A DNA stretch of 55,402 nucleotides from a virus. The translations under genes were made by a program, and so were the position numbers. The DNA lies in IMG/VR virus record IMGVR_UViG_3300045988_154458, positions 1-55,402 of that record; one strand, given 5' to 3'. Positions 1 through 55,402 of the stretch are shown here, in pieces (position 1 is the stretch's first letter; the number at the start of each line of letters is the position of its first letter). The notes below the pieces were generated by a model. The model did no database searches and had not been told where the DNA came from. It was given only the letters and a program-made list of their open reading frames with translations.

Positions 1-112
1 AATAAATATCTCTCATAGTAACCAAACATTCAATAAGTTCTTTTTTCTTAAATGTATCATAGTTTATTTCAACATTTTCGGTTGTTACTAATTTATATAA
101 ATAATTCATTCT
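1..112. repeat. Left copy of 112-bp terminal direct repeat (identical to 55291..55402): circular-assembly overlap or terminal redundancy
   Basis: Bases 1-112 (aataaatatctctcatag...ataattcattct) recur exactly as the last 112 bases. Unique length is 55,290 bp. The copy contains the first 36 codons of the gene annotated at 55100..55399. Confidence 0.9.
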
Positions 113-447
113 GACACCTCTTTTAATATATCTTCAACAATTTCTAAATAAGATAATAAACAACTTTTTGATAACATATTGTCATCTCGATTATTATTTA
201 ATATATTTCTTGTTTCTTTTGTTTCATTGAGTATTCTATCAATTACTTTTTTTTGCTTTTTGACTTGTTTAAGCAATTCTCCATAGTCAGGGACTTTTTT
301 AAATGTATCTATTGCACTTCTTAAATCATTTACATCAATACTTCCATAAGCACTTATTGTTTTTCCATCCTTAGCATCAACAACCATAGTAGGTGCTGAC
401 CTTAAAAAGTTATCAAACATTACTTTATCAATTATTTCTTTATCCAT
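106..447 (-). CDS. Hypothetical coiled-coil protein, KQKEVID-motif paralogue family
   Basis: Track ORF 106..471. AGGAG at 459-463 (minus) favours ATG 447; 456 is also possible. The motif KKQKKVIDRI and C-terminus DILKEVSE are shared with 2749..3042 and 3042..3257. The stop overlaps the ATG (107-109) of the gene that continues across the circular junction. Confidence 0.6.
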   Translation of the reverse strand: MDKEIIDKVMFDNFLRSAPTMVVDAKDGKTISAYGSIDVNDLRSAIDTFKKVPDYGELLKQVKKQKKVIDRILNETKETRNILNNNRDDNMLSKSCLLSYLEIVEDILKEVSE

Positions 448-461
448 TATTCTCATTTCTC

Positions 462-767
462 CTAATACCAATCTCCACCATTTGCTTCATCAAGTCTTTT
501 TTGAGTTGGTAAATAATAAGTTTCTATTTCCATATTTCCACCTTCAAACCATTCAAATCCTGTTGCTTTTAGTTCTAACCAAATTGTATCTTTATCAGTT
601 TTTAAATTACCTCTTGTTAATACTTTAAAATCACAACCATCTTTTAATAAAGCATAGCATTCTCCTAATTTACATTGGGAATAATAACTATCTCTATCGT
701 GCCATAAGTCAGTATTAACAAATGCTTGTTCACATATTTTAATTAAATCTTTTCTTGTATATTTCAT
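462..767 (-). CDS. Hypothetical protein
   Basis: 101-aa ORF. ATG 767 is preceded by GGAGAAATAAGAATAAT. Tightly packed in a co-directional block. Confidence 0.6.
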   Translation of the reverse strand: MKYTRKDLIKICEQAFVNTDLWHDRDSYYSQCKLGECYALLKDGCDFKVLTRGNLKTDKDTIWLELKATGFEWFEGGNMEIETYYLPTQKRLDEANGGDWY

Positions 768-774
768 ATTATTC

Positions 775-1029
775 TTATTTCTCCTTTCTTTTATCTAATT
801 CATATTGCAACTCTGTTATTTTTTTATCTACTAAATATGAATTATCATCATAATTATAAAAAATTTCGCCATTATCATAATCATAAAATTCATATTCTTC
901 GCCATAAAAATCATGGTGTTTTTTTAAAAATTTAATTGTATTTTCTATATGTGAATTTTCCATATCACTTATTTTAATTTTTTTATGGTCTTTAGTTTCC
1001 CACCAATCTTTTTTGTAAGGATATTCCAT
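775..1029 (-). CDS. Hypothetical protein
   Basis: 84-aa ORF. ATG 1029 is preceded by GGAGAAATAATT. Co-directional packing. Confidence 0.6.
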   Translation of the reverse strand: MEYPYKKDWWETKDHKKIKISDMENSHIENTIKFLKKHHDFYGEEYEFYDYDNGEIFYNYDDNSYLVDKKITELQYELDKRKEK

Positions 1030-1052
1030 AATTATTTCTCCTTTTATTAAAA

Positions 1053-1346
1053 TTATAATAATTCAATTTCACCATCATCTATTTTACTATTTTCATATTC
1101 AATAGAATCTTTATAACATCGATCACAACATCTGAATTTTTCTCCTTTAAAATTAGTACAAAGAGGCAATTCAATATCGCCATCATTTACAATCACTATA
1201 TCACCACAATTTTCACATATTCTAACAAAATCATTAATATATTCATCAAACGAATATAATTTTTTAAAGCTTTCTCTTTCATCAATATATTTTTGTAATA
1301 TAATATTCATGTTCACCTTATTTAAATTTTCAATTGTCATTATCAT
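1053..1346 (-). CDS. Hypothetical Cys-rich (zinc-ribbon-like) protein
   Basis: Cysteine pairs CENCGD ... C ... CCDRC. AGGAG lies 5 nt upstream of ATG 1346. First gene after promoter 1375..1403. Confidence 0.6.
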   Translation of the reverse strand: MIMTIENLNKVNMNIILQKYIDERESFKKLYSFDEYINDFVRICENCGDIVIVNDGDIELPLCTNFKGEKFRCCDRCYKDSIEYENSKIDDGEIELL

Positions 1347-1374
1347 TTCATCTCCTTACTTATATGACAATATT

Positions 1375-1403
1375 AATATACCATATTATAAGTTATTAGT
1401 CAA
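1375..1403 (-). promoter_or_regulatory. Sigma-70-type promoter, conserved early family (TTGACT-N17-TATATT with TGn)
   Basis: Minus strand reads ATTGACTAATAACTTATAATATGGTATATT. The -35 is at 1398-1403 and the -10 at 1375-1380, spacer 17. Same architecture as the promoters at 4424, 9679, 9938, 10370 and 49563. Confidence 0.6.
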
Positions 1404-1422
1404 TAAAAATAAAAAAAAAAGA

Positions 1423-1815
1423 TTATTTTTTTAAAAATCTTTCTTTATAATCATTTTTTATTAATAATTTCCCCTTTTTTGATTTCATATTTGAAAATTC
1501 TTTTTCAAAATAACATAATAAATCATTAATATATTTTAAATTTTCAATATCAATTCTATTTTTTATTTTTTCATCAATCATTTCAGAGGTTATTCTCATG
1601 AATATCTCATAATCTTTTGATTCTATTAAATGCAGATAGGGGTGTGACGTAGATCTATTTAATATTGCACCATTCCAAATAGTCATTGGCCCGTTTTCTC
1701 TATTTGGTACTACAAGATGATGATAACTAACATCTTCTTTTTTTAAATAATAACCCATCATATCAATACGTTGTATATTCATTTCACGAATAATCAACTT
1801 AGAAATATTTTTCAT
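1423..1815 (-). CDS. HNH endonuclease
   Basis: SYHHLVVPNRENGPMTIWNGAILNRSTSHPYLH gives H-N-H spacing. ATG 1815 follows an AGGTGA SD. The track ORF extension to 1902 has no SD. Confidence 0.7.
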   Translation of the reverse strand: MKNISKLIIREMNIQRIDMMGYYLKKEDVSYHHLVVPNRENGPMTIWNGAILNRSTSHPYLHLIESKDYEIFMRITSEMIDEKIKNRIDIENLKYINDLLCYFEKEFSNMKSKKGKLLIKNDYKERFLKK

Positions 1816-1873
1816 ACGTTCACCTACACTTATATTTATTATATCATATGTTATAATTATTCGCAAATCAACA

Positions 1874-2059
1874 TTAATTACTAATTTTAAACCGGATAAC
1901 ACAATTACTATTTTGTCTTATTACTAGCTCTCTAGTTTCTAAACTTTTAACATAGTCTGTTATCCATTTCTTATATTGTTCTATATTGCCTTTATCTTCA
2001 TATCCTAGCATTGAACCATTTACTAGGTTTGCTAGTCCTATTAAGTATTTTTCTTTCAT
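1874..2059 (-). CDS. Hypothetical protein
   Basis: Track ORF 1874..2068 (GTG start). ATG 2059 is preceded by GAGGTG with 8-nt spacing. Confidence 0.5.
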   Translation of the reverse strand: MKEKYLIGLANLVNGSMLGYEDKGNIEQYKKWITDYVKSLETRELVIRQNSNCVIRFKISN

Positions 2060-2070
2060 AATTAACACCT

Positions 2071-2289
2071 CTATCTAATACCATAAGTATAATTTGGTTT
2101 AACCATTGCAACCATTTGTTCTTTTAAAACTTTATTCTCTAATTCCAACTTATCAATAACTTCTTTTTGCTTTTGATTTTCTTCTTTCCAATTAACCATT
2201 TCATTAAATAACTCTTTAAATACATCTTTTGGTATTAAATAATGGTCTGTGCCTTGTATATAATACTTGCTATAATCTTCTAATTTCAT
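2071..2289 (-). CDS. Hypothetical coiled-coil protein (contains QKQKEVIDK motif)
   Basis: 72-aa ORF. Carries the motif shared with the KQKEVID family. Abuts the stop of 2290..2436. Confidence 0.55.
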   Translation of the reverse strand: MKLEDYSKYYIQGTDHYLIPKDVFKELFNEMVNWKEENQKQKEVIDKLELENKVLKEQMVAMVKPNYTYGIR

Positions 2290-2436
2290 TTAATCATCAC
2301 TCTCTACTTTCAACACTTCTAACATTTCATTATATTTTTCAAATAAATCTTCCAAATACATACCATAGTTATTAAATGCTGTCTTTTTTGTATAATAAAA
2401 TTCTATTAATTTAAAGCATACTTCTTCTTTATTCAT
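2290..2436 (-). CDS. Small hypothetical protein (48 aa), paralogue of 54931..55107
   Basis: Hand translation MNKEEVCFKLIEFYYTKKTAFNNYGMYLEDLFEKYNEMLEVLKVESDD, below the track cut-off. The 3' end tcatcactctctactttc and the start context attcattactatcac are shared with 54931..55107. Confidence 0.5.
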   Translation of the reverse strand: MNKEEVCFKLIEFYYTKKTAFNNYGMYLEDLFEKYNEMLEVLKVESDD

Positions 2437-2752
2437 TACTATCACTTCCTTGTTCTAGTTCTTGTATTTTATTTAATATAGGTTCTATATCATCATTAAA
2501 TGATAAACAATTCTCCCATTCATTTGAATTATATTTGCTAAAAGTTGATTGTCTTATTTTTATTAAATCTTCTTTTAACTCATTCCAATTATCCTTTAGT
2601 TGTTTGTTCTCTTGCTGTAATTGTTTAATATATTTGTATAATATTTTTTGGTCTTTATATGTAAATTCACTTGAATAATCATCATGTGGTTCTAAACTTG
2701 TCGTTTCTAGATAATTCAATATCATATCTAAATCAGTAATTTCTATATTCAT
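2429..2752 (-). CDS. Hypothetical protein, paralogue of 55100..55399
   Basis: Shares QQENKQLKDNWNELKEDL and the C-terminus IQELEQGSDSNE with 55100..55399. About 43 nt are identical at the 3' end. ATGA overlap with the upstream gene. Confidence 0.6.
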   Translation of the reverse strand: MNIEITDLDMILNYLETTSLEPHDDYSSEFTYKDQKILYKYIKQLQQENKQLKDNWNELKEDLIKIRQSTFSKYNSNEWENCLSFNDDIEPILNKIQELEQGSDSNE

Positions 2753-3042
2753 TCTGACACCTCTTTTAATATATCAATTAATGTCTTACTTAAGTGTGCA
2801 GGAAGATAATAATCTTTTCTTAATTTTCCTTCTACAGTTCTTCCTATAACACATTCTTGTTTATTGTTTTCATAAAATGCTATTGCTTTATCAATCACTT
2901 CTTTTTGTTTTTTATTCTTGCTTTTTAATATTTGAATTTGTTTTTGCAAATCTCTTTTCATTTTTTCATATCCTAATATTCTTCTTCTCCAGTTATCAAC
3001 CTTTCTTTCATATTTAGGATATAAATCATAATTTTTAGACAT
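2749..3042 (-). CDS. Hypothetical coiled-coil protein, KQKEVID-motif family
   Basis: Contains NKKQKEVIDKAI and the C-terminus DILKEVSE. GAGGTGAAATA precedes ATG 3042. Confidence 0.6.
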   Translation of the reverse strand: MSKNYDLYPKYERKVDNWRRRILGYEKMKRDLQKQIQILKSKNKKQKEVIDKAIAFYENNKQECVIGRTVEGKLRKDYYLPAHLSKTLIDILKEVSE

Positions 3043-3257
3043 TATTTCACCTCGTTTAATATATCTAGCATATTCTTTAATATATATCTTAAAGTTGAAT
3101 TGTCATTATGTTCTTTATCTGTTCCATAATAATTTATTATTTTACTGATTTTATCAATTAATTCTTTTTGCTTTTTACATCGTTGTTCTAGTACTTTAAT
3201 TTCATTTATAAGTTTAGTTTCATTTTTTCTAACTTCTTCTATTGTTCTATTATCCAT
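3042..3257 (-). CDS. Hypothetical coiled-coil protein, KQKEVID-motif family
   Basis: Track ORF runs to 3284. ATG 3257 has AGGAG 10 nt upstream and avoids overlap with 3271..3429. Contains CKKQKELIDKI and DILNEVK. Confidence 0.55.
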   Translation of the reverse strand: MDNRTIEEVRKNETKLINEIKVLEQRCKKQKELIDKISKIINYYGTDKEHNDNSTLRYILKNMLDILNEVK

Positions 3258-3270
3258 ATTCTTATTTCTC

Positions 3271-3429
3271 CTATTTATTTTCAATATATTTCTTTAATTC
3301 TGGATCGTGTTCAGCCAAGGCTCTTAGACAATTTTGATAATTACTATACATAATTTTATATTTATGCCGCAAATCAAAATACATTACAGTCATTCCAAAA
3401 CCAAATAATATTATACTTATCATTTCCAT
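3271..3429 (-). CDS. Small membrane protein (52 aa)
   Basis: Hand translation MEMISIILFGFGMTVMYFDLRHKYKIMYSNYQNCLRALAEHDPELKKYIENK. The ATG overlaps the upstream stop (TAATG). Confidence 0.4.
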   Translation of the reverse strand: MEMISIILFGFGMTVMYFDLRHKYKIMYSNYQNCLRALAEHDPELKKYIENK

Positions 3430-3602
3430 TATCTGTCCTTTCTATAAACTCTACATGATTTATCTTTATAAAATTCATTTAACGGTAATTCATAACATCT
3501 TTTATCATGTAATGCACCTAAAATACCAATAAATAAACCAAGTACGATAAGGAAGACACCAACATATAACAAGACAACTACCAATTTTAATTTATTATCC
3601 AT
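3429..3602 (-). CDS. Small membrane protein
   Basis: One hydrophobic helix, LVVVLLYVGVFLIVLGLFIGILGAL. ATG 3602 follows GGTGATAAAC. Confidence 0.5.
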   Translation of the reverse strand: MDNKLKLVVVLLYVGVFLIVLGLFIGILGALHDKRCYELPLNEFYKDKSCRVYRKDR

Positions 3603-3607
3603 GTTTA

Positions 3608-3787
3608 TCACCATTTCTTACCTTTCCACAAACGTAATTTACAAAACATATCATATTCAAATTTATATTTTGCGTCTAAAACTTTTCCACAACAACGGCA
3701 TGTGCCATATCGTTTTACATTTTCGGGATAATTATTATAACCACATTCGCATTTTACAAAATCAATTTTCTTTTTATCTTTTTTCAT
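3608..3787 (-). CDS. Zinc-ribbon protein (59 aa)
   Basis: Hand translation MKKDKKKIDFVKCECGYNNYPENVKRYGTCRCCGKVLDAKYKFEYDMFCKLRLWKGKKW, with CxC...CxCC. GAGGTGAAGAAAA precedes ATG 3787. Confidence 0.5.
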   Translation of the reverse strand: MKKDKKKIDFVKCECGYNNYPENVKRYGTCRCCGKVLDAKYKFEYDMFCKLRLWKGKKW

Positions 3788-3977
3788 TTTTCTTCACCTC
3801 TGTCTCTACCAATTCCCAGTTTTCAGGATGTTTGAATTTTTTTAGCCAAATATTTGCTTGCTTTTTATCAAATTTAGTAGCATCTAACGGATCACATACG
3901 TAATGATGATAATTCAATGATTTATAAAATTTTAAAAATACTCGATTCATCTTGTGTTTCAATATGTATTTTTTCAT
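3774..3977 (-). CDS. Hypothetical protein
   Basis: 67-aa ORF. GAGGTGAAGAAAG precedes ATG 3977. Confidence 0.55.
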   Translation of the reverse strand: MKKYILKHKMNRVFLKFYKSLNYHHYVCDPLDATKFDKKQANIWLKKFKHPENWELVETEVKKNEKR

Positions 3978-4185
3978 CTTTCTTCACCTCATAACATTTT
4001 ATTCTCTTTTCTAATTTTGCTATTTTTAAGTTTTGCTTATAAATTTTCTTTTCCAAATTTTTAGAATAATCTAACAGTATTGTATAATTTTTTTTCAAAG
4101 TAGTTATATCGTCTGCGATATAATTATTAATAACGACATTTTCATTATCTTCTATCAAATCGGGGAAAAAATCTTTGTAATTCAT
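3922..4185 (-). CDS. Hypothetical coiled-coil protein
   Basis: 87-aa ORF. ATGA overlap with 4182..4400. Confidence 0.55.
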   Translation of the reverse strand: MNYKDFFPDLIEDNENVVINNYIADDITTLKKNYTILLDYSKNLEKKIYKQNLKIAKLEKRIKCYEVKKDEKIHIETQDESSIFKIL

Positions 4186-4400
4186 AACACTTCAATAATA
4201 TAATCTTTTTCGTAATTCTTACAACCATACATATCTGTATAATAATCTTTATGTTCAGAAATACTACAATTATATCCTTTCTTTTTTAATTCTAGCAACA
4301 ATAATTTTTCTCCAAATTTATCATATATCTTCGAGTCAATATAACAATTTCGATACTTTTTTAAATTTCTATAAACATAGTCATCTAATTTTATTTTCAT
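4182..4400 (-). CDS. Hypothetical protein
   Basis: Track ORF runs to 4433. ATG 4400 follows AAGGAGAAGATAAAA. First gene after promoter 4424..4452. Confidence 0.55.
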   Translation of the reverse strand: MKIKLDDYVYRNLKKYRNCYIDSKIYDKFGEKLLLLELKKKGYNCSISEHKDYYTDMYGCKNYEKDYIIEVL

Positions 4401-4423
4401 TTTTATCTTCTCCTTACAATAAC

Positions 4424-4452
4424 AATATATCATATTATTATATATTAGTCAA
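4424..4452 (-). promoter_or_regulatory. Sigma-70-type promoter, conserved early family
   Basis: Minus strand reads ATTGACTAATATATAATAATATGATATATT. The -35 is at 4447-4452 and the -10 at 4424-4429, spacer 17. A second ATTAGTCAA copy at 4487-4495 suggests a tandem promoter. Confidence 0.55.
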
Positions 4453-4605
4453 TATATTTTAATAAATTTTATAATTATTTTAATATATTAGTCAAAATTC
4501 TTTCCTTTGCTATTTCATAATATTTTTCATAAATTCTAGTGACATTTGACAAAACATATCTAAACTATTTTCATTGTATAATGCAATCATTATCTCATCT
4601 CCTCT

Positions 4606-6078
4606 TTAATTTGCATATGACGATGCCATACCTTCTTTTATTTTAATATTCGACAAATTATAATAACCATTATTCTTCTTAATCTCCGTACCATATCTAG
4701 GTTTCAAATAATCTTCAATTTCCTTATTTTTAAGACCAATAGGTTTTATACCACTATCACGACACCATATCTGATAATTCGTCTTAAACGATTTAACAGA
4801 CAGTCTTTCTGTAACCAATAAACTATTATCAATATCACAACATTCTTCAACGAACTCTAATAATGTATTATTAACAACAACATATCTATCAAGGCCCATT
4901 TTCATTTTATCACTTTCAACAAACTTAAATCTTCTTTTTCTAAGTTTCAATAAGCTTTCAATGCAAAGTGAAACAATATATTCTCCTTCTTTTAACATCT
5001 TATCAACTAAATAAGGATCTTGCTTATCCTTTTCAACAACATGATTGCAAGGGATAATCATAAATCTTTGATACACCGCCTCTTCTTTCTTACCACTAAA
5101 TTTAGGAAAATCATTTGCCAAAAACCAAACTAAGCCATTAAAGATATATGAAAATGCCCCACGACCTTTAAATTCAATACTAATAGGATCTCCACCAACT
5201 AATTGCTTAAAAATACCCATATCACTAACTGTAGTGTATTGCATATCATTACTACCAACTAATCTCTTATTATATAATTCACTGGTACCAAAACGACTAT
5301 CATTCATCTTACTAAGTTCAATACTACTTGTATATTTAACACCGATTAAATGTGTTAACAACTTTTTTATCTGCGTCTTCCCACAATCTTTAGGGCCAAT
5401 CATTAAAATCGACTTTTTCGTAAGATAACCAGGTATATTCGACATAGCAAGACCCATTGCCTCCAACAAACATTCTCTCATTTCCAAGTCACCATCAACA
5501 AGCTCATTCAAATATTTTTCAAATACAAGTCCTTTTTCGCAATTTTCAAGAGGGATATAATTTATAGGAATCTGAATCGTAAACATTTTATCGGGTGTAT
5601 GCTCACTAAGTGTCATTGTATCTAAATTTAAGATACCATTTTTAAAATTAATACAATTCGCATCACTATTCAAATAATCATTATCAACATAAAAACTATC
5701 ATCCATAAGTAACAACTTATAAATTTCATCAATATCTTTCGACTTTTGAATGAGTTCAGGAATCCATTTTCTAATCATACCTTTAAACTCATTTTCAGTC
5801 ACATTCTGATAATAACCATTCTTATACATATATAATGTTATATTACCCAAATTTGAATCCTTAACGAACTTAAAATGCTCACTTTCTTTTATAATCTGCA
5901 CCAATTTAGGACAAACAACCTCAATATCATATCTATATTCAAATTCATTTTCATTTTTAATACTTATCGCACTCTTCGGTAATAAATATTGCAAGTTATT
6001 ACTATTGATAAAAGGTATGCTATCAAGTGGCATCATTGTCTTTTCTAACTCAATCGGAATATTTTTCTGTTTACCCAT
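4606..6078 (-). CDS. SF3 replicative helicase, D5 / P4-alpha (phage-plasmid primase C-terminal) family
   Basis: 490 aa. Walker A is MIGPKDCGKTQ. The segment before it, VFEKYLNELVDGDLEMRECLLEAMG, is typical of the D5_N/P4 primase-helicase family. No primase domain is present; a separate PrimPol is at 49715..50527. Confidence 0.8.
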   Translation of the reverse strand: MGKQKNIPIELEKTMMPLDSIPFINSNNLQYLLPKSAISIKNENEFEYRYDIEVVCPKLVQIIKESEHFKFVKDSNLGNITLYMYKNGYYQNVTENEFKGMIRKWIPELIQKSKDIDEIYKLLLMDDSFYVDNDYLNSDANCINFKNGILNLDTMTLSEHTPDKMFTIQIPINYIPLENCEKGLVFEKYLNELVDGDLEMRECLLEAMGLAMSNIPGYLTKKSILMIGPKDCGKTQIKKLLTHLIGVKYTSSIELSKMNDSRFGTSELYNKRLVGSNDMQYTTVSDMGIFKQLVGGDPISIEFKGRGAFSYIFNGLVWFLANDFPKFSGKKEEAVYQRFMIIPCNHVVEKDKQDPYLVDKMLKEGEYIVSLCIESLLKLRKRRFKFVESDKMKMGLDRYVVVNNTLLEFVEECCDIDNSLLVTERLSVKSFKTNYQIWCRDSGIKPIGLKNKEIEDYLKPRYGTEIKKNNGYYNLSNIKIKEGMASSYAN

Positions 6079-6083
6079 ATTTA

Positions 6084-6296
6084 TTATTCTCCTTCTACCG
6101 TTTCAAAAAAATCATCAATCTCATATTCATTATTCAAGGTCTTAACTATTGCAAGTGCCAGCACTTTCTTACACTTTTTATGGCCATTGAATATATTATA
6201 TAATGTTACTGGTGTATAATTAATCTGCCTACTCAACCATTCAACCGTTCTCCCATCCAACAAGTCAACATACTTATCTTTCTTAAACATGTACAT
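6084..6296 (-). CDS. Small helix-turn-helix DNA-binding protein
   Basis: 70 aa. VEWLSRQINYTPVTLYNIFNG resembles an HTH. First gene after promoter 6333..6361. Confidence 0.5.
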   Translation of the reverse strand: MYMFKKDKYVDLLDGRTVEWLSRQINYTPVTLYNIFNGHKKCKKVLALAIVKTLNNEYEIDDFFETVEGE

Positions 6297-6332
6297 TTTT
6301 GTATCGCCACCTTATCTTTCTAACGTAATTAA

Positions 6333-6361
6333 AATATATCATTTTTATTATTTGTTGTCAA
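6333..6361 (-). promoter_or_regulatory. Sigma-70-type promoter (TTGACA-N17-TATATT)
   Basis: Minus strand reads TTGACAACAAATAATAAAAATGATATATT. The -35 is at 6356-6361 and the -10 at 6333-6338. Confidence 0.6.
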
Positions 6362-6430
6362 TGAGAATTTTATAAAAATATAAAAAAATTATATTTACAA
6401 AATGGCTGGCAACCACTTATATATTAAAAA

Positions 6431-6810
6431 ATCGCCCTTTTTTATGCCCTTTTTTCCCTTAAATTTAAGATTTTTTCCCTTAATTGCCCTAAAAACTCCC
6501 TTAAATGTCCCTTAAGATTTGTTGAAAAATAAGGGAAAAATTGGTATTAAGGGATATTTTTATATAAAAATATTAATATTCTTACGTATGGAAAAATAAA
6601 AAATACATAATGTATATATGTATATGTGTATATATGGATTTTTACTCGCCCTTTTGTCCCTTTTTTGCCCTTAATGGCCTCCAAACCCTTATAAAATAAG
6701 GAAATCGTTAAGGGAGTTTTTTAAAATTTAAGGGAAAAAATGCCCATTTTAAGGGAGTTTTTGCTCTAAAAAGGGCGATTTAAGGGAGTTTTTTGAGTAA
6801 TTTAAGGGCA
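6431..6810. repeat. Helically phased CCCTT / AAGGG (TTAAGGGAGTTTTT) repeat field: candidate iteron origin or pac/TerS-binding region
   Basis: CCC of CCCTT/CCCTA starts at 6435, 6447, 6456, 6477, 6487, 6498, 6509, 6649, 6658, 6668 and 6686. GGG of AAGGG starts at 6533, 6551, 6712, 6732, 6753, 6773, 6784 and 6806. Spacings cluster at about 10-11 and 20-22 bp. An AT-rich TA/TG core lies at 6555-6640. Confidence 0.75.
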
Positions 6811-6825
6811 ATTTTTGATAATTTC

Positions 6826-6854
6826 TTGACTATTTGATTAAATTATGCTATAAT
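6826..6854 (+). promoter_or_regulatory. Near-consensus sigma-70 promoter for terS (TTGACT-N17-TGcTATAAT)
   Basis: TTGACT at 6826-6831, 17-nt spacer, TATAAT at 6849-6854 preceded by TGC. Confidence 0.7.
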
Positions 6855-6886
6855 TATTATAGTATTTTGAAAGAGAGTGATTTTTG

Positions 6887-7480
6887 ATGCCTAGAAGAAG
6901 AATTAATGATGATAACAGAGATAATGTTACTAAATTTATGGAAATCACCAATAAAAGAGGGAATATAAGTAATAACAAAGTTAGTAAAGAATATATGAGT
7001 GATCCTAATGTTAAAGAATTTAATAAAGCTGTTAGAGAACATTGTGTAAAAAAAACTTTTCATCCTAATATGGCTTTTCAAAGTGTTGAAACATTACAGA
7101 AAGATTTAGAGGAATTCTTTGATTTATGTGATAGAACTAACACTGTTCCGACTATAGTAGCTATTGCTTTATATCTTGGAGTTAATAGAGATACAATCTA
7201 CGCTCATGCCAATAATCCGAACTCTCCCGTTTCCGACGTTTTTAAAAATGTTATCTCATATTGTCATATGTCAATGGAAAATGGGGCTTTAGTTGGTAAG
7301 ATAAATCCAGTCACATACATCTTCTTAGGAAAGAACTATTTTGGGTTACGAGATGATAAAAATATCACAGTTACCCCAACTTCTGATAATGCTCAAATAA
7401 GTAGTAAATCGACTATGGATGCAATTCAGAAACAATTGGAAGAAGAAACGATACCTAATGCCGACTATCAAGTAAAATAA
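6887..7480 (+). CDS. terS: Terminase small subunit (gp3-like DNA-packaging protein family)
   Basis: LQKDLEEFFDLCDRTNTVPTIVAIALYLGVNRDTIY...KINPVTYIFLGKNYFGLRDDK matches the recalled pattern of Firmicute-phage small terminases (EEYF..C....PT..GLAL.LG.SR..L....IF.LKN.FGW.DK). ATG 6887 follows GAAAGAGAGTGA. Confidence 0.75.
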   Translation: MPRRRINDDNRDNVTKFMEITNKRGNISNNKVSKEYMSDPNVKEFNKAVREHCVKKTFHPNMAFQSVETLQKDLEEFFDLCDRTNTVPTIVAIALYLGVNRDTIYAHANNPNSPVSDVFKNVISYCHMSMENGALVGKINPVTYIFLGKNYFGLRDDKNITVTPTSDNAQISSKSTMDAIQKQLEEETIPNADYQVK

Positions 7481-7526
7481 AAACGACTATCGACTTTCAA
7501 AAAATTAAAACGACTATCGACTTTCA
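7480..7526. repeat. Two direct copies of AAAACGACTATCGACTTTCA immediately after the terS stop
   Basis: Copies at 7480-7499 and 7507-7526 (27-bp period). A third partial CGACTATC lies inside the last terS codons (7462-7469). Confidence 0.8.
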
Positions 7527-7828
7527 TATTTGAAAAATGAAATTTTATAAATAAATACATAAATAGTATTATAAAATTTTTGAAAATTAGTATCACTTTA
7601 TTAATTCGTTTTTGATATATAAACATATTTAAGCACATGTTTTAGGCGTTTATATATGAATTAATACAAATATACCAAGTCATATGAAAAAACCATGTAT
7701 AAGGCTAAAAACAGGCTTTAAAAAGGTGTGTATATATTAGATACTTAATATTATATACGTTTATATTGTTATTTTTACGCATTCTAAGACGTTTTTAATA
7801 AAATATGTATTATATATTAAATGATAAT

Positions 7829-7849
7829 AAAAAACGCCGTAACAGGCGT
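7829..7849 (-). terminator. Rho-independent terminator (second of two) for the 9910->7916 block
   Basis: Minus strand: ACGCC-TGTTAC-GGCGT followed by TTTTT. Confidence 0.5.
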
Positions 7850-7890
7850 CAAATAAGCATCAAATAGGCTTTATAATCATATAATAATAC

Positions 7891-7914
7891 AAAAAAAAGA
7901 CATTTTACATGTCT
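7891..7914 (-). terminator. Rho-independent terminator after 7916..8317
   Basis: Minus strand: AGACAT-GTAAA-ATGTCT followed by T8, starting 2 nt after the TAG stop. Confidence 0.7.
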
Positions 7915-7915
7915 T

Positions 7916-8317
7916 CTAATTCTTACTAGCGGCTGATATCACTATAACAAACGGTAAAAATAAAATTGTTATAAGTACCCAGAAAATACCCGATATAATG
8001 CTTTTATTATCGTTTTTTGCTTCTGTTTGATTCAATTGTCCCAGTTTTAGCGGTCTTGTGATTATGTATTCGTCAGGATTTTCTGGGAATATTTTATAAT
8101 ATGCTTTTAATTCTTGCATGTTTTCGGCCTCGTCTTCATATACAATATATGATTTTAGCGTTAACCCTCGCCATTCGTTGTGTAATTCAATTCTATTGTC
8201 TAAATTATAATAGAATTCTTTTAACTGTTCTAGTGATTTGAATTTTACCTCGTCAACAAGTTCATCGTTTCCTTTTGTCAATTCCATTTTAAAGTACATC
8301 AATAACACTTCCTTCAT
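7916..8317 (-). CDS. Hypothetical protein with C-terminal membrane anchor
   Basis: 133-aa ORF with C-terminal IISGIFWVLITILFLPFVIVISAA. ATG 8299 (AAGGAAG SD) is an alternative start. Confidence 0.55.
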   Translation of the reverse strand: MKEVLLMYFKMELTKGNDELVDEVKFKSLEQLKEFYYNLDNRIELHNEWRGLTLKSYIVYEDEAENMQELKAYYKIFPENPDEYIITRPLKLGQLNQTEAKNDNKSIISGIFWVLITILFLPFVIVISAASKN

Positions 8318-8594
8318 TGAAGTTTGTTATAGTTCTTTTAGTGGCTGTGTTTATTTCTTTTCTGTAAAATTTCCAATTGTACGGATCGGTTGTGTCTTGT
8401 ATTACTATTTCCTCAAATACAGATATACCTTTTTTGTTTTCAACGTAGTGTAACTCAGTGTTTGCCAATAGTGTTATTGCATCGTTTAAATTTGTGAAAA
8501 ATCGTTTTTCACTTGTTACAGTGTCAACGATTTCCATTTTTTTATTATAATAATTTACTTTTTTTGTATATTTTATTGGTTGAATTGATGTCAT
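8289..8594 (-). CDS. Hypothetical protein
   Basis: Track ORF runs to 8684. ATG 8594 follows GAGGCTAAATAAT and abuts the stop of 8596..8838. Confidence 0.55.
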   Translation of the reverse strand: MTSIQPIKYTKKVNYYNKKMEIVDTVTSEKRFFTNLNDAITLLANTELHYVENKKGISVFEEIVIQDTTDPYNWKFYRKEINTATKRTITNFNEGSVIDVL

Positions 8595-8595
8595 A

Positions 8596-8838
8596 TTATT
8601 TAGCCTCACTTTTTTGACAATCTTGTAATAATTCAATATATATGTTACAAATTGACATCGCATAATCACTTTTATATATATCAAATAAGTAGTTTATATC
8701 GTCGTATATAAAATCATAATTTGCCACACCGATTTTATATATAGGATCATTAATATTAATTTTTACTAATTCATGAGCTTTATTCATATTAATATTTTTT
8801 CTTAGTTCGTTAATAGTTGTTATATATCGTTCTTTCAT
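8596..8838 (-). CDS. Hypothetical protein (C-terminus ...SEAK)
   Basis: 80-aa ORF. Junction GAGGCTAAATAATATG is shared with its neighbours. Confidence 0.55.
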   Translation of the reverse strand: MKERYITTINELRKNINMNKAHELVKININDPIYKIGVANYDFIYDDINYLFDIYKSDYAMSICNIYIELLQDCQKSEAK

Positions 8839-8839
8839 A

Positions 8840-9148
8840 TTATTTAGCCTCGCTTTCTAATATTTCATTGAAATTATTTACATATTTACTATATGAATCA
8901 TTAAAATCTTCTTTAAACTTGGTTAACCTGTTGTCAAATAGCCTAATATCTTCTTTAAAATCTTTTAGCTTGTAATAGTGTAGATAATTTACAGATAGCC
9001 CACTATTTAAATCAATAATATCAAAATCATTAAATTCGTTTTTATATATTCCAAATAAATTAGTTTTTGTTTTAAGTATATAGCCTTTTACTTTAATAGC
9101 TTGTTTTTTATTATTTTTCATGACTAGTGTATAAAATTCTTTTTTCAT
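8840..9148 (-). CDS. Hypothetical protein (C-terminus ...SEAK)
   Basis: 102-aa ORF. Junction GAGGTAAAATAATATG lies upstream. Confidence 0.55.
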   Translation of the reverse strand: MKKEFYTLVMKNNKKQAIKVKGYILKTKTNLFGIYKNEFNDFDIIDLNSGLSVNYLHYYKLKDFKEDIRLFDNRLTKFKEDFNDSYSKYVNNFNEILESEAK

Positions 9149-9149
9149 A

Positions 9150-9377
9150 TTATTTTACCTCATTTCTTTTTATAATTTCATTTAGTTGTAATTCTGTTGT
9201 TATCAATGTATTAAAGCTTTTTTTATCGTCGTTTGTCTCTAAATTGTATTGAATATCATTGATTATTAAGTCTATTATGTTATGAGCTAATTTTAATTGC
9301 TCTAGCAATGTGAAATCATCTCTTATTTGAAAAGCTTCATTTAGTAATGTATCATCATTTATATATTGTTCTTTCAT
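9150..9377 (-). CDS. Hypothetical protein
   Basis: Track ORF runs to 9392. ATG 9377 follows GAGGTGTTATAAG and abuts the stop at 9379. Confidence 0.55.
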   Translation of the reverse strand: MKEQYINDDTLLNEAFQIRDDFTLLEQLKLAHNIIDLIINDIQYNLETNDDKKSFNTLITTELQLNEIIKRNEVK

Positions 9378-9378
9378 C

Positions 9379-9609
9379 TTATAACACCTCACTGACTTTA
9401 TTAAATGGTATTGCGTATAATTTACTTATTTCATCCATTTTATTATATTGTTTGCTTGGTACTAATAAGCTGATATATGTATTATAGTCATTGTTTTTTC
9501 TACCCTCAATATAGTATCCATTGAATTCTTTGTTATATCCTGTTATTTTTAAAGTATAATCATTTACTTTTATAGTATCGTTTACTTTTAATTCTTCAAA
9601 TTTTTTCAT
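9379..9609 (-). CDS. Hypothetical protein
   Basis: 76-aa ORF. First gene after promoter 9679..9707. Confidence 0.55.
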   Translation of the reverse strand: MKKFEELKVNDTIKVNDYTLKITGYNKEFNGYYIEGRKNNDYNTYISLLVPSKQYNKMDEISKLYAIPFNKVSEVL

Positions 9610-9678
9610 TTTCTTTTCCCTTTCGTCCGCTTTCGCGGTTGCTTTTTATACAAGAAGTATAACTTATTTTGTAATTTA

Positions 9679-9707
9679 ATTATATCATATTATTATGTAT
9701 TAGTCAA
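9679..9707 (-). promoter_or_regulatory. Sigma-70-type promoter, conserved early family (TTGACT-N17-TATAAT)
   Basis: Minus strand reads ATTGACTAATACATAATAATATGATATAAT. The -35 is at 9702-9707 and the -10 at 9679-9684. Confidence 0.6.
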
Positions 9708-9724
9708 TAGTTTTTTATTTTTTT

Positions 9725-9910
9725 TTAATATATTCCGTTTACCATTACTATTGTTGTATCATTACTACTTGTAGTACTTGTATTTTTTTCTATTTCTGTC
9801 ATTCTTATTTGCCATATTATTGCAAATATTGTTATAAAACATAAGCAAGCACTAAACAATAATACATCTTTTACCCATGATCTTAATTTTAATTTTTTTA
9901 CTTTTTTCAT
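9725..9910 (-). CDS. Small membrane protein
   Basis: 61 aa with the TM helix VLLFSACLCFITIFAIIWQI. GGAGGACAAA precedes ATG 9910. Confidence 0.55.
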   Translation of the reverse strand: MKKVKKLKLRSWVKDVLLFSACLCFITIFAIIWQIRMTEIEKNTSTTSSNDTTIVMVNGIY

Positions 9911-9937
9911 TTTGTCCTCCTTATTTATTACAATTAT

Positions 9938-9966
9938 AATATACCATATTATAACTTATTAGTCAA
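9938..9966 (-). promoter_or_regulatory. Sigma-70-type promoter, conserved early family
   Basis: Minus strand reads ATTGACTAATAAGTTATAATATGGTATATT. The -35 is at 9961-9966 and the -10 at 9938-9943. Confidence 0.6.
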
Positions 9967-9999
9967 TAGTTTTTATAAAATTTTTTTATTTTCTTTTTA

Positions 10000-10329
10000 G
10001 GGGGGGGGTGGTATACAATAGTAGTTATATACATATTATATATTATTAGTTATATACATATTATATATTATTAGTGTATAGCATGCCTATATATTGTTAT
10101 ATATGTATATATTAGTGTTGTTGTTGGTGTTATGATAATGTGTTAGCTATTGTTATATATGTATAGTGTTGATGTGTGTTGTCTTTTTTTATTATTAATT
10201 ATTTAATGATTGATCAATTGATTAATATTATTTAAAATATTTATATTATTTAAAACATTTATATTGGTTATTATGCCACTATATAACACTATCCCCCTCA
10301 CCCCTAGAGGTCTAGACGTGCCCCCCTGG
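10000..10329. repeat. Repeat-rich divergent control region bounded by a G9 tract and C-rich tracts
   Basis: G9TGG at 10000-10011. A 25-bp unit TAGTTATATACATATTATATATTAT occurs twice (10022-10046, 10047-10071) plus a partial copy. ATTGTTATATATGTATA occurs twice. ATTATTTAAAA(T/C)ATTTATATT occurs twice (10227-10247, 10245-10265). CCCCCTCACCCC is at 10293-10304 and CCCCCC at 10321-10326. Confidence 0.7.
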
Positions 10330-10369
10330 TTTTTTTAGGTCATCGAGTAAATTTTTTATAAAAAGACTA

Positions 10370-10398
10370 TTGACTAATAACTTATAATATGTTACACT
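10370..10398 (+). promoter_or_regulatory. Sigma-70-type promoter, same family, rightward (TTGACT-N17-TACACT)
   Basis: ACTATTGACTAATAACTTATAATATGTTACACT. The -35 is at 10370-10375 and the -10 at 10393-10398. Confidence 0.55.
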
Positions 10399-10425
10399 TA
10401 ATTCAAGAAAAGGAGATGAGATAAA

Positions 10426-10806
10426 ATGAATTATAAATCTTATGACAATTTGAAGGAAAAGTTATTATACAAAAGAATAACCTCTTTCACAGAAAATTCT
10501 TTAACACTAGAGGATGGGACTGTATTATCTATTGTAGAATCTGAACAAGATTGTTGTGCAAGTGCATACGGAACATTTAAAAACGTACAATTAGATGCTG
10601 TTATAACTGATGTTTCCAATCCAGAAATTGAGAATATACCAGATGAAGATACTACAATAAATACTGCAATTGTGACAATATACCATAATCAGAATCCAAT
10701 TGCCATTGCTGATTGTTATTCTGATGCGGGTAATGGTGGATATTATTATAGTGTATGTGCATTCAAAATAGATTGTGATTATTATAAAATTGTAAGTGCT
10801 GAATAG
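10426..10806 (+). CDS. Hypothetical protein
   Basis: 126-aa ORF. Translation-initiation region AAAGGAGATGAGATAAAATG, a motif reused at 10803 and 11133. Confidence 0.6.
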   Translation: MNYKSYDNLKEKLLYKRITSFTENSLTLEDGTVLSIVESEQDCCASAYGTFKNVQLDAVITDVSNPEIENIPDEDTTINTAIVTIYHNQNPIAIADCYSDAGNGGYYYSVCAFKIDCDYYKIVSAE

Positions 10807-10820
10807 GAGGATGAGATAAA

Positions 10821-11135
10821 ATGCATACTAGTATGATACAACCATCTAAATTAATAATGGTTGATGAAAATGGGAACGAATGTGAGTTATGTGGAACAAT
10901 TGAATTAGATGAATTAAATACAAATGATACATATGAAATAGACCCATATAAAAATACATCAATAACCAACTTATCAATGAACATAAACATCGATAAGTCA
11001 ATACCATTGACGAGAAAGAAGTTTATAAAGTTATTGATGTCGAAAGGTATTCAAAGAAATGGTGCCAATGAGATAGCAAAATATGTATTGAAAAAACATG
11101 GTAAATATACAATGGTTGATTTATTACTATGGTAG
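10821..11135 (+). CDS. Hypothetical protein
   Basis: 104-aa ORF. TAGGAGGATGAGATAAAATG. Confidence 0.6.
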   Translation: MHTSMIQPSKLIMVDENGNECELCGTIELDELNTNDTYEIDPYKNTSITNLSMNINIDKSIPLTRKKFIKLLMSKGIQRNGANEIAKYVLKKHGKYTMVDLLLW

Positions 11136-11148
11136 GAGGATGAGAATA

Positions 11149-11418
11149 ATGTTTATAAAAAAAAGTCAATATCTTGCATTAAACGACCACTTAGATGAAT
11201 TAGAAAAAGAAAACGAACAACTTGAAGAACAATTAAAACAAAAAAATATAAATAATCTTGTAGAATTACTAGATTCCGAAGAATATAGATATGTAATCTT
11301 AGTAAAAAACTATGTTCCAATTGTGTATAATAATGGAAGAATAGAAAAAGATGTGCGTTCAATAAAATTTGAAACACAATTGGGTAATATACCAATACTA
11401 ACAATAGAAAAACAATGA
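11149..11418 (+). CDS. Hypothetical coiled-coil protein
   Basis: Track ORF starts at 11098. ATG 11149 follows TAGGAGGATGAGAATA. Confidence 0.55.
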   Translation: MFIKKSQYLALNDHLDELEKENEQLEEQLKQKNINNLVELLDSEEYRYVILVKNYVPIVYNNGRIEKDVRSIKFETQLGNIPILTIEKQ

Positions 11419-11430
11419 GAGACGATAACA

Positions 11431-11850
11431 ATGAGACTATGGCATAAAGCACTAATTCCCTATTTACCCAAACAACAATTGTTGGGGCAGTGGAGGGAAT
11501 TAAATAGCATTTATAAACGGCAAAATAGGCATATGTTGATAAACTTTGTTTATGATTATAATCCCGTTATGTTGTATTATTATTCTAAATTAGTGATTAA
11601 TGAAATGGATAAACGGCATTATAATATCAATTTGAATAATTTTATCAAATATTTCAAAACTAAAGACATAAATACTGTATTATTCGGTCTTAAAGATGTT
11701 GAAATTAATATCAATGAAATATATAGAGATAAAATGAACGATAGGTATCTAAAACAAAATCTGTATAACTTGCAAGAGAAATATGATTGTGGGGGAATAT
11801 CACAAGATGATTGGGATGCGATATCCTTCGATTTTGATGAATTTTTTTAA
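11431..11850 (+). CDS. TIGR02328-like / pyrimidine-dimer DNA glycosylase (Pyr_excise)-related protein
   Basis: The N-terminus MRLWHKALIPYLPKQQLLGQWRE matches the recalled signature MRLWH..LI..LP..QLLGQ.RE of that family. Confidence 0.5.
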   Translation: MRLWHKALIPYLPKQQLLGQWRELNSIYKRQNRHMLINFVYDYNPVMLYYYSKLVINEMDKRHYNINLNNFIKYFKTKDINTVLFGLKDVEININEIYRDKMNDRYLKQNLYNLQEKYDCGGISQDDWDAISFDFDEFF

Positions 11851-11867
11851 TGAAGAGGTGATAATCT

Positions 11868-12134
11868 ATGAAAAAATTGAGTATAATGGGGTTGATCTTT
11901 GGAATGCTGTCAATCACAGGTTGTAGTGTTACTAATATAACACCGATAGACACAAATGGAAAAAATGACACTTATTATATGCAAGATAGTAGTATGTACG
12001 ATTTTTATGTTGATAAAGCTACGTGTGTTGAATATATACGTAGAGTTGGCAACGGAGGAGCAATGACGCCAAGATTAAATAGCGATGGAACACTATTGTT
12101 AAATGAGATATGTTTGAAGGAGAAGAATAAATAA
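11868..12134 (+). CDS. Lipoprotein (possible superinfection-exclusion type surface protein)
   Basis: Signal peptide MKKLSIMGLIFGMLSITGC with lipobox I-T-G-C. GAGGTGATAATCT precedes the ATG. Confidence 0.65.
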   Translation: MKKLSIMGLIFGMLSITGCSVTNITPIDTNGKNDTYYMQDSSMYDFYVDKATCVEYIRRVGNGGAMTPRLNSDGTLLLNEICLKEKNK

Positions 12135-12249
12135 TAAATTTTTTGAAAATGTTAATATTTTTGTTATTACTGGTACCTTATTCACCATCTGAAATAATAT
12201 TCTTTATTTATTCAATAATATCGAAACTATTTAATAAATAAATTAGTGG

Positions 12250-12278
12250 TTGACAAATAAAATAAATATGTTATATTA
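12250..12278 (+). promoter_or_regulatory. Sigma-70 promoter of the RNA locus (TTGACA-N16/17-TATATT, TGn)
   Basis: TTGACA at 12250-12255, then AATAAAATAAATATGT, then TATATT at 12272-12277. Confidence 0.6.
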
Positions 12279-12296
12279 ATATTGTCAATTAAATAT

Positions 12297-12367
12297 TCAG
12301 GTTAACATGTGATGACTGCATGTTGGATTTATATCCTAAAGGGGTAGTTCAATTCTAATAACCTGAA
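12297..12367 (+). ncRNA. tRNA-like cloverleaf with truncated anticodon arm (degenerate tRNA or tRNA mimic)
   Basis: A 7-bp acceptor-like stem pairs TCAGGTT (12297-12303) with AACCTGA (12360-12366). A 6-bp hairpin pairs AACATG with CATGTT (12304-12324). The GGAT-TTAT-ATCC hairpin (12325-12336) has only a 4-nt loop. A T-arm-like GGTAG-TTCAATT-CTAAT lies at 12343-12359. The element ends 7 nt upstream of tRNA-Trp. Confidence 0.45.
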
Positions 12368-12373
12368 TCAGAT

Positions 12374-12448
12374 GCACTTGTAGTTTAAAGGCAAAATAAC
12401 AGACTCCAAATCTGTAAGATCAGGGTTCAAATCCTTGCAAGTGTGCCA
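12374..12448 (+). tRNA. trnW: tRNA-Trp (anticodon CCA)
   Basis: Hand fold: acceptor GCACTTG/CAAGTGT (G1-U72), D stem GTTT/AAAT, anticodon arm ACAGA-CTCCAAA-TCTGT, variable loop AAGAT, T arm CAGGG-TTCAAAT-CCTTG, discriminator G, encoded CCA. Confidence 0.8.
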
Positions 12449-13083
12449 TGTAAATATTTAGTTTTTTGAAGTTAGTACATGCTATCTTTTATAGGTAGCT
12501 TAGAGTAGATATATTGGTGGAAACTTTGTTATCCGCCAACACTTAATGAAATCGAGTGCTTTTCAATATCTATTCTAAGGTACTTATAAAAAAGTACTAT
12601 TTGATTGCTAAGTTTTTTTGCACACAATCTTTAATAGGTTGTGTCTGATTATATGATAGATTGCAATCGAAATTATTTAGGATTAGCATAGAGAAGTGAG
12701 CAAAAGATACGTGTATCGCCATTTGACCGAGGAACTTATAAGACTAGTCAACATCATATAGTCAGACAGTATCTATTAAAGATACGAGTCAAATCGTCCA
12801 GTATGACTATAATAAACTGGAGTGTTTCACATACTTTATGTATGTGTTATTATGTACCTTTCTTACAAGGTTTTATCTCAGTATATAAGTGAGATTATAA
12901 AAACTGAGATGTCAATCGCAAAAGCGAGGAAAAAGCGTAAAGTCTTTTGTAAGGGCACTGTTGTTATAATTAAAGACTATTTATAGCGGGTATACACATC
13001 TATAAATACTCCAAATGACGGAGCCCTATTTTTCTTTAATTTAAAAATGTGGCTAGAAAACTTTAGAAGCTCTAGTTTTTTTT
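12449..13083 (+). ncRNA. Candidate large structured ncRNA (about 630 nt; ROOL/GOLLD-class candidate)
   Basis: No ORF of 60 aa or more on either strand. Lies downstream of promoter 12250 and tRNA-Trp, and ends at a hairpin plus T8 (13076-13083). Many hand-paired helices are listed in the findings. Confidence 0.5.
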
Positions 13084-13092
13084 CATATTATC

Positions 13093-13121
13093 TTGACAAA
13101 TGGTTTATAGTATGATATATT
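13093..13121 (+). promoter_or_regulatory. Sigma-70 promoter (TTGACA-N17-TGaTATATT)
   Basis: TTGACA at 13093-13098, 17-nt spacer, TATATT at 13116-13121 preceded by TGA. Confidence 0.6.
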
Positions 13122-13127
13122 TGATAT

Positions 13128-13290
13128 GTACTATCAAACATGTACAATTGAACTTAGTACCCTATATGTACACAGCTGAGTTCCAATTTCAATGGTAGTA
13201 AAAAACTACCATTTCATGCTTACTGTAGAATACCAACGTATATAGTTGAGCAGTGTGAATCTGCTAGTAAGCTTGTTTTATTTTTTTCAT
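13128..13290 (+). ncRNA. Candidate sRNA (about 160 nt)
   Basis: No ORF. A 9-bp hairpin pairs AATGGTAGT with ACTACCATT (13191-13213). A closing stem pairs GCTTACT (13218-13224) with AGTAAGC (13266-13272). An inner hairpin GCAG-TGTGAAT-CTGC is followed by TTGTTTTATTTTTTT. Confidence 0.45.
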
Positions 13291-13330
13291 CTCCAAATGA
13301 CGAAATATACAGTAATTTTCTTTTCGTATA

Positions 13331-13356
13331 TCAAGGTTTACAAGCCTTGATTTTTT
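13331..13356 (+). terminator. Rho-independent terminator
   Basis: TCAAGG (13331-13336) pairs with CCTTGA (13345-13350), followed by T6. Confidence 0.6.
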
Positions 13357-13359
13357 ATG

Positions 13360-13388
13360 TTGAATATATTATATAAATATGTTATAAT
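13360..13388 (+). promoter_or_regulatory. Promoter of the late/structural operon (TTGAAT-N17-TGtTATAAT)
   Basis: TTGAAT at 13360-13365, 17-nt spacer, TATAAT at 13383-13388 preceded by TGT. Confidence 0.55.
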
Positions 13389-13421
13389 AGTATTGATAAT
13401 ATAACTTTTGTGAGGAAATAT

Positions 13422-13661
13422 ATGGGATTGGTTTATGAAGATATGCTGTTTTATAATTATTATGAATTTTGTGGAAAAGGTGCTTATATAAAATCACGTT
13501 ATAACAAATTATCATTACATGATAAATATGTATATAAATTATATATATATTCAATAGATAATATTAAATATTATTTAAAAGATATGATTTGGGAATATTT
13601 AAACGAGCCTATTGGTAGTTGTTATTTCATGACGTTAGAAACATTATGGGCATATGTATAA
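13422..13661 (+). CDS. Hypothetical protein upstream of terL
   Basis: Track ORF starts at 13410 (GTG). ATG 13422 follows GAGGAAATAT. Confidence 0.5.
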   Translation: MGLVYEDMLFYNYYEFCGKGAYIKSRYNKLSLHDKYVYKLYIYSIDNIKYYLKDMIWEYLNEPIGSCYFMTLETLWAYV

Positions 13662-13673
13662 AAGGGTGATTAT

Positions 13674-15437
13674 ATGGATATAAAAGAATCTGTTGAAAAG
13701 CGTATCGAAAAAACAATAGAATTATTAAATGAATTAAAAGATAAAACTACTCTTACTTATTTACAAGGTTTACATAGTATAAAAGTTGATTGTGAATCGA
13801 TTAGTGATTTTGATAAAGCGTGTAAATATGCTACAATAATCATTGATTTGTTGCAACGAAATGTGATAAAATACGATGACACACCTAAAAATCAAGATGT
13901 GGTAAATGATATTTGGGTTACCGCATATGATACAAAAGCAAGGCAAGGTGATTTTGAATCTTTTTGTATAGCTATGGAATGGAATAGACCGATAAATAAT
14001 CAATTTTATTTGCCCAGAGCGAAGCTTTTGAAAAAACATGGTGTTATACAAGGTGTGCAAGACTTAATTGATGATAAATTGGATTTGTTGGTTTTGAATT
14101 TGCCCCCACGTATTGGGAAGTCGACAATTGGTTTGTTTTTGCAAGTTTTGTTAGGTAGTATGAACCCGCGTGGTAGTATAATTGGCGTAGGACATAGTGC
14201 GAGATTGATAGAATCGTTTTACAAAGAAGTTATAAAGCTTATGACTAGTGACGAATATAGATATAATAAAATTTTTCCAAATAACAAAATTGTCGATAAA
14301 TCAAGTGCTTATAACTTTATAGATATAAACACAACCAAACGTTTCCACACATATAACTATTTATCTATTGAAACAGGTGGTACTGGTAGTGTTGAAGCTA
14401 ACGTTCTGTTGTACTGCGATGATTTAGTTAAAGATGTTGAACAGGCGAATAATCCGGATAGATTGGAAAAGTTGTATTATAATTATACCGGTACAATCAA
14501 AGATAGAAAACTTATGAAGTTATGTAAAGATGGAGTTTATCGTCCATGTCCTGAAATTCATATTAACACTCCCTGGAGTTTATATGATGTTACAAGTCGT
14601 GTTGTCGCAAATGCGAAGATTGATGGGGCTATGGATAGAGTTAGAATCGTTTCAGTACCATGTTATGATGAAAATGGAAATAGTAATTTTGAATATGATT
14701 ATGGAAAAGGTTTTAATACAAAATATTATAAAGACATGGAACTTGCAGAAGATCCGGTAATATTTAGTGCAAAATATCTGATGACGCCTGTTGAGAGAGA
14801 TGGCTTGGTGTTTAATCGTGAAAATGTAAGTTTTTATTATGATTTACCTGGGGAAGAGCCAGATATGATTGTTGGCTATGCCGATGTTACACATGGTGGA
14901 GATGATTATTTTTCACTACCAATTGGATATGTGTATGGAACAGAAGTATATATAGAAGACGTCTTGTTTATAAATAAATTTGGTGGAGACGATGGTAGTA
15001 GACCATTTGTTAGAGATATAATTATAAGAAATAAAGCAACACGTGTTGGTGTTGAAAAGAATAATGGTGGAGATTTTTATTCAACGTTAATGCAACAAGA
15101 TTTAGCAGATGTTGGATATAGGTGTCACATAACAACACATAACGCACCAACGAATAAAGCAAAACGAGATAGAATTCTAGCGTGTCAAAATGAAATAAAA
15201 GGTATTGCTACCGAAAAGAATACATATAGAATATATTTTAAACATCCTGACACAATAAAAGGAAATATACAATATCAGACTGCTATGCAGAATTTATATA
15301 GTTGGAATCAAAATATAAATGCTCAGAAAAAACAGCATGATGATTTTCCAGATAGTTTAGCTGGAATGATAACGAATGTGTTAGGTGGTTTTAAAAATAC
15401 AGCAAAAGTTTATGATGCTAGTCGTTTTGGAATATAA
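13674..15437 (+). CDS. terL: Terminase large subunit
   Basis: 587 aa. Walker A-like LVLNLPPRIGKST. Size and position immediately upstream of the portal gene fit terL. GGGTGATTAT precedes the ATG. Confidence 0.9.
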   Translation: MDIKESVEKRIEKTIELLNELKDKTTLTYLQGLHSIKVDCESISDFDKACKYATIIIDLLQRNVIKYDDTPKNQDVVNDIWVTAYDTKARQGDFESFCIAMEWNRPINNQFYLPRAKLLKKHGVIQGVQDLIDDKLDLLVLNLPPRIGKSTIGLFLQVLLGSMNPRGSIIGVGHSARLIESFYKEVIKLMTSDEYRYNKIFPNNKIVDKSSAYNFIDINTTKRFHTYNYLSIETGGTGSVEANVLLYCDDLVKDVEQANNPDRLEKLYYNYTGTIKDRKLMKLCKDGVYRPCPEIHINTPWSLYDVTSRVVANAKIDGAMDRVRIVSVPCYDENGNSNFEYDYGKGFNTKYYKDMELAEDPVIFSAKYLMTPVERDGLVFNRENVSFYYDLPGEEPDMIVGYADVTHGGDDYFSLPIGYVYGTEVYIEDVLFINKFGGDDGSRPFVRDIIIRNKATRVGVEKNNGGDFYSTLMQQDLADVGYRCHITTHNAPTNKAKRDRILACQNEIKGIATEKNTYRIYFKHPDTIKGNIQYQTAMQNLYSWNQNINAQKKQHDDFPDSLAGMITNVLGGFKNTAKVYDASRFGI

Positions 15438-15464
15438 CAATATGTTATGATAAACCTCATAAAT

Positions 15465-15493
15465 TTGACAAAATAAAAAAAATATGATATAAT
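15465..15493 (+). promoter_or_regulatory. Consensus sigma-70 promoter of an inserted mini-gene (TTGACA-N17-TATAAT)
   Basis: TTGACA at 15465-15470, 17-nt spacer, TATAAT at 15488-15493. Confidence 0.65.
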
Positions 15494-15505
15494 AAGGTGA
15501 GATTA

Positions 15506-15655
15506 ATGGAAAAGAGATACGTAGTTTGTCCACAATGTGGGAAGAAATTATTCAGAGTAGAAAAAGATAGTATTTTTAATAATATATATCTTTGGTGTAA
15601 AAAATGTTGCAAGGAAATAAAAATAGAAGAGCCTAAGAGCCATGTTACTAAATAG
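15506..15655 (+). CDS. Cysteine-rich KTR-like zinc-ribbon protein (49 aa), moron between terL and portal
   Basis: Hand translation MEKRYVVCPQCGKKLFRVEKDSIFNNIYLWCKKCCKEIKIEEPKSHVTK. The CPxCG ... CxKC pattern matches recall of the Cys_rich_KTR family. It has its own promoter, SD (AAGGTGA) and terminator. Confidence 0.6.
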   Translation: MEKRYVVCPQCGKKLFRVEKDSIFNNIYLWCKKCCKEIKIEEPKSHVTK

Positions 15656-15671
15656 CATGGACTCTTTTTTT
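15636..15671 (+). terminator. Rho-independent terminator of the mini-gene
   Basis: AGAGCCATG (15636-15644) pairs with CATGGACTCT (15656-15665, one bulge), followed by T7. Confidence 0.65.
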
Positions 15672-15673
15672 AA

Positions 15674-17197
15674 TTGAAAGTAGGTGATAATCTGAAAGCT
15701 AATAAGTATACGTTGGATAAAATTCAATATGGACGACAAAGAATTATATTAGATTATGACGAGGTTACACCTGATAATCTATTTGAAGTCATACAAAAAG
15801 CGATTCCATACCATATGAGAAATGCTGCAGATTGTGATTATTTAATACATTATTTTTTAGGTGACCAAGATATTCTTACAAAATTACCTTGTTCAACAAA
15901 TAATATAAATAATCAAACAGTTGTTAATTATGCGTTTCCAATAACTAGAGAAATAGTTGGATATTCATTAGGTAATGCTGTTGAATTTTTACAAAAGGAT
16001 ATGAAATACCAACCAGATGTATCAAAACTTGCTGACATTTATGATTATGAAACTAGTTATTATGTAGATATTTGTTCAGCTATATATGCTTCTGTTTGTG
16101 GTATTGGCTATCAGATAACATTACCGAGTGAAAACATAAATAAAGACAATACACCTGAAGTACCAATTGTATATGATTATTTAGATCCTCGTACAACATT
16201 TGTTGTACAAAGTAGTAGTATTGGGAATCCTCAAATACTTTCAGGATATTATATTAAAAATAAATTAACTGGAAAATATGAATATACATGTTATACAAAT
16301 AAATATAAATTTGAATTTACTTATGGTGATCCAAAATCCTTGAAAACTACTGTAAATATTATTGGATTGAATCCTATTACTATGGTTGAAAATTCATTGT
16401 TTTTAACAGGTGATTGGGAACAAGCAATTGCTGTTATGAATGCCAGCAATTTAGTTAGTAGTAATGCTTTAGATGATATTGAAGGAACAATAAAATCTTT
16501 ACTAATTGTTATTGGCGCTGAATTTGAAGATAATGATGCCATCGATAGCGTAAAAGAAAAAAGAATATTGACATTAACAAAAGGCAATGGAAATACAAGC
16601 AATTTAGATGCAAAATTTATATCGCCTTCTCTAGACAGTGTTAGTGTACAAAATATAAGACAGTATTTAGAGGATGCTAGAAATGTAATAACAGGTATTC
16701 CTGATAGAAGTGCTAATTCTAGCGGTGGGGATACTGGTGTAGCTGTTTTAAATCGTGATGGTTGGACAGATATTGAAATAGTCGCAAGACTTAAAGAATT
16801 ATTTTTTAAAAAGGCTAAAAAACAGCAGTTGGCAGTTGGTTTAAAAATTCTTAAAATGTTAGGAATAATAAATAGTGATATTTCAGTTATTGATATCGAA
16901 TTAATTATAGGTAGACACACTACAGATAATTTACAAACTAAGACACAAGCATTTAGTACGTTAGTTGCCACTGGTGAATTAGCGACAATAGATTGTTTAG
17001 AATTATCTAATTTAACAAATAAGACTCGTGAAATGGTAGAACGTGGTGAAGAGGCCAAAGTTAAAAGACAAGAAGATGCTATAGAAATGGCAAAAAAATC
17101 AGCTGAAGCTAGCGGGGAAGGTCAAAGTTCTAATAAGAATGGCGACAATAAAACAGCACAAATAGAAAAGGCCGCAGCAGGAAATGACACAGAATAA
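15674..17197 (+). CDS. Portal protein
   Basis: 507 aa, immediately downstream of terL, with an acidic/Gly-rich C-terminus. No in-frame ATG near the 5' end. Candidate starts are TTG 15674 or CTG 15692 (after AGGTGA). Confidence 0.8.
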   Translation: MKVGDNLKANKYTLDKIQYGRQRIILDYDEVTPDNLFEVIQKAIPYHMRNAADCDYLIHYFLGDQDILTKLPCSTNNINNQTVVNYAFPITREIVGYSLGNAVEFLQKDMKYQPDVSKLADIYDYETSYYVDICSAIYASVCGIGYQITLPSENINKDNTPEVPIVYDYLDPRTTFVVQSSSIGNPQILSGYYIKNKLTGKYEYTCYTNKYKFEFTYGDPKSLKTTVNIIGLNPITMVENSLFLTGDWEQAIAVMNASNLVSSNALDDIEGTIKSLLIVIGAEFEDNDAIDSVKEKRILTLTKGNGNTSNLDAKFISPSLDSVSVQNIRQYLEDARNVITGIPDRSANSSGGDTGVAVLNRDGWTDIEIVARLKELFFKKAKKQQLAVGLKILKMLGIINSDISVIDIELIIGRHTTDNLQTKTQAFSTLVATGELATIDCLELSNLTNKTREMVERGEEAKVKRQEDAIEMAKKSAEASGEGQSSNKNGDNKTAQIEKAAAGNDTE

Positions 17198-17372
17198 AAT
17201 TTGATTATTACGCCTTAGAAATCTTAGGATGTTCTATTAAAGAAAAATATTCTTCGGAATATATTTCAAAAGCGATTAATAAATAAATTTGACCTACCTA
17301 TCGGTCATTTAAATAATTTAGGATTCTGATCGACAGAGAAGTCGTTTAATCGCCAGAATGAAAGGACAATTT

Positions 17373-17993
17373 ATGGATTTTGAATTTATGAAAGACCTTA
17401 TGGGAGACTCTTATAAGGACGGAATTACTTTAGACGAAGTAAAAACATTTATGAGTGGAAAAAAATTTGCAGATTTATCTACAGGAAATTATGTAGATAA
17501 AAATAAATACACAAATGAAGTAACCTCATTACAAGGGCAATTAACTGATGCTCAAACTCAATTAAAAAATAAAATGACAGATGATGAAAAAATAGTACAA
17601 GCGCAAAAAGATAAAGACGCTGAAATAGAAAAATTAAAGCAATTACTTCACGCAAATACAATCACTGGTAATAAAAATATTGTCATTAATGAATTAACAA
17701 ATTCACGTGATATATTAGGAATTGACTCCGGTGATAAAGATTTTCAAACATTTGTTGATAATATTACGGTTGAAGATAGTGATAAAAGCAACAATGTTGC
17801 TAAATATGTATCAAAAATCGTAAAAAATGCGTATGAAAAAGGAAAACAAGACGCAGTAAAAGATGCTATGGGTGATTTTGGTAAAGGAAAAGGCAAAAGC
17901 AATCCTGATGGAAAAGAAACTATTGGTTCTATGGGAAAACGTTTGGCAGAACAAAATAAACCTAGTGGCGAAAAATTCGATTATTTTAAATAA
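17373..17993 (+). CDS. Scaffolding protein (GP20-like)
   Basis: Coiled-coil, charged, Lys/Gly-rich C-terminus, positioned between portal and capsid genes. ATG 17373 follows AAAGGACAATTT; the track ORF starts at 17358. Confidence 0.65.
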   Translation: MDFEFMKDLMGDSYKDGITLDEVKTFMSGKKFADLSTGNYVDKNKYTNEVTSLQGQLTDAQTQLKNKMTDDEKIVQAQKDKDAEIEKLKQLLHANTITGNKNIVINELTNSRDILGIDSGDKDFQTFVDNITVEDSDKSNNVAKYVSKIVKNAYEKGKQDAVKDAMGDFGKGKGKSNPDGKETIGSMGKRLAEQNKPSGEKFDYFK

Positions 17994-18012
17994 GAAAGGA
18001 AGGATATACAAT

Positions 18013-18414
18013 ATGATAACAAAAGAAACATATGGAAATATTAAAAATATTCTTATCGGACAAGATAGTTATCACATTGCATTACCATGTATTATAGGTA
18101 ATACAGGAGTAACTGCTGTTGATGGTAAGAAAATTTTAAAAGCTGGTACACCATTATATGGCGATATTACAGCTAGAGGAACCGCTTTTGTAAAAGCAAC
18201 TACTACAACGGCAGATGGAGGAGCAAAATCTTCAAATGCTACAGCTATTCTATTACATGATGTCGATGTAACATCTGGTAATGCAAATGGAACTATTGTA
18301 TTAGCTGGATGCATTGATTTACTAAAATTAGACAGTGCTACACAAACATTAATAGATGATGCTACAAAAACAGCATTATCTAGAATTATTTTCGTGAAAG
18401 GAAGTGCAATTTAA
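18013..18414 (+). CDS. Head decoration protein (lambda gpD-like)
   Basis: ATG 18013 follows GAAAGGAAGGATATACAAT. KAGTPLYGD...ATAILLHDVDV...IVLAGCIDLLKL fits recall of the HDPD family. Lies directly upstream of an E-type capsid gene. Confidence 0.6.
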   Translation: MITKETYGNIKNILIGQDSYHIALPCIIGNTGVTAVDGKKILKAGTPLYGDITARGTAFVKATTTTADGGAKSSNATAILLHDVDVTSGNANGTIVLAGCIDLLKLDSATQTLIDDATKTALSRIIFVKGSAI

Positions 18415-19457
18415 TGGCAACTATATATGATTTAGTTACAGCAGCAGATGTTGTTGCATATTGGACTGAAAAAAATCAAAACGCACAACCATTATTAGGA
18501 GCTACATTATTCCCAGTTAAAAAACGTTTGGGAACTAAACTTGAATGGGTTAAAGGTGCTAATAATCAACCAGTTGCTTTGAGACCTAGTTCATTCGATG
18601 CGAAAGCTATTCGTAGAGATAGAAAAGGTATCGAAAAAGTATCTACAGAAATGCCATTTTTTAAAGAATCTATGTATGTAGATGAAAAAATGAGACAAGA
18701 TTTAAATAATATGATAGCTAACAACAATCAAGCTGTTGCTGATCAAATATTAATAAATATTTATGATGATGAATCCAGTTTAATTGATTCTAGTGAGATA
18801 GCATTAGAAAGAATGAGAATGGAATTATTAACAACTGGACAAATTGTTATTTCTGGAAATGGTCAATCATACACATATAACTATGGTTTAGACACAGCTA
18901 CTCAAAAAGTAACAGTTACTAAAGCTTGGAGTGATCCTACTGCAGATATCATTGGTGATATAATTGATATTGTTGAAAAAGCAAAAGCAAGAGGTATTAC
19001 AATTACTCGTGCTGTATGTAATTCAACTACTGCAAAATATTTTAGAACAAATACAGCTATTAAAAATGCCGTATATGTATTTGCAAATGGCACTGTTCCT
19101 GTAACAACTGCTAGAGCAATTGAATATATTAAAAATGAAACTGGTGTAACATTCTATGCTTATGATAACGTATATGTTGACGAAGCTGGTACAACTCATA
19201 AATATGTATCAGATAATACTGTAACATTCCTACCAGATGGTGATTTAGGATTCACAAATTTAGGTACTACTCCTGAGGAATCAGATTTAATGAACAGTGT
19301 TAATACTGCAGATGTGAGTATTGTTAACCAAGGTGTTGCTGTTACAACAAGTAAAATAGTAGACCCTGTTAATGTAGAAACAAAAGTTTCAATGATTGGC
19401 TTACCATCATTTGAAATGGCTGACAAAATCGTAATCTTAGATACACATAAAGATTAA
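18414..19457 (+). CDS. Major capsid protein (lambda gpE-like family)
   Basis: 347 aa. The N-terminus MATIYDLVTAADVVAYWTEK...LLGATLFPVKK resembles the phage major capsid protein E family. Position is consistent. Confidence 0.85.
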   Translation: MATIYDLVTAADVVAYWTEKNQNAQPLLGATLFPVKKRLGTKLEWVKGANNQPVALRPSSFDAKAIRRDRKGIEKVSTEMPFFKESMYVDEKMRQDLNNMIANNNQAVADQILINIYDDESSLIDSSEIALERMRMELLTTGQIVISGNGQSYTYNYGLDTATQKVTVTKAWSDPTADIIGDIIDIVEKAKARGITITRAVCNSTTAKYFRTNTAIKNAVYVFANGTVPVTTARAIEYIKNETGVTFYAYDNVYVDEAGTTHKYVSDNTVTFLPDGDLGFTNLGTTPEESDLMNSVNTADVSIVNQGVAVTTSKIVDPVNVETKVSMIGLPSFEMADKIVILDTHKD

Positions 19458-19458
19458 T

Positions 19459-19647
19459 ATGGTAACTATAACAAATGGTGACAAAACAACAATAGTAACA
19501 AGAGGTGTATATGATAACATATACAAACCTCTTGGATATGCTATTGTTTCTGATAAAAAAGATGAAATAAAAAAATCAAAAATTGATTACGATAAAAAAA
19601 ATGATGTAGTGACATCAAAAAATAATGTTAAAAATATTAGAAAGTAG
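19459..19647 (+). CDS. Hypothetical protein
   Basis: 62-aa ORF in the head module. Confidence 0.5.
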   Translation: MVTITNGDKTTIVTRGVYDNIYKPLGYAIVSDKKDEIKKSKIDYDKKNDVVTSKNNVKNIRK

Positions 19648-19655
19648 GTGTAATA

Positions 19656-19892
19656 ATGCTATATGAAATAGACAAAAAGTATTACATTCGTGTGGGTAGA
19701 CGTTTTATTGAGGTTGACGTAGATGTTAAAAACGATGAAATCGATGTGATACCACATAAACCTACAAAAGAAATAGAAAATAATGGAAATATCAAATATA
19801 AAACACAATTAGTAAATGAAGATTTTAAAAAACAGATATTAATGAATAAAGACCGAAAAAATATTGGTGGATCTTCAAAATATAGGAGATGA
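19656..19892 (+). CDS. Hypothetical protein
   Basis: 78-aa ORF. AGGTGTAATA precedes the ATG. Confidence 0.5.
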   Translation: MLYEIDKKYYIRVGRRFIEVDVDVKNDEIDVIPHKPTKEIENNGNIKYKTQLVNEDFKKQILMNKDRKNIGGSSKYRR

Positions 19893-19896
19893 TATT

Positions 19897-20235
19897 ATGA
19901 ATTGTCGTACAATGGATGAATTAGTAACGGAATTAAAACGAATACTAAAATTTAGAGATATCATTGTATCTAACAAAGACGATGATATTCTAAAATATGA
20001 ATTAAATCGCGCAATACAAGAAATTAATAAAGGCCGTAGGTTTGTACCTAGTGAAGACAAACCTTATGATCCAAAATACGATAGTTTAATAATCCCATTA
20101 TGTGTTACAGCTTTTTCTAAAATCGGCGCAGAGGGACAATCTAGTCATAGCGAAAATGGTGTAACAAGAAATTATACATGTGGTGGGGATTACCCTATTG
20201 ACATGTTAGATGGTATAATTCCATTAGTAAAGTAG
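19897..20235 (+). CDS. Head-tail connector (gp6-like) protein
   Basis: ATG 19897 follows AGGAGATGATATT. Called from position and size in the head-completion module. Confidence 0.5.
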   Translation: MNCRTMDELVTELKRILKFRDIIVSNKDDDILKYELNRAIQEINKGRRFVPSEDKPYDPKYDSLIIPLCVTAFSKIGAEGQSSHSENGVTRNYTCGGDYPIDMLDGIIPLVK

Positions 20236-20242
20236 GTGAAAT

Positions 20243-20602
20243 ATGAGAAACCTACGAAGAAACAAAAAAAAATTATATTTATGCCAAATCTATGAAAAAA
20301 ATGGATTGAATTTATTTAAAGAACCAATATCATTATATGAAGATTATCAACCAACAAATAGCAGTGGTGATTTGATATCGATTGGAATGTCTTATCCTTT
20401 ATTTTTAAGGATAAAAACAAATATATCAGAAAAAGATATATTCCATCCAAACGATAGATTATATGTTTATAAAGATATACCCGAAACACACGATCCGCTA
20501 TGCAAAGATGCCGATTACGAAGTATATAAACAACCTTTATTTTACATAAATGAAGGCGAAATAATGTTAAAAAGGTTGAGTGCCGATTGGGATGAAAATT
20601 AA
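20243..20602 (+). CDS. Head closure / head-tail adaptor protein
   Basis: 119 aa. AGGTGAAAT precedes the ATG. Synteny only. Confidence 0.4.
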   Translation: MRNLRRNKKKLYLCQIYEKNGLNLFKEPISLYEDYQPTNSSGDLISIGMSYPLFLRIKTNISEKDIFHPNDRLYVYKDIPETHDPLCKDADYEVYKQPLFYINEGEIMLKRLSADWDEN

Positions 20603-21140
20603 TAAAAATATAAAATTATCATCAAATGATATAACTGGTTTAATAAAATCTTTAAATAAATTATCTAATACACTCAAAGATGCAAATAATACTTTAACAA
20701 AAGATATTGCCGAAGATGGATTGAATGCTCTGAACAATTTTTATAGTAAATCTTTTGATGAAAATATAGAACCACCGGATACATATATTAAAAAATTGCA
20801 AAACGGATATTCTATTGTAGCACATGGCAAAGATGTTGTTTATGAAGAATTTGGTACTGGTGACGAAGGTGCGAAAGATGGGCATCCTTGGAAAGGCCAA
20901 ACGAATTTTAAACTAAACGCATACAATAGTGGTTCACATATACGAGATGCCAATGAATCATCAAAAGAACATAATATAATAAGTGGTAAATATTGGACAT
21001 ACGCAAAAAACGGTAACATCATATATACACAAGGTGTTCCAAGCGGTAAAGAATTGTATAGAACAATACAATATTTGCGAGACGAGGGAATAAATAAAAT
21101 TGTAAATGAGAAAGTGAGGGATACGATATCGAAACTTTAA
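20592..21140 (+). CDS. Neck / tail-component protein (HK97 gp10-like position)
   Basis: Track ORF starts at 20580; ATG is at 20592. Synteny only. Confidence 0.4.
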   Translation: MKINKNIKLSSNDITGLIKSLNKLSNTLKDANNTLTKDIAEDGLNALNNFYSKSFDENIEPPDTYIKKLQNGYSIVAHGKDVVYEEFGTGDEGAKDGHPWKGQTNFKLNAYNSGSHIRDANESSKEHNIISGKYWTYAKNGNIIYTQGVPSGKELYRTIQYLRDEGINKIVNEKVRDTISKL

Positions 21141-21595
21141 CTCCGCAATTAAAAGATGATATTATAGTATTTTTTTCAGATACAAATGCAGTTAAAAGAA
21201 TCTATCCATCATATAATGGTGAATATGAAAATATAACAATTAAAGAAAAATATGAACAGTATCCTAAAATAAATTATCCTATGATTGCTATTTCTGATAT
21301 AAAAAATGAAGATTTAGTTAGATATGATGATGATAGTGGTGAAAATATATCGTATATGGGAAATCAATTTGAAATACATGCAATACAAGATACTGAAAGA
21401 ACGGCGATTCAAAATACTCGAAGAATAGCTGATATTCTAGATACATATCTAAAAGGACAGAAGTATTGCTGTTTACGGAGAATAGGTGATCCCGCAATAG
21501 CTCCATTAAAAAGCGATAACAATGTTATGGTGTGTTATTTAAGATATGAATATAATTTAGACATAAAAAATAATATAATATATAGGAGGTATTAA
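21128..21595 (+). CDS. Tail completion / tail terminator-like protein, non-canonical start
   Basis: The frame is open from 21110. The first ATG is only at 21281, but the 53 upstream codons read as protein (YDIETLTPQLKDDIIVFFSDTNAVKRIYPSY...). GTGAGGGA lies 7 nt before in-frame ATC 21128. Confidence 0.45.
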   Translation: METLTPQLKDDIIVFFSDTNAVKRIYPSYNGEYENITIKEKYEQYPKINYPMIAISDIKNEDLVRYDDDSGENISYMGNQFEIHAIQDTERTAIQNTRRIADILDTYLKGQKYCCLRRIGDPAIAPLKSDNNVMVCYLRYEYNLDIKNNIIYRRY

Positions 21596-21597
21596 TT

Positions 21598-22074
21598 ATG
21601 GCAATTAATTTATCTACAGCAGGTGTACAATTATTATATGCAGTGGAAGCAACTGCAGGTGAAAGACCAACAACTGGTTATACAAGAATTAAAGGTATAA
21701 AATCTACACCAAGTTTAAATCCATCTCCAGAATCATTAGAAACAACAACATTAGATGAAACAGAATATAAGACATATATAGATGGTTTGAAAGATATTGG
21801 TGGTGCGATTGAATTTACATTCAACTTAACAGAAGAATTAATGACAACTTGGGATGCATTAATGACTGCATATGAATCAGCTAAAACATCAAATAAAGCT
21901 ACTTGGTTTACAATAGTAGTCCCTGGTTTAACAAAATCATTTTATTTTACTGGTAATCCAAGTGCTATGGGTTTACCTGAAACGAGCGTTAGTTCTGTTT
22001 TAGAGATTACAAATTATATAACACCAACTAATGCGCCTGAAAAGTTTGCCAAACCAACTGATTTAGGCGAATAA
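21598..22074 (+). CDS. Major tail protein
   Basis: 158 aa. MAINLSTAGVQLLYAVEATAGERPTTGYTRIKGIKSTP... is typical of siphovirus major tail proteins. AGGAGGTATTAATT precedes the ATG. Confidence 0.8.
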   Translation: MAINLSTAGVQLLYAVEATAGERPTTGYTRIKGIKSTPSLNPSPESLETTTLDETEYKTYIDGLKDIGGAIEFTFNLTEELMTTWDALMTAYESAKTSNKATWFTIVVPGLTKSFYFTGNPSAMGLPETSVSSVLEITNYITPTNAPEKFAKPTDLGE

Positions 22075-22105
22075 TTAATGTTTAATGAGAAAAGGAGTGT
22101 AGAAT

Positions 22106-22456
22106 ATGAATACAAAAATAAATCTAACATACAAAGATAATAAATATACTTTAGAATATGATAGAATGAGTATTAAAATGCTAGAAAACAGTGGTTTTGT
22201 TTTAGATGAATTTTTAAAAAAACCAATGAATAATATTGAATTGGCTTTTTCAGCCGCATTTATAAAAAATCACAAAGGCGTTCAACAAAATATTATCGAT
22301 GACATTTATAAACAATGTAAAAATAAGAATTCTTTAATCACAACATTATCTCAAATGATTCAAGAAACATATGATTCATTCTTAGAGGATGGGACAGATG
22401 AGGGAAACGTGGAGTGGGAAGTAATCGACTTATCACCAAAGACAAGTCAAAAGTAG
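22106..22456 (+). CDS. Tail assembly chaperone (gpG-like)
   Basis: 116 aa, between the major tail protein and tape-measure genes. Confidence 0.7.
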   Translation: MNTKINLTYKDNKYTLEYDRMSIKMLENSGFVLDEFLKKPMNNIELAFSAAFIKNHKGVQQNIIDDIYKQCKNKNSLITTLSQMIQETYDSFLEDGTDEGNVEWEVIDLSPKTSQK

Positions 22457-22860
22457 AGTTTACTTCCTTAACAGCCCTTTTTGAAAAACAATGTCCTATA
22501 TATATGTCATTTGGTATGACATATGACGAATTTTGGTATGGCGATGCGTATCGAACAAAATTTTATAGAGACGCATATAAATTGAAAGTTCGACAAAAAG
22601 ACGAAGAATTATGGCAACAAGGCATGTATATATATGAGGCACTTTGTGAAGTTTCTCCTGTATTACATGCTTTTTGTAAAAAAGGGACAAAACCTCTACC
22701 ATATTCATCGAAACCTTATTTATCTGATGTGACTAGTTATAAAACAGATACAGAAAAAGCGAAACAAATAGAAAATGATAGATTAATTGCTAGATTACAT
22801 TTTGAAGCTTGGGCCAGAGAAATGAAAAAGAGATTTAAGGAAAAAGGAGGAGGTGATTAA
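22414..22860 (+). CDS. Tail assembly chaperone, -1 frameshift extension (gpT-like part of a G-T fusion)
   Basis: The ORF is in the -1 frame relative to 22106..22456, overlaps its last 43 nt and has no SD of its own. A-rich candidate slip sites CCAAAG and TCAAAAG lie at about 22434-22452. Confidence 0.6.
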   Translation: MGSNRLITKDKSKVEFTSLTALFEKQCPIYMSFGMTYDEFWYGDAYRTKFYRDAYKLKVRQKDEELWQQGMYIYEALCEVSPVLHAFCKKGTKPLPYSSKPYLSDVTSYKTDTEKAKQIENDRLIARLHFEAWAREMKKRFKEKGGGD

Positions 22861-22862
22861 AC

Positions 22863-25800
22863 ATGAATGGTGCAGATGCAACTATGGATACTTTACAAAT
22901 AAATATAGAAAGCGCAGCAAAGGACTCATCAAAACAGGTGGATGATTTAATCACTAAACTTAAAAATTTAAATACAGCACTTATGGATGTTGTGAAATCA
23001 TCAAGTAACATAAGTAAATTGAAACAAAATGTATCTGGAATAAAAAATAAAACAGCTACAAAAACACCTCAAATAAAGGGTTTTGCTGCTACTGACAAGA
23101 ATATAAAAAATGAAATATCATCAAAATTAGATACCGTGGGTATAAAAAGTTTAAACGGATATAAAATAGCAGCTGAAAATGTATCTTCGGCTTTCGATGG
23201 TATGACTACCTCTATTACCACTTATAAAAATAAAGTAGGTAATACAGTTACAGTTACACAAAAATTAAAAGATGGCATTGCTCAAGTTGGCGTAACAACG
23301 AATAATACAAATAAACGTACAAGTCAATTTCAAACAAAACTAACTGAATTAACTAAAAAAATTTCACTTTATAAATTAGCCATAACTGGTGTAATTACAA
23401 GCCTTATTGTTACTGGCAAAAAAATAGGTAGTTTAGTAGATAATGCATCAAATTACAATGAATCGTTTAATATGTTTATGGTTACAATGGGTGATTATGG
23501 CAAAAAAGGTTTATCATGGATTGAAAAGTTCAGTAATGCTTTATACTTAGATCCGTCGAATGTAATGCAATACATGGGATCATTTAATTCTTTGATAAAA
23601 GGATTAGGAACCGGCAGTGATAAAGCATATCTTATGAGTAAAAATTTAACTCAATTAACATATGATTTAGCATCATTTAAGAATTTATCTTTTGAAGAAT
23701 CTTATCAAAAATTATCAAGCGCTATTTCAGGAGAATTGGAACCTTTGAGAAATGTAGGTGTTGCATTATCACAAAACACATTACAACAAACTGCATATTC
23801 ACTGGGAATAAAAACAAGTATCAATGATATGACAGAGGCTCAAAAAGCTCAATTGCGCTATATTCAAATAATGAAGTCATCATCTGAATGGCAAACAGAT
23901 ATGGGTCGTACGTTAATACAACCTGCAAATGCGTTACGCGTTGTGAAAGAACAATTTAGTTTATTAGGACAAGCTATTGGTAGAGTCTTTTTACCAATTG
24001 TTATGAAAACAATACCATATGTTATGGTTATTACAGAAGAATTGTCAAAATTAGCCAACCGATTAGCTACATTATTAGGTTTTAAAATAGATTTTTCAAC
24101 AACAAAATCAAATTTAAGCAATATATCAACAGGCATAACTAATATCGGTGATTCAGCAGAAGACACTAAAAATAAATTAAATACTATGTTAGCACCATTC
24201 GATGAATTAAATGTGGTTCAATCACAGACACAATCTGCTAGTAAAGGATTAGGAACCGGAGCCGATGATTTAGGTGTTGATTTACCAGAATACGATGCTT
24301 TAGCAGGATTGACAAAACAATTCAGTGACAATATAGACAATGCTAGAAAAAATCTTAAAAAAATAATACCTGTTGTTGTCGCATTGGGGGCTGCATTCGG
24401 TTTATTAAAAGTAGGGAAAAGTGTACTTAGTTTTTTCAGTTTATTAGGTGGTGGATCTGCTAAAGCAGGTTTAAAAACAACAACTTCTCTTGTTGGCACA
24501 TTAGCTGGTAAACTAGGTATGAGTGCTGGAGGTTTAGGTGGCATCATTTTAGCTACTGCAGCAGCAATGGGTGTAGGTGCATATACTGGTGTGAAATTTA
24601 ATAAGATGTTATCAGATGCCGCTAGTGGAAATAAATCATTAACAGAAAGTTTTAATGAATTAAATGGCGTACAAAAAGGTTTATTCATTTATACAGCTAG
24701 CAATCCATTAAGTGGTATAACAGCTGGTACTATCGCGTTAAGTGGTGTGATAAAAGAGTTAAATACAAAAATAAATAGAACAGTTGATGATTTCGATAAA
24801 GGTGTTTCTAAATCAAGTCAAAAAAAATTAACACCTATAATAGATGATATAAAATCACTTGACAAAGCTATAGATACTGTATCTTTTAAAGGAAAATTTG
24901 TGACAGATGCCGATGTAGAAGATGTGAATACAAAGATATCAAATATTAAAAACACAATCGTCACACAATTAGATACTAGTAAAAATAAAGAATTATCAAA
25001 TTTAAAAACATTAGAAAAAACTCTCGGTACAGACAAATACCAAGCATTAGTAGATAAAACTTCTAAATTTTACGATGATCAAAGTTCAAAAGTTCAAGAA
25101 GGATATGATAGAATAAACGAGATTATTGCAACAGCACATTCGGAAAATAGGGAACTTACGGAAAAAGAAATGTCAGAAATAAATACTATACGTAGAACAA
25201 ATAATGATATCGCAATAAGTGACGCAACAAGTAATACAGATGAATACGAACGTGTTATGGCACGTCTAAAGCATAATGTGGGTGCATTAACACTGGAAAC
25301 AGCATCAGAAACTATTAAAAATGCAAAAAAAACAAAAGATAGTACTATAAAAGACGCCGAAGAACAATATACACAGATATTAGCACAAGCTGATAAATTA
25401 GCCGAAGCTGGCGCGATAAACGACGATGAATATCAAGCTATGGTAAACGCTGCCAAAAAAACATATAATGAAACTGTTGATACCGCTAACAAACAATACG
25501 ATGATATTAAAAAAACTACTAAAACAAAATTAGGTGAAAATGCAAAATATATTGATGACAATTCAGGTGAAGTTTTGACAACATGGCAATACCAGAAAAA
25601 AAGAGCAGGAGAAATATTTAGTAATATTGGTAAAAAGATAAGTAATACTTTTTCAGATATGGGTAAAAATATGAAAAAGGCGGCAGGAAAAGTTGGAGAA
25701 ACACTAGATGACTTAAAAAATAAATTTAATAATTGGAAGGCCAAATTAAAGACACCCCATATAAAATGGGATAGCGATGGTTGGCAAGCTACAGGTACGT

Positions 25801-26141
25801 TGCAAAAAGTTTTAAGTACCTTACATTTACCAACTACGTTACCAAAATTAAATGTTGACTGGTATGAAGCAGGAGGTTATCCAACCACAGGAGAACTATT
25901 CTTCGCAAGAGAAAATGGCCCAGAATATGTTGGGTCAATAGGTAATAAAACAGCAGTTGCAAATAACGATCAAATAACAACATCAATTACAAATGCATTA
26001 ATCCAAGCGTTAGATCAATATGATTTCGGAAATAATCAACCTACAAAAAATGTAATTTATATTGGTAACAAAAAAGTATTTGAAGGTTATGGTGAATATG
26101 TGGATTCTGAAAACGATCGTTATGGAGTGTTAAAAGTATAA
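22863..26141 (+). CDS. Tape measure protein
   Basis: 1092 aa. Coiled-coil with a central Gly/Ala-rich hydrophobic segment (GGLGGIILATAAAMGVGAY). Position is consistent. Confidence 0.9.
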   Translation: MNGADATMDTLQINIESAAKDSSKQVDDLITKLKNLNTALMDVVKSSSNISKLKQNVSGIKNKTATKTPQIKGFAATDKNIKNEISSKLDTVGIKSLNGYKIAAENVSSAFDGMTTSITTYKNKVGNTVTVTQKLKDGIAQVGVTTNNTNKRTSQFQTKLTELTKKISLYKLAITGVITSLIVTGKKIGSLVDNASNYNESFNMFMVTMGDYGKKGLSWIEKFSNALYLDPSNVMQYMGSFNSLIKGLGTGSDKAYLMSKNLTQLTYDLASFKNLSFEESYQKLSSAISGELEPLRNVGVALSQNTLQQTAYSLGIKTSINDMTEAQKAQLRYIQIMKSSSEWQTDMGRTLIQPANALRVVKEQFSLLGQAIGRVFLPIVMKTIPYVMVITEELSKLANRLATLLGFKIDFSTTKSNLSNISTGITNIGDSAEDTKNKLNTMLAPFDELNVVQSQTQSASKGLGTGADDLGVDLPEYDALAGLTKQFSDNIDNARKNLKKIIPVVVALGAAFGLLKVGKSVLSFFSLLGGGSAKAGLKTTTSLVGTLAGKLGMSAGGLGGIILATAAAMGVGAYTGVKFNKMLSDAASGNKSLTESFNELNGVQKGLFIYTASNPLSGITAGTIALSGVIKELNTKINRTVDDFDKGVSKSSQKKLTPIIDDIKSLDKAIDTVSFKGKFVTDADVEDVNTKISNIKNTIVTQLDTSKNKELSNLKTLEKTLGTDKYQALVDKTSKFYDDQSSKVQEGYDRINEIIATAHSENRELTEKEMSEINTIRRTNNDIAISDATSNTDEYERVMARLKHNVGALTLETASETIKNAKKTKDSTIKDAEEQYTQILAQADKLAEAGAINDDEYQAMVNAAKKTYNETVDTANKQYDDIKKTTKTKLGENAKYIDDNSGEVLTTWQYQKKRAGEIFSNIGKKISNTFSDMGKNMKKAAGKVGETLDDLKNKFNNWKAKLKTPHIKWDSDGWQATGTLQKVLSTLHLPTTLPKLNVDWYEAGGYPTTGELFFARENGPEYVGSIGNKTAVANNDQITTSITNALIQALDQYDFGNNQPTKNVIYIGNKKVFEGYGEYVDSENDRYGVLKV

Positions 26142-26150
26142 GGAGGAAAT

Positions 26151-26552
26151 ATGAGCAATTTTAAAGGATATTATATGAAGTGTAATGGATGTACATTCCA
26201 AAACCCAAGTTTTAAAAGAAAAGGTTTTAAATATGCTCCTAAATTAGTACAAGTAGCTGATGCTACTACTACTGCAAGCGGTAAGCTAACAATAAAAGTA
26301 TTACCACATACTCGTAGTAAAATATGGTGTTCATTTCCTCCAATGACTCCAGAAAAATTTCAGGTTTATTATGATGCTTTAAAATTAGATGAAGCTGGAG
26401 AAACAATGTATTTGACAATCGAAACTTATAACGATGGCAAAGATAGGTATGAAACTGATACATATTACCACACAGATATTTCATATGCACCTGTGATTTA
26501 TGAAGGACGTAGAATGATTGAAATAGACGATTTCGAATTGATAGGGCATTAG
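26151..26552 (+). CDS. Distal-tail-protein-position protein
   Basis: 133 aa, directly after the tape-measure gene. Synteny only. Confidence 0.4.
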   Translation: MSNFKGYYMKCNGCTFQNPSFKRKGFKYAPKLVQVADATTTASGKLTIKVLPHTRSKIWCSFPPMTPEKFQVYYDALKLDEAGETMYLTIETYNDGKDRYETDTYYHTDISYAPVIYEGRRMIEIDDFELIGH

Positions 26553-26564
26553 GAGTGATAATAT

Positions 26565-29102
26565 ATGACTGACACTGAAAAAGAAGCATTAATAAACAAT
26601 ACTGCAACAATACCTTTTCGTATTAAAATAGTAGATAGCGATGTTATGATTACAGAAGATAGTATATCCGATGCAACATATGAAGATTTTCGATATGTTG
26701 ATACTGCAACGATATGTATTGGTCAATTTGTTGCTAGAACTTTTTCATGTGAATTGAAAGACATAAATAAATTATTTGAAATTGAAAACAAAGAAATTTC
26801 TATAGATATGGGTATTAAAATCGGTAACACAACAACTTGGCATTCGTTAGGTAATTTTTTAATCACCAAACCTACCAACGACGATGTAAAAGAAAAAACA
26901 TCATTTGAAAGTATGGATTATACTAAAAAATTTAATAAAGTGTTTGATGACACCGATTTAACATATCCTTGTACAGCTCAAGAATTAGCACAATATTGTT
27001 GTAATAAATGTGGTGTAGAACTAGCTACAACAAATTTTACGAATAATGATTTTATTATTGAAAATAATCAATATGATAGTGATGATACATATAGAAAAGT
27101 CATGCAAGATATTGGAAAATTAGCTTATTCTTGGATAAGAATTGGTTGGGATAATAAATGTTATATAGATTTTTCAATAGATAATGATGATATTGACCAA
27201 TATAACAAAATTTCACCAGATAATTATTATGATTTATCATTACAAAAAGAAAAATTTGGTCCAGTCAATAGAGTTGTTATTGGATTAAGTAATGTAGAAG
27301 GTGAAAATGTATATGTTGAAGATTCTAATAGTATAATTCAACACGGTGTAACAGAACTTCAAATAACAGACAACAATTTGACATATACTCCAGAATTACG
27401 AGAACAAGTTATAGAAGGTGCAAAAAAATTATTCGGATTAGAATATATACCAATTGAGTCTACTACCACAGGGCATCCTTGGTTATTAGGAAACAAAAGA
27501 ATACAATACAAAGGACTAGATAATAAATTGTATATAACTTATCCATGGGATAGAACTATTTCATATAATGGCCATATCAAAAGTAAATTAAGTAGTAAAG
27601 CTGATACAAAAGTCGAAACAGAATATAAAAATGAAGTTGGTGTTGCATCACAATTAAAAAAGACTAGAATTATTGTCGATAAACAAAATCAAGTTATTAG
27701 TGCTTTAGCAGAAAAAATTGTTGATATTAGTTCTACTGTTGCAAATAACAATAGCGTTACAATCAAAAATGCAGCTAATACACAACCATATAATATTACA
27801 TTAACGGGCAATATAGAGTATCCCATAGTAAATAACGCGCAATTAGGAACCACAGGAATATTATGTGGTATGGTTAAAAGTGGAGTAACATATAGTAGGG
27901 CACATAAAGAATATAGTAAATCATATATTGTTGGTGAATTTAAAGTAAACTCACCTATCTTAAAAATATATAAAAACGATGAACTTATATCCGAATATAC
28001 ATTACCATTCAATCATCTTTATAAAATTGGCGCAGTAATGGACGAATTTCAAATCATCAATAGTGTATGTAAGTTTATACAACGAATAGGAATAACAAAC
28101 AATGGTGTAAAATATATACTAAAAAAGCCAAGAGAATATGAATTAGGAACAATAGATGTGTTATTACCAGAAGGTGATTCTAAGATGGTATTTGATGGTT
28201 TACATATTTCTGTTACGTATTTAAACAAAAATGATTATACAGAAAAATTTGCCACTAAAGTTGATGTAAAAAACGAAATAAAAGTAGCAAGTGATGAAAT
28301 TTTAATACAAAGTAAATCAGAAATATTGGATAATGGTGACGCACTGATAGCTAGTATAAATACAACATCAACTGGTAATGTTAAAATAAAAGCAAGTGAT
28401 ACAATAGCATTAGAAGGTACTACAACAGTTGGTGATAAAATAAAATTCAATTTAGATGGTTCAGTAACCGCTCAAGATTTGCGATTATTAGATGGTGGTA
28501 GAGTAATCGGTGGCGATGGACTACTAACTAATTTACAGTTTATATCTACAGGCGAATTAGATAGTGGCTTTACGTTCCTTGGTTTTAAAGAAATAGATTA
28601 TTATTCACAATACGGTTATGCAGATTGCATTGTTGACGCATTTATTCCAGACAATTTTACAATAACAAATGCTTATATAACAATATATATCAGTTCAGAA
28701 GACGTATTTAATGTTGAAAATGTATCTGTTGGTAATGGTTATCCAAAACAATTAAAATTATATAAAGGCAGTGGAAATGAAATAACTAATTATTATGTCG
28801 CACCTAGTTCAGGTATTTTACAACATTACGATCCGTTGTCAGGAGAAGAAATAGTAAACGCAATTAATAATCAAGCTACATATACGCCCACAACATCGCC
28901 AGGTCATATAACGACAGTAAAAACAATTAATTTAAAAGATAACTTATCGTCTGGACGAAATGTATTTATATTACGAACAACATTGCCTCGCCCAGAATCA
29001 CCGCAGTCAACAAATAATTCAACTCAACCATATTTAGATACAGGCATTGGCAAAATGGTATTGGACATATTAGGATATATGAGCGTAAAGGAGAGTGATT
29101 AA
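26565..29102 (+). CDS. Tail-associated / baseplate hub protein (Tal-like, prophage-tail family)
   Basis: 845 aa, second gene after the tape-measure gene. Confidence 0.6.
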   Translation: MTDTEKEALINNTATIPFRIKIVDSDVMITEDSISDATYEDFRYVDTATICIGQFVARTFSCELKDINKLFEIENKEISIDMGIKIGNTTTWHSLGNFLITKPTNDDVKEKTSFESMDYTKKFNKVFDDTDLTYPCTAQELAQYCCNKCGVELATTNFTNNDFIIENNQYDSDDTYRKVMQDIGKLAYSWIRIGWDNKCYIDFSIDNDDIDQYNKISPDNYYDLSLQKEKFGPVNRVVIGLSNVEGENVYVEDSNSIIQHGVTELQITDNNLTYTPELREQVIEGAKKLFGLEYIPIESTTTGHPWLLGNKRIQYKGLDNKLYITYPWDRTISYNGHIKSKLSSKADTKVETEYKNEVGVASQLKKTRIIVDKQNQVISALAEKIVDISSTVANNNSVTIKNAANTQPYNITLTGNIEYPIVNNAQLGTTGILCGMVKSGVTYSRAHKEYSKSYIVGEFKVNSPILKIYKNDELISEYTLPFNHLYKIGAVMDEFQIINSVCKFIQRIGITNNGVKYILKKPREYELGTIDVLLPEGDSKMVFDGLHISVTYLNKNDYTEKFATKVDVKNEIKVASDEILIQSKSEILDNGDALIASINTTSTGNVKIKASDTIALEGTTTVGDKIKFNLDGSVTAQDLRLLDGGRVIGGDGLLTNLQFISTGELDSGFTFLGFKEIDYYSQYGYADCIVDAFIPDNFTITNAYITIYISSEDVFNVENVSVGNGYPKQLKLYKGSGNEITNYYVAPSSGILQHYDPLSGEEIVNAINNQATYTPTTSPGHITTVKTINLKDNLSSGRNVFILRTTLPRPESPQSTNNSTQPYLDTGIGKMVLDILGYMSVKESD

Positions 29103-29107
29103 TTATT

Positions 29108-29269
29108 ATGAAATTATTAAAATTCCCAAAAAATTTATCAGATAAATTAAAATTACAACAAACAATAATTACTATAAATGAATTGTTATTAGAATTATAT
29201 AAACAAAATATCATTAATTTGGAAGATTCTGAAAAATATGATATAATAAAAAGAGAGGATGATAAATAA
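29108..29269 (+). CDS. Small hypothetical protein (53 aa)
   Basis: Hand translation MKLLKFPKNLSDKLKLQQTIITINELLLELYKQNIINLEDSEKYDIIKREDDK. TAATG overlap with the next gene. Confidence 0.4.
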   Translation: MKLLKFPKNLSDKLKLQQTIITINELLLELYKQNIINLEDSEKYDIIKREDDK

Positions 29270-29769
29270 TGGATAAAATAACTTTCCAAGACGCTACCTT
29301 GAAGACACAAGGATATGTGACAATTAATGGTACGAATTATGAAATAATTGATAGTGTGTATGAAAACGGAACAGAATTAAATGCTGCTATTTTTAATACA
29401 TTACAAAATAATATAGAAACAGCAATCAATAAAGTAGATGCAAAATCAATATCTTATGTAACATCCGCACAATTGTCAGAAGGTGTTACACCTACAGAAG
29501 ATTGTTATATAGAACTTTTTGCATCGGCTTCTGGTTGGGGAACTGGTGGTGCGAAAATAGAATTTACTATAAATAATACAGAAGGTAATGCGGAATTAAT
29601 AAATAGTATAACAAATGGCACACAAGGTCATGATAACGTACCCGATGGGTTGTTTACAATGTCAGTATATAAGTTATTAAAAAATACGACATACAAATTT
29701 CTCGCAAGTGAATTAAGTGGTGGGACGATATATAGTGGTATGATTGGTAAAATAATACCATTTATTTAA
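29269..29769 (+). CDS. Tail fibre / baseplate-associated protein
   Basis: 166 aa. The N-terminal motif ...ELNAAIFNTLQNNIETAI is typical of Gram-positive phage fibre N-termini. Confidence 0.5.
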   Translation: MDKITFQDATLKTQGYVTINGTNYEIIDSVYENGTELNAAIFNTLQNNIETAINKVDAKSISYVTSAQLSEGVTPTEDCYIELFASASGWGTGGAKIEFTINNTEGNAELINSITNGTQGHDNVPDGLFTMSVYKLLKNTTYKFLASELSGGTIYSGMIGKIIPFI

Positions 29770-29780
29770 AGGAGGATTAT

Positions 29781-30326
29781 ATGGCTTATCAAAAACAAAT
29801 ATGGGAAGACGGAAAAACGATTGTGTCCGCAGATAGAATGACTAATATCGAAGATGGAATTACGAATAATGACACACGTATAACCAACCTAACATCCGCT
29901 GTTAATGAAACAAATACAAACATTGGTACATTAAATAATTTACAAACCGAAAATAAAACCAACATAGTATCCGCTGTTAATGAAATTATACCAAAATCAC
30001 ATATAACAAAAAACGACATAGTTTCATTTACACCACTTGTCGGTACTGCATATAATTTCTACGGTAATTGTTATTATTATAGAATAAATAATAAAGTTCA
30101 TATACATTTAGGTCTTAGTAATTTAACATCGAATAAAAGTAATGCAGTATTTAAAACGCCTAGTAACTTAAAACCATTTAGTATAATGTCAGGTATAGGT
30201 ACAGCATCGAGTCAGTCGTCAACAGCAACAATAAACTTATATCCCGATGGCACATGTTATGTGTATCCTATTAATGATACATATTGTTTGATAGATATAG
30301 AATACGATGTATATGTCGCAGAATAA
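29781..30326 (+). CDS. Tail fibre protein
   Basis: 181 aa. The N-terminus W.DG..V.A..M.NIEDGI is typical of fibre proteins. An internal repeat SAVNE occurs twice (17-nt DNA repeat at 29887 and 29961). Confidence 0.55.
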   Translation: MAYQKQIWEDGKTIVSADRMTNIEDGITNNDTRITNLTSAVNETNTNIGTLNNLQTENKTNIVSAVNEIIPKSHITKNDIVSFTPLVGTAYNFYGNCYYYRINNKVHIHLGLSNLTSNKSNAVFKTPSNLKPFSIMSGIGTASSQSSTATINLYPDGTCYVYPINDTYCLIDIEYDVYVAE

Positions 30327-30346
30327 ATAGGAAGGAGTGACAAAAT

Positions 30347-32593
30347 ATGAAGAAAATCACTATAGATGATGATTGTCGTCATTTATCACAATCACATATA
30401 ACAGTAGGATATATCGGTGAGAATAAAACTGAACAAATTGAATTCAAAATTCCAGAAAAATATAAAAACTATGGTAAAAAAATTTGTTTTGAAGCAAATG
30501 GGAAAACATTTCAAAAATTGTTTGACAATGTTACTGATAATACTGTGACATTCACTAGAGATATGACTAAATATGATGAATTATACGCGACAGTTGTATT
30601 TTTTAAAACAAATGATGATGATGAAATAGTAGCTAAAACTTCTTTATTACATATATTAATTGAGGGTGCTGTAAATTGTCCTGATGATGTATCACCAGAT
30701 GATCCTAAAGTTATTATATTAGATAAATTGATAAATGATGTAACAAATCTTAATAACGAAATTACACTGTCTGAAAAGGAAAGAACAAATAACGAATCAC
30801 AACGAATTGAAAACGAAAATCATCGTATCGCAAATGAAACACAGCGTGAAGAGTATATGGAAAACTTAAAATCTAGCGTTGAAAATGGAGATTTTAATGG
30901 AAAAGATGCAACAATTAATGGATTTAATACATTGAATATCGTTGCTGGAACAAATATTGATTTAAAACAAAAAAATGAAACGCTTGAAATAAATAACACG
31001 TATCAATATAATGATAGTGATTTAGTAAAGAAAATAGACGATATTAATAATAATCTTAAAAATTATTCACTAATAACTGAAACTGGTAATAAATTGGATT
31101 TAACAATAGATAGTAAGACATATATAATGACTTTAAAATTGAAAGATAAAGATGATAATGTACTATCGACAGGAAGCGTTGATTTACCAATTGAATCAAT
31201 GATAATCAATGTTACATATAACAACGATAATGAGAAACTAACATTTACATTGCAAAATGGTAGTGTCATAGATGTACCGTTAGACAGTTTAATAAGTGGT
31301 TTGGTTAATGAAACTGACTTAAAAAACATCCTAAAAGATTATGCAAAAACAACTGACGTACCTACGAAAGTGAGTGAATTAGCGAACGATAGCAATTATG
31401 TTAAAAATACTGATTATGCAGAAGAAAATAAAGCTGGAGTAATTAAAACTAATATTCCTTTTTATGCCACTGCAGTAACATCTGACGGAATCTTATATGC
31501 TACACCAAGAACACTAGAACAATATGCAGCACTAAATAATACTGGAATTATCTCAAAAGGTACTCTTGAAAATGTAATTGCTGGTAAGAATTTAGAAACA
31601 ACCAATAATAAGGTTAATTTTGTAAATGAAAATTCAACGGATACACAATATCCAAGTGCTAAATGTACTTATGAAATCAAAAATAATTTAGATAGGTTAA
31701 AAGATAATGTACTTGAGTTTGGAGAGGTAAGCGATACATATATTCACGTAGAAGATAGTTTTTTGAATGAATTAAAAGAACTTAGTGTCGATGGTGTTTG
31801 TGAACAACAAACAACCCCTTCGCCTGATTATCCACAAGAAATCAAAACAATAACAGATAGTTTGAGTGTGACTAGTAATAATGGAAAAGATGAAACAGAA
31901 GAAAATTATCTTGAAAGTGTCATAACTGCCAACCTTCCAGAAGGAGAATTTGTAGCCAAAATAGATGACACTTATAAAGATACATTAAAGGTAGTTTATA
32001 AAGAAGATAGAAAACATCATTTAATACTAAACAAGATTATTAGTAAGACTGTTTTAAATGGAACTCAACCAATTAGCTATTCAAAAGTGATTAATGACGA
32101 TAAATTTGTTGCACAATTTAATATAGGAACTGCTATCAAATCAAGTTCAACAATGATTTCTGATAAATTTATTTATATGTCTAATGGTTGGGCAAGTAAT
32201 TCAGAAAATATTTCCACTGGTGGTTCAAATAACAACCTATTGCAAATGAAGATATTACAATCAAGACTTGAAGAAATTTCAAGTAATGGGCTAACAAATT
32301 GGCTATCAACACATCCTGTAGAAGTCTATTACGTTCTTAATACCCCATACGAAGTCGATTTAGGAATAGTAGATATGCCTTTATCTTACAGCGGAGTAAC
32401 CAACATATTTACTGATAGTGATTTATTACCAAAAATCAATGCTAAATATTATAAAGACTTTAAACTATCAATAGAAAATTATATCAATAATTATATAGAT
32501 AATAAGTTAAACAAATTACAACCAACTACAAATGATGTTCCAGCCGCAGATAATACACAATCAGATGAAAATCAGAATAGTGATTTGAGTTAG
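30347..32593 (+). CDS. Tail fibre / receptor-binding protein
   Basis: 748 aa. Coiled-coil segment ERTNNESQRIENENHRIANETQREEY. Last structural gene before the lysis cassette. Confidence 0.65.
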   Translation: MKKITIDDDCRHLSQSHITVGYIGENKTEQIEFKIPEKYKNYGKKICFEANGKTFQKLFDNVTDNTVTFTRDMTKYDELYATVVFFKTNDDDEIVAKTSLLHILIEGAVNCPDDVSPDDPKVIILDKLINDVTNLNNEITLSEKERTNNESQRIENENHRIANETQREEYMENLKSSVENGDFNGKDATINGFNTLNIVAGTNIDLKQKNETLEINNTYQYNDSDLVKKIDDINNNLKNYSLITETGNKLDLTIDSKTYIMTLKLKDKDDNVLSTGSVDLPIESMIINVTYNNDNEKLTFTLQNGSVIDVPLDSLISGLVNETDLKNILKDYAKTTDVPTKVSELANDSNYVKNTDYAEENKAGVIKTNIPFYATAVTSDGILYATPRTLEQYAALNNTGIISKGTLENVIAGKNLETTNNKVNFVNENSTDTQYPSAKCTYEIKNNLDRLKDNVLEFGEVSDTYIHVEDSFLNELKELSVDGVCEQQTTPSPDYPQEIKTITDSLSVTSNNGKDETEENYLESVITANLPEGEFVAKIDDTYKDTLKVVYKEDRKHHLILNKIISKTVLNGTQPISYSKVINDDKFVAQFNIGTAIKSSSTMISDKFIYMSNGWASNSENISTGGSNNNLLQMKILQSRLEEISSNGLTNWLSTHPVEVYYVLNTPYEVDLGIVDMPLSYSGVTNIFTDSDLLPKINAKYYKDFKLSIENYINNYIDNKLNKLQPTTNDVPAADNTQSDENQNSDLS

Positions 32594-32602
32594 GAGGTAA
32601 AC

Positions 32603-32911
32603 ATGGAAAATATAGTACAACTTGTTTTTAACTATGGCATTGGTTTTGTGATTGTAGGACTATTTATCTACGACTGGTTTACAAATAAAAAAGACATTAA
32701 AATGACACTGAAACAAAATGAAAAATGTCTCGGGGAAATATCCGTTTCAGGAAAAAATACAGAAAAAAGTTTAACACTACTACAGCAAAGTATGAATCTT
32801 GTTCAACAATCAATGGATGAACAGAAAGAAATGATGCTTATACATGATAAAAAAACTGAGCACACACAATTTATTGTGGAAGAAATAAAAAATAATTTAG
32901 AAAAGAGGTAA
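32603..32911 (+). CDS. BhlA/UviB-type holin-like protein
   Basis: 102 aa. N-terminal TM helix FNYGIGFVIVGLFIYDWF followed by a charged coiled coil. This topology and position resemble the BhlA/UviB family. Confidence 0.5.
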   Translation: MENIVQLVFNYGIGFVIVGLFIYDWFTNKKDIKMTLKQNEKCLGEISVSGKNTEKSLTLLQQSMNLVQQSMDEQKEMMLIHDKKTEHTQFIVEEIKNNLEKR

Positions 32912-32918
32912 ATAATTT

Positions 32919-33089
32919 ATGAAAAAAGCATGGGATGATTTAAAGAGTTTTGTAACAGTAATAATGACATTAGCAATGGTTGTGTTATTATTTATACCGT
33001 TTGAAGTTAACAAAGAGGTATTGATGCTATTTAGTACTTCTTACGGAGCAGTAATGACATACTTTTTTAATAAAAAGAAGGAGGTTTAG
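32919..33089 (+). CDS. Small two-TM holin candidate (56 aa)
   Basis: Hand translation MKKAWDDLKSFVTVIMTLAMVVLLFIPFEVNKEVLMLFSTSYGAVMTYFFNKKKEV. AGAGGTAAATAATTT precedes the ATG. Confidence 0.5.
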   Translation: MKKAWDDLKSFVTVIMTLAMVVLLFIPFEVNKEVLMLFSTSYGAVMTYFFNKKKEV

Positions 33090-33162
33090 TAGATATGGCA
33101 ACTACAGATAAAAGAACGGAAGAATCAGAAATCATTGGAATTGTAGAGGGAGATGAGTAGTT

Positions 33163-34098
33163 ATGATTAAAGATCAAAAGTCTATTCGTGGGGGTATAGA
33201 AGATTTTCTATGCCCATTTACAGATATGTATATAACACAGGGTTCAAATAGTAATTTTTCACACAAAGGAATAATGGCTAACGATGTTAGAGGTACTCAA
33301 GTTGGAATCAAATATCCTTACTATGCGCCTTGTACTTGTAAATGTTTAAAAACATATCCATTATCAGGACAAGTAATGTGGCAATCTTTAAATAAAGTTA
33401 GATTTGCAAATGGAAGAATAGATTATGCAACTTTTATGACGGTTCATGATAATACAATGGATGCTAAAATAGGACAAGTTGTCCCTCAAGGAAGCCAATT
33501 AGGTAATATGGGAACAAAAGGTAATGCCACAGGAGTTCATTGTCATATAGAAGTAAGTCAAAGTGCAGATACCAGGTGGACTAAAAACCAATATGGAGTA
33601 TGGCATTTTAATAATGAATATGATCTAGATGATTGTTATTTCGTTGATAATACCAATATATTAAATGGTATGGGAGGTAATTGGAGAACAACAGATAAAG
33701 TGCCAGTAAATAACCCACAGCCTCAAGGTGCGGACCAAATACTTTACAAAGGTAGTAAAGTAAAATTTAATGGAGTATTTAAAGTAGATATTCTAAAAAG
33801 TCCATTGTCGAGTAATTTGTTCGGTTGTTGTCAACTAACAGGTTGCTCTTATAATTCATATAAAGCCGAAAAAGTAAAATCTTATCACTGGTTACCAACA
33901 GGGCCATTTGTAGAATGCGATGTGAATGGAAACCCTACAAAAGATCAAGTCCTAAGTGGTAGTAATTCATATGTTAAGAATGATAGCATTTATACTGTGG
34001 AAGATATAGACATAAACAGTAATTCCGCGAAACTTATTATAGATGATAGAGTAGTATGGGTATTTAGTAAATATTTATATGAAGTTAGTAATAATTAA
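33163..34098 (+). CDS. Endolysin: M23 (LytM-type) peptidase with C-terminal SH3-like wall-binding region
   Basis: GNATGVHCHIEV fits the M23 signature G..TG.H.H.E. Follows the holin genes. 311 aa. Confidence 0.75.
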   Translation: MIKDQKSIRGGIEDFLCPFTDMYITQGSNSNFSHKGIMANDVRGTQVGIKYPYYAPCTCKCLKTYPLSGQVMWQSLNKVRFANGRIDYATFMTVHDNTMDAKIGQVVPQGSQLGNMGTKGNATGVHCHIEVSQSADTRWTKNQYGVWHFNNEYDLDDCYFVDNTNILNGMGGNWRTTDKVPVNNPQPQGADQILYKGSKVKFNGVFKVDILKSPLSSNLFGCCQLTGCSYNSYKAEKVKSYHWLPTGPFVECDVNGNPTKDQVLSGSNSYVKNDSIYTVEDIDINSNSAKLIIDDRVVWVFSKYLYEVSNN

Positions 34099-34103
34099 TA
34101 AAA

Positions 34104-34139
34104 AATTATCGATTAAACATAATCGATAATTTTCTTTTG
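34104..34139 (+). terminator. Strong rho-independent terminator ending the late operon
   Basis: An 11-bp stem pairs AATTATCGATT (34104-34114) with AATCGATAATT (34121-34131), followed by TTCTTTT. Confidence 0.8.
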
Positions 34140-34352
34140 TTTTATTTTTACTTTACTTTTTCTTTATAAATTTTGTATTTTTTATTTAGCTTTTTAATAT
34201 ATAATTTAATCAGAAAGCAAGTTAATACTTAGTTTTCTGTTTACCTAACACGAAGAGGAGTGAATATCATTTTATTATATATAATAATATGGATTACTTC
34301 TCTATTTTTTTATGTTTGAGATGAGATAATTGTTAACTAAAGGAGTGATCAC

Positions 34353-34796
34353 ATGTATAACAATCCGTATGGTTTTAATCCATATATGAATCAAAGATTT
34401 CAAAATCAACCTAATAATCAACCTATACCTCAACAAAATATACAACCACCTATGCAACCTATACAACAATATTGTTCATTATTAGGAAAACAAGTCGATA
34501 GTATAGATGTTGTCAAAGCAACGGACATACCATTAGACGGAAGTACTTGTTATTTTCCATTAATCGATGGAAGTGCAATTGTTACTAAAAAATTACAAAA
34601 TGATGGTACTAGTAAAACAATAATATATAAGCCTGTTGAAAACGAAGAAGAATCATCAATAAAATATGCTACAATGACTGATATTGAAAAAGCTATAGAA
34701 AATATTGATTTAAGTGATTTAGATGATATAAAAGACGACATAAAAGATTTGAAACAATCTATAAAAGATTTAAAGAAAAAGAAGAAGGATGAATAA
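34353..34796 (+). CDS. Hypothetical protein with Q/N/P-rich N-terminus and acidic coiled-coil C-terminus
   Basis: MYNNPYGFNPYMNQRFQNQPNNQPIPQQNIQPPMQPIQQY... AAAGGAGTGATCAC precedes the ATG. Confidence 0.6.
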   Translation: MYNNPYGFNPYMNQRFQNQPNNQPIPQQNIQPPMQPIQQYCSLLGKQVDSIDVVKATDIPLDGSTCYFPLIDGSAIVTKKLQNDGTSKTIIYKPVENEEESSIKYATMTDIEKAIENIDLSDLDDIKDDIKDLKQSIKDLKKKKKDE

Positions 34797-34797
34797 T

Positions 34798-35022
34798 ATG
34801 AATCCAGTAAATATGTTAAAAGGTATGATGGGAATTAGTAATCCAAAAGATATGGCAATGAAAATGCTATCTCAAAATAACAATCCCATATTTAAAAATT
34901 TAATTGATATGGCAAACAAAGGCGACACAAAAGGTGTCGAAGATTTTGCTAGAAATTATATGAAAAGTCAAGGAAAAGATTTCGACCAAGAGTTTAATAA
35001 TTTCAAAGATATGTTTAAATAA
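34798..35022 (+). CDS. Hypothetical small protein
   Basis: Track ORF starts at 34789. ATG 34798 has better SD spacing (AAGGA, 9 nt). Confidence 0.5.
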   Translation: MNPVNMLKGMMGISNPKDMAMKMLSQNNNPIFKNLIDMANKGDTKGVEDFARNYMKSQGKDFDQEFNNFKDMFK

Positions 35023-35088
35023 AATATTTGGTTTTTAATATAATTTTGCAATTCCCAAGTATTTTAAATATAAGAAAGGAGAATTTAG

Positions 35089-35862
35089 ATGAGAGGAGAA
35101 AGTGGACTAACTGCTTCTGACGTTGCCCTATTATCTGGAAGAAACGGAAATAATGATGGTTTCGGAGATGGAACAGGTGCATGGTGGATTATTATCTTCA
35201 TCATCTTCGCATTCATGGGATGGGGAAGAAATGGTTTCGGAGGATTCGGCGGTGGAAACGGATCTGGTGCAACAGACAATTATGTACTAGCTTCTGATTT
35301 CGCAACAATTCAAAGACAATTAAGCGATGGTTTCAATGATTTAACAGCACAATCAAGATACATTCAAAATGGAATCTGTGATGGCTTCTATGCTATGAAT
35401 ACAAGCCTATTAAATGGTTTTGCTGGTGTTAATAATTCAATTATGACAAATGGTTATGAAACTAGAAATGCTATAAATAGTGTATCTAGTCAATTAGCAG
35501 ACTGTTGTTGCAAAACTCAAAGTGCTATTCAAGGAGTTAATTATAATCTAGCAACTAATGCTTGTAATTTACAAAACACAATGAATATGAATACTAGAGA
35601 TATAGTTGACACTGTTAATGCCAATTATCGTGCATTACATGATGAAATAGTCGCTAATAGAATTGAAGATAAGAACGCTCAAATCACTGCTCAACAAAAT
35701 GAAATTAACGCATTAAGATTGTCTGCCAGTCAGTCAGCACAAAACGCTTATTTATTAAGCGAATTAAAACCTTGCCCATCACCTAGTTACATAGTACCAA
35801 ACCCTAACTGTTGCTATAATTATCAAGTAACAAGTGGCTGCGGTGGATGTGGAAATTTTTAG
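35089..35862 (+). CDS. Gly-rich, Cys-rich membrane-anchored protein of unknown function
   Basis: N-terminus GRNGNNDGFGDGTGAWWIIIFIIFAFMGWGRNGFGGFGGGNGSG (one TM helix), an N/Q-rich alpha-helical middle, and C-terminus CCYNYQVTSGCGGCGNF. About 12 Cys in total. Confidence 0.6.
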   Translation: MRGESGLTASDVALLSGRNGNNDGFGDGTGAWWIIIFIIFAFMGWGRNGFGGFGGGNGSGATDNYVLASDFATIQRQLSDGFNDLTAQSRYIQNGICDGFYAMNTSLLNGFAGVNNSIMTNGYETRNAINSVSSQLADCCCKTQSAIQGVNYNLATNACNLQNTMNMNTRDIVDTVNANYRALHDEIVANRIEDKNAQITAQQNEINALRLSASQSAQNAYLLSELKPCPSPSYIVPNPNCCYNYQVTSGCGGCGNF

Positions 35863-35963
35863 TAAGACCTGATTACAGGAACTTGATTACAAGTGCTTAC
35901 TATTTTTAGAGATAGGAAAGCCCTATCTCTTTTTTAAATAATTTATAAGAAAGGAATGATATT

Positions 35964-36422
35964 ATGATACAAAGTTATCAAGAAACACCAGTTTTACTTG
36001 CTTCAAATTCTAGCCCTTTAACATTTTCTACGGATTGTATAAGAACAAGATGTGCTAATTGCTATGGTTTTCTTCAGCATTCACAAGGTTCACCACTTTA
36101 TAAGATTTTAAATGGTGGAAACTATGATGTTACTTTTAACGCAAATGTAACAAGTGCTACTGCTGGACAAGTTGCTTTAGGTTTATATATGGATGGAGTT
36201 CTATTGCCTGGTACGACTGTTATTGCTGATATAGCAACTGCTGGTGATTATGTAAATGTAGCATTTACTAAAACAGTACCAATTTGTTGCAGAGGGGACG
36301 CCACTTTAACAGTACAATCAGTACCTAGCGTGTTAACTGGTACAACTGCAACTGGAACACCAACTGCTACACAAATACCTTTATATCAAAATGCTAACTT
36401 TAGAATTAGCAAAAGATCATAA
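35964..36422 (+). CDS. Beta-sandwich protein, possibly C1q/TNF-like (BclA C-terminal-domain-like)
   Basis: The pattern LTFSTD...YKILNGGNYDVTFNANVTSATAGQVALGLYMDGVLLPGT...GDATLTVQS resembles exosporium BclA-type C-terminal domains. No collagen repeats. This rests on recall only. Confidence 0.35.
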   Translation: MIQSYQETPVLLASNSSPLTFSTDCIRTRCANCYGFLQHSQGSPLYKILNGGNYDVTFNANVTSATAGQVALGLYMDGVLLPGTTVIADIATAGDYVNVAFTKTVPICCRGDATLTVQSVPSVLTGTTATGTPTATQIPLYQNANFRISKRS

Positions 36423-36616
36423 TGAATACTGAAAACAATAACGAGTATTTATTTAATTTAATAAATATATTATCTTTTATTATTGGTATTGAAAATTTGA
36501 ATCTAAATGACAAACAAATCGAAAAGTTGGAAAATCATTTAAACAATCAAGATAAACAATATGAAGAGATAATAAGATTATTAAAGGAAGGAGGTATTTA
36601 TGATAGACAAAGTTAA
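36422..36616 (+). CDS. Hypothetical small protein
   Basis: 64 aa. TAATG overlap with the upstream gene. Confidence 0.5.
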   Translation: MNTENNNEYLFNLINILSFIIGIENLNLNDKQIEKLENHLNNQDKQYEEIIRLLKEGGIYDRQS

Positions 36617-37091
36617 AGAAAAAACAGAATATATAATAGAAGATATTCTTCAAGAAGAAATAACAGAAGATAATATTGACATGCTTGGAAAATTAATAGA
36701 TATTCATAAAGATATGGCAAATGAAGAATATTGGTGTAAAAAGGAGGAAATTATGATGTATAGAGACGATAGATATAATGACTATCCATCAATGAACTAT
36801 GGTGGAGGACGAAGAAGAGATAGCCGTGGTAGATACATGAACAGTGGTCGTGATAGACGTTACAGAGGTCACGATATGATTGATGATATGTATGAATCAT
36901 ATAGTAATTATATGGGCGATAAAGAAGAAATGAATCGTGGTAATTATGGGGCTAAAGACGACACTATGAAATCTCTTGAATATATGTTAGAATCTATGGT
37001 TGATTTTGTAGAAATGTTAAAAAAAGACACAAATTCACAAGAAGAAATGGATTTAATACGAAAATATACTAGAGAAATAAGTGAAATGTAA
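36600..37091 (+). CDS. Hypothetical protein with an R/G/Y/D-rich low-complexity core
   Basis: ...NYGGGRRRDSRGRYMNSGRDRRYRGHDMIDD... GGAAGGAGGTATTT precedes the ATG. Confidence 0.55.
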   Translation: MIDKVKEKTEYIIEDILQEEITEDNIDMLGKLIDIHKDMANEEYWCKKEEIMMYRDDRYNDYPSMNYGGGRRRDSRGRYMNSGRDRRYRGHDMIDDMYESYSNYMGDKEEMNRGNYGAKDDTMKSLEYMLESMVDFVEMLKKDTNSQEEMDLIRKYTREISEM

Positions 37092-37447
37092 TGTATAAAT
37101 ATTATAACAACAATGCTTTAGGATTATTTGAGAATGATTGTACTATAAGGGCGATAAGTCTTGCAACAGGTAATAGTTGGGATGATACATACCAACATAT
37201 GAGTAATTTGGCAAGGATTAAAGGAACTATGATGGACGATAGAGCATTTATAATTAATTATCTAGACGAACGATATAAAAAAGTACCTACATATAATTTA
37301 TCGGTCGGGGAAGTATCAGCAAAATACAACGATAATGTTATTCTTATAACAATGAATGGCCATATTGTTTGTTCTAAATATGGTGTAGTTTATGATAGTT
37401 TTGATTGTCGAGAAAGAAAAGCCGAGTATTGTTGGATTGTTAAATAA
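37091..37447 (+). CDS. Hypothetical protein, possible papain-fold cysteine peptidase/amidase
   Basis: Candidate Cys (ENDCTIRAIS), His (NGHIV) and Asp (VYDSFD) occur in the order expected for a small C39/NlpC-like fold. Weak call. Confidence 0.3.
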   Translation: MYKYYNNNALGLFENDCTIRAISLATGNSWDDTYQHMSNLARIKGTMMDDRAFIINYLDERYKKVPTYNLSVGEVSAKYNDNVILITMNGHIVCSKYGVVYDSFDCRERKAEYCWIVK

Positions 37448-37468
37448 GAAGATTAATTTCTTCTTTAT

Positions 37469-37545
37469 GGGTAGATACTCAAGCGGATTAAGAGGTTGGT
37501 CTGCAACACCAATATTCATGAGTTCGAATCTCATTCTGCCCTCCA
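37469..37545 (+). tRNA. trnC: tRNA-Cys (anticodon GCA)
   Basis: Hand fold: acceptor GGGTAGA/TCTGCCC (one G-U), D arm CTC(A)-AGCGGATTA-(A)GAG, anticodon arm TTGGT-CTGCAAC-ACCAA, variable loop TATTC, T arm ATGAG-TTCGAAT-CTCAT, discriminator T, encoded CCA. Confidence 0.85.
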
Positions 37546-37557
37546 TAATAAAAAAAT

Positions 37558-37582
37558 AACACCCTATTCATGGGTGTTTTTA
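37558..37582. terminator. Bidirectional terminator between convergent units
   Basis: AACACCC (37558-37564) pairs with GGGTGTT (37572-37578), followed by TTTAT. The stem covers the stop codon of the minus-strand gene 37564..37809. Confidence 0.6.
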
Positions 37583-37809
37583 TAATTGTATATTTTTGAG
37601 AATAAAATTTTCATATCATTACTATATGTTGTAGTTGATATCCCCAGATCCATACAAGTTTGAACTCTACTTACTTTATCATAATACTTCATAATCAAAT
37701 TAATTTCATATTCTGTCAATTCCATATTTTTACATAATTCTTCCACATTATTACGACAAAAACATCTTATCTGTCGTTTTAAAACGTGATAAGTACTCTT
37801 ATCAATCAT
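37564..37809 (-). CDS. Small sigma-70 region-4-like HTH protein (candidate transcription regulator)
   Basis: 81 aa. LTEYEINLIMKYYDKVSRVQTCMDLGISTTTYSNDMKILFSKI fits the r4 pattern L..rE..vi.l.y.....s..eia..lgiS..tv... Confidence 0.5.
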   Translation of the reverse strand: MIDKSTYHVLKRQIRCFCRNNVEELCKNMELTEYEINLIMKYYDKVSRVQTCMDLGISTTTYSNDMKILFSKIYNYKNTHE

Positions 37810-37927
37810 ATCTAATTACCTCATTTCTAAATTAATTATAGATAATTATTTACATAAAAACACATAATAAAAGAACTCAATTGAAGTGGTCAAGTAAAAA
37901 TAGACACTTTATAAAAAGAACGTTCTT

Positions 37928-38737
37928 TTAAAACCCTAATTCAATTTTATATTGAATTGGGGTTTTATATTTTAAAGAATAACTTGGTCTTTCATTGTTA
38001 TAATAGTAAATATATTCTTCAATAAGTTTAGGAACATCTTTGCAATGTTTTAAATTAAAATCAACAATTAATTCTTCTTTAATCCAACCATTTAATGATT
38101 CATTAACTGGATTATCAGTTGGTGTTCCTGCTCGACTCATTGAACGAGATATGTTATAATTTTCTAGAAGCTTATTATAAGCTTTAGACGAATAAACTGA
38201 ACCTTGATCTGTGTGAAGAATAATCAAATCATCAGTTTGTTCTTTTTTTATGCGGTTTAATACTTGATTTAATCCATCATAATATGACCTTGTATCTCCT
38301 TTTCTAGATACTAAACCATATCCAACTATTTCTTTATTCCAAGCATCAAAATACATCGTTAATTCATAATATGTTCTGCCAACCCAAAATGCAGTCATAT
38401 CTGAAACTATTACTTCAAATGGTCTTGATAAATATTTCCATCCATTCCATACTAGATTATTAAATTTTTCATGTTCTTCATCAGGTTTCTTCCATTGATA
38501 ATGTTTCCCTTTTGACTTAATACCTTCATATTTACAACATAAATGAACATGGTTATCAGACCAAACTATACCATAATGTAATCTTGCATAAGCATTAATC
38601 CATCTATATCCATGTGATGGATGCTTTTCGTGTATCTCTTTTATTAATTTTATATCGGATTGTCTTGATATCATTTTTTCTGTTGGGTGCTCCTGTCTGT
38701 ATTTCCATTTATAATATCCAGACCTACTAATAGACAT
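37928..38737 (-). CDS. IS3-family transposase OrfB (DDE/rve), expressed as an OrfAB fusion by -1 frameshift
   Basis: The orfB frame is open upstream to the A7 site and reads ...YGVKLLCEYMSISRSGYYKWKYRQ. DDE-type motifs include HTDQGSVY. Confidence 0.85.
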   Translation of the reverse strand: MSISRSGYYKWKYRQEHPTEKMISRQSDIKLIKEIHEKHPSHGYRWINAYARLHYGIVWSDNHVHLCCKYEGIKSKGKHYQWKKPDEEHEKFNNLVWNGWKYLSRPFEVIVSDMTAFWVGRTYYELTMYFDAWNKEIVGYGLVSRKGDTRSYYDGLNQVLNRIKKEQTDDLIILHTDQGSVYSSKAYNKLLENYNISRSMSRAGTPTDNPVNESLNGWIKEELIVDFNLKHCKDVPKLIEEYIYYYNNERPSYSLKYKTPIQYKIELGF

Positions 38738-38784
38738 ATATTCACATAATAATTTAACTCCATATTTATCTTTATATTCATATA

Positions 38785-39144
38785 TTATTTTGTATTCTTG
38801 TCGAATATAGTAACGAATTCCTTTTCGGCACCAACTCCTTTCACCATGTAACCTTTTTTTAATCGAGCAATCTCAATATCTTTCTTCATCAACTCTAATT
38901 CAAGTTCTTCTATTTTATTTTTTGGCTTTTTTAAATGCAATCCAGTACTTAAACTCTTATGTTTTCCAGTATTTGATTTTAATCCTTCAATACCTTTTTC
39001 TTTATAAGAATAATACCATTTTGATAATACACTCTTAGAAATATCATGTTTTTTACTCATAGTATGAAATCCATATCCATTATTAATCATTTCTAAAACT
39101 AGTTTTTCTTTTTCTTCTGGTGTTCTCATTATATTTTTACTCAT
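38785..39144 (-). CDS. IS3-family transposase OrfA (HTH)
   Basis: MSKNIMRTPEEKEKLVLEMINNGYGFHTMSKKHDISKSVLSKWYYSYKEKGIEGL is typical of IS3 OrfA. The slippery sequence TTA AAA AAA GGT is at 38854-38862. Confidence 0.85.
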   Translation of the reverse strand: MSKNIMRTPEEKEKLVLEMINNGYGFHTMSKKHDISKSVLSKWYYSYKEKGIEGLKSNTGKHKSLSTGLHLKKPKNKIEELELELMKKDIEIARLKKGYMVKGVGAEKEFVTIFDKNTK

Positions 39145-39222
39145 ATATTATCCCTCCTATATATATTGTAACAAATTAAAAAAGTAAACAGCTCTTTTTT
39201 TTATCTGTCTACTTTTATTGTA

Positions 39223-40476
39223 TCACTTCAAATTGAGTTCTTTTATACTATCACGTAGTTTATATTTTTTCTTTTGAATACTAGGAACAGAATAATTTAA
39301 TTTTGTTGAAATCCATTTTTCACTATATCCATCTACATAAAATAACTTTCCAATAATATAATCAATACTATTTTTATCAGTAATATTAAGCACAATATTA
39401 TCATACACTTCAATAGTCATACCTCTATATAATTTTTTATTTTTATTATCAACAAAGAAACTGGCAATATAGTTTAATAATATACCTAACAAAACAGAAA
39501 TAATTAGTGATATATTACTAGGTACAGTTATTCTATTTAAACAATAATACGAAATGTTAGAAATAACAAAGCATGATAATGCTGTTTTCATATGAAATGG
39601 TTTTCCAAATAATTTTTTATTCAACCAAAAACTACATAATATAATTACACATTCTATAAAAGTATCATTTAGAAAAGCTATAAATAAAATGACAAATACT
39701 GTAAATATATTCCAAAGTAAATACAACGGTATGTATATCATATTTGTTAATTTATCTACTTTATTTTTACTTTTATTATTTTGATATGCGTTTTGCAACT
39801 TTTTCGGCAAACTCTTTAATAAAGTCTGTAGGCGCAAAAATGAACCAACTACCATATCCCATAGCGAATTACCTCCCATCTGAAAAAATAATTTATAAGC
39901 AATTACAGATAACATTATATAATCAAAATTTAGTATAATATTAGCTATTCCACTGTGTATATAATTTTTACAATTAATAAAAGGAATATTTCTAATAATA
40001 ACACTAATAAATTGAAATAATAAATTAATTATACAATATAACCAATAGTTGCTTATGTGATGTTTACACAAGTTGTTTTTCTTCACAAATTTAATATATA
40101 CAATTTCTAACATAAATAACCATAATAAATCTGTAAAAATAAATATAAAAGGCATATTATAAGTATATTTTAAAAATTGAGATATTATACTTAAAGGCAT
40201 AGTTATTAATGTAAATATCTTCATTGTCTTACTGTTGTCGGCACATGATATACTTAAAATAATATATGTGTATAAAGTTAATGTTATCCCATACCATAAC
40301 ATTTGTAAATGATATTTATTGAAAAACAAATCAATCGATATTAAGATTTTATTATTATCATCTAACCCAAAATAATTTAAACCACATATTTTTAAAATAA
40401 ATATAATGCCTAATATTATAAAATAAGTAGATAATGTACTTGACATTATCTTATCAAGATCTTTCTTCATAACCAA
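39223..40476 (-). CDS. Polytopic membrane protein with C-terminal sigma-70 region-4-like HTH
   Basis: 417 aa with about ten hydrophobic segments by eye. C-terminus ...SIDYIIGKLFYVDGYSEKWISTKLNYSVPSIQKKKYKLRDSIKEL. The last two codons and the stop lie inside the IS terminal repeat. Confidence 0.6.
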   Translation of the reverse strand: MVMKKDLDKIMSSTLSTYFIILGIIFILKICGLNYFGLDDNNKILISIDLFFNKYHLQMLWYGITLTLYTYIILSISCADNSKTMKIFTLITMPLSIISQFLKYTYNMPFIFIFTDLLWLFMLEIVYIKFVKKNNLCKHHISNYWLYCIINLLFQFISVIIRNIPFINCKNYIHSGIANIILNFDYIMLSVIAYKLFFQMGGNSLWDMVVGSFLRLQTLLKSLPKKLQNAYQNNKSKNKVDKLTNMIYIPLYLLWNIFTVFVILFIAFLNDTFIECVIILCSFWLNKKLFGKPFHMKTALSCFVISNISYYCLNRITVPSNISLIISVLLGILLNYIASFFVDNKNKKLYRGMTIEVYDNIVLNITDKNSIDYIIGKLFYVDGYSEKWISTKLNYSVPSIQKKKYKLRDSIKELNLK

Positions 40477-40517
40477 ATCTCCTTACACAAAAAGTCACCC
40501 TTGAGGTGACTTGTTAA

Positions 40518-40955
40518 TTAATCTAAATCGTCATCGTCATTATTTGCAATAATATTTCTAGGGGAATCAGATTCTTCTTCAACTAATTTTAATATTCTTT
40601 TAATATTGGCAAATACTGGTAATTCACCATCTTCGTTTGGACGTGTTCCTTCAACATGAATTACTTCACATAGAACTTTTTTACCAACTAGTTTAGGTGT
40701 GTCATTTTTTGTATCAAATTCATCACCATCTTCAAGACCTAATGCTGTAGATACAAGCATTGACATTTGATATAATGCGCCTGAAATATCAAACTTATAT
40801 TGACTATTTATAAATCCACCTTCACTATCTTGAAATGTTACTTTTAATTTGTCTGGTTTTCCACTTGGTGTTACTTCTGCTTTCGTAATAGTTAATACTC
40901 TTTCTCCTTCTGGTACAGTTTTAAAATTACCTTTTAAATTCATTTTAATCATCAT
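40518..40955 (-). CDS. ssDNA-binding-type protein with acidic C-terminal tail (DUF669/gp2.5-like candidate)
   Basis: 145 aa. C-terminus NNDDDDLD. Adjacent to the exonuclease and ERF genes. AAGGAGAAATAATT precedes the ATG. Confidence 0.45.
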   Translation of the reverse strand: MMIKMNLKGNFKTVPEGERVLTITKAEVTPSGKPDKLKVTFQDSEGGFINSQYKFDISGALYQMSMLVSTALGLEDGDEFDTKNDTPKLVGKKVLCEVIHVEGTRPNEDGELPVFANIKRILKLVEEESDSPRNIIANNDDDDLD

Positions 40956-40957
40956 AA

Positions 40958-42043
40958 TTATTTCTCCTTACTTTTTTTATTCTTAGTTAATTTATATGTT
41001 ATTGATTCTTCACAATATTTATTGTACAATGTTGGATTATCTTCTGCAAATCTTTTACTATTAAATTTCATACTAACGCTACCATTTAATTTATAAGTGT
41101 CATAAGACATCTTTGTTTCACCATCTTTTAATAAATTAATCATTTTATCTTTGATAGCGTCTTGTATTGTTTTTAATTCTTTTTCTTTACTTTCAATACC
41201 CGTTTCATTTTTTATTTTAATTATATCTTGTTCTAATAATTCGGCACTTTTACATAATTCATCTAAACTATTGTCATTTGATGGATTACTAGTTCTTAAT
41301 ATATCAAGATATTCTTTATCCAATTTTTCATCAAATTCTGGTGAAATGCCTGTCTCTATATATTTTTCCCACCATTCTTCGCAATATTTTATTGCGTCAT
41401 CAAATGTTATCATATCGCCATTTGGCATTTCTATCAACACATCTTTTATTTTTTTAACAACCATTTTTGTATTTGTTTCGTTTGGTTCAAACATTTCTGG
41501 ATGATTATAATCATCATCTTGTAAAAAAGCACATATAAATAGTACTCTATCCAATTTTTTTAAATACGAATATTCACAACCTTGTAATAAATACTCAATC
41601 GGAACTTGATTGTTCTCCCAAAGATGTGGCTTTGAACTTGTTTTACATTCAACAATCATTGTTAATGTTTTCAAATCCTCTTTTGTTGCGACAGCATCTA
41701 TTATACCACCAAATATATTACTATCTTCTATAAAATTATTCCATTTATATTTATCTATATTATTACCATAATATTCTTCTATACTCATTACATTTGGGAA
41801 TCTATTTCTCACAAAATCAATTAATTTAGGTTCTATTGCTTTTCCAGCAAGAGTATATTTAGAATCTTCAAAAGGAAGTTTAACAAGTTTTGTTATTTCA
41901 CACCATGCACCGAAAGGTGATTGATATTTATTTAAACCAAGTACACTTGCAACACGATGTCCTGTAATTCTTAATCGTTGTTTAGGTGATTCGGGAAGAA
42001 TGATATTTTTACCATTCTCTCCATATTGCCATTCTTTAGCCAT
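40958..42043 (-). CDS. YqaJ/lambda-Exo-like PD-(D/E)XK recombination exonuclease
   Basis: GGIIDAV...MIVECKTS gives D...E.K spacing. ATG 42043 follows GAGGTGATAATA; the track ORF runs to 42082. Confidence 0.65.
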   Translation of the reverse strand: MAKEWQYGENGKNIILPESPKQRLRITGHRVASVLGLNKYQSPFGAWCEITKLVKLPFEDSKYTLAGKAIEPKLIDFVRNRFPNVMSIEEYYGNNIDKYKWNNFIEDSNIFGGIIDAVATKEDLKTLTMIVECKTSSKPHLWENNQVPIEYLLQGCEYSYLKKLDRVLFICAFLQDDDYNHPEMFEPNETNTKMVVKKIKDVLIEMPNGDMITFDDAIKYCEEWWEKYIETGISPEFDEKLDKEYLDILRTSNPSNDNSLDELCKSAELLEQDIIKIKNETGIESKEKELKTIQDAIKDKMINLLKDGETKMSYDTYKLNGSVSMKFNSKRFAEDNPTLYNKYCEESITYKLTKNKKSKEK

Positions 42044-42254
42044 TATTATCACCTCTACTATCATACCATGTTTTAAATTCATTAGAATTGAAAATATCGT
42101 TTATATTGCCATAATTAATGATTTTATTAGTCTTTTCATCAATTTTTAATAAATCACAAACATCTACTTCTTTTTTTATTGATTTCAATTCCCACCCAGT
42201 TTCTTCTATAAATTGATTAACTAGATGTGTCATCATCACATCATTACCAATCAT
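42036..42254 (-). CDS. Hypothetical protein
   Basis: Track ORF runs to 42266 (TTG). ATG 42254 lies directly after the upstream stop. Confidence 0.45.
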   Translation of the reverse strand: MIGNDVMMTHLVNQFIEETGWELKSIKKEVDVCDLLKIDEKTNKIINYGNINDIFNSNEFKTWYDSRGDNNG

Positions 42255-42255
42255 A

Positions 42256-43971
42256 TTATAATCCAACCTTTTCCATTTTATTTTTAACTTTAAGATCTAT
42301 TTCCATTAAATCAACTGATGTACATTTACCACTCATTATTTTATCAAGTGTCTTTGTAGCCCATTCATTATCGTTTAATTTCTCTCTAACTTTCATAATA
42401 TTTTCACAAATATTTTTTATATCTTCTTCATCAGAATCTTCATGTTGTTCTTGTTTTACAACTTCTTTTTTTATCTCTGCTTTCTTTTGTTCTGGAATAT
42501 ATACAGGAACTTTTGGAAGTTCACTTTTCTCAGTTTCTTCTGGAACTAAAGTTTCGTCATCACCATTTTTTGGTGTAAAGTTTTTATAAAACCATGTTCT
42601 AAATGCCATTGTTGATGCCCCTGACACAGCTTTGTCCATTGTATCACTACCTTGACCTATTGTAGTATATTTTTTTACTACACCAGTATCTATATCAGTA
42701 AATGATGCAGTACATTTTACTGTAGCTAAATGTATAGGAGGTCTACCACTAGGCTTTATACAATCCTTATCAAATGAAATAACATCATTAACATCAAATG
42801 CAAAATCTAAACCAACTTTTATAGATTCTTCTTGAACTGCATCGTAGATTTGATTAATACTATAATACTCACCTCCACCTAAATTGGATGGCAATTCTTT
42901 ATCAAGAATGAATCCCCTTTTTCTTATATTTTTTCTAAATTCATTTAGTTTTTTTGATAATTTTGCATAAGCAGTTTCTTCCATATTATCATCTCCTTTT
43001 TTCGACTCTTTAATTTTATTAACTAATTCTTCATTTTGTGACATAGATTGTTGTAATCTTGTTGCTAATTCAAATTCACTATTTTCTTTTTCTTTCAACT
43101 TATCTTCTAATTCTTGTTTAGTCATGTTTACCTCATCTCCTTTTACACTATCTATATTATCATATTGTACTTTATTAGTCAATGCTTTTTTACGTTCTTT
43201 TATTATTTTTATCAAATCTGCTTTTTTGGTTTTCTTCTCAATATCTATATTAAGTTCCTTTGCTAAATCAAGAAGTTCTTCTTTTTTATATTTCTCTAGC
43301 GTTCTGCCGCCAATAAATTTAATATATTTTTCATTAGCAAAGTCAATATACCATTGTTTATTTATATCATTTATTGTACATTCATTTCCATTATCAACAA
43401 TTGGATCGGTAGGACAATTAGCAAGTGAATCTCTTCTTCCATCTGGTTTTACTTTAATTATAGTTCCACGTGGAACATTACCTGCATAAATTCTATTATT
43501 TCTTTGAAGTTCTATATCACCATCTGGTGATTCTTGGACACATTTTTCATAAGTCGATCCTAAATGTGATATAATTTGAAATCTAAATATATCATTACAT
43601 TTATTTATTGTTTCTTCAATTGGAATATCAAATAACAATTTTTTTAGAAGTGCTTCACTTACGATACTCATTGAATTACTTTTTAAACTTTTTTTATAAG
43701 AATATTTAAATTTCTTTTCTTCTTTATTCCATTTGAACTTATGCTCTCCACGAGTTAATTCACCCCCTTTATAATGCACTTCATAATTATTATTACCAGT
43801 TTGAACTATTTCTGCGTAATTATTTACGTCTCGCATTACAATTTTTACAATTTTATCTTCTTCCAATTCAAGTCCAGTTAATTTTTCCCAATTATGTAAT
43901 ACATCATGAGCTTGTTCTTTATATTCTTTTTCAATTGTGTACATCACGGCATCTGTGTTTGCTGATACCAT
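42256..43971 (-). CDS. Family-B DNA polymerase C-terminal part (motif C region + thumb) fused in frame, via an HeH/SAP-like linker, to an ERF-family single-strand annealing protein
   Basis: The N-terminus MVSANTDAVMY aligns with PolB motif C (YxDTDS). LEKYKKEELLDLAKELNIDIEKKTKKADLIKII is the HeH motif. From M330 (ATG 42984, SD AAGGAG 8 nt upstream), AYAKLSKKLNEF...YYSINQIYDAV...DKAVSGASTMAFRTWF resembles P22 Erf. The frame stays open upstream to 44139. Confidence 0.6.
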   Translation of the reverse strand: MVSANTDAVMYTIEKEYKEQAHDVLHNWEKLTGLELEEDKIVKIVMRDVNNYAEIVQTGNNNYEVHYKGGELTRGEHKFKWNKEEKKFKYSYKKSLKSNSMSIVSEALLKKLLFDIPIEETINKCNDIFRFQIISHLGSTYEKCVQESPDGDIELQRNNRIYAGNVPRGTIIKVKPDGRRDSLANCPTDPIVDNGNECTINDINKQWYIDFANEKYIKFIGGRTLEKYKKEELLDLAKELNIDIEKKTKKADLIKIIKERKKALTNKVQYDNIDSVKGDEVNMTKQELEDKLKEKENSEFELATRLQQSMSQNEELVNKIKESKKGDDNMEETAYAKLSKKLNEFRKNIRKRGFILDKELPSNLGGGEYYSINQIYDAVQEESIKVGLDFAFDVNDVISFDKDCIKPSGRPPIHLATVKCTASFTDIDTGVVKKYTTIGQGSDTMDKAVSGASTMAFRTWFYKNFTPKNGDDETLVPEETEKSELPKVPVYIPEQKKAEIKKEVVKQEQHEDSDEEDIKNICENIMKVREKLNDNEWATKTLDKIMSGKCTSVDLMEIDLKVKNKMEKVGL

Positions 43972-44096
43972 TTCAAGGGTTGGTATTTCTTTTAAATCAT
44001 AAATAAGTTGTAGAATAAAACATTGCGCTGTAGTGCATATACTAAATCCTTGTAAGTTGTCGTATAAAGCATTGAAACTAGCTCTTAAAGTTCCAG

Positions 44097-44324
44097 TTAA
44101 GTATACGCATTTAAAGGTAACTTTAAACCTAGTTTTAAATCATCGTTTGTAAGACTAAGAGGTTTAAGAAATTCATCAGGTAATTCACCATGTTTTGCTT
44201 TCATTCTCATTGAAAGTAAATCAGTATAAGCTTGTTTATCTTTTTGATTTCTACTTGAATAACCATATAATCTGACTAGGTTAGGATATAGTGAACCTAC
44301 ATCCCAGTTCTCTAAAACACGCAT
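44097..44324 (-). CDS. Family-B DNA polymerase fragment (motif A and start of motif B)
   Basis: WDVGSLYPNL matches DxxSLYPS (motif A). KLPLNAYT followed by a stop is a truncated K...N[SA].YG (motif B). The sequence continues in the -1 frame as ...TGTLRASFNALYDNLQGFSICTTAQ. Confidence 0.65.
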   Translation of the reverse strand: MRVLENWDVGSLYPNLVRLYGYSSRNQKDKQAYTDLLSMRMKAKHGELPDEFLKPLSLTNDDLKLGLKLPLNAYT

Positions 44325-44963
44325 TTATTCATCACCTTCTTTCTTATGGAATTTCCATTTAAAACCATTTAATAACTTATTATGTTTACAAGCATATGAA
44401 AGACTATGATAAGGTAAATTTAGTTCTTTTTCAGCGAGATGCATAGATTCATACGTTTTTATAAAAATATTGTTTTCGTCATAGCAATCAACGGGTTTTG
44501 ATTTATGATGTTTTAAACCGATATTATACTTAAAAGGTGTATAATGCCTATTTTTCTTTATACAGTCTTGCATATTATCTGAATGTGTTCCCACTCTTAA
44601 ATTACAAAGCCTATTATCACAAATGTTTTCAGTAACATCTATATCATGTAATATTTCTTCATTTTTATGAGCATTTAAAAAAATTTCTCCCATTAAACGA
44701 GATACCGTGTAATTTTTTCTTTGTTTATTATTTTTATCAGTTAATTTTATCATGTAATAACTGTGGGTATTTTTCCAAGGCTTTAATATTTTAATACAAT
44801 CTTGTTTTTTATTATATCTTAATGTCTTTATTCTACTATAATTAGAAATATACATATAATTACAAAAGGATATTTTTAACCAATATTCATTTGGTAAATC
44901 TTCAATATTATACCACCTATCGTCATCTGGTGTAATAAATATTTGTTCACATTTTACTAGCAT
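44325..44963 (-). CDS. HNH homing endonuclease (NUMOD4/HNH_3 type with C-terminal DNA-binding repeat)
   Basis: HDIDVTENICDNRLCNLRVGTHSDNM is the HNH/N motif. The N-terminus W..I....YW.S..G.I is NUMOD4-like. C-terminus KPVDCYDENNIFIKTYESMHLAEKELNL. The gene sits inside the polymerase gene. Confidence 0.8.
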   Translation of the reverse strand: MLVKCEQIFITPDDDRWYNIEDLPNEYWLKISFCNYMYISNYSRIKTLRYNKKQDCIKILKPWKNTHSYYMIKLTDKNNKQRKNYTVSRLMGEIFLNAHKNEEILHDIDVTENICDNRLCNLRVGTHSDNMQDCIKKNRHYTPFKYNIGLKHHKSKPVDCYDENNIFIKTYESMHLAEKELNLPYHSLSYACKHNKLLNGFKWKFHKKEGDE

Positions 44964-44976
44964 TTTAAATCATCAC

Positions 44977-45252
44977 CTATGTATCTAAGTTATCTTTTTC
45001 TTCTTCACCAAGAACCCAACGAAGTGTACCTAACACACCATTCCAAAAACCACACTCCCAATTATCAAAACCTTTTTTAACTTCTGGATATTCTTTTTCA
45101 ACTCTTTTTATGGATTTTAATCTTCCTTTTTCAATGTTAGGTATGTCACATGGATGACTTCTCATAAACCATACTTTGTCAAAAGCTTCATCCATATATT
45201 TCTTTATTTCTTTTTCTGTTCTTATCTTTTTATTTCCCATTATATAATCCAT
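44977..45252 (-). CDS. Hypothetical protein inserted in the polymerase gap
   Basis: Track ORF runs to 45333 and overlaps the pol exo fragment. Starts at 45252 or 45240 follow AAGGAG. Trp-rich C-terminus FDNWECGFWNGVLGTLRWVLGEEE. Confidence 0.45.
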   Translation of the reverse strand: MDYIMGNKKIRTEKEIKKYMDEAFDKVWFMRSHPCDIPNIEKGRLKSIKRVEKEYPEVKKGFDNWECGFWNGVLGTLRWVLGEEEKDNLDT

Positions 45253-45265
45253 CTCCTTCATATTT

Positions 45266-46129
45266 TTAATCGCAATATAATACTTCGTTTTCTCCATACA
45301 CAAATGTATTTTCCTTCGCACCATGTAATCCACCGTAACCCAATTGTATTAAGCAATCATCTATTTTAAAACTCGGTGCTTCAATATTATAGTTTAAATC
45401 ATTATGTGCAATAATATCATCGAAATAATCTAATACACTTTGTGGTATCTTTGATTTATCAATAACATCTGGATAAACATATGCAAAATTGTCATCATGT
45501 TCTTTCCTCTTAGCTCCAAGTAATACTGCTGTCAAATTAGCATCAGTCAAACTAAGTGCATATTCTTCATCAATATTTCCAAGCCTTGCAATAATATACT
45601 TTGATTTAAATCTAGTCATTAGCATATCAAATATTGGAAATAATGCTTCAACATCACAAGTACAATAATATAGAACTTCTTCATATTGTTGTTTATTCCA
45701 TTTGTCAGGTAAATCGAAAGGAACTGTAGTTTCTGTAATATTCATACATAAATTTCCTTCTAGTTCCTTTAATGATTTCCTAGGAATAATGCAATTAATC
45801 AAATCTATTTGTGTTGGTAGTTTTGCATATCCTGTATCAATATCCCAAGCGTTGCCACCGTTAACTATATAATCTGCTACTTCTTTTATTTCCTCAGGTG
45901 TATAGTTATTTAAGCAACATTTTAATATCCATTTATCGAATCCATTGTTATTATATCCCATCAATATTGGATTATATTCATCAATGAAGTTTTGATAATC
46001 TTCTGGCAATGCGTTATGAAAAACTACTTTTTGTTTTGTACGATAATTTATAAAGACAAATAATGTATCATGTGCGAATGTTTCGCAGTCGTATCCCCAA
46101 ATTCTATCTAATAACGAATCAAAACTCAT
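45266..46129 (-). CDS. Family-B DNA polymerase N-terminal fragment (3'-5' exonuclease domain)
   Basis: Exo I is YDCETF (DxE). Exo II is NNNGFDKWIL (N...FD). Exo III is YYCTCDVEAL (Y...D). The fragment ends ...GYGGLHGAKENTFVYGENEVLYCD then a stop. Confidence 0.7.
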   Translation of the reverse strand: MSFDSLLDRIWGYDCETFAHDTLFVFINYRTKQKVVFHNALPEDYQNFIDEYNPILMGYNNNGFDKWILKCCLNNYTPEEIKEVADYIVNGGNAWDIDTGYAKLPTQIDLINCIIPRKSLKELEGNLCMNITETTVPFDLPDKWNKQQYEEVLYYCTCDVEALFPIFDMLMTRFKSKYIIARLGNIDEEYALSLTDANLTAVLLGAKRKEHDDNFAYVYPDVIDKSKIPQSVLDYFDDIIAHNDLNYNIEAPSFKIDDCLIQLGYGGLHGAKENTFVYGENEVLYCD

Positions 46130-46293
46130 TGTTTGTCCTCATTATTGTCTATATTATTTAAGAATTCCTTATGCATCTCATAATTTTTTTCTGCTTGTTT
46201 TTTTGCTGAAATACCAGACCAAATTAGAATTACTAAAAAACAAGATATAAATCCTAATACAAAATAGAATACACTAGCAGGTATCACAACCAT
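46126..46293 (-). CDS. Small membrane protein (55 aa)
   Basis: Hand translation MVVIPASVFYFVLGFISCFLVILIWSGISAKKQAEKNYEMHKEFLNNIDNNEDKQ. ATGA overlap with the pol gene. Confidence 0.45.
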   Translation of the reverse strand: MVVIPASVFYFVLGFISCFLVILIWSGISAKKQAEKNYEMHKEFLNNIDNNEDKQ

Positions 46294-46294
46294 A

Positions 46295-46762
46295 TTATTC
46301 ACCCTCTTTCACTATCTCAACATCATAACCAAGTTCTTTACATATTTCAGATACTGTCATTTTCTTAGGTTCTTTAGGTCTTGAAAATACCTCAATATAT
46401 TCAACTGGTCTACTTACTTTTATAATATCTGATTCACGATTGTTTGAACTATAGTGCATCATATCATCATTAAGATCACTAATACGATATAAACAATTAC
46501 CATAAGTACTTGATGTATCATAAAAATAATTATTAACATATATCAATTTATCACCATTCTTCAATGTAACAATATCACCATTTTTTAGATCATTTTTTGT
46601 GAATGAGTGAATAAAATTAAAGTAATCACAAGATAAACCAACATACATATCCCCATTATCAGCTAATATATCACAACTGTTATCAGACACGCGAACTACA
46701 ATACCTCTCCAATCTTTTATTATTTTATCATCTACCTTATCTCCTATTTTAAATTTTTCCAT
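46295..46762 (-). CDS. Hypothetical protein
   Basis: 155-aa ORF. AAGGAGAATAAATAAGT precedes the ATG. Confidence 0.6.
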   Translation of the reverse strand: MEKFKIGDKVDDKIIKDWRGIVVRVSDNSCDILADNGDMYVGLSCDYFNFIHSFTKNDLKNGDIVTLKNGDKLIYVNNYFYDTSSTYGNCLYRISDLNDDMMHYSSNNRESDIIKVSRPVEYIEVFSRPKEPKKMTVSEICKELGYDVEIVKEGE

Positions 46763-46764
46763 AC

Positions 46765-46920
46765 TTATTTATTCTCCTTTATATACGTTCTTCCCTTAAT
46801 TATTGTATTTTTTTTATTATTATATTCAGGTTCTTTGGACACCCAAAACATTTTTGTTTCTTTACTTCTTTGTTTATAATATTTTTGTTTTTCTTTATAA
46901 TTTTTAAATTGTTTTTCCAT
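46765..46920 (-). CDS. Small basic protein (51 aa)
   Basis: Hand translation MEKQFKNYKEKQKYYKQRSKETKMFWVSKEPEYNNKKNTIIKGRTYIKENK. AAGGAGAAATAAAT precedes the ATG. Confidence 0.4.
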   Translation of the reverse strand: MEKQFKNYKEKQKYYKQRSKETKMFWVSKEPEYNNKKNTIIKGRTYIKENK

Positions 46921-47113
46921 ATTTATTTCTCCTTATATTTAGTTATAATAATCATCATATTTGTTATACATGCCATAAACATATTCTTCAAATTCATCAG
47001 TATCATACTTATTACTATCAACAAACAATATGATATTAGATTCAAAATATTTAATAGCTGCTTTCAATTTATCTGAACAAATCCTTATTCTTATATATTT
47101 TCAAGGCGTGTCA

Positions 47114-47335
47114 TCATTGGGCCTTGTTCAAAAAATATACAGTTTTTTGAACAAAACTAAATTTTTCAGCATTATCAATAATTGTTAATAATTTTGTATC
47201 TTTAATATATTCTATTTTTATAAATCTGCCATTCATCCCAGTCGCATAATCCTCGTCAATATAAACAACATCATCTAATTTTTCGTTATTATAATAAATA
47301 TCAAAATCATATAAATTTTTCATAAAATATCCCAT
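47114..47335 (-). CDS. Hypothetical protein
   Basis: 73-aa ORF. Alternative ATG at 47323 overlaps the upstream stop (ATGA). Confidence 0.5.
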   Translation of the reverse strand: MGYFMKNLYDFDIYYNNEKLDDVVYIDEDYATGMNGRFIKIEYIKDTKLLTIIDNAEKFSFVQKTVYFLNKAQ

Positions 47336-48315
47336 CCTTCTTTTTTATATACACTTTTTCTTTTTGCGGTGAATCTATCAAGCATACCAACATTATCAAC
47401 CAAATCATATACTTTTGCTAATGTTTTACCTTCACTAGGTCTTTGACATCTACCAATACTTTGAATGACAAGTCGTTCATCTTTCACAGGCGTAGCCATT
47501 ATCAAATATTCTAATTGTGGAATATCAAGACCTTCTGCTACTAATGAATAACTAGCAAACAATACATTATATTTATTATCTTTAAAATCAGCAATAGATT
47601 GTTCCCTAATAGCTTTTTTTGTTTTGCCATCAATATATACTGAATTTGGAGTTTTTTCACTAAGATAATGCAATTGGTCGACTCTTTCTGAAATAACTAT
47701 CGTAGGCTTATCTAAGCCATGTAAGATAGATAATATTTGTTGATTTCTTTCTTCGTCTTGTGATATATCTGTTATTAATTTTGTAAACATTATTCTACCA
47801 GTTCTATCATACACATCTTTATCCATTACTGAATAATTAGTTTTTACAAAAGTTATTCTAGCTGGCACTTGAAACATATTACTTGGTACTTCAACAACTG
47901 GTTTACCTTCATAATAACCTATTAATTTATCTTTTGTATCATTCTTTTTTAATTCATAAATAACATTCCCTATTAATTTTGTAGTAGTTTTTTCAAGACC
48001 ATCTGAGCGATGCAATGTTGCAGTAATACCCATCTTATATCTCGCTGAAAAATAATTTATACATTTTTCAAACATCATTACACTTTCAGCATTACTTGCT
48101 AAATGGTGACATTCATCCATAATTAATAAACCGAACTCATCTTGTTTTATTTCTTCTTTATCTATAATATTTGATAAAGTTTGAACTGTTGCAAAAACTA
48201 TATCACCAGATGAATCACATTTACCATCTGTTATAATACTAGTAGAACAGTTTAAATTATTTTCGCATCGTTCTTTTGCTTGGTTAAGTAAATCTTTGGT
48301 ATGTGTCAACCACAA
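47320..48315 (-). CDS. SF2 (DEAD/DEAH, res-subunit-like) helicase, part downstream of an in-frame TAA
   Basis: DECH (motif II), TAT (motif III) and QSIGRCQR (motif VI). The frame is open up to 48372, where it reads GTGKTQIG directly after the TAA at 48373-48375. The nearest start is TTG 48315. Confidence 0.7.
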   Translation of the reverse strand: MWLTHTKDLLNQAKERCENNLNCSTSIITDGKCDSSGDIVFATVQTLSNIIDKEEIKQDEFGLLIMDECHHLASNAESVMMFEKCINYFSARYKMGITATLHRSDGLEKTTTKLIGNVIYELKKNDTKDKLIGYYEGKPVVEVPSNMFQVPARITFVKTNYSVMDKDVYDRTGRIMFTKLITDISQDEERNQQILSILHGLDKPTIVISERVDQLHYLSEKTPNSVYIDGKTKKAIREQSIADFKDNKYNVLFASYSLVAEGLDIPQLEYLIMATPVKDERLVIQSIGRCQRPSEGKTLAKVYDLVDNVGMLDRFTAKRKSVYKKEGWDIL

Positions 48316-48372
48316 TGTGTGTTGTTTTAAAGTTGCAGCACACTCTAAACCAATTTGTGTTTTACCAGTACC

Positions 48373-48750
48373 TTAACCAGCTGGTAACACAAAGATTCCA
48401 TTAACATATCTTTTTAAAGCATTTGTACATGGTTTTTGATATTCTCTAAGTTGTATATTACTTGTTATGTTTCTAGTAACTGTTATTGAATAATCTTTAT
48501 AATCATCTTTAATAGGATGTAATTTCCATATATTATCAAAACAACCTATAGGCAAATAAATATTATTATCATATATATCATATAATGATATATTTTTTGG
48601 AGTTTTACCAATCCAAAAACCTAATTTTTGTTTTTTAATATAATCTGGATTTTTAAAAGTTAATTCATTCTTACAATAATCTAATATGTCTTTTGTTGGA
48701 TCTTTTATTTCAATTATATTACTAAGTGTTATCAGCATTTCCATCACCAC
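48373..48750 (-). CDS. SF2 helicase N-terminal fragment ending at an in-frame TAA inside Walker A
   Basis: Ends ...NGIFVLPAG then TAA. It is in the same frame as 47320..48372. Confidence 0.65.
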   Translation of the reverse strand: MVMEMLITLSNIIEIKDPTKDILDYCKNELTFKNPDYIKKQKLGFWIGKTPKNISLYDIYDNNIYLPIGCFDNIWKLHPIKDDYKDYSITVTRNITSNIQLREYQKPCTNALKRYVNGIFVLPAG

Positions 48751-48771
48751 CTTTCATCTATTAGAAATATT

Positions 48772-49161
48772 TTATTTTCTTATATTTGCACAAAAACAAT
48801 CAGTTGCTAAATCTAAATATCCTTTTTCTTCAAATATTGGTTTTGCTTTTAACCAAGTTGTCCAATAAATTCCTAAATCATCAGATTTTATCATAATATA
48901 AATATTGTTATTATATTTCTTTACAAAATTATCCAATTCATCTCTTTTTTTATTAATCCCATTTGCTTTATAATATAATTTCTTATGTTTAATATGTTTA
49001 CATTCAATAAACATGCACGAACCATTTCTAGCAATAATTAAATCACAAATAGTACCATTGAATTCGGTAGGAAATTTATATGTGAAAAATCCTCTTTTAT
49101 GATAATAATCCATTAATTCCTCTTCCCAAGATTTTCCAACCTTATATTGTTTTACCCCCAT
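48772..49161 (-). CDS. PD-(D/E)XK Holliday-junction-resolvase-like nuclease
   Basis: GKSWEEELMDYYHKRGF...ICDLIIARNGSCMFIECKH gives the E...D...E.K arrangement seen in Hjc/RecU-type resolvases. Confidence 0.55.
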   Translation of the reverse strand: MGVKQYKVGKSWEEELMDYYHKRGFFTYKFPTEFNGTICDLIIARNGSCMFIECKHIKHKKLYYKANGINKKRDELDNFVKKYNNNIYIMIKSDDLGIYWTTWLKAKPIFEEKGYLDLATDCFCANIRK

Positions 49162-49298
49162 AATTTCACCTTACCAATGAGCTTAATTCTTTTTGAGTAT
49201 CTGCATTTTGTTAAAAAATTATTCATTTGATATGGACTATCAAATATTTTTACAAATTCTTTATCATTTTCCAAATTTTTGAAATAACATTTATACAT
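49152..49298 (-). CDS. Small hypothetical protein (48 aa)
   Basis: Hand translation MYKCYFKNLENDKEFVKIFDSPYQMNNFLTKCRYSKRIKLIGKVKLWG. GAGGAGAATAAA precedes the ATG. Confidence 0.4.
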   Translation of the reverse strand: MYKCYFKNLENDKEFVKIFDSPYQMNNFLTKCRYSKRIKLIGKVKLWG

Positions 49299-49299
49299 T

Positions 49300-49539
49300 T
49301 TATTCTCCTCGTTCTTTTAAAATAGTTTTATTATAATTTTCCATAACCATATAAGCAATACCTAAATGATTGTGTATTTTAGCCATTGTTTGTTCTCTCA
49401 ATGGTCGAAATGGCTTTTCTGTATTAAAAAATTCTATAAGCGTACCATAACATAAACCACATTCCTTTGCCAATTCTCTTATAGAACACTCTTTACTACG
49501 TTTGATATAAACCATTTGTTTATAAAAATCTGTATCCAT
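49300..49539 (-). CDS. XRE-like HTH transcription regulator
   Basis: ATG 49539 follows AAGGAGGAATTGTTT. IKRSKECSIRELAKECGLCYGTLIEFFN is the HTH. First gene after promoter 49563..49591. Confidence 0.6.
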   Translation of the reverse strand: MDTDFYKQMVYIKRSKECSIRELAKECGLCYGTLIEFFNTEKPFRPLREQTMAKIHNHLGIAYMVMENYNKTILKERGE

Positions 49540-49562
49540 AAACAATTCCTCCTTACAAATAT

Positions 49563-49591
49563 AATATAACATATCTTATTTAATTAGTCAA
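49563..49591 (-). promoter_or_regulatory. Sigma-70-type promoter, conserved early family
   Basis: Minus strand reads ATTGACTAATTAAATAAGATATGTTATATT. The -35 is at 49586-49591 and the -10 at 49563-49568. Confidence 0.6.
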
Positions 49592-49606
49592 TAGTTATTA
49601 GCCATT

Positions 49607-49635
49607 TTGACAAAATAAAATAAATCTGTTACAAT
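49607..49635 (+). promoter_or_regulatory. Sigma-70 promoter of a divergent sRNA (TTGACA-N17-TGtTACAAT)
   Basis: TTGACA at 49607-49612, 17-nt spacer, TACAAT at 49630-49635 preceded by TGT. Confidence 0.6.
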
Positions 49636-49641
49636 GTAACA

Positions 49642-49716
49642 TGTGTTAGATGAGACATATCATCTACACAGCAATTATCTCATTTCAACCCACGTTAAGG
49701 TGGGTCTTTTTTTTTT
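49642..49716 (+). ncRNA. Candidate sRNA of about 75 nt (promoter + two hairpins + terminator)
   Basis: Hairpin AGATGA-GACATA-TCATCT (49648-49665). Single-stranded CAATTATCTCAT (49672-49683). Terminator ACCCAC-GTTAAG-GTGGGT (49688-49705) followed by C and T10. No ORF. Confidence 0.55.
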
Positions 49717-50527
49717 AATCATCATTTAATTTTATAAATAAACAAGTTCCTCTATCTCTTTCAAATATTTTATTAACTTTATATTTAATTACCCTTTCTG
49801 GAAAGGGTTTTTCTAATATATTTTCATTAAAATTGAATGCTAAACATAATATTTCATCAGAATCTAATCTAGTATTATAATATAAATTTGTTATATACAT
49901 GAATAATTGATTATCTCTATCACCACATTCAACTGAAATAGGCTTTTTATAAGGCTCTTTTTTTATATCAGATTTTAAATTCGCATGTTCTAGTATATAT
50001 CGTTTAAGTTCAAGCGGTATTGACTTGGGATTACAATTATTTGGAGTAACAAATTCATATTTTTTTCCATTTATAATACTAGGTTCAACTACGATATATC
50101 CATCAGTTCTGCAATCTATACCTGGATAATCTTTAAATATATTAGAATTATTAGCAACATTTTTAAGATCATCATCGGTTTTAAATATCATATGCTGCCC
50201 ACCGCTTGGAGTTTCTTGGATACATTCCAATGTTTTACAATATGTATTAATACCACCTAAATTTTTTATCAATTTATTATAGTTATCAACACCATTTTTT
50301 TCTTTATCATGTTTGTCTAAATCAAGTACAAAAATATTATTAGGCGTACATGGTAAACCCCAATTACAATCAGGGCAATGTGTATACCAATATAGAACTT
50401 GCATATAATCAGATGAACAATCATTCATCCAATTTTCTATCATTGGTTTCTTTCCATTTGATTCTATGGGAAATATTTTTAAACCTTTATTTATATAATT
50501 ATCTTTTATGTATTCCCATGTGTTCAT
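49715..50527 (-). CDS. Primase-polymerase (PrimPol / bifunctional DNA primase-polymerase N-terminal domain) protein
   Basis: VLDLDKHD (DxD), ETPSGGQHMIF (sGG.H) and IDCRTDGYIVVEPS match the recalled AEP PrimPol motifs. Confidence 0.7.
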   Translation of the reverse strand: MNTWEYIKDNYINKGLKIFPIESNGKKPMIENWMNDCSSDYMQVLYWYTHCPDCNWGLPCTPNNIFVLDLDKHDKEKNGVDNYNKLIKNLGGINTYCKTLECIQETPSGGQHMIFKTDDDLKNVANNSNIFKDYPGIDCRTDGYIVVEPSIINGKKYEFVTPNNCNPKSIPLELKRYILEHANLKSDIKKEPYKKPISVECGDRDNQLFMYITNLYYNTRLDSDEILCLAFNFNENILEKPFPERVIKYKVNKIFERDRGTCLFIKLNDD

Positions 50528-50581
50528 AAGTGATCATCTCCTTAATTGTGTATCTAATATAAATAGATACCTTTGACATTT

Positions 50582-50932
50582 TTAATTGGCATTTTGTTTA
50601 TCTCCCTTAAAATAATCTTCCACAATTTTGTGTATGATATCGTGGCTGTTAGAACTTATATTGCATAAATCTTCTTCTGTATATTCTTTTTCAACATTAA
50701 ATAAATAACAACCTATATAGCAGTGCATAAGTTCGTGTTTTAATGTTTGTTTCTTTTGGTCTAAGCATAAATCTTTATCAATATAAATTTTACTATTGTC
50801 TAAATATGTTAATCCAAAATATCTGCCCTCTTTCGGCTCTCCATCATATTTATATTCTCTAATTTTTTCTCTTATTTCTTCTTGAGAAAGTTCTATTATT
50901 TCCCATTCTCTATCATTCATTTCAAATTTCAT
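50582..50932 (-). CDS. HExxH zinc metallopeptidase (SprT/ImmA-like)
   Basis: FGLTYLDNSKIYIDKDL...TLKHELMHCY. Confidence 0.55.
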   Translation of the reverse strand: MKFEMNDREWEIIELSQEEIREKIREYKYDGEPKEGRYFGLTYLDNSKIYIDKDLCLDQKKQTLKHELMHCYIGCYLFNVEKEYTEEDLCNISSNSHDIIHKIVEDYFKGDKQNAN

Positions 50933-51058
50933 TTAATCAACCTCATTTTCATAAATATTTTCAGTTTTAACAAACCCTCCCAACTCATCCCTATTAAGTA
51001 AAGTTGTTCTTTTATTTTTTATATGTTTTTTAATCCCTTTTCTTAAATGATTAGACAT
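50933..51058 (-). CDS. Small hypothetical protein (41 aa)
   Basis: Hand translation MSNHLRKGIKKHIKNKRTTLLNRDELGGFVKTENIYENEVD. Fills an otherwise empty gap. Confidence 0.3.
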   Translation of the reverse strand: MSNHLRKGIKKHIKNKRTTLLNRDELGGFVKTENIYENEVD

Positions 51059-51073
51059 TCTTATTTTTTCTTT

Positions 51074-51610
51074 TTAATAGTCAGATATTGTTTTACCTTT
51101 ATTATGTTTGCTTTGATGTAATGAGGCATTAATAAACATTAAATTATCTTTTGAGGCATTTAATTTATTTTCATCTATATGATGAACATATGTATTTTTA
51201 TCCCACACATTTCCTATTACTTTCATTCTATCTAAACGCTTCATAGAAGAACTGGGAATATGACCTTTTATTTGAAAACTAGCCGTATCTTTATTCCAAG
51301 TTATAATACCGATTTCATTAGGTTCAGTCCATTCATAATCATACATAACTTTATCTCCTTCGTAAACATCTTTACCATTTTTATCCTTTAATCCCGTCCA
51401 CATCATAATAGATAAATCAATTTCATCAGCAATTCCACCACCAAAATCATCATCATATTCGTTATAACCTCTACATTTAAGAACATTTTCTTCAACATAT
51501 AATTCATATACATCAAATTCATCAATACAGCCAAATGATACACAATCTTTTAAATAAATCATTCTATTATGAACACTATCCCATGCTCTAAATTTTATTT
51601 CCCTATTCAT
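51074..51610 (-). CDS. YopX-family protein fused to a C-terminal HNH-like motif
   Basis: IKFRAWD...WTGLKDKNGKDVYEGDKV...KVIGNVWD is the YopX signature. C-terminus VHHIDENKLNASKDNLMFINASLHQSKH is H-N-H-like. Confidence 0.65.
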   Translation of the reverse strand: MNREIKFRAWDSVHNRMIYLKDCVSFGCIDEFDVYELYVEENVLKCRGYNEYDDDFGGGIADEIDLSIMMWTGLKDKNGKDVYEGDKVMYDYEWTEPNEIGIITWNKDTASFQIKGHIPSSSMKRLDRMKVIGNVWDKNTYVHHIDENKLNASKDNLMFINASLHQSKHNKGKTISDY

Positions 51611-51870
51611 TATTCCTCCACCTTTACAACTAAATTGGCTTTTATTAAATCATCAATATTTTTTGTATCAAACCATTCTTCATCACTAAATGTAGCAGTC
51701 CAATAACCTATTTCTTCTGTCATTTCAAATATTTCTCTGTCTTTATCAACACATATTATGTTCCACCATTTATTATCTATTTTTCTTTCATAAAACCCAG
51801 AAGATGTGTCAAACTTAAACCCATACTTTTGCAACACATCCAAATCCACATCTTTTCTTATTCTATACAT
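51610..51870 (-). CDS. Hypothetical protein
   Basis: 86-aa ORF. AAAGGACTGATATT precedes the ATG. Confidence 0.55.
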   Translation of the reverse strand: MYRIRKDVDLDVLQKYGFKFDTSSGFYERKIDNKWWNIICVDKDREIFEMTEEIGYWTATFSDEEWFDTKNIDDLIKANLVVKVEE

Positions 51871-51884
51871 AATATCAGTCCTTT

Positions 51885-52622
51885 CTATTCATTGGCTTTA
51901 AAATTATATATTGGTTTAATTATTTTAATAATATCTACTGTATCCCCTATATTGTCAATTATTTCTTGCATTGGTTTATATACAAATGGGGCTTCATCAA
52001 TGGTATTTTCATTTACCGAAGTTGTATAAATATTTTTCATAATTTCTTTATATTCATCTAAATTAAAAGTTTTTTTCGCTTGCATTCTTGACATTAGTCT
52101 GCCTGCTCCATGTGGCGCTGAACAATTCCAGTCATCATTACCTTTACCAATTCCAATAATACAACCATCTCGCATATTCATTGGTATAAGCACCTTTTCT
52201 CCTTTTTTGGCAGATATAGCACCTTTACGGACAATATTATCTTCAAATGATATGTAATTGTGTATTGTTTCAAAATAATTTATACAATCTAAATTCATTT
52301 TACTCATAATAACAAAAGCGATTTCTCTTCTATTTCTGCTTGCAAATTCTTGACATATTTTCATATCGTGCAAATAATTTTCTCTTAATTTTCCTTCTAA
52401 ATAGCATAAATCTTTTGGAATTTTAGTTTTTCCTTTGTATTTTTCGGTTATCTCATTTATTTTTGCTTGTATTTCATTTTCTCTATGTTCAACCTTTAAC
52501 ATATTAATTGTAGATTGTTTTTCTGCTTGCATTTCGTTTTCAAAAGAACATTCATGGATTGCTTCATCTTGATAATTTTCTTCTAGTGGCACTTCCTTCA
52601 GTTTGATATGTGTGTAAGTCAA
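51885..52622 (-). CDS. rtcB: RtcB RNA-ligase C-terminal fragment (5'-truncated)
   Basis: IHNYISFEDNIVRKGAISAKKGEKVLIPMNMRDGCIIGIGKGNDDWNCSAPHGAGR and DEAPFVYKP match RtcB C-terminal signatures. The N-terminal roughly 150 aa (metal-binding Asp/Cys/His region) are absent. The start is only a TTG, and the frame opens at 52631. Confidence 0.7.
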   Translation of the reverse strand: MTYTHIKLKEVPLEENYQDEAIHECSFENEMQAEKQSTINMLKVEHRENEIQAKINEITEKYKGKTKIPKDLCYLEGKLRENYLHDMKICQEFASRNRREIAFVIMSKMNLDCINYFETIHNYISFEDNIVRKGAISAKKGEKVLIPMNMRDGCIIGIGKGNDDWNCSAPHGAGRLMSRMQAKKTFNLDEYKEIMKNIYTTSVNENTIDEAPFVYKPMQEIIDNIGDTVDIIKIIKPIYNFKANE

Positions 52623-52728
52623 CCATATTTTTACCTAAATAATAAACATTATCTTCATAAACTATTTTTTCTGGAAGTTTTTCTCCATTTGCTATTTTAT
52701 TAAGCAAATCTATAATTTTAATTTTCAT
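52564..52728 (-). CDS. Possible small ORF (54 aa) running into the RtcB fragment in another frame
   Basis: Hand translation MKIKIIDLLNKIANGEKLPEKIVYEDNVYYLGKNMVDLHTYQTEGSATRRKLSR. Overlaps the first 59 nt of 51885..52622. Confidence 0.3.
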   Translation of the reverse strand: MKIKIIDLLNKIANGEKLPEKIVYEDNVYYLGKNMVDLHTYQTEGSATRRKLSR

Positions 52729-52948
52729 TCTTAACATCTCCTTTTGCTTTTTTGATTATTTCTAATATATCTTCAATATCTTCTCCATACAAACACATAC
52801 TTTTTGAATAGCAAGCTATTTCACCAACACCATTTAAAATTTTTTCAATTTCATTTAATGCTTGTTCTAATTTTTTTACATAATCGTTTAATTCTCCTAT
52901 TGTTTGTCTACCTACATTATCAACTACAATTTTAGTTTGTTTTATCAT
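52718..52948 (-). CDS. Hypothetical protein
   Basis: 76-aa ORF. AAGGAGTTGATTAA precedes the ATG. Confidence 0.55.
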   Translation of the reverse strand: MIKQTKIVVDNVGRQTIGELNDYVKKLEQALNEIEKILNGVGEIACYSKSMCLYGEDIEDILEIIKKAKGDVKNEN

Positions 52949-52967
52949 TTAATCAACTCCTTAATCT

Positions 52968-53189
52968 CTAAAAACAATTCTCTAAATATTCTGCTAATGT
53001 TATATGATATTCTTTTACGATTTCATTTTCTATTATTTCATCAAAATATTTGCTAAATATATAAAATTCATGTTTATTAATTTCTTTTGCACTATATACA
53101 TACTTGTGTATTGGTTTCTTTGAAGAAATTATTGCAACATTTCTATTATTATAGTCATCTGGTTTGCTTTGTATTAAATACCATTTCAT
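52968..53189 (-). CDS. Hypothetical protein
   Basis: Track ORF runs to 53222. ATG 53189 follows AAGGTGGGTGAGTAAA. Confidence 0.5.
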   Translation of the reverse strand: MKWYLIQSKPDDYNNRNVAIISSKKPIHKYVYSAKEINKHEFYIFSKYFDEIIENEIVKEYHITLAEYLENCF

Positions 53190-53190
53190 T

Positions 53191-53553
53191 TTACTCACCC
53201 ACCTTATATGCCATTTGTTCAAATTGCTCGTGTGTTATGACTGATTTTATTTCTTCTTCCCAATGTCCCACATCATCATTTGGGTTTTCATAATCATAGT
53301 AAAATTGTCGCATAGCACCTTTGCAATCGTCTATATTGAAAATTTTATCTCCATTAACGTAATCCCCAACTTCCAAAATATCAATTATGTTATAACTGGC
53401 TTTAACTACCTTATAATTTATTGTATCATGTGGTATTCTTGTTATTAATTTATAAAGAATTTTTTTATCATTGCTCAAATATATTAAATCACCATCAGTT
53501 TTAAATATTTTTCCTTCTTCTGTTCTGACATACATTTCAACTTCTAATTTCAT
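53191..53553 (-). CDS. Hypothetical protein
   Basis: 120-aa ORF. Confidence 0.55.
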   Translation of the reverse strand: MKLEVEMYVRTEEGKIFKTDGDLIYLSNDKKILYKLITRIPHDTINYKVVKASYNIIDILEVGDYVNGDKIFNIDDCKGAMRQFYYDYENPNDDVGHWEEEIKSVITHEQFEQMAYKVGE

Positions 53554-53660
53554 TTTTTATCACGTCCTATTATTAATAAAATTATATATAATATTGCTAC
53601 ACCTAATCCTATAAAAGCTCCTATAACTTCTATTTTTGCTCTTAGTTCTAACCAAAACAT
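53550..53660 (-). CDS. Small membrane peptide (36 aa)
   Basis: Hand translation MFWLELRAKIEVIGAFIGLGVAILYIILLIIGRDKK. ATGA overlap with the downstream gene. Confidence 0.3.
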   Translation of the reverse strand: MFWLELRAKIEVIGAFIGLGVAILYIILLIIGRDKK

Positions 53661-53673
53661 TATTTATCACCTC

Positions 53674-53931
53674 CTAAAACAATGGTTTGCCTATATATTC
53701 TAAACTAAAATAATTAGCAAAATACATATCAATTATAGTTATGACATCATCAGTTTTTATGCCATAATGTTCTTTAAATTTTGTTATTTCTCCAAGCAAT
53801 TCTTTTGCTTTCTTTTTTTCTTTAATTGATACTACTTTTCCATCTTCATAAACAACATTAACTTTTATTAATCCATAAAATTTAATATTAAAGTCTTTAC
53901 TATAATCTTTTTCAAATGTTACTTTTATCAT
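53674..53931 (-). CDS. Hypothetical protein
   Basis: 85-aa ORF. Confidence 0.55.
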   Translation of the reverse strand: MIKVTFEKDYSKDFNIKFYGLIKVNVVYEDGKVVSIKEKKKAKELLGEITKFKEHYGIKTDDVITIIDMYFANYFSLEYIGKPLF

Positions 53932-54194
53932 TATTTATCATCTCCTAATTTGTAGTGCTTGTTTATACTTAAACAACTTACTAACTTTATTTTTTTTATG
54001 TGTGATTTTCTAAACCTTACACCATTTTCTCTTATATCAGTACCTACAAAATAATGGTTTTTCATATCTAATAATTTTGTTTTATTCATATAGTCATTAG
54101 TTGAATATAAATAACCTCTAAAGGTATCATTATTAAACAATACAACTTCTACCATTTTGTTTAGATATTTTTGTTCAAATTCATTTTTTTTCAT
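53931..54194 (-). CDS. Hypothetical protein
   Basis: 87-aa ORF. 1-nt overlap with its neighbour. Confidence 0.55.
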   Translation of the reverse strand: MKKNEFEQKYLNKMVEVVLFNNDTFRGYLYSTNDYMNKTKLLDMKNHYFVGTDIRENGVRFRKSHIKKIKLVSCLSINKHYKLGDDK

Positions 54195-54729
54195 CAGATA
54201 CTCCTGTTATTTCTTTGTATTTTTGTAAAATTTCAGTAATTATTTGTCGCCTTTCTACTTTAAAATATTTTACATTGTTATCAATTTCTTTTTCTATATC
54301 ATTTTGAATTTTAGTAAATTCATCTTCTAAATACTTTATAAACTCTTTTTGTTGAGATAAACATTCATTTAATTCTCTTTCATAACCATCTCTTTCAGAT
54401 GTTCTATTATGTAAATCACATCTTACAAGTTCTAACTCTTCACTTATATCTTCAACTTGTTTCTTTAATTCTTGATTTTGATATTCTAATTGCTCTGTAT
54501 ACTCATTTAATTCTTCACTTTTTATATAGTAAGCTTTTTCCTCTTCCTCATCTAATGCAAATGGTTCGTTATTATGTTTATTAATATAAACCTTTCTTTC
54601 TTCATCAAAATCTACATACCCTATTTTTCTTAAATATCTTAATGCAAGTTCTGCGTCATCACCAAATGCAATCCAATTTAATTTTTGTTTTAATTCTTGA
54701 TTTTCTTTTATTATTTTTTCAATATTCAT
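54181..54729 (-). CDS. Hypothetical coiled-coil protein
   Basis: 182-aa ORF. Heptad-rich and acidic. Confidence 0.55.
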   Translation of the reverse strand: MNIEKIIKENQELKQKLNWIAFGDDAELALRYLRKIGYVDFDEERKVYINKHNNEPFALDEEEEKAYYIKSEELNEYTEQLEYQNQELKKQVEDISEELELVRCDLHNRTSERDGYERELNECLSQQKEFIKYLEDEFTKIQNDIEKEIDNNVKYFKVERRQIITEILQKYKEITGVSDEKK

Positions 54730-54930
54730 CTACTCATTACCTTCCATTATTAAATCTTTCCAAGGAGATATTTTCCTATAAACAATTTTACATTCTTCAT
54801 ATTTTATTTTTAATTGTTTTAATCTTTTATTTACAGTTTTTAAATTTTGATGCCTCTCTCCATCTCTATACCACTTTTCACCTTTTTTATAGGCTACTAC
54901 ATATTGTATATAAACTTCTTTATCATCCAT
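54730..54930 (-). CDS. Hypothetical protein
   Basis: 66-aa ORF, abutting its neighbours. Confidence 0.55.
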   Translation of the reverse strand: MDDKEVYIQYVVAYKKGEKWYRDGERHQNLKTVNKRLKQLKIKYEECKIVYRKISPWKDLIMEGNE

Positions 54931-55107
54931 TTACTCATCACTCTCTACTTTCTCTACTAATTTTTCAAATTCTTTATCTCCTAAATTATTAACTAAATCT
55001 ATTACTTGTTTTAGGAAAGTTAAAAATTCATCTCTTTTATCAAAACCAACAATTTTATTTCCGTAAATCACTGAGACCAAATTGCAAACTAATTGTTCTT
55101 TATTCAT
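54931..55107 (-). CDS. Small hypothetical protein, paralogue of 2290..2436
   Basis: Track ORF runs to 55116. ATG 55107 is in the same ATGAATAA overlap context as at 2429-2436. C-terminus ...VEKVESDE compares with ...LKVESDD. Confidence 0.5.
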   Translation of the reverse strand: MNKEQLVCNLVSVIYGNKIVGFDKRDEFLTFLKQVIDLVNNLGDKEFEKLVEKVESDE

Positions 55108-55399
55108 TACTATCACTTCCTTGTTCTAGTTCTTGTATTTTAATTAGCAATTCAGAGTAAGCATTATATCCTTGCCATTCGCAATTATGTTTTTTATCCC
55201 ACTCTAAATTTTCTTTTCTAGTACTTTTTAAAAATTCATTTAATTTATTCCAATTATCTTTTAGTTGTTTGTTCTCTTGTTTCAAGCTAAAATAAATATC
55301 TCTCATAGTAACCAAACATTCAATAAGTTCTTTTTTCTTAAATGTATCATAGTTTATTTCAACATTTTCGGTTGTTACTAATTTATATAAATAATTCAT
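55100..55399 (-). CDS. Hypothetical protein, paralogue of 2429..2752; its 5' end lies in the terminal repeat
   Basis: KQENKQLKDNWNKLNEFL and IQELEQGSDSNE are shared with 2429..2752. The ATG at 55397-55399 equals 107-109 in the left repeat copy. Confidence 0.6.
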   Translation of the reverse strand: MNYLYKLVTTENVEINYDTFKKKELIECLVTMRDIYFSLKQENKQLKDNWNKLNEFLKSTRKENLEWDKKHNCEWQGYNAYSELLIKIQELEQGSDSNE

Positions 55400-55402
55400 T
55401 CT
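55291..55402. repeat. Right copy of the 112-bp terminal direct repeat
   Basis: Identical to 1..112. Confidence 0.9.

What the first reader, a model, noticed from the sequence alone, without database searches (positions are those of the whole stretch)
6431..6810. Helically phased CCCTT/AAGGG repeat field between the SF3 helicase operon and terS: iteron origin or pac site
Seen in sequence:
- In a genome where C/G triplets are rare, 19 copies of CCCT(T/A)/AAGGG occur within 380 bp. Many extend to TTAAGGGAGTTTTT.
- They form four orientation blocks: CCCTT x7 at 6435-6513, AAGGG x2 at 6531-6553, CCCTT x4 at 6649-6690, and AAGGG x6 at 6710-6808.
- The blocks flank an AT-rich alternating TA/TG core (6555-6640).
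- Centre-to-centre spacings are 9-12 or 18-22 bp, that is one or two helical turns, so the sites lie on one face of the DNA.
- The field lies between the divergent promoter of the HTH + D5/P4-type helicase operon (6333-6361) and the near-consensus terS promoter (6826-6854).

Established knowledge: P4-type primase-helicases bind iterated short repeats at ori. SPP1-type small terminases bind phased repeats (pacL/pacR) around the terS promoter.

Inference: this is an origin with a DNA-unwinding element, the packaging recognition site, or both.
Basis: partly seen in the sequence, partly recalled or inferred. Interest (0 to 1): 0.7.

Follow-up and report, generated by a model that had tools for sequence, protein, structure and literature searches.

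The report
Phage replication origin built of iterons
The repeat field is real and is most likely the phage's replication origin, a set of short binding sites for the neighbouring helicase arranged around an easily melted centre, the same design as in staphylococcal pathogenicity islands and not a packaging signal.

Summary
There are 19 CCCT/AGGG sites in 380 bp against 0.67 expected, in four orientation blocks around an 87% AT core. The two outer arrays are phased at 10.4 bp, and the field lies between two near-consensus divergent promoters.

Seventeen non-redundant relatives keep the same layout between terS and the 70-aa-protein + helicase operon, but the repeated word changes by lineage (CCCTTA, GCCCAA, GTCCCA, GACCCTA, ATCCCC, ATCCCAT, ATCCCTA). 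The word tracks the helicase (AUC 0.98). It tracks TerS (0.72) and the 70-aa protein (0.83) less well, and both occur nearly identical beside different words.

Where the helicase is replaced by a VapE-like or DUF927/Cch-type helicase, the words change completely while TerS and the 70-aa protein stay homologous. Distant helicase relatives carry the same layout just 3' of the helicase gene, next to parAB or sigma-factor genes and never next to terS.

The helicase is a sequence and fold homologue of the SaPI5 self-loading initiator PriRep5. The field meets the published SaPI origin rules except for its position.

Verdict: an iteron origin, a new member of a known kind. The pac reading is not supported. 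An invariant 13-bp element within the field remains unexplained.

The parts
6435..6513 (.). Outer left iteron array: seven sites in CCCT orientation, centres at 6436, 6448, 6457, 6478, 6488, 6499 and 6510, phased at 10.4 bp.
   Evidence: equivalent arrays with lineage-specific words in relatives
6522..6534 (+). Conserved 13-bp element TTGAAAAATAAGG, the only exact copy in the genome. It is conserved whatever the iteron word or helicase family. Its reader is unknown.
   Evidence: 34 hits in 11.6 kb of fields against 3 in 219.5 kb outside
6531..6553 (.). Inner left iteron pair (AAGGG x2), pointing the opposite way to the inner right set.
6555..6644 (.). AT-rich core, the probable DNA-unwinding element. 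It is 86.7% AT and includes a 27-nt alternating purine-pyrimidine run at 6610-6636, built of (TATATATG)n units whose copy number differs between near-identical strains.
   Evidence: the same kind of core is present in distant relatives
6649..6672 (.). Inner right iterons (CCCTT x3, about 9-10 bp apart).
6686..6701 (.). Palindrome CCCTTATAAAATAAGG, at the position of the second copy of the 13-bp element. It also carries the fourth CCCTT of this block.
6710..6808 (.). Outer right iteron array: six AAGGG sites phased at 10.4 bp, plus a degenerate GCCCA site at about 6742-6746.
6333..6361 (-). Promoter of the operon encoding the 70-aa protein and the helicase (TTGACA, 17-nt spacer, TATATT, with TG).
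6826..6854 (+). terS promoter (TTGACT, 17-nt spacer, TATAAT, with TG), 18 bp after the last iteron.
4606..6078 (-). 490-aa SF3 helicase with D5_N, DUF5906 and Pox_D5 domains: the proposed initiator that reads the iterons.
6084..6296 (-). 70-aa HTH-like protein, conserved next to every field of this phage group. It does not track the iteron word.
6887..7480 (+). Small terminase-like protein (PF16677, phrog_606). It is a neighbour of the field, not its reader.
49715..50527 (-). Prim-Pol type primase, the likely priming partner, because the helicase has no primase domain.
   Evidence: PF09250, E 4.6e-26; the functional link is an inference

Best explanation
The field is the phage's origin of replication, of the type described for SaPI/PICI elements.

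Proposed mechanism (inferred, not shown here):
- The 490-aa SF3 helicase encoded 220 bp away binds the short iterons (core CCCTT, about 10-12 bp with flanks).
- The inner sites on the two sides of the AT-rich core point in opposite directions. This places one hexamer on each side.
- The 90-bp core, with its (TA/TG)n tract, melts and the helicase loads itself.
- The separate Prim-Pol primes, and forks leave in both directions along the two divergent transcription arms.
- The helically phased outer arrays probably raise local initiator occupancy or wrap the DNA. Because they end 18 bp from the terS -35 hexamer and about 75 bp from the rep -35 hexamer, they may also couple initiator level to transcription.

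Shown here: the anatomy; the homology of the helicase to a proven self-loading initiator; the co-variation of word and helicase; and the association of this layout with helicase genes in other contexts.

Inferred: binding, melting, the two-hexamer geometry, the priming partner and any promoter coupling.
For: 1. Anatomy matches the published SaPI origin rules: penta- or hexanucleotide iterons, an AT-rich centre with iterons on both sides, and at least two per side pointing in opposite directions (PMC9371898; window anatomy).

2. The helicase's best PDB sequence match is SaPI5 PriRep5, 7OLA/7OM0 (E 6.6e-21; identity of the entries confirmed). The AF2 model (pLDDT 81.7) has 7OLA as its top Foldseek hit (E 1e-23, TM 0.65-0.71). 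The alignment is about 90 columns longer with the chains that include the C-terminal domain.

3. All 17 non-redundant relatives with the terS / field / 70-aa protein / helicase arrangement keep the layout but use seven different words. The word group tracks the helicase (AUC 0.978) better than the 70-aa protein (0.830) or TerS (0.721).
- TerS segments that are 95-100% identical occur beside different words, and TerS N-termini only 19% identical occur beside the same word.
- The 70-aa proteins of L013 and L014 are 96% identical but sit beside different words.
- WIN and L056 have 97% identical helicases, a field that is about 95% identical over the DNA segment containing it and keeps its CCCTT sites, and TerS only 65% identical overall (N-terminal two-thirds swapped).

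4. Natural swap: phages with homologous TerS (47-58% identity) and 70-aa protein (52-70%) but a VapE-like or DUF927+Cch helicase keep the layout with wholly different words (GTCAAC, CGTTGC, GGGAAC).

5. Helicase relatives at 30-38% identity in Ruminococcus and Oscillospiraceae contigs have the same layout immediately 3' of the helicase gene, which is the SaPI position. The layout is array, palindrome, inner pair, AT + alternating Pu-Py core, inner pair, palindrome, array. The next genes are parA/parB or a sigma factor, never terS.

6. Among near-identical strains the CCCTT cores are almost invariant. Changes fall in flanking bases and in the copy number of the core microsatellite.

7. Published precedent in a phage: Enterococcus phage Abitsa has a PriRep5-like helicase and seven 10-bp iterons around an AT-rich region (PMC13517437).
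Against: - There is no direct evidence of binding, melting or initiation; everything is comparative.
- The field lies upstream of the rep operon, not directly downstream of rep as in SaPIs.
- Word-helicase co-variation could partly reflect linkage and shared descent rather than function. However, the 70-aa gene lies between the field and the helicase gene and does not track the word.
- One same-word pair (L058/L059) has helicases that are only 41-58% identical in the variable domains.
- The cumulative GC-skew minimum lies at about 8-10 kb rather than at 6.5 kb, although skew here follows transcription direction.
- terS is kept next to the field in every member of this phage group, and this reading does not explain why.
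Confidence: 0.8

Rival explanations
1. It is the pac site. TerS binds the phased CCCTT repeats on both sides (like pacL/pacR of SPP1) and the terminase makes the first cut in the AT-rich centre. A weaker version is that origin and pac overlap in the same field.
For: terS starts 76 bp after the field and its promoter abuts the last iteron. The terS-field adjacency is kept in all about 25 relatives of this phage group, even when the helicase family changes. terS lies about 6 kb from terL, so it is tied more closely to this region than to the packaging operon. The outer arrays are helically phased, as expected for wrapping around an oligomeric ring.
Against: - The word does not track TerS in any 30-aa window. 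TerS segments that are 96-100% identical occur beside different words.
- The TerS group L009/L019/L069/L071/L014/L061 (72-94% mutual identity) sits beside three different words.
- WIN and L056 share the field but differ over the N-terminal two-thirds of TerS.
- The same layout occurs next to helicase homologues with no terS nearby.
- In L018 a 297-aa ORF lies between terS and the field, and the field stays with the rep operon.
- From general knowledge, for the P22/Sf6-type TerS family (PF16677) the known pac site of P22 lies inside the terS gene. This was not tested here.
Confidence: 0.08
2. It is mainly a transcriptional control region: an operator array through which the 70-aa HTH protein (or the helicase) represses or times the two divergent promoters, with no role in replication.
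For: The field lies between two strong divergent promoters. A small HTH-like gene is the first gene of the leftward operon. The last iteron is 18 bp from the terS -35 hexamer.
Against: - Nineteen sites over 380 bp with an 87% AT centre is far more than operators need.
- The nearest iteron is about 75 bp from the rep -35 hexamer.
- The word does not track the 70-aa protein (L013/L014 are 96% identical beside different words).
- The same layout occurs 3' of helicase genes, where there is no divergent promoter pair.
Confidence: 0.05
3. It is a partition centromere (parC/tubC-like repeat arrays) of a plasmid-like prophage.
For: Centromeres of type II and III partition systems are also phased short repeats in two blocks (general knowledge). 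In distant relatives L036 and L049 the field lies just upstream of parA-parB.
Against: No ParA, ParM, TubZ or ParB-like protein was found among the window proteins scanned, although not every small ORF was scanned. In the window the neighbours are a helicase and terS. The word follows the helicase across contexts.
Confidence: 0.02

Closest known systems
SaPI/PICI replication origins served by self-loading Rep helicases (SaPI1, SaPIbov1, SaPI5 PriRep5)
   Same: - Short iterons with a 5-6 nt core flank an AT-rich centre.
- At least two iterons on each side point in opposite directions.
- The initiator is an SF3 helicase encoded next to the origin, and this one is a sequence and fold homologue of PriRep5, including the C-terminal domain.
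- The word is lineage-specific and matches the helicase.
   Different: - The field lies upstream of the rep operon, between rep and terS, not directly downstream of rep.
- It has 19-20 sites against the 6-12 reported for SaPIs, arranged in two tiers: inner pairs plus helically phased outer arrays.
- It carries an extra invariant 13-bp element in each half.
- The core contains a long alternating purine-pyrimidine microsatellite.
- The carrier is a complete 55-kb phage with its own polymerase and Prim-Pol, not a satellite.
- The word tracks the N-terminal about 70 residues at least as well as the C-terminal domain, whereas SaPI Reps read iterons with the C-terminal winged helix.
Enterococcus phage Abitsa (Efquatrovirus) putative origin
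   Same: It is a phage with a PriRep5-like self-loading helicase and repeats around an AT-rich region, proposed as the origin by analogy (PMC13517437).
   Different: Abitsa is described with seven 10-bp repeats, and there too no experiment was done. No DNA similarity to any deposited phage was found for the 5-kb stretch (4000-9000) searched here.
Phage P4 ori/crr bound by the alpha primase-helicase
   Same: A D5/P4-type helicase-initiator binds short iterated sites in direct and inverted orientation (general knowledge).
   Different: P4 needs a second repeat region (crr) about 4.5 kb away, whereas the window has no second cluster of the word. P4 alpha carries its own primase domain, whereas here Prim-Pol is a separate gene.
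SPP1 pac (pacL-pacC-pacR)
   Same: Repeated protein-binding boxes with A-tracts flank a central region at the terS promoter (general knowledge).
   Different: The repeats here do not co-vary with TerS, and they occur without terS in relatives. The TerS here belongs to a different family (PF16677).
SCCmec Cch/Cch2 helicase origins
   Same: They are self-loading SF3 helicases (DUF927 or D5-type) that bind short direct repeats in the neighbouring intergenic region (PMC7581432). A DUF927+Cch-HTH helicase occupies the equivalent slot in relatives L116 and L119.
   Different: Only three iterons are described there, and there is no two-sided array around an AT-rich core.

Membership tests
SaPI/PICI-type iteron origin | The adjacent gene encodes an SF3 self-loading Rep helicase homologous to SaPI Reps. 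| tested here: met
   phmmer hit to 7OLA PriRep5, E 6.6e-21. Foldseek top hit 7OLA, TM 0.65-0.71, including the C-terminal domain. Pfam domains D5_N, DUF5906 and Pox_D5.
SaPI/PICI-type iteron origin | Multiple short (penta- or hexanucleotide core) iterons. | tested here: met
   19 CCCT/AGGG sites against 0.67 expected per 380 bp. This is more than the 6-12 cited for SaPIs.
SaPI/PICI-type iteron origin | An AT-rich region near the centre with iterons on both sides. | tested here: met
   The core 6555-6644 is 86.7% AT and in the least stable 0.4% of windows. Nine sites lie to its left and ten to its right.
SaPI/PICI-type iteron origin | [quoted passage not shown] | tested here: met
   AAGGG x2 at 6531-6553 on the left and CCCTT x3 at 6649-6672 on the right. 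These positions are conserved across relatives.
SaPI/PICI-type iteron origin | The origin lies immediately downstream of the rep ORF. | tested here: not met
   In the window the field is 5' of the rep operon, about 140 bp beyond the start of the 70-aa gene. The feature is met in the distant relatives L029, L030, L036, L038 and L049.
SaPI/PICI-type iteron origin | Rep binds only its cognate iterons (specificity pairs). | tested here: inconclusive
   Comparative support only. The word tracks the helicase (AUC 0.978) and changes completely when the helicase family is swapped. No binding assay is possible with these tools.
SaPI/PICI-type iteron origin | Replication initiates at the site. | not testable with these tools
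   This needs marker-frequency analysis, 2D gels or a plasmid replication assay.
SPP1-type pac site | The repeats are the recognition sites of the cognate TerS, so the two should co-vary. | tested here: not met
   TerS AUC is 0.721. Segments 96-100% identical occur beside different words, and same-word pairs are as low as 19% identical in the TerS N-terminus.
SPP1-type pac site | The location overlaps the terS promoter or the 5' end of terS. | tested here: met
   The field ends 18 bp before the terS -35 hexamer. However, an ORF is inserted between them in L018.
SPP1-type pac site | The terminase cuts within the central region (pacC). | not testable with these tools
   This needs virion DNA termini. 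The contig is a circular assembly with a 112-bp overlap, so its ends carry no information.
P4 ori/crr | A second cis-acting repeat region (crr) elsewhere in the genome carrying the same iterons. | tested here: not met
   There is no second cluster of the word. The next densest 380-bp window has 4 sites without the extended consensus.
Partition centromere (parC/tubC) | A cognate partition NTPase and adaptor are encoded alongside. | tested here: inconclusive
   None was found among about 37 window proteins scanned, but small ORFs were not all scanned. parAB lies beside the field only in the distant relatives L036 and L049.

The most novel reading that the evidence does not exclude
The field may be a modular origin scaffold, with three features beyond the SaPI model:
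- A fixed frame is shared by phages that use three different SF3 initiator families (D5_N/DUF5906, VapE-like, DUF927/Cch). The frame consists of two copies of an invariant 13-bp element TTGAwAwATAAGG, a conserved ACG-rich block, a purine-pyrimidine microsatellite core, and set positions for inner pairs and outer arrays.
- All 15-20 iteron words are rewritten in concert whenever the initiator is exchanged.
- The invariant element would be read by the conserved 70-aa HTH protein, acting as a common origin accessory factor.

In addition, in the D5-type branch the word would be specified by the beta-rich N-terminal 70 residues of the helicase, not (or not only) by the C-terminal winged helix that SaPI Reps use.
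Probability: 0.3. Interest if true: 0.55.

Novelty: new member of a known kind. Interest (0 to 1): 0.35.

Why it matters
- It places the origin of a group of uncultured, low-GC gut and rumen phages at a defined 380-bp element and names the probable initiator. This helps with annotation, with predicting replication direction, and with building replicons or origin-based interference ('PER'-type resistance) for these hosts.
- The set of natural variants amounts to a ready-made specificity table: seven words for one helicase family, and three helicase families on one scaffold. It could be used to map how SF3 self-loading initiators read DNA.
- It corrects the attractive but unsupported idea that phased repeats beside terS mark pac.

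Tried and rejected
- Megablast of 4000-9000 against deposited phages gave no match, so no annotated relative could be used.
- An Rfam search of 6000-7200 at E <= 1 found nothing, and no terminators were found. An RNA-element reading was therefore dropped.
- A single-protein search of IMG/VR found only near-identical contigs. Alignments (A1, A3) were needed to reach informative relatives.
- The original SaPI origin papers (PMC1964853, PMC3804134) are not held. The SaPI rules are cited from the summary in PMC9371898.
- The 13-bp element with 2 mismatches is not specific in this AT-rich genome (28 matches found, 25.8 expected). Only the criterion of at most 1 mismatch across loci is informative. 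I found no co-variation of its variants with the types of the 70-aa protein, but this was checked by eye only.
- GC skew does not pinpoint the origin because it follows transcription direction.
- I did not model the helicase N-terminal domain on its own or search its fold, so its nature is unknown.
- A partition reading was considered after ParA/ParB turned up beside the field in L036 and L049. It was rejected for the window because no partition genes were found.

Full report
**1. The observation**

The window is a 55.4-kb, 27.8% GC phage genome. Its 112-bp terminal overlap shows it was assembled as a circle, so the genome is about 55.29 kb.

In 6431-6810 there are 11 CCCT sites (10 CCCTT, 1 CCCTA) and 8 AAGGG sites. 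That is 19 sites, against a genome-wide mean of 0.67 per 380 bp, and the seven densest 380-bp windows all overlap this region.

The site consensus is about AAAAAn(T/G)CCCTTAAAT. The 14-mer TTAAGGGAGTTTTT occurs three times, plus once as its reverse complement.

Spacings are 9-12 or 18-22 bp, except 24 and 26 bp at the two orientation switches and 98 bp across the core. The two outer arrays are phased at 10.4 bp (R = 0.94; P about 0.02 and 0.01). The inner right array is spaced at about 9.3 bp.

The core 6555-6644 is 86.7% AT and lies among the 0.4% least stable 90-bp windows. It contains the longest alternating purine-pyrimidine run of the genome, 27 nt against 15 nt for the next longest.

Both divergent promoters are found, each matching 11 of 12 consensus positions with an extended TG. 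No Rfam family and no terminator is present.

**2. The neighbours**

- Leftward operon: a 70-aa HTH-like protein (phrog_925, weak match) and a 490-aa SF3 helicase with D5_N, DUF5906 and Pox_D5 domains and no primase domain.
- Rightward: a TerS-like protein (PF16677, phrog_606).
- terL (13674-15437) and the portal gene are 6 kb further on, beyond a minus-strand gene cluster.
- Elsewhere in the genome: a Prim-Pol, an SF2 helicase, a YqaJ-type exonuclease and a DNA polymerase interrupted by an HNH endonuclease gene.

**3. Relatives keep the layout but change the word**

Homologues of the helicase were collected. Loci were then fetched from assemblies, IMG/VR, GTDB genomes and metagenomes.

Seventeen non-redundant loci with helicases 53-97% identical all have the arrangement terS, then a 390-610 bp spacer (about 1.5 kb in L018, where a 297-aa ORF is inserted), then the 70-aa protein and the helicase. 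Every spacer carries a repeat field with the same plan:
- an outer array;
- a conserved 13-bp element;
- an inner pair;
- a T-tract and an ACG-rich block;
- an alternating Pu-Py, AT-rich core;
- an inner pair of the opposite orientation;
- a second copy of the 13-bp element;
- an outer array;
- the terS promoter.

The repeated word differs by lineage:

| Word | Loci |
|---|---|
| CCCTTA | window, L056, L018 |
| TTGCCCAA | L007 |
| TGTCCCA | L008, L057 |
| TATCCCTA | L058, L059 |
| TGACCCTA | L009, L019, L069 |
| ATCCCC | L012, L013, L071, L064 |
| TATCCCAT | L014, L061, L062 |

**4. Which protein follows the word?**

Pairs of loci were scored as 'same word' or 'different word', and pairwise identity was compared for each protein.

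| Protein | AUC | Discordant cases |
|---|---|---|
| Helicase | 0.978 | No same-word pair below 60% identity |
| 70-aa protein | 0.830 | L013/L014 96% identical beside different words |
| TerS | 0.721 | Different-word pairs up to 92% identical overall and 96-100% in every 30-aa window; same-word pairs down to 19% identity in the N-terminus |

Mosaics make the point without statistics:
- One TerS type (72-94% mutual identity) sits beside three different words.
- One type of the 70-aa protein (79-96% mutual identity) also sits beside three different words.
- The window and L056 have 97% identical helicases and a field that is about 95% identical at the DNA level with its CCCTT sites retained, yet the N-terminal two-thirds of TerS has been exchanged, giving 65% identity overall.
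- In L018 an ORF of 297 aa lies between terS and the field, and the field stays with the rep operon.

The 70-aa gene lies between the field and the helicase gene. The joint inheritance of field and helicase across a discordant middle gene therefore argues for functional coupling rather than simple linkage. This is an inference.

Within the closely related ATCCC[C/AT/TA] group the ATPase core is 98-100% identical. There the word tracks residues 1-70 (AUC 0.93-0.95) more strongly than the C-terminal 90 residues (0.72-0.88, few pairs).

**5. A natural swap of the initiator**

A search seeded with a TerS alignment found phages with homologous TerS (47-58% identity) and a homologous 70-aa protein (52-70%) but no homologue of this helicase.

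The gene in its place is a VapE-like helicase (L111, L114) or a DUF927 + Cch-HTH helicase (L116). L110 and L119 share the repeat words of L114 and L116, but their helicase genes were not scanned. The field keeps its plan, including the 13-bp elements. The words become GTCAAC, CGTTGC or GGGAAC, none of which contains CCC.

**6. The same plan without terS**

Helicase relatives at 30-38% identity occur on Ruminococcus, Oscillospiraceae and other contigs (GC 36-44%). They have the same plan immediately 3' of the helicase gene: array, palindrome, inner pair, AT + alternating TG/CA/CG core, opposite inner pair, palindrome, array. The next genes are parA-parB (L036, L049) or a small ORF plus a sigma-70-type factor (L029, L030). 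The only constant partner of this kind of field is an SF3 helicase gene.

**7. What the helicase is**

Its best solved relative by sequence is SaPI5 PriRep5 (7OLA/7OM0, E 6.6e-21, residues 62-391).

An AlphaFold2 model built from 22 homologues (pLDDT 81.7, pTM 0.79) has these parts:
- a beta-rich N-terminal domain (residues 12-93);
- the D5_N and ATPase domains;
- a helical C-terminal domain ending in a beta-hairpin.

Foldseek puts 7OLA first (E 1e-23, TM 0.65-0.71). Alignments are longer with the chains that include the C-terminal domain.

The paper describing that structure summarises SaPI origins as follows (PMC9371898):
- six to twelve penta- or hexanucleotide iterons lie just downstream of rep;
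- an AT-rich region lies at the centre;
- at least two iterons on each side point in opposite directions;
- the iterons are read by the winged helix of the Rep C-terminal domain;
- binding and melting need no ATP;
- two hexamers probably load, one on each side.

The window meets each anatomical rule except position: it lies upstream of the operon.

A phage example has been proposed by the same analogy, Enterococcus phage Abitsa (PMC13517437). SCCmec Cch2 binds short direct repeats next to its gene (PMC7581432).

**8. Interpretation**

The best-supported reading is an iteron origin served by the neighbouring self-loading helicase (confidence about 0.8).

Proposed mechanism (inferred):
- The inner, oppositely oriented iterons position two hexamers.
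- The weak (TA/TG)n core melts.
- The Prim-Pol primes.
- The phased outer arrays add avidity or wrap the DNA, and may couple initiator occupancy to the two promoters.

The pac reading (about 0.08 as sole or joint function) fails the co-variation test, but it can only be closed with termini data. Transcription-only and centromere readings are unlikely.

**9. What remains unexplained**

- The 13-bp element TTGAwAwATAAGG. With at most one mismatch it occurs 34 times in 11.6 kb of fields and 3 times in 219.5 kb outside them. It is kept whatever the word or helicase family. The conserved 70-aa protein is the obvious candidate reader, but this is a guess.
- Why terS, separated from terL, always sits next to the origin in this phage group.
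- Whether the helicase N-terminal domain contributes to word recognition.
- The core microsatellite changes length between near-identical strains: +24 bp, three TATATATG units, in L010, and +2 bp in L055. The distance between the inner sites ranges from 81 to 143 bp across relatives. The spacing between the two sides is therefore not tightly fixed.

**10. Novelty and score**

This is a new member of a known kind, the SaPI/PICI-type iteron origin, in an uncultured phage lineage. It has variant features: an upstream position, two tiers of sites, an invariant accessory element, and a scaffold shared by three helicase families. Interest is 0.35. It is solid and useful, but it would not surprise a specialist.

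Noticed in passing
window 6522-6534 and 6686-6701; L007-L119 fields: An invariant 13-bp element TTGAwAwATAAGG occurs once in each half of the origin. It is more than 200-fold enriched in the fields and is conserved even where the iteron word and the helicase family differ. Its reader is unknown.
   Followed up: partly
window 6610-6636; L010, L055: The (TATATATG)n tract in the origin core varies in length between otherwise 99% identical phages (+24 bp and +2 bp), like a microsatellite.
   Followed up: partly
window 6887-7480 versus 13674-15437: The terS-like gene stands alone with its own promoter, about 6 kb from terL. A minus-strand gene cluster (7468-9910) and tRNA-Trp (12374-12448) lie in between. 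The terS-origin adjacency is conserved across the whole phage group.
   Followed up: partly
window 42256-46129 (- strand): The DNA polymerase appears split. The N-terminal part is at 45266-46129 and the C-terminal part at 42256-43971, where it is fused to an endonuclease VII-like stretch. An HNH endonuclease gene (44325-44963) lies between the two parts.
   Followed up: no
window 39223-40476 (- strand): A 417-aa protein has an AgrB-like domain (PF04647, E 6e-9), hinting at a quorum-sensing peptide-processing function encoded by a phage.
   Followed up: no
window 37928-38737 (- strand): An rve-family transposase (IS element) sits at the junction between the late and early arms, next to tRNA-Cys (37469-37545).
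   Followed up: no
window 51885-52622 (- strand): A 245-aa ORF matches only the C-terminal half of RtcB RNA ligase (profile positions 217-425 of 426). An HNH-like ORF lies nearby at 51074-51610, so this may be another interrupted gene.
   Followed up: no
L018 2248-3141: A 297-aa ORF is inserted between terS and the origin field in an 88%-identical relative. From its sequence it looks like an HNH/NUMOD-type homing endonuclease; this was not scanned.
   Followed up: no
L036 2213-3209; L049 5338-7437: In Ruminococcus-type elements the equivalent iteron field lies between the helicase gene and a parA-parB operon. There it may serve as both origin and partition or promoter region.
   Followed up: partly
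window 1-112 and 55291-55402: There is an exact 112-bp terminal direct repeat. The window is a circularly closed assembly of a complete genome, so its ends say nothing about packaging termini.
   Followed up: yes

What the first reader, a model, noticed from the sequence alone, without database searches (positions are those of the whole stretch)
12449..13083. About 630-nt ORF-free, heavily base-paired RNA locus next to tRNA-Trp: candidate large ornate ncRNA (ROOL/GOLLD class or new)
Seen in sequence:
- From the 3' end of tRNA-Trp to a T8 run (13076-13083) there is no ORF of 60 aa or more on either strand. The rest of the genome is almost fully coding.
- The unit has its own promoter (12250) and ends at a hairpin plus T8.
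- Helices I could pair by hand: 12645-12657 with 12753-12765 (13 bp, one G-U, long range); 12978-12986 with 13000-13008 (9 bp); 12828-12834 with 12840-12846 (7 bp); 12514-12520 with 12533-12539 (7 bp); 12580-12585 with 12592-12597; 12769-12774 with 12780-12785; 12622-12627 with 12639-12644; 12856-12860 with 12867-12871; 13009-13012 with 13020-13023.
- Segment 12875-12882 can pair with either 12890-12895 or 12903-12910, which suggests a switch or pseudoknot.
- A self-complementary 10-mer GATTGCAATC (12659-12668) could mediate RNA-RNA dimerisation.

Established knowledge: ROOL and GOLLD are 500-800-nt ornate RNAs of unknown function. They are enriched in Firmicute phages and prophages and often lie adjacent to tRNA genes.

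Inference: this locus is a member of one of those classes, or a new large phage RNA.
Basis: partly seen in the sequence, partly recalled or inferred. Interest (0 to 1): 0.8.

Follow-up and report, generated by a model that had tools for sequence, protein, structure and literature searches.

The report
Modular phage RNA cassette array
The gene-free stretch after tRNA-Trp is a real, heavily folded phage RNA locus, but it is not ROOL or GOLLD: it is a string of small RNA "cassettes", each held in a conserved clamp-like stem that recurs in well over 100 gut and rumen phages and appears to be undescribed.

Summary
The stretch has no ORF of 60 aa or more; the ORF-free gap actually spans 12135-13409. 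All hand-paired helices exist, and the fold is much more stable than shuffled sequence (z = -5.5).

The ROOL/GOLLD reading fails. No Rfam family other than tRNA matches, even at E<=10. True ROOLs in related phages score 156-196 bits in the same slot upstream of the terminase gene.

The locus is a non-coding RNA operon:
- promoter at 12250, a structured leader, then tRNA-Trp
- two "bracketed" cassettes (12481-12598 and 12622-12785)
- a candidate pseudoknot and a hairpin-rich 3' domain
- a T8 terminator

Each bracket is hairpin / 12-13-bp stem / variable cargo / stem / hairpin. I found about 127 type-1 and about 15-20 type-2 brackets in viral contigs and in 23 Bacilli/Tenericutes genome assemblies.

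They show strong covariation. G-U pairs outnumber A-C pairs 178:6 on the sense strand, and brackets share the orientation of neighbouring genes. There are more than 100 unrelated cargo RNAs, including a true tRNA, tRNA-like folds and hairpins with UUGCAA loops.

Near-identical phages carry different cassettes. In two loci, brackets directly follow ROOL.

Most likely mechanism (inferred): the bracket is a processing and end-capping scaffold that releases small RNAs from one long transcript.

The parts
12250..12277 (+). Sigma-70-type promoter TTGACA-16-TATATT with an upstream TG; likely start of the non-coding RNA operon.
   Evidence: The same promoter-like sequence recurs elsewhere in the genome. 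It is conserved in L001, L003 and L048.
12298..12370 (+). Structured leader: a 10-bp outer stem enclosing inner hairpins, weakly tRNA-like.
   Evidence: tRNA model hit of 20 bits, below the threshold of 29. It differs from the L001 variant at 16 positions and none breaks a predicted pair.
12374..12448 (+). tRNA-Trp (anticodon CCA).
   Evidence: ARAGORN; Rfam tRNA, 64.3 bits.
12481..12598 (+). Type-1 bracketed cassette.
- hp1: 12481-12499 (GCTATC-TTTTATA-GGTAGC)
- P stem 5' arm: 12500-12512
- cargo: 12513-12565 (53 nt)
- P stem 3' arm: 12566-12578
- hp2: 12579-12598
   Evidence: It matches the family consensus found in about 127 distinct modules. Covariation is shown.
12622..12785 (+). Type-2 bracketed cassette.
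- hp1': 12622-12644
- cargo: 12658-12752
- hp2': 12769-12785
   Evidence: Homologues are in L048, L181, L129 and about 15 further loci, with compensatory changes in P'. L191 has C12755T, which gives a G-U pair.
12659..12668 (+). Self-complementary GATTGCAATC inside the type-2 cargo. It contains the recurrent UUGCAAUCG motif and is a candidate kissing (dimerisation) loop.
   Evidence: The palindrome is kept by a double change in L048. TTGCAA occurs 33 times against 4.5 expected in cargo RNAs; TTGCAATCG occurs 8 times against 0.04 expected. In two other cargo families it forms a 9-nt hairpin loop.
12787..12821 (+). Candidate H-type pseudoknot: AGUCA-aaucg-UCCAG-ua-UGACU-auaauaaa-CUGGA.
   Evidence: Read directly from the sequence. 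The stems are invariant and only the loops vary in L012, L191 and L001. There is no compensatory change, so it remains unproven.
12828..12846 (+). Hairpin CACAUAC/GUAUGUG.
   Evidence: L191 has a compensatory C-G to U-A change. L048 has an A-to-G change that gives a G-U pair on the + strand.
12856..12871 (+). Hairpin ACCUU/AAGGU.
   Evidence: It never varies, so comparison says nothing for or against it.
12875..12910 (+). Long hairpin AUCUCAGU...ACUGAGAU.
   Evidence: The inner alternative pairing with 12890-12895 is not conserved.
12931..12948 (+). Small hairpin AAAAGC...G(U)CUUUU.
   Evidence: L191 has a compensatory C-G to A-U change (columns 171/177).
12952..13027 (+). Predicted multi-helix domain closed by GGGC/GCCC. 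It contains the 9-bp hairpin 12978-12986/13000-13008 and the CUCC/GGAG hairpin.
   Evidence: The only informative change is one G-C to G-U; the rest never varies.
13053..13083 (+). Weak terminator-like hairpin (CTAGA/TCTAG) followed by T8.
   Evidence: Sequence. The terminator scan does not call it. L191 has a T-to-C change inside the T run.
13093..13355 (+). A separate downstream small non-coding unit outside the finding: promoter TTGACA-17-TATATT, then a structured RNA with hairpin terminators around 13238-13285 and at 13330-13351.
   Evidence: About 100% identical in L001, L002 and L003.

Best explanation
Window 12250-13083 is a phage non-coding RNA operon. The finding region (12449-13083) is its distal part. 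It is an array of separate modules, not one ROOL/GOLLD-type molecule.

Shown:
- Two tandem members of a widespread RNA family follow tRNA-Trp.
- Each member has a conserved 'bracket': hairpin hp1, a 12-13-bp stem of conserved sequence (UAGAGUAGAUAU/AUAUCUAUUCUA in type 1), and hairpin hp2.
- The bracket encloses an interchangeable, independently folded cargo RNA.
- A 300-nt 3' domain specific to this lineage follows: a candidate pseudoknot plus hairpins, ending at a T8 run.
- Cargo RNAs are diverse. They include a true tRNA, tRNA-like folds that use the bracket stem as an extended acceptor stem, and hairpins with palindromic UUGCAA loops.
- The same cargo family can sit in either bracket type.

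Inferred mechanism (about 35-40% likely):
- The bracket is a processing and end-capping scaffold.
- The 3' half of hp1 and the 5' half of hp2 can also pair with each other. This extends the stem to about 25 bp with a fixed G-G mismatch and G-U pairs.
- A helix of that length suits a double-strand-specific endonuclease such as host RNase III.
- After cutting, hp1 would refold to cap the 3' end of the upstream RNA (tRNA, ROOL). hp2 would cap the 5' end of the downstream RNA (the next cassette, or the terminase/late mRNA). The cargo would be released as a small stable RNA on a short stem.
- This accounts for all three conserved, mutually exclusive pairings.
- What the cargo RNAs do is unknown. 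Possibilities are tRNA mimics or decoys, or self-associating RNAs.
For: Not ROOL/GOLLD:
- No Rfam hit at the gathering score or at E<=10.
- The ROOL nhmmer profile is negative.
- Positive controls: ROOL scores 156-196 bits in the same slot in L019, L020, L023 and L033.

Modularity:
- L001 and L003 have 100% identical TerL and share about 99% identical flanks. The segment 12506-12765 is replaced by 677 nt in L001 and 473 nt in L003.
- L048 carries a third arrangement.

The bracket family:
- About 127 distinct type-1 modules with cargo of 2-196 nt.
- Type 2 in about 20 loci.

RNA-level structure:
- G-U against A-C pairs: 120:5 in the P stem, 45:0 in hp1, 13:1 in hp2.
- 56 distinct hp1 stems and 47 distinct hp2 stems.
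- Permutation tests: hp1 5.42 against 4.47 +/- 0.125; hp2 5.53 against 5.15 +/- 0.09.
- The extended 25-bp helix is 92.8% paired. Twelve pairs show changes on both sides, 0 of 500 shuffles reach this, and the slid controls pair at 30-53%.
- The three-helix model is also above every shuffle.
- The extended form is favoured by a median of about 5 kcal/mol.

Transcript context:
- 76 modules have both flanking ORFs in the same orientation as the module; 3 have both opposite.
- 36 of the 53 modules with a tRNA in the locus lie within 300 nt of it, always on the same strand.
- ROOL lies immediately upstream of brackets in L130 and L172.
- Eight modules have a ribosome-binding site and start codon within 40 nt after the stem.

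Cargo:
- A true tRNA-Trp in L131; tRNA-like cargo reaching Rfam tRNA scores of 41.7 and 39.8 bits.
- About 127 cargo clusters, four of them shared between bracket types.

Not coding:
- A 1-nt deletion in L191 frameshifts the 54-aa ORF.
Against: - There is no transcript, end-mapping or cleavage data. The processing step is pure inference.
- RNase III normally shows little sequence specificity. The near-invariant sequence of the 12-bp stem therefore points instead to a sequence-specific partner, and I found none. No protein family accompanies more than 20 of 127 modules.
- The hp1 and hp2 loops are complementary, so a kissing-loop fold rather than an alternative helix could explain the same covariation.
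- The 3' domain (12787-13083) has homologues only in six near-identical contigs plus a 42-nt match in L012. Its fold rests on 2 compensatory pairs, 4 wobble-preserving changes and 4 pair-breaking changes.
- GOLLD also has a variable 5' region, a conserved 3' region and embedded tRNAs (PMC12286853). A single large RNA with a variable 5' region is therefore not excluded.
Confidence: 0.55

Rival explanations
1. The whole 12449-13083 transcript works as one large RNA of a new ornate class. Like GOLLD, it would have a variable 5' region and a conserved 3' region, and it would multimerise through palindromic loops, replacing ROOL functionally in this phage lineage.
For: - It occupies the exact slot where related phages carry ROOL.
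- The 3' 320 nt are about 99% conserved across contigs, including one whose TerL is only 77% identical.
- The palindromic loop motif UUGCAA is enriched and is kept by a compensatory change.
- GOLLD has a variable 5' region, a conserved 3' region and embedded tRNAs (PMC12286853).
- The fold is strongly stable, z = -5.5.
Against: - Cassette number and content differ between phages with identical TerL.
- The brackets occur alone at many other loci and together with ROOL, so they are not a ROOL substitute.
- No long-range covariation links the cassettes to the 3' domain.
- The high conservation of the 3' domain may simply reflect recent exchange: L191 shows a mosaic pattern of 0% against about 7% divergence on either side of 12755.
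Confidence: 0.15
2. The brackets are DNA-level elements: inverted-repeat mobile elements (like MITEs or REPINs) or recombination sites that fold as single-stranded DNA (like integron attC sites). They would shuffle tRNA and small-RNA cassettes between phages. On this reading the RNA folds are incidental.
For: - The arms are conserved inverted repeats of about 31 nt around an unrelated interior.
- Cassettes are swapped between near-identical phages and between bracket types.
- There are several copies per genome: four in L012.
- HNH endonuclease genes are frequent neighbours.
- An 'empty' type-2 bracket occurs in L001, and near-empty type-1 brackets with 2-nt and 9-nt loops occur.
Against: - G-U pairs outnumber A-C pairs 178:6, always on the gene-sense strand.
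- 76 modules against 3 share the orientation of both flanking genes.
- tRNA and tRNA-like cargo is always in the sense orientation.
- The inner stems of hp1 and hp2 covary, which a protein-bound terminal repeat does not require.
- No transposase or integrase family is consistently nearby.
- No target-site duplication is evident.
- A fold in single-stranded DNA of the same strand cannot be strictly excluded.
Confidence: 0.1
3. The bracket acts in cis as a leader of the packaging/late operon. It would be an antitermination or mRNA-stability/translation element that toggles between the two-hairpin form and the extended helix.
For: - Modules cluster at the start of the late module, next to a sigma-like late regulator, HNH, TerS, three TerL families and portal.
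- They share the orientation of these genes.
- The four-segment alternative pairing resembles an attenuator.
- Eight modules lie within 40 nt upstream of a ribosome-binding site and start codon.
Against: - In this window a T8 run and two further terminators separate the modules from the terminase gene.
- Many modules lie between tRNAs or after ROOL, far from any ORF: 50 of 127 have no ORF start within 400 nt.
- hp2 is not followed by a U run.
- More than 100 conserved, structured cargo RNAs, including tRNAs, are unexplained by a purely cis-regulatory role.
Confidence: 0.1
4. The region is the decayed remnant of the tRNA array that relatives carry in this slot, that is, pseudo-tRNAs with no function of their own.
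For: - Relatives hold up to 19 tRNAs here.
- A weak tRNA-like hit lies at 12298-12366.
- Some bracket cargo RNAs are tRNA-like.
Against: - The bracket sequence and structure are conserved across more than 100 phages with covariation.
- Neither cargo in this window has tRNA features.
- Substitutions in L191 and L048 preserve the hairpins.
Confidence: 0.05

Closest known systems
ROOL RNA (Rfam RF03087)
   Same: - Phage or prophage non-coding RNA of about 600 nt beside tRNA genes in gut and rumen Firmicutes-type phages.
- It occupies the identical slot upstream of TerL in four related phages.
- It is followed directly by bracket modules in two loci.
   Different: - No covariance-model or profile similarity.
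[quoted passage not shown] This locus is a variable array of cassettes.
GOLLD RNA
   Same: - It lies next to tRNAs in phages.
- Its 5' region is less conserved and its 3' region is conserved.
- tRNAs are sometimes embedded in it (PMC12286853).
   Different: - No Rfam match.
- The variable units here are discrete and bracketed, and they are also found as free-standing modules elsewhere.
Y RNAs / bacterial YrlA (from my own knowledge)
   Same: A conserved terminal stem formed by the 5' and 3' ends carries a variable distal module, which in some members mimics tRNA (D arm and T arm).
   Different: - The stem sequence differs.
- No Rfam hit.
- No TROVE/Ro60 protein among the 17 window proteins scanned.
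- The flanking hairpins hp1 and hp2 have no Y-RNA counterpart.
RNase III processing stalks of rRNA/tRNA operons and phage polycistronic RNAs, such as the T7 R sites and the B. subtilis phage SP82 sites with a downstream 5' stabiliser (from my own knowledge)
   Same: - Long helices formed by sequences flanking a stable RNA.
- About 25 bp with internal mismatches.
- After cleavage, hairpins protect the new ends.
- In some cases a ribosome-binding-site-like sequence lies directly downstream.
   Different: - Cleavage has not been tested.
- The stem sequence is unusually invariant.
- More than 100 different enclosed RNAs use one bracket.
Integron attC sites and REPIN/MITE elements
   Same: Imperfect inverted repeats with fixed mismatches, a variable centre, fixed orientation within an array, and cassette shuffling.
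   Different: - Strand-specific G-U pairs, orientation matching transcription, and sense-oriented tRNA cargo point to RNA.
- No integrase or transposase is linked.
HIV-1 DIS-type kissing loops (from my own knowledge)
   Same: A 9-nt hairpin loop carrying a 6-nt palindrome (UUGCAA within UUGCAAUCG) that could pair with an identical loop.
   Different: Dimerisation is untested. In this window's cargo the motif is not clearly in a hairpin loop.

Membership tests
ROOL (RF03087) | Match to the Rfam covariance model at or above the gathering score of 99.1 bits. | tested here: not met
   No ROOL hit in the window at the gathering score, at E<=10 on 12100-13450, or in the L001 variant. Controls in related loci score 156-196 bits.
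ROOL (RF03087) | Sequence similarity to ROOLs of related phages. | tested here: not met
   An nhmmer --max search with a profile of six ROOLs gave a best hit of 24 nt at E = 0.41.
ROOL (RF03087) | [quoted passage not shown] | tested here: not met
   The 5' half varies in the number and content of cassettes between phages with identical TerL. Only one candidate pseudoknot was found.
ROOL (RF03087) | Phage or prophage location next to tRNA genes. | tested here: met
   tRNA-Trp lies directly upstream, and the slot is the one that holds ROOL in relatives. This is context, not a defining feature on its own.
GOLLD | Match to the Rfam covariance model. | tested here: not met
   No hit at the gathering score or at E<=10.
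   None of them appears in the 15 matches listed at E<=10 for 12100-13450.
Bracketed cassette, type 1 (family defined here) | hp1 (GCUAYC-UUUAUA-GGUAGC), the P stem UAGAGUAGAUAU/AUAUCUAUUCUA with a G-U pair at position 5, a G-G mismatch below it, and hp2 (GGURCUU-AUAAA-AGYAC). | tested here: met
   Window 12481-12598 matches in every element.
Bracketed cassette, type 2 (family defined here) | hp1' (ACC-UUUAAC-AGGU type), the P' stem CUAGUGAUAU/AUAUCAUUAG, and hp2' CAGUAUC-UAUUAAA-GAUAC. | tested here: met
   Window 12622-12785 aligns over its full length with L048, L181 and L129, with compensatory changes in P'.
Y RNA / YrlA | A helix that binds Ro60/Rsr, and an associated Rsr (TROVE-domain) protein. 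| tested here: inconclusive
   No Rfam match of any kind to the bracket. No TROVE domain in the 17 window proteins scanned, but not all ORFs were scanned and nothing is known about the host.
RNase III processing site | A double-stranded RNA helix of about 20 bp or more formed by the flanks of the released RNA. | tested here: met
   The extended helix has 25 pairs, is 92.8% paired and shows covariation. It is thermodynamically favoured.
RNase III processing site | Staggered cleavage in vivo or in vitro. | not testable with these tools
   No transcript or end-mapping data are available.
MITE / REPIN / integron attC (DNA-level elements) | No dependence on the transcribed strand, and a linked transposase or integrase. 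| tested here: not met
   G-U against A-C pairs are 178:6 on the sense strand. 76 modules against 3 share the orientation of both flanking genes. No recombinase appears among the recurrent neighbour families.

The most novel reading that the evidence does not exclude
Gut and rumen phages of uncultured Bacilli/Tenericutes carry a previously unrecognised modular RNA system:
- A universal bracket scaffold presents more than 100 interchangeable structured RNA 'heads'.
- The heads include tRNAs, tRNA mimics and hairpins with palindromic UUGCAA loops.
- The heads are exchanged between phages like cassettes.
- The released RNAs associate with themselves or each other through kissing loops.
- They work together with, or in place of, the ROOL nanocage encoded in the same operon, for example as its cargo or adaptors, or as decoys against host defences that target tRNA.
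Probability: 0.15. Interest if true: 0.9.

Novelty: categorically new. Interest (0 to 1): 0.72.

Why it matters
- ROOL and GOLLD are among the largest bacterial and phage RNAs with no known function. This locus shows what else phages place in the same operon and in the same slot.
- It reveals an abundant, strongly covarying RNA family that is absent from Rfam 15. Its scaffold-plus-cargo logic has no described counterpart among phage RNAs.
- The family offers many testable handles:
  - a defined candidate processing site
  - natural 'empty' and tRNA-loaded versions
  - cargo shared between two scaffold types
  - a recurrent palindromic loop
- It gives a concrete way to ask how phage tRNA/ROOL transcripts are matured and what their companion RNAs do.
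- If the bracket proves to be a portable processing and stabilising element, it would also be useful as an insulator for expressing small RNAs in Firmicutes.

Tried and rejected
- ROOL, GOLLD, OLE, raiA, HEARO and intron membership: no covariance-model hit and no profile hit.
- Protein coding: the longest ORF is 54 aa, and a 1-nt deletion in L191 frameshifts it.
- Hammerhead ribozyme: type-2 stems of relatives contain CUGAUGA. The window has CUGAUUA, the segment is base-paired and covaries as a helix, and Rfam finds no ribozyme.
- preQ1-I riboswitch: the pseudoknot topology and the A-rich loop resemble it. There is no Rfam hit, and loop 2 is only 2 nt.
- cos/pac packaging site: there are several copies per genome, and the same bracket occurs with three different TerL families.
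- CRISPR-like or ToxI-like repeat array: the arms are inverted, not direct.
- Retron RNA: no reverse transcriptase appears among the recurrent neighbours.
- The conformational switch at 12875-12910: the alternative partner is not conserved.
- Searches that found nothing:
  - blastn of the region and of the bracket consensus against GenBank phages. The low-complexity filter may mask the bracket query.
  - Supplementary files of the IMG/VR structured-RNA catalogue are not held, so I could not check whether an unnamed model there overlaps the bracket.
  - Literature searches for a matching motif.
- A column-based covariation count for hp1 and hp2 is weakened by differences in loop length. I therefore also ran a permutation test that does not depend on alignment register.
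Full report
**1. The observation**

The window is an AT-rich (about 27% GC) phage genome of about 55 kb. tRNA-Trp lies at 12374-12448.

No ORF longer than 54 aa lies between it and the T8 run at 13076-13083. The ORF-free stretch in fact runs from 12135 to 13409. It is flanked by an 88-aa DUF6440 ORF on one side and by an 83-aa ORF, TerL (13674-15437) and an SPP1-type portal on the other.

- The + strand folds to -173 kcal/mol against -132 +/- 7.5 for shuffles (z = -5.5). The - strand gives z = -5.9, so energy alone does not identify the strand.
- A near-consensus promoter sits at 12250.
- The terminal hairpin before the T8 run is weak, and the terminator scan does not call it.

**2. Not ROOL or GOLLD, but in the ROOL slot**

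Rfam 15 finds only the two tRNAs at gathering scores. At E<=10 on 12100-13450, nothing appears for ROOL, GOLLD, OLE, raiA, HEARO or introns. The same holds for the longer variant in L001.

A TerL-based search brought in 46 related viral loci. In these, the slot upstream of TerL holds tRNA arrays of up to 19 genes. In four distant relatives (TerL 52-58% identical) it holds a genuine ROOL scoring 156-196 bits.

A profile built from six such ROOLs finds nothing in the window, L001, L048 or L012. The locus is therefore a positional analogue of ROOL, not a homologue.

**3. The locus is modular**

L001 and L003 encode a 100% identical TerL. They match the window at about 99% over 12138-12506 and 12765-13419. 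The middle is replaced by 677 nt in L001 and 473 nt in L003.

L048, the continuation of the L002 contig (TerL 77% identical), shows a third arrangement. L191 and L192, the latter from a human-gut metagenome, have the window's arrangement at 96-98% identity.

Comparing these variants exposed a repeated unit. It consists of a small hairpin, a long-range stem enclosing a variable insert, and a second small hairpin.

**4. The bracket family**

Type-1 consensus: hp1 GCUAYC-UUUAUA-GGUAGC, one linker nucleotide, the P stem UAGAGUAGAUAU, cargo, AUAUCUAUUCUA, one linker nucleotide, then hp2 GGURCUU-AUAAA-AGYAC.

The window copy is 12481-12598.

It also hit 23 genome assemblies named uncultured Bacilli, Tenericutes, Firmicutes, Coprobacillus and the like, from human, sheep and rumen samples.
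- Extraction gave about 127 distinct modules with cargo of 2-196 nt.
- Type 2 has the same layout with a related but different sequence.
- Type 2 occurs in about 20 further loci, with compensatory changes in P'.

**5. Evidence that this is RNA structure on the sense strand**

- G-U against A-C pairs: 120:5 in the P stem, 45:0 in hp1 and 13:1 in hp2.
- There are 56 distinct hp1 stems and 47 distinct hp2 stems.
- Swapping hairpin halves between modules shortens the helices significantly: hp1 5.42 against 4.47 +/- 0.125, hp2 5.53 against 5.15 +/- 0.09.
- The linker nucleotides pair (A-U 62, U-A 5, C-G 3, G-C 3, never unpaired), so the P stem is 13 bp.
- The 3' half and loop of hp1 are also complementary to the 5' half and loop of hp2. 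This gives a 25-pair helix that is 92.8% paired.
- That helix has 12 pairs with changes on both sides and an invariant G-G mismatch. 0 of 500 shuffles reach it, and the slid controls pair at 30-53%.
- The three-helix model also exceeds every shuffle.
- The extended form is favoured by a median of about 5 kcal/mol.
- So two mutually exclusive pairings are both conserved. Alternatively, the two loops kiss.
- Modules share the orientation of both flanking ORFs in 76 cases and oppose both in 3.
- Of the 53 modules with a tRNA in the fetched locus, 36 lie within 300 nt of it, always on the same strand.

**6. Cargo**

- Cargo RNAs fall into about 127 similarity clusters, of which 94 are singletons. 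Reverse-strand duplicates of palindromic type-2 modules inflate this count somewhat.
- Four families occur in both type-1 and type-2 brackets. Cargo and bracket are therefore independent modules.
- Homologous cargo RNAs show their own compensatory changes, for example in L004, L028 and L048.
- One cargo is a complete tRNA-Trp (L131).
- Several are tRNA-like, with D and T arms, and use the top 7 bp of the P stem as the acceptor stem. Two of them pass the Rfam tRNA threshold, at 41.7 and 39.8 bits.
- TTGCAA is enriched about sevenfold in cargo (33 against 4.5 expected). TTGCAATCG occurs 8 times against 0.04 expected.
- In two other cargo families this motif is a 9-nt hairpin loop.
- The window's GATTGCAATC contains it, and L048 keeps the palindrome through a double substitution.

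**7. Genomic context of the family**

No single protein family accompanies the modules; the most frequent is present for 20 of 127.

Recurrent neighbours are an HNH endonuclease, TerS-like proteins, three different TerL families, portal, a sigma-like late regulator and ParB-like nucleases. I named these by reading representative sequences, not by a profile search. This places the modules at the start of the packaging/late module.

- In L130 and L172 the order is tRNA(s), ROOL, then bracket module(s), with the bracket starting within about 30 nt of the ROOL 3' end.
- Eight modules have a ribosome-binding site and start codon within 40 nt after the P stem.
- The window phage encodes no TROVE/Ro60-like protein among the 17 ORFs scanned.

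**8. The 3' domain (12787-13083)**

Homologues exist only in six near-identical contigs, plus a 42-nt match to L012 covering the candidate pseudoknot at 12787-12821.

L191 supplies about 22 substitutions:
- two are compensatory pairs (hairpin 12828-12846 and hairpin 12931-12948)
- four keep pairs through G-U
- four break predicted pairs, two of them in the doubtful terminator fold
- the rest lie in loops

The pseudoknot stems never vary while its loops do, which is suggestive but not proof. The proposed switch at 12875-12910 is not supported, because the alternative partner is mutated in L001 and L192. A 1-nt deletion in L191 rules out the 54-aa ORF.

**9. Mechanism**

Shown:
- A non-coding operon made of a promoter, a structured leader, tRNA-Trp, two bracketed cassettes, a 3' domain and a T8 run.
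- The brackets are conserved sense-strand RNA structures with interchangeable cargo.

Inferred:
- The roughly 25-bp extended helix is a substrate for a double-strand-specific endonuclease, with RNase III as the obvious candidate.
- After cutting, hp1 and hp2 would re-form as protective hairpins on the new 3' and 5' ends, and the cargo would be released on a short stem.
- This explains why the extended helix and both hairpins are all conserved.
- It also explains why brackets sit between tRNAs, ROOL, further cassettes and late mRNAs, and why a tRNA can be nested inside one.
- It fits precedent in T7 and in B. subtilis phage SP82 (from my own knowledge).

The weak point is that the near-invariant stem sequence suggests a sequence-specific partner that I could not identify.

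Rivals:
- one large GOLLD-like RNA (0.15)
- a DNA-level mobile or recombination element (0.10)
- a cis-acting leader of the late operon (0.10)
- a decayed tRNA array (0.05)

**10. Novelty**

- The bracket matches nothing in Rfam 15.
- It matches nothing in GenBank phages, although low-complexity masking may affect that result.
- No paper found in the library describes it.
- Large unnamed catalogues of candidate viral RNAs exist (PMC10690425, PMC8040213). They could contain fragments of it, and I could not check them.
- As a class, a conserved scaffold carrying more than 100 interchangeable cargo RNAs in the ROOL/tRNA operon of gut and rumen phages, it appears to be new.

Noticed in passing
window 12298-12370: A structured leader lies between the promoter and tRNA-Trp: a 10-bp outer stem (ATTCAGGTTA/TAACCTGAAT) around inner hairpins. 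It gives a sub-threshold tRNA hit of 20 bits. The L001-type variant differs at 16 positions and none breaks a predicted pair. It may be a degenerate tRNA or a processing element.
   Followed up: partly
window 13093-13355: A second small non-coding unit has its own near-consensus promoter (TTGACA-17-TATATT) and two hairpin terminators. It is about 100% identical in L002, whose TerL is only 77% identical. The motif CTCCAAATGACG occurs at both 13009 and 13291.
   Followed up: partly
window 12449-13083 compared with L191 7036-7675: Divergence is mosaic: no substitutions over 12449-12754 but about 22 over 12755-13083. This suggests recent exchange of the cassette part between phages.
   Followed up: no
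L019 4771-5375, L020 4450-5100, L023 4668-5326, L033 4781-5397, L130 10625-11226(-), L172 5975-6581(-): Genuine ROOL RNAs (156-196 bits) occur in related phages and prophages. In the first four they are in the slot upstream of TerL. In L130 and L172 they are followed within about 30 nt by bracket modules.
   Followed up: yes
L131 1695-1806; L157 717-811; L168 3659-3782; L059, L060, L069, L104: Bracket modules whose cargo is a complete tRNA-Trp (L131), or a tRNA-like fold that uses the bracket stem as an extended acceptor stem. Two of the tRNA-like ones pass the Rfam tRNA threshold.
   Followed up: partly
L018, L024, L025, L026, L028, L041, L046 (TerL matches): TerL similarity begins only at residue 150 of the query. 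In L024, L025 and L028 about 1.4 kb of ORF-free DNA lies upstream of the match. This may mean a split, intron-containing or N-terminally replaced terminase gene.
   Followed up: no
window 37469-37545 and 37928-38737(-): The second tRNA (Cys) lies in an intergenic gap of about 0.8 kb next to an IS3-type transposase (rve, HTH_21). An insertion sequence appears to sit inside the phage genome.
   Followed up: no
window 39223-40476(-) and 6884-7480(+): A phage protein of 416 aa has an AgrB (accessory gene regulator B) domain. A GP3_package (small-terminase-like) gene lies about 6 kb away from TerL rather than next to it.
   Followed up: no
L012 8110-8917 and 5329-5572: L012 (TerL 72% identical) carries four type-1 modules and the pseudoknot motif. 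They lie in an 800-nt ORF-free unit between a 110-aa ORF just downstream of TerL and the portal gene, and in a second site upstream of TerL. The same parts are used in a different order and place.
   Followed up: partly
L001 4915-4940: An 'empty' type-2 bracket: the two stem arms abut (ACTGATGATATATATCATTAGT) with no cargo. Type-1 brackets with cargo of only 2 nt and 9 nt occur in L182, L164 and L169.
   Followed up: partly

Follow-up and report, generated by a model that had tools for sequence, protein, structure and literature searches.

Described systems with similar components

Several described systems resemble one part or another of the locus analysed here. Trimers of the BclA C-terminal domain/C1q-TNF type are known from the Bacillus exosporium (BclA, BxpB/ExsFA) and from Cbln1 and EDA, and fibre knobs are typically TNF-like jelly-rolls. 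Head-stalk-anchor fibres, such as the trimeric autotransporter adhesins YadA and NadA, reovirus sigma1 and the adenovirus fibres, have non-heptad, polar-core coiled coils. Rz-type i-spanins carry an N-terminal hydrophobic segment, a coiled coil and conserved Cys, and phi29 p16.7 is another bitopic coiled-coil membrane protein. Papain-like peptidases and deubiquitinase-like enzymes of clan CA (Josephin, OTU, C39-type) have a Cys...His...Asp order, and the known papain-like families are larger than 118 aa. Finally, phage morons and lysogenic-conversion cassettes resemble the locus in its arrangement.

The window, a 55,402-nucleotide stretch of viral DNA (IMG/VR record IMGVR_UViG_3300045988_154458), contains one copy of a widespread, uncharacterised accessory cassette whose genes are conserved together. 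Neither databases nor papers give this cassette a function. Domain, profile and defence-system searches gave no matching system, and PADLOC found no defence-system relative, which agrees with the original prediction, made from the sequence alone, that no characterised system could be recognised.

Organisation of the cassette

Seven co-directional open reading frames on the + strand (34353-37447), a tRNA-Cys(GCA) gene and flanking terminators lie where the original prediction had placed them and are real features of the window:

34353-34796, + strand: p1, 147 aa
34789-35022, + strand: p2, 77 aa (74-77 aa depending on the start), overlapping the end of p1 where it begins
35089-35862, + strand: p3, 257 aa, the central protein of the cassette
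35964-36422, + strand: p4, 152 aa
36422-36616, + strand: p5, 64 aa, overlapping the p4 stop codon where it begins
36600-37091, + strand: p6, 163 aa
37091-37447, + strand: p7, 118 aa
37469-37545, + strand: tRNA-Cys(GCA), Rfam tRNA 58.6 bits, 21 nt past the p7 stop codon and ahead of the terminator
34102-34133, + strand: AT-rich hairpin with a 14-bp stem and a T-tract, intrinsic-terminator-like, at the end of the lysis/late operon that precedes the cassette
34211-34240, + strand: leader hairpin, directly 3′ of a TATAAT hexamer (34200-34205)
35908-35930, + strand: stem-loop and T6 in the p3-p4 intergenic region, either an attenuator or a transcript-stabilising element
37558-37578, both strands: bidirectional terminator hairpin, common to the cassette and a convergent minus-strand gene (37564-37809)

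Because all of them are conserved in other loci, these are more than chance reading frames. The sequence features quoted for them were also confirmed in the translations, namely the Q/N/P-rich N-terminus of p1, the hydrophobic segment WWIIIFIIFAF, the C-terminal CCYNYQVTSGCGGCGNF of p3 and the GGGRRRDSRGRYMNSGRDRRYRG core of p6.

Conservation as a unit

Co-occurrence was scored by jackhmmer across 169 related phage and prophage loci, many of which are mutual close relatives, so that fewer independent observations underlie the counts than the figures suggest. p1 was present in 161/169 loci, p6 in 147/169, p7 in 135/169, p4 in 132/169, p2 in 84/169 and p5 in 12/169. The module genes are all on the same strand in these loci, and their commonest order is p1-(p2)-p3-p4-(p5)-p6 with p7 at either end. 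Well over 100 diverged loci carry p1, p3, p4, p6 and p7 together in a fixed order. The conserved core therefore consists of p1, p3, a slot-4 protein and p6, in that order, with p7 at either end. The genes do form one unit, as had been proposed, and independent scattering was not found; calling it a seven-gene unit was an overstatement, as p2 occurs in about half of the loci and p5 in close relatives only.

Judging from MAG titles and from the hosts of isolated phages, the hosts of most loci appear to be Firmicutes. For instance, the isolated Butyrivibrio fibrisolvens phage Ceridwen carries the full cassette. The p3 component is found in Bacteroides phages too. The distribution of the cassette across phages is a mosaic, and it moves horizontally between phages of gut Firmicutes.

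Genome position and dispensability

The cassette lies 3′ of the lysis genes in the window and in loci L002-L005, and it is co-directional with the late genes in the window and in most loci. In some loci, from temperate relatives, it is found between the holin or endolysin gene and the integrase gene; in others it is ahead of the endolysin gene (Amidase_2 was found there); in a clade of 13 loci, Dulem virus 35 among them, it is between the minor capsid protein and the scaffold/major capsid protein. Elsewhere it occupies early or replication regions, and its location is early in CPD1 and C3_41T2LP. The description of the island as "post-lysis" is thus true of this phage only and is no general property of the cassette. 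Siphoviruses and crAss-like phages are among its carriers, whose capsids and tails are of unrelated types.

phiCP39-O and phiCP13O have other sequence in place of CPD1 positions 4384-8121 (locus L088), the segment that bears p1, p2 and p3. The flanks around the replacement are ~95-98% identical, and the cassette HMMs gave no match in the phiCP39-O and phiCP13O loci. Since it is absent from ~95%-identical C. perfringens phages, the cassette is accessory, and at least one lineage can do without it. This insertion/deletion polymorphism, together with a genome position that varies by phage lineage, bears out the proposal that the locus is cargo and not core phage function.

As in phage morons and lysogenic-conversion cassettes, the cassette is bracketed by terminators, sits at the lysis-integrase junction in temperate relatives, is polymorphic in presence among close relatives and is distributed as a mosaic. 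By contrast with them, it comprises a tRNA and five to seven genes, it is retained in phages for which no integrase was found within the regions examined, it has no strong sigma-70 promoter in a consensus scan, and its composition is not deviant, the GC content of the region not setting it apart from the genome.

The central protein p3

p3 matches phrog_16490 (2e-52). Its relatives number at least 7873 when clustered at 90% and 1741 at 50%, and the 150 matches listed of these 1741 cluster representatives include no domain fusions. It consists of an acidic N-tail, a hydrophobic anchor GAWWIIIFIIFAFMGWG between Gly-rich linkers, a coiled coil, a Pro-rich linker and a Cys-rich tail, which is usual in the family, though not universal. 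A W-flanked hydrophobic core of 14-17 residues is conserved across the homologues, whose N-tail is net acidic (3.5 D/E vs 1.1 K/R). As a membrane span this segment would be short, and the charges around it are biased only weakly towards an N-out/C-in orientation. Residues 63-180 (~120 residues) show a hydrophobic periodicity of 3.65 residues (11/3), that is, a hendecad; the indel blocks of the family alignment are 11 columns long, and many positions of the coiled coil are Asn or Gln. The CCC at residues 139-141 is invariant (162/162 homologues).

Head-stalk-anchor fibres likewise combine a terminal anchor with a long coiled coil of 11-residue periodicity in which Asn and Gln are frequent, and the small, separate β-sandwich modelled for p4 could be the counterpart of their head. 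In contrast to these fibres, the p3 anchor is a single short N-terminal hydrophobic segment, without a β-barrel or virion-binding domain, the head and stalk of the cassette are separate polypeptides, and no sequence or profile similarity to p3 was found.

The succession of N-terminal hydrophobic segment, coiled coil and conserved Cys likewise recalls Rz-type i-spanins, as well as phi29 p16.7 and other bitopic coiled-coil membrane proteins, and, as with i-spanins, the p3 gene often adjoins lysis genes. An accessory role in lysis or egress, with p3 acting at the membrane as an i-spanin-like protein or as a holin/antiholin modulator, would also suit the neighbouring holin and endolysin genes of the window and of many loci, and the gene annotated "LysB/FtsL-like" near a crAss-like p3 homologue. 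We nevertheless regard this role as improbable, as the hosts seem to be mostly Firmicutes, which mostly have no outer membrane, and the acidic, not basic, p3 N-tail speaks against an N-in/C-out topology. Additionally, no lipoprotein partner was seen (p2, p4 and p5 have no lipobox, as read by eye), no homology of p3 to Rz-type i-spanins or phi29 p16.7 was detected, and the cassette may precede the lysis genes, follow them or be distant from them. It is also dispensable, being replaced in phiCP39-O and phiCP13O, which lyse their hosts normally.

p4 and the exchangeable slot 4

The C-terminal ~100 residues of p4 are modelled as a β-sandwich of the BclA-C/C1q/TNF type, while the N-terminal ~50, which bear Cys25, Cys30 and Cys33, are unmodelled. 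A jelly-roll of this type had been guessed from the sequence pattern, and three weak, concordant tests back the guess. The Pfam BclA_C match has E = 2.3e-4 (21.5 bits vs a gathering cut-off of 38); the p4 profile finds several BclA chains in the PDB across the whole domain, at E = 0.055-0.96; and the AF2 model (pLDDT about 80 over residues 50-152) has BclA, Cbln1/C1q, EDA, BxpB and ExsFA as its best Foldseek matches, with TM-scores of only 0.37-0.46. Although each is weak, they are consistent in suggesting that p4 may be a BclA-C/C1q/TNF jelly-roll. Unlike BclA, the p4 polypeptide has no collagen-like stalk, its setting is a phage cassette and not a sporulation regulon, and another family can take its place. 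An unrelated Cys-rich protein occupies the slot in about 25 loci, and hhalign detects no homology between the two families (probability 0.5%).

These matches (BclA-C, BxpB, ExsFA, F-BclA) could be taken to mean that the cassette serves lysogenic conversion by equipping the host spore with exosporium- or spore-coat-like components, such as a BclA-like nap and Cys-rich cross-linked layers. The coat is assembled inside the mother cell from Cys-rich, low-complexity proteins without signal peptides, which the cassette proteins resemble, and the p7 triad with p1 (Q-rich N-terminus, K-rich C-terminus) might in principle, and speculatively, be a transglutaminase and its substrate. This idea, raised in the original prediction, is now strongly disfavoured, as the full cassette occurs in a Butyrivibrio fibrisolvens phage and p3 homologues in Bacteroides phages, the hosts in both cases being non-sporulating. 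The absence of a collagen-like repeat from the p4 sequence, the replacement of the BclA-like protein by an unrelated family and the presence of the cassette in phages with no integrase found within the regions examined point the same way.

The papain-like protein p7

In an alignment of 121 p7 sequences, N6, N8, D16, C17, H91, D102 and W115 are invariant, and in a more diverse one (A1) H91 and D102 are nearly so (>=90%). In the AF2 model (pLDDT 92.5), Cys17 starts helix 16-26, and His91 and Asp102 are on β-strands after that helix. Both observations fit the earlier guess of a papain fold, and p7 is confidently modelled as a minimal Cys-His-Asp papain-like fold. It has the residue order of clan CA enzymes, and weak fold matches include Josephin-domain, OTU, UfSP and PLpro entries; by contrast with clan CA families, its real relatives are uncharacterised phage proteins, many of which share the fold. 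p7 matches phrog_3754 and has no significant match in Pfam, PDB sequences or PDB folds, including to peptidase families. In other phages p7-like genes also occur alone, some of them in early regions of Bacillus phages. p7 may therefore often adjoin the cassette without being its functional partner.

The p7 motif order resembles that of C39 peptidases, and p7 might accordingly be read as a leader peptidase of a toxin or bacteriocin freed at lysis, with the Cys-rich proteins as the active agents. In the window the cassette follows the holin and endolysin genes, some of its small proteins are rich in Cys, and AgrB-domain genes recur nearby. Such a secreted agent, also suggested originally, is unsupported by the rest of the data and very unlikely: no signal or leader peptide was seen by eye, no ABC transporter or immunity gene was recognised, p3 is a conserved 257-aa coiled-coil protein and no precursor peptide, the only toxin-family match was to MakB at E = 0.2, and p7 lacks a significant match to any peptidase family.

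The remaining proteins

p1 has a low-complexity N-terminal region rich in Q/N/P/Y, a small conserved central domain (GKxVDSIDVVKAxDIPLDGSxSYFP...) and a K/E/D-rich C-terminal coiled coil; it matches phrog_21718 (7e-11), whose function is uncharacterised, and has no match in Pfam or the PDB. When read from the start at 34798, p2 has 74 aa, the length of its homologues in L002-L005, to which it is 95% identical; it is small and looks helical by eye. p5, which is lineage-specific, shows by eye about 10 initial residues, a hydrophobic stretch and a charged C-terminal half. p6 carries an R/G/Y/D-rich low-complexity core between conserved N- and C-terminal segments and matches phrog_28802 (function uncharacterised) and no Pfam family.

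A possible membrane stalk with an exchangeable head

We tentatively propose that the cassette encodes a host-membrane stalk with an exchangeable head that acts in competition between phages. p3 would be produced in excess over the downstream gene products, its single hydrophobic segment would insert in the host cytoplasmic membrane, and it would oligomerise, probably as a trimer, into a stalk whose Cys sites are stapled by disulfides or metal ions. Slot 4, with its exchangeable protein, would supply the head on this stalk, p1 and p6 might aid assembly, p7 could process or cross-link a cassette component or a host target, and the tRNA-Cys would help to translate abundant p3 with its Cys clusters. 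The competition that we prefer to envisage is at the membrane level, as superinfection exclusion or counter-defence. Because the cassette crosses unrelated virions and its head is swappable, it would act on the infected or lysogenic cell and not in the virion.

The late-region positions, the head-module site and the depositors' labels in Bacteroides phages fit a role in the virion equally well. p3 trimers might form a non-essential head or neck fibre with p4 as the distal knob, as TNF-like jelly-rolls would suit, and with p1, p6 and p7 as assembly or maturation factors. The p3 homologue of the crAss-like cr52_1 is among the tail genes and was labelled "spike protein/glycoprotein" by its depositors, that of Bacteroides phage C3_41T2LP was labelled "outer capsid protein/viral fiber", the partner proteins p1, p4, p6 and p7 have no signal peptide (sequences read by eye), and a hairpin follows p3, as is typical for major structural genes. 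We consider such an appendage unlikely, though less so than a lysis accessory: the p3 family conserves a very hydrophobic, W-flanked N-terminal segment, specific docking to the virion is hard to square with a spread over unrelated capsid and tail types, the location in CPD1 and C3_41T2LP is early, and ~95%-identical relatives of CPD1 have no cassette.

tRNA-Cys and RNA hairpins

The tRNA-Cys gene is immediately 3′ of p7 in 36/60 informative loci. Among 70 tRNAs, 36 are tRNA-Cys genes, and 36/36 of these are within 1 kb 3′ of p7. Where the cassette ends in p7, the gene is a recurrent component. As it begins 21 nt past the p7 stop codon and ahead of the terminator, it is probably co-transcribed with the cassette. 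A link between this tRNA and neighbouring Cys-rich genes had been suggested, and the link to the cassette is real and recurs across loci. Codon demand alone does not account for the tRNA, because the enrichment is modest: Cys codons make up 2.25% of the cassette vs 1.5% of the rest of the genome, several early genes of which reach 3-4%. p3 has 10 Cys and p4 has 5, and not about 12 and 6 as first counted.

The post-endolysin hairpin (34102-34133) folds at -12.5 kcal/mol (z = -4.9; 0/200 shuffles fold equally well) and was missed by a consensus terminator scanner because it has too few G-C pairs. The leader hairpin (34211-34240; -11.9 kcal/mol, z = -4.6) and the p3-p4 hairpin (35908-35930; -13.2 kcal/mol, z = -3.9) were both overlooked originally. 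A consensus scan upstream of p1 gave no strong sigma-70 promoter; 34200-34240 is possibly a promoter plus attenuator. L020 has a similar arrangement of TATAAT and leader hairpin, and L002/L008/L009 have a terminator-like hairpin followed by a TATAAT-like hexamer. In most related loci the ~100 intergenic nt downstream of p3 are structured and include a T-run. Among 87 distinct post-p3 intergenic sequences, 78 fold at <= -10 kcal/mol and 75 have a T4+ run, and a hairpin plus T-run directly 3′ of p3 is a conserved feature of the cassette.

Genomic setting and organisation of the cassette

The window is a low-GC (~28%) tailed-phage genome, the late genes of which form a plus-strand block at 10.4-37.5 kb. 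The final 3.2 kb of this block is the cassette, composed of seven plus-strand genes (p1-p7, 34353-37447) and a tRNA-Cys(GCA) gene (37469-37545). The genes around it are the following.

Main genes of the late block and its surroundings
Late block, plus strand: large terminase, SPP1-type portal, lambda-E-type major capsid protein, tail genes and two small membrane proteins
33163-34098, plus strand: endolysin, M23-peptidase
Minus-strand blocks on either side of the late block: replication genes (D5-type primase-helicase, Prim-Pol, helicase and YqaJ-domain protein)

The window is probably an entire phage genome, since in its near-identical relatives L174-L177 (IMG/VR, 55,130 and 54,917 bp) both contig ends split one 181-aa gene, so that these look like complete, circularly permuted genomes of ~55 kb. 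The seven ORFs, the tRNA gene and both flanking terminators are located where the original prediction had placed them; the Cys counts it gave were too high, there being 10 Cys in p3 and 5 in p4. Translational coupling is suggested for p1/p2, p4/p5, p5/p6 and p6/p7, as the genes of these pairs overlap or abut, and p3 stands apart, with 66 nt and 101 nt of intergenic sequence on its two sides. The GC content of the cassette (0.25-0.33 across 34-37 kb) falls inside the range of the remaining window, and the deviant composition by which morons may be recognised is therefore not seen here.

Scans of the seven proteins against Pfam, NCBIfam, PHROGs and PADLOC returned only PHROGs of “unknown function”, a weak match to BclA_C and noise, and the source databases name all of these proteins “hypothetical protein”. 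Additionally, an Rfam scan of 33.9-38 kb detected only the tRNA, and neither the cassette region nor the late genes had a megablast match among GenBank phages.

Conservation, spread and dispensability

Related loci were gathered through p3 (80 viral and 80 from genomes or MAGs, with a p3 identity of 34-91%), and their ORFs, which were called mechanically, were searched iteratively. The genes that had been grouped into one island are found together, in a fixed order, across 169 loci: p1 is present in 161, p6 in 147, p7 in 135, p4 in 132, p2 in 84 and p5 in 12, counts that are inflated because many loci are closely related and do not represent independent events, and several are cut by contig ends. 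All cassette genes share one strand, the commonest order being p1-(p2)-p3-p4-(p5)-p6, with p7 either preceding p1 or coming after p6.

In some phage contigs of ~37 kb, all seven genes are present and collinear with those of the window but follow an endolysin of another type (GH25-LysM), and tRNA-Cys again comes after them; their identity to the window is mosaic (87-98% for p2-p5, 44-50% for p1, p6 and p7). Among the near-identical 55-kb relatives, no cassette protein diverges as much as p3 (92.6-97.3% vs 97.4-100% for the others); diversifying selection on p3 (92.6% vs 99-100%) was considered and rejected, since the differences are clustered and conservative and look like allele exchange. As for cultured phages, Butyrivibrio phage Ceridwen carries the full gene set and C. 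perfringens phage CPD1 carries p1-p2-p3 and an alternative protein in the slot after p3 (slot 4). The genome matches are all gut MAG contigs, most of them phage-sized and most bearing a Clostridia, Bacilli, Lachnospiraceae or Oscillospiraceae label, and the carriers include temperate gut phages as well as phages without an integrase in the regions examined. The p3 homologue is the only recognisable cassette component of Bacteroides phage C3_41T2LP and of crAss-like Suoliviridae. In one crAss-like phage, cr52_1 (L007, 3587-4510), this homologue is annotated as “spike protein/glycoprotein” and contains two in-frame stop codons under table 11, which we take to fit the stop-codon recoding of some crAss-like phages.

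Position of the cassette in its carriers
Following the lysis genes: window, L002-L005, Ceridwen
At the junction of holin/endolysin with integrase: L052, L035
Preceding the endolysin gene: L019, L021, L027
Between the minor capsid protein and the scaffold/major capsid protein: a 13-locus clade including Dulem virus 35
Among tail genes: crAss-like cr52_1
In a region of early or recombination genes: CPD1, C3_41T2LP

The phiCP39-O family allows a direct comparison, with p3 being carried by CPD1, PMQ04, XP41-N3 and HMD-PC1. The phages phiCP39-O, phiCP26F, phiCP13O, phiCP34O and phiCP9O are 92-96% identical to the CPD1 region over 66-76% of the length. In phiCP39-O and phiCP13O, an unrelated 1.4 kb replaces positions 4384-8121 of the CPD1 locus, between flanks that are about 95-98% identical, and no cassette HMM matches the corresponding regions of these two phages. 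This is the presence/absence polymorphism among near-identical phages that is expected of a moron. As the cassette has been replaced in phiCP39-O and phiCP13O, it is dispensable for infectious virions and lysis in this lineage, phages of the phiCP39-O type being plaque-forming isolates. With this replacement and a position that varies by lineage, the original prediction of cargo rather than core phage genes is borne out.

p3, a candidate stalk protein

p3 (257 aa) belongs to phrog_16490 (unknown function, E = 2e-52). Its relatives form at least 7873 clusters at 90% identity and 1741 cluster representatives at 50% identity, and the 150 representatives listed of these 1741 all measure 90-333 aa and share the same single-domain layout. 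No Pfam family covers p3 and no database names it; PDB sequence/profile searches of p1, p3, p4, p7 and the alternative slot-4 family gave nothing beyond coiled-coil noise and weak BclA matches. Across the cassette proteins, PADLOC gave no match to a catalogued defence protein: apart from noise, there was a single weak similarity, of coiled-coil type, to the tail of ZorA (E = 0.0016).

The alignment of 28 diverse homologues reveals a constant order of elements. A moderately conserved N-tail (S..DVA...GNNG) is followed by a hydrophobic core (GAWWIIIFLIF..GWG) with Gly-rich linkers on both sides, a long stretch rich in N/Q, the invariant CCC, a segment with a heptad-like pattern (ANRIEDKNAQI.AQQNEINALRLAASQ), a linker rich in Pro and, usually, a Cys-rich tail. 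The CCC is kept in 162/162 p3 homologues, and the hydrophobic core is Trp-flanked and 14-17 residues long. For residues 63-180, the dominant spectral peak of the hydrophobic moment is at 3.65 residues (11/3), hydrophobic positions align when p3 is written 11 per row, and a p3 alignment (A3) contains three 11-column indel blocks. A periodicity near 3.67 and indels in units of 11 are the marks of a hendecad (11/3) coiled coil.

The charge flanking a hydrophobic segment is a guide to membrane topology, according to the positive-inside rule. As the N-tail of p3 is net acidic (3.5 D/E vs 1.1 K/R), an N-out/C-in topology is mildly favoured, in which the coiled coil would be cytoplasmic, alongside the signal-less partner proteins. 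This orientation also bears on the possibility that the cassette is a lysis accessory, as its gene neighbourhood and the Rz-like outline of p3 might indicate. We consider such a role improbable, given the envelope type of the hosts (mainly Firmicutes), the dispensability of the cassette and the charge bias of p3, whose acidic N-tail is at odds with the type II orientation (N-in, C-out) required of a spanin. In addition, the partner lipoprotein of a spanin was not found, there being no lipobox in p2, p4 or p5 when their sequences were read by eye.

The exchangeable slot-4 proteins

In most of these loci the gene after p3 encodes p4 (152 aa), which the original prediction had compared to BclA/C1q-TNF jelly-rolls. 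p4 matches Pfam PF18573 (BclA_C) with 21.5 bits (E = 2.3e-4), below the cut-off of 38; two close homologues, P0124 and P0202, carry a precomputed match to the same family, and a profile search against the PDB gave five BclA chains, all weak (E = 0.055-0.96). In the AF2 model (pLDDT ~80 at residues 50-152, 65 overall), the N-terminal 50 residues are unmodelled, and the top ~30 Foldseek matches, although weak (E ~1e-3 to 5e-2, TM 0.37-0.46), all belong to the C1q/TNF-BclA superfamily, with BclA, Cbln1/C1q, EDA/TNF, BxpB, ExsFA and F-BclA as the best PDB matches. The Pfam, PDB-profile and fold matches are thus weak but concordant in pointing to a jelly-roll-like p4, and the Pfam score stays short of family membership. 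BclA-type exosporium glycoproteins have a collagen-like GXX stalk before the globular domain, whereas p4 has no GXX repeats. The hosts of cassette phages include non-sporulators, and for this reason conversion of the spore or exosporium, another suggestion of the earlier reading, is very improbable.

In ~25 loci, slot 4 is occupied by an alternative family of ~130-150 aa with 5-10 Cys and the N-terminus MSxCIKNCRLC, which has no detectable relation to p4 (hhalign probability 0.5%) and no match in the PDB or Pfam. The idea that slot-4 proteins dock through a common N-terminal CxxxCxxC motif, co-varying with the p3 tail, was considered and rejected, as this motif is irregular outside the alternative family and a few variants of p4, and Cys is absent from some p3 tails.

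The knob-like fold of p4 might also belong to an optional virion fibre, a reading with which the late and head-module positions of the cassette and the “fiber/spike” labels on homologues agree. It is nonetheless unlikely, in view of the hydrophobic anchor, the copies that lie in early regions, and the portability and dispensability of the cassette.

p7, p1 and p6

For p7 (118 aa), a papain fold had been guessed. In a 121-sequence alignment (A7), N6, N8, D16, C17, H91, D102 and W115 are invariant, and a more diverse alignment of 23 sequences (A1) again has an invariant C17, with H91 and D102 close to invariant. The order Cys, then His, then Asp is that of clan CA, and N6 and N8 are candidate oxyanion-hole residues. 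The model (pLDDT 92.5) contains a helix at 16-26 and strands at 83-88, 91-96, 99-102 and 110-116; Cys17 opens the helix and His91 and Asp102 lie on later strands, an arrangement that, at the level of secondary structure, fits a papain-like pattern. p7 shows no significant similarity to any described peptidase family or solved structure (nothing in Pfam or NCBIfam, E >= 1.1 in the PDB profile search, and E = 0.39 for the best Foldseek PDB match). The guess thus agrees with the order of the residues and with a confident model, but finds no counterpart among peptidase families or structures. In BFVD, fifteen entries match at E <= 0.001 with a TM of up to 0.83; nearly all are uncharacterised, and those with a stated organism belong to phages that infect a variety of hosts. 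The BFVD matches also include, weakly, a Josephin-domain protein (E = 0.034).

Genes resembling p7 are also found without the cassette (no p3 or p4), for instance in the two phages listed here, and Lak megaphages too carry such stand-alone genes.

Stand-alone p7-like genes
L171, 4974-5369: Bacillus phage Izhevsk; adjoins a Ser/Thr kinase and is near an ocr-like anti-restriction gene
L170, 4986-5375: Geobacillus phage GBK2; at the late/early boundary

There are hints, from these gene contexts, that the putative enzyme family to which p7 belongs may have an independent role in host takeover or counter-defence.

Both p1 and p6 are of low complexity and have conserved segments, terminal or central. 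They match no family, and a Pfam scan of every alignment member gave nothing consistent; PDB sequence/profile searches of p1, p7 and the alternative slot-4 family yielded no significant match. A toxin or bacteriocin cargo, which had also been contemplated, seems hardly credible, since no leader, transporter or immunity gene was recognised: neither the leader precursor, nor the transporter or modification enzyme, nor the immunity gene of a class II bacteriocin or RiPP was found with Pfam, NCBIfam or PHROGs.

Expression signals and the link to tRNA-Cys

p3 is followed by a hairpin with a T6 run (35908-35930, -13.2 kcal/mol), which is not peculiar to the window phage. Of the 87 distinct spacers that follow p3 in the related loci, 78 reach a folding energy of <= -10 kcal/mol (median -35 kcal/mol for ~114 nt), and a T-run occurs in 75. 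As the hairpin and T-run are conserved, we infer that p3 may be produced at a higher level than the products of the genes after it, as major subunits are in the structural operons of pili or phages. Upstream of p1, the late terminator is accompanied by a TATAAT hexamer and another hairpin, no convincing -35 element having been found there, and terminators flank the cassette on both sides.

ARAGORN detected 70 tRNAs across all loci, 36 of which are tRNA-Cys. The linkage of tRNA-Cys to the cassette is real, as all 36 are located on the same strand, at <= 1 kb downstream of p7. The tRNA-Cys is present in 36 of the 60 loci where the cassette ends with p7 and flanking sequence is available (p3 in these loci being 42-93% identical to that of the window); with the other gene order, tRNA-Met, Tyr, Ile or Gln follows instead. 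The adjacency to Cys-rich genes pointed out in the original prediction is, consequently, recurrent. Codon demand was rejected as a sufficient reason for this tRNA, because the Cys enrichment of the cassette is small (2.25% vs 1.5%). With so small an enrichment, we go no further than to propose that tRNA-Cys may serve the Cys runs of an abundant p3.

The window has a second tRNA gene, tRNA-Trp (CCA), at 12374-12448, upstream of the large terminase gene. Additionally, a 245-aa ORF at 51885-52622 (minus strand) matches only the C-terminal half of the RtcB RNA ligase (profile positions 217-425 of 426), and, in a phage with its own tRNAs, could represent a tRNA-repair gene that is truncated or split.

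Proposed role and novelty

The cassette is a portable, dispensable unit, the central protein of which has a conserved hydrophobic segment, a long non-heptad periodicity and an invariant Cys triplet. Its partners are a small beta-sandwich protein that bears Cys and can be exchanged, two proteins of low complexity, a papain-like enzyme and, in many loci, a tRNA-Cys. We hold this unit and its architecture to be highly probable.

How the cassette works can be proposed with less certainty. p3 would be abundant and membrane-anchored and would build an oligomeric stalk, stapled through metal ions or disulfides by its Cys triplet and tail. The slot-4 protein would cap this stalk, and p7 would mature or cross-link a component, or attack a host target. 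The whole would act on the host cell, in phage competition or counter-defence at the membrane. We prefer a host-directed role because the cassette moves among phages whose capsids and tails are unrelated, so that a specific docking site on the virion is hard to envisage, and the fact that the head can be swapped suggests a variable target. Nevertheless, such a host-directed function is a tentative proposal, still well short of probable, and a single statement combining unit, architecture and function is plausible but somewhat doubtful. In its fullest form, the proposal would be that of an undescribed phage organelle: an abundant, membrane-anchored trimeric hendecad stalk, stapled by an invariant Cys ring linked through metal or disulfides, with exchangeable jelly-roll heads and maturation by a minimal papain-like enzyme, traded by Firmicutes gut phages for competition or counter-defence, with tRNA-Cys sustaining its synthesis. 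We regard this as speculative and, as a whole, unlikely.

The folds are individually familiar (C1q/TNF-like sandwich, papain-like triad and hendecad coiled coil), and membership of a named family is established for no cassette protein. In agreement with the original prediction, which recognised no characterised system, no known multi-gene system matches the cassette in PADLOC, Pfam, NCBIfam, PHROG functions, the PDB or the literature. We therefore class it as a new kind of phage accessory system, with a putative function. A literature search found no description of the cassette or of p3, although a study of hendecad families (J Struct Biol 2023) may already cover the latter.

Common yet dispensable, the cassette is probably a recurrent, selectable trait in the gut virome, with competitor exclusion, counter-defence and host-envelope remodelling as candidate traits. 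With one specific tRNA tied to one gene set, it opens a test of what phage-borne tRNAs serve, and also one of the natural uses of non-heptad, Cys-stapled coiled coils. Natural pairs with and without the cassette (CPD1 vs phiCP39-O or phiCP13O) make its function directly testable.

Neighbouring and inserted genes

The cassette is flanked by genes for small proteins resembling sigma-70 region 4. In the window, one is encoded convergently at 37564-37809 (minus strand), with a weak DUF1492 match just under the Pfam cut-off; in ~42 loci, an 83-aa Sigma70_r4-like gene lies immediately upstream of p7 (e.g., L052:6644-6895). This neighbour could be a dedicated regulator of the cassette. Beyond the convergent DUF1492 gene, there is an IS3-family insertion sequence at 37928-39144 (minus strand).

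Components of the IS3-family element
38785-39144, minus strand: orfA, HTH_Tnp_1
37928-38737, minus strand: orfB, rve, rve_2, rve_3 and HTH_21
37929-37967: 17-bp inverted repeat

A 417-aa multi-span protein encoded at 39223-40476 (minus strand) contains an AgrB domain (quorum-sensing peptide maturation) and, by eye, an HTH-like C-terminal tail; in 13 related loci, AgrB-domain genes are directly upstream of the cassette (e.g., L102:5416-5988).

Other genes are found within the cassette itself. L019 (8895-9716), L072, L130, L163 and L166 have a Cys-rich ORF of 220-350 aa between p3 and the gene that follows. In 13 loci, homing-endonuclease genes of the HNH_3/NUMOD4 type (like L106:6444-6944) are inserted in the cassette, which suggests that co-infecting phages share its DNA as a target for homing.
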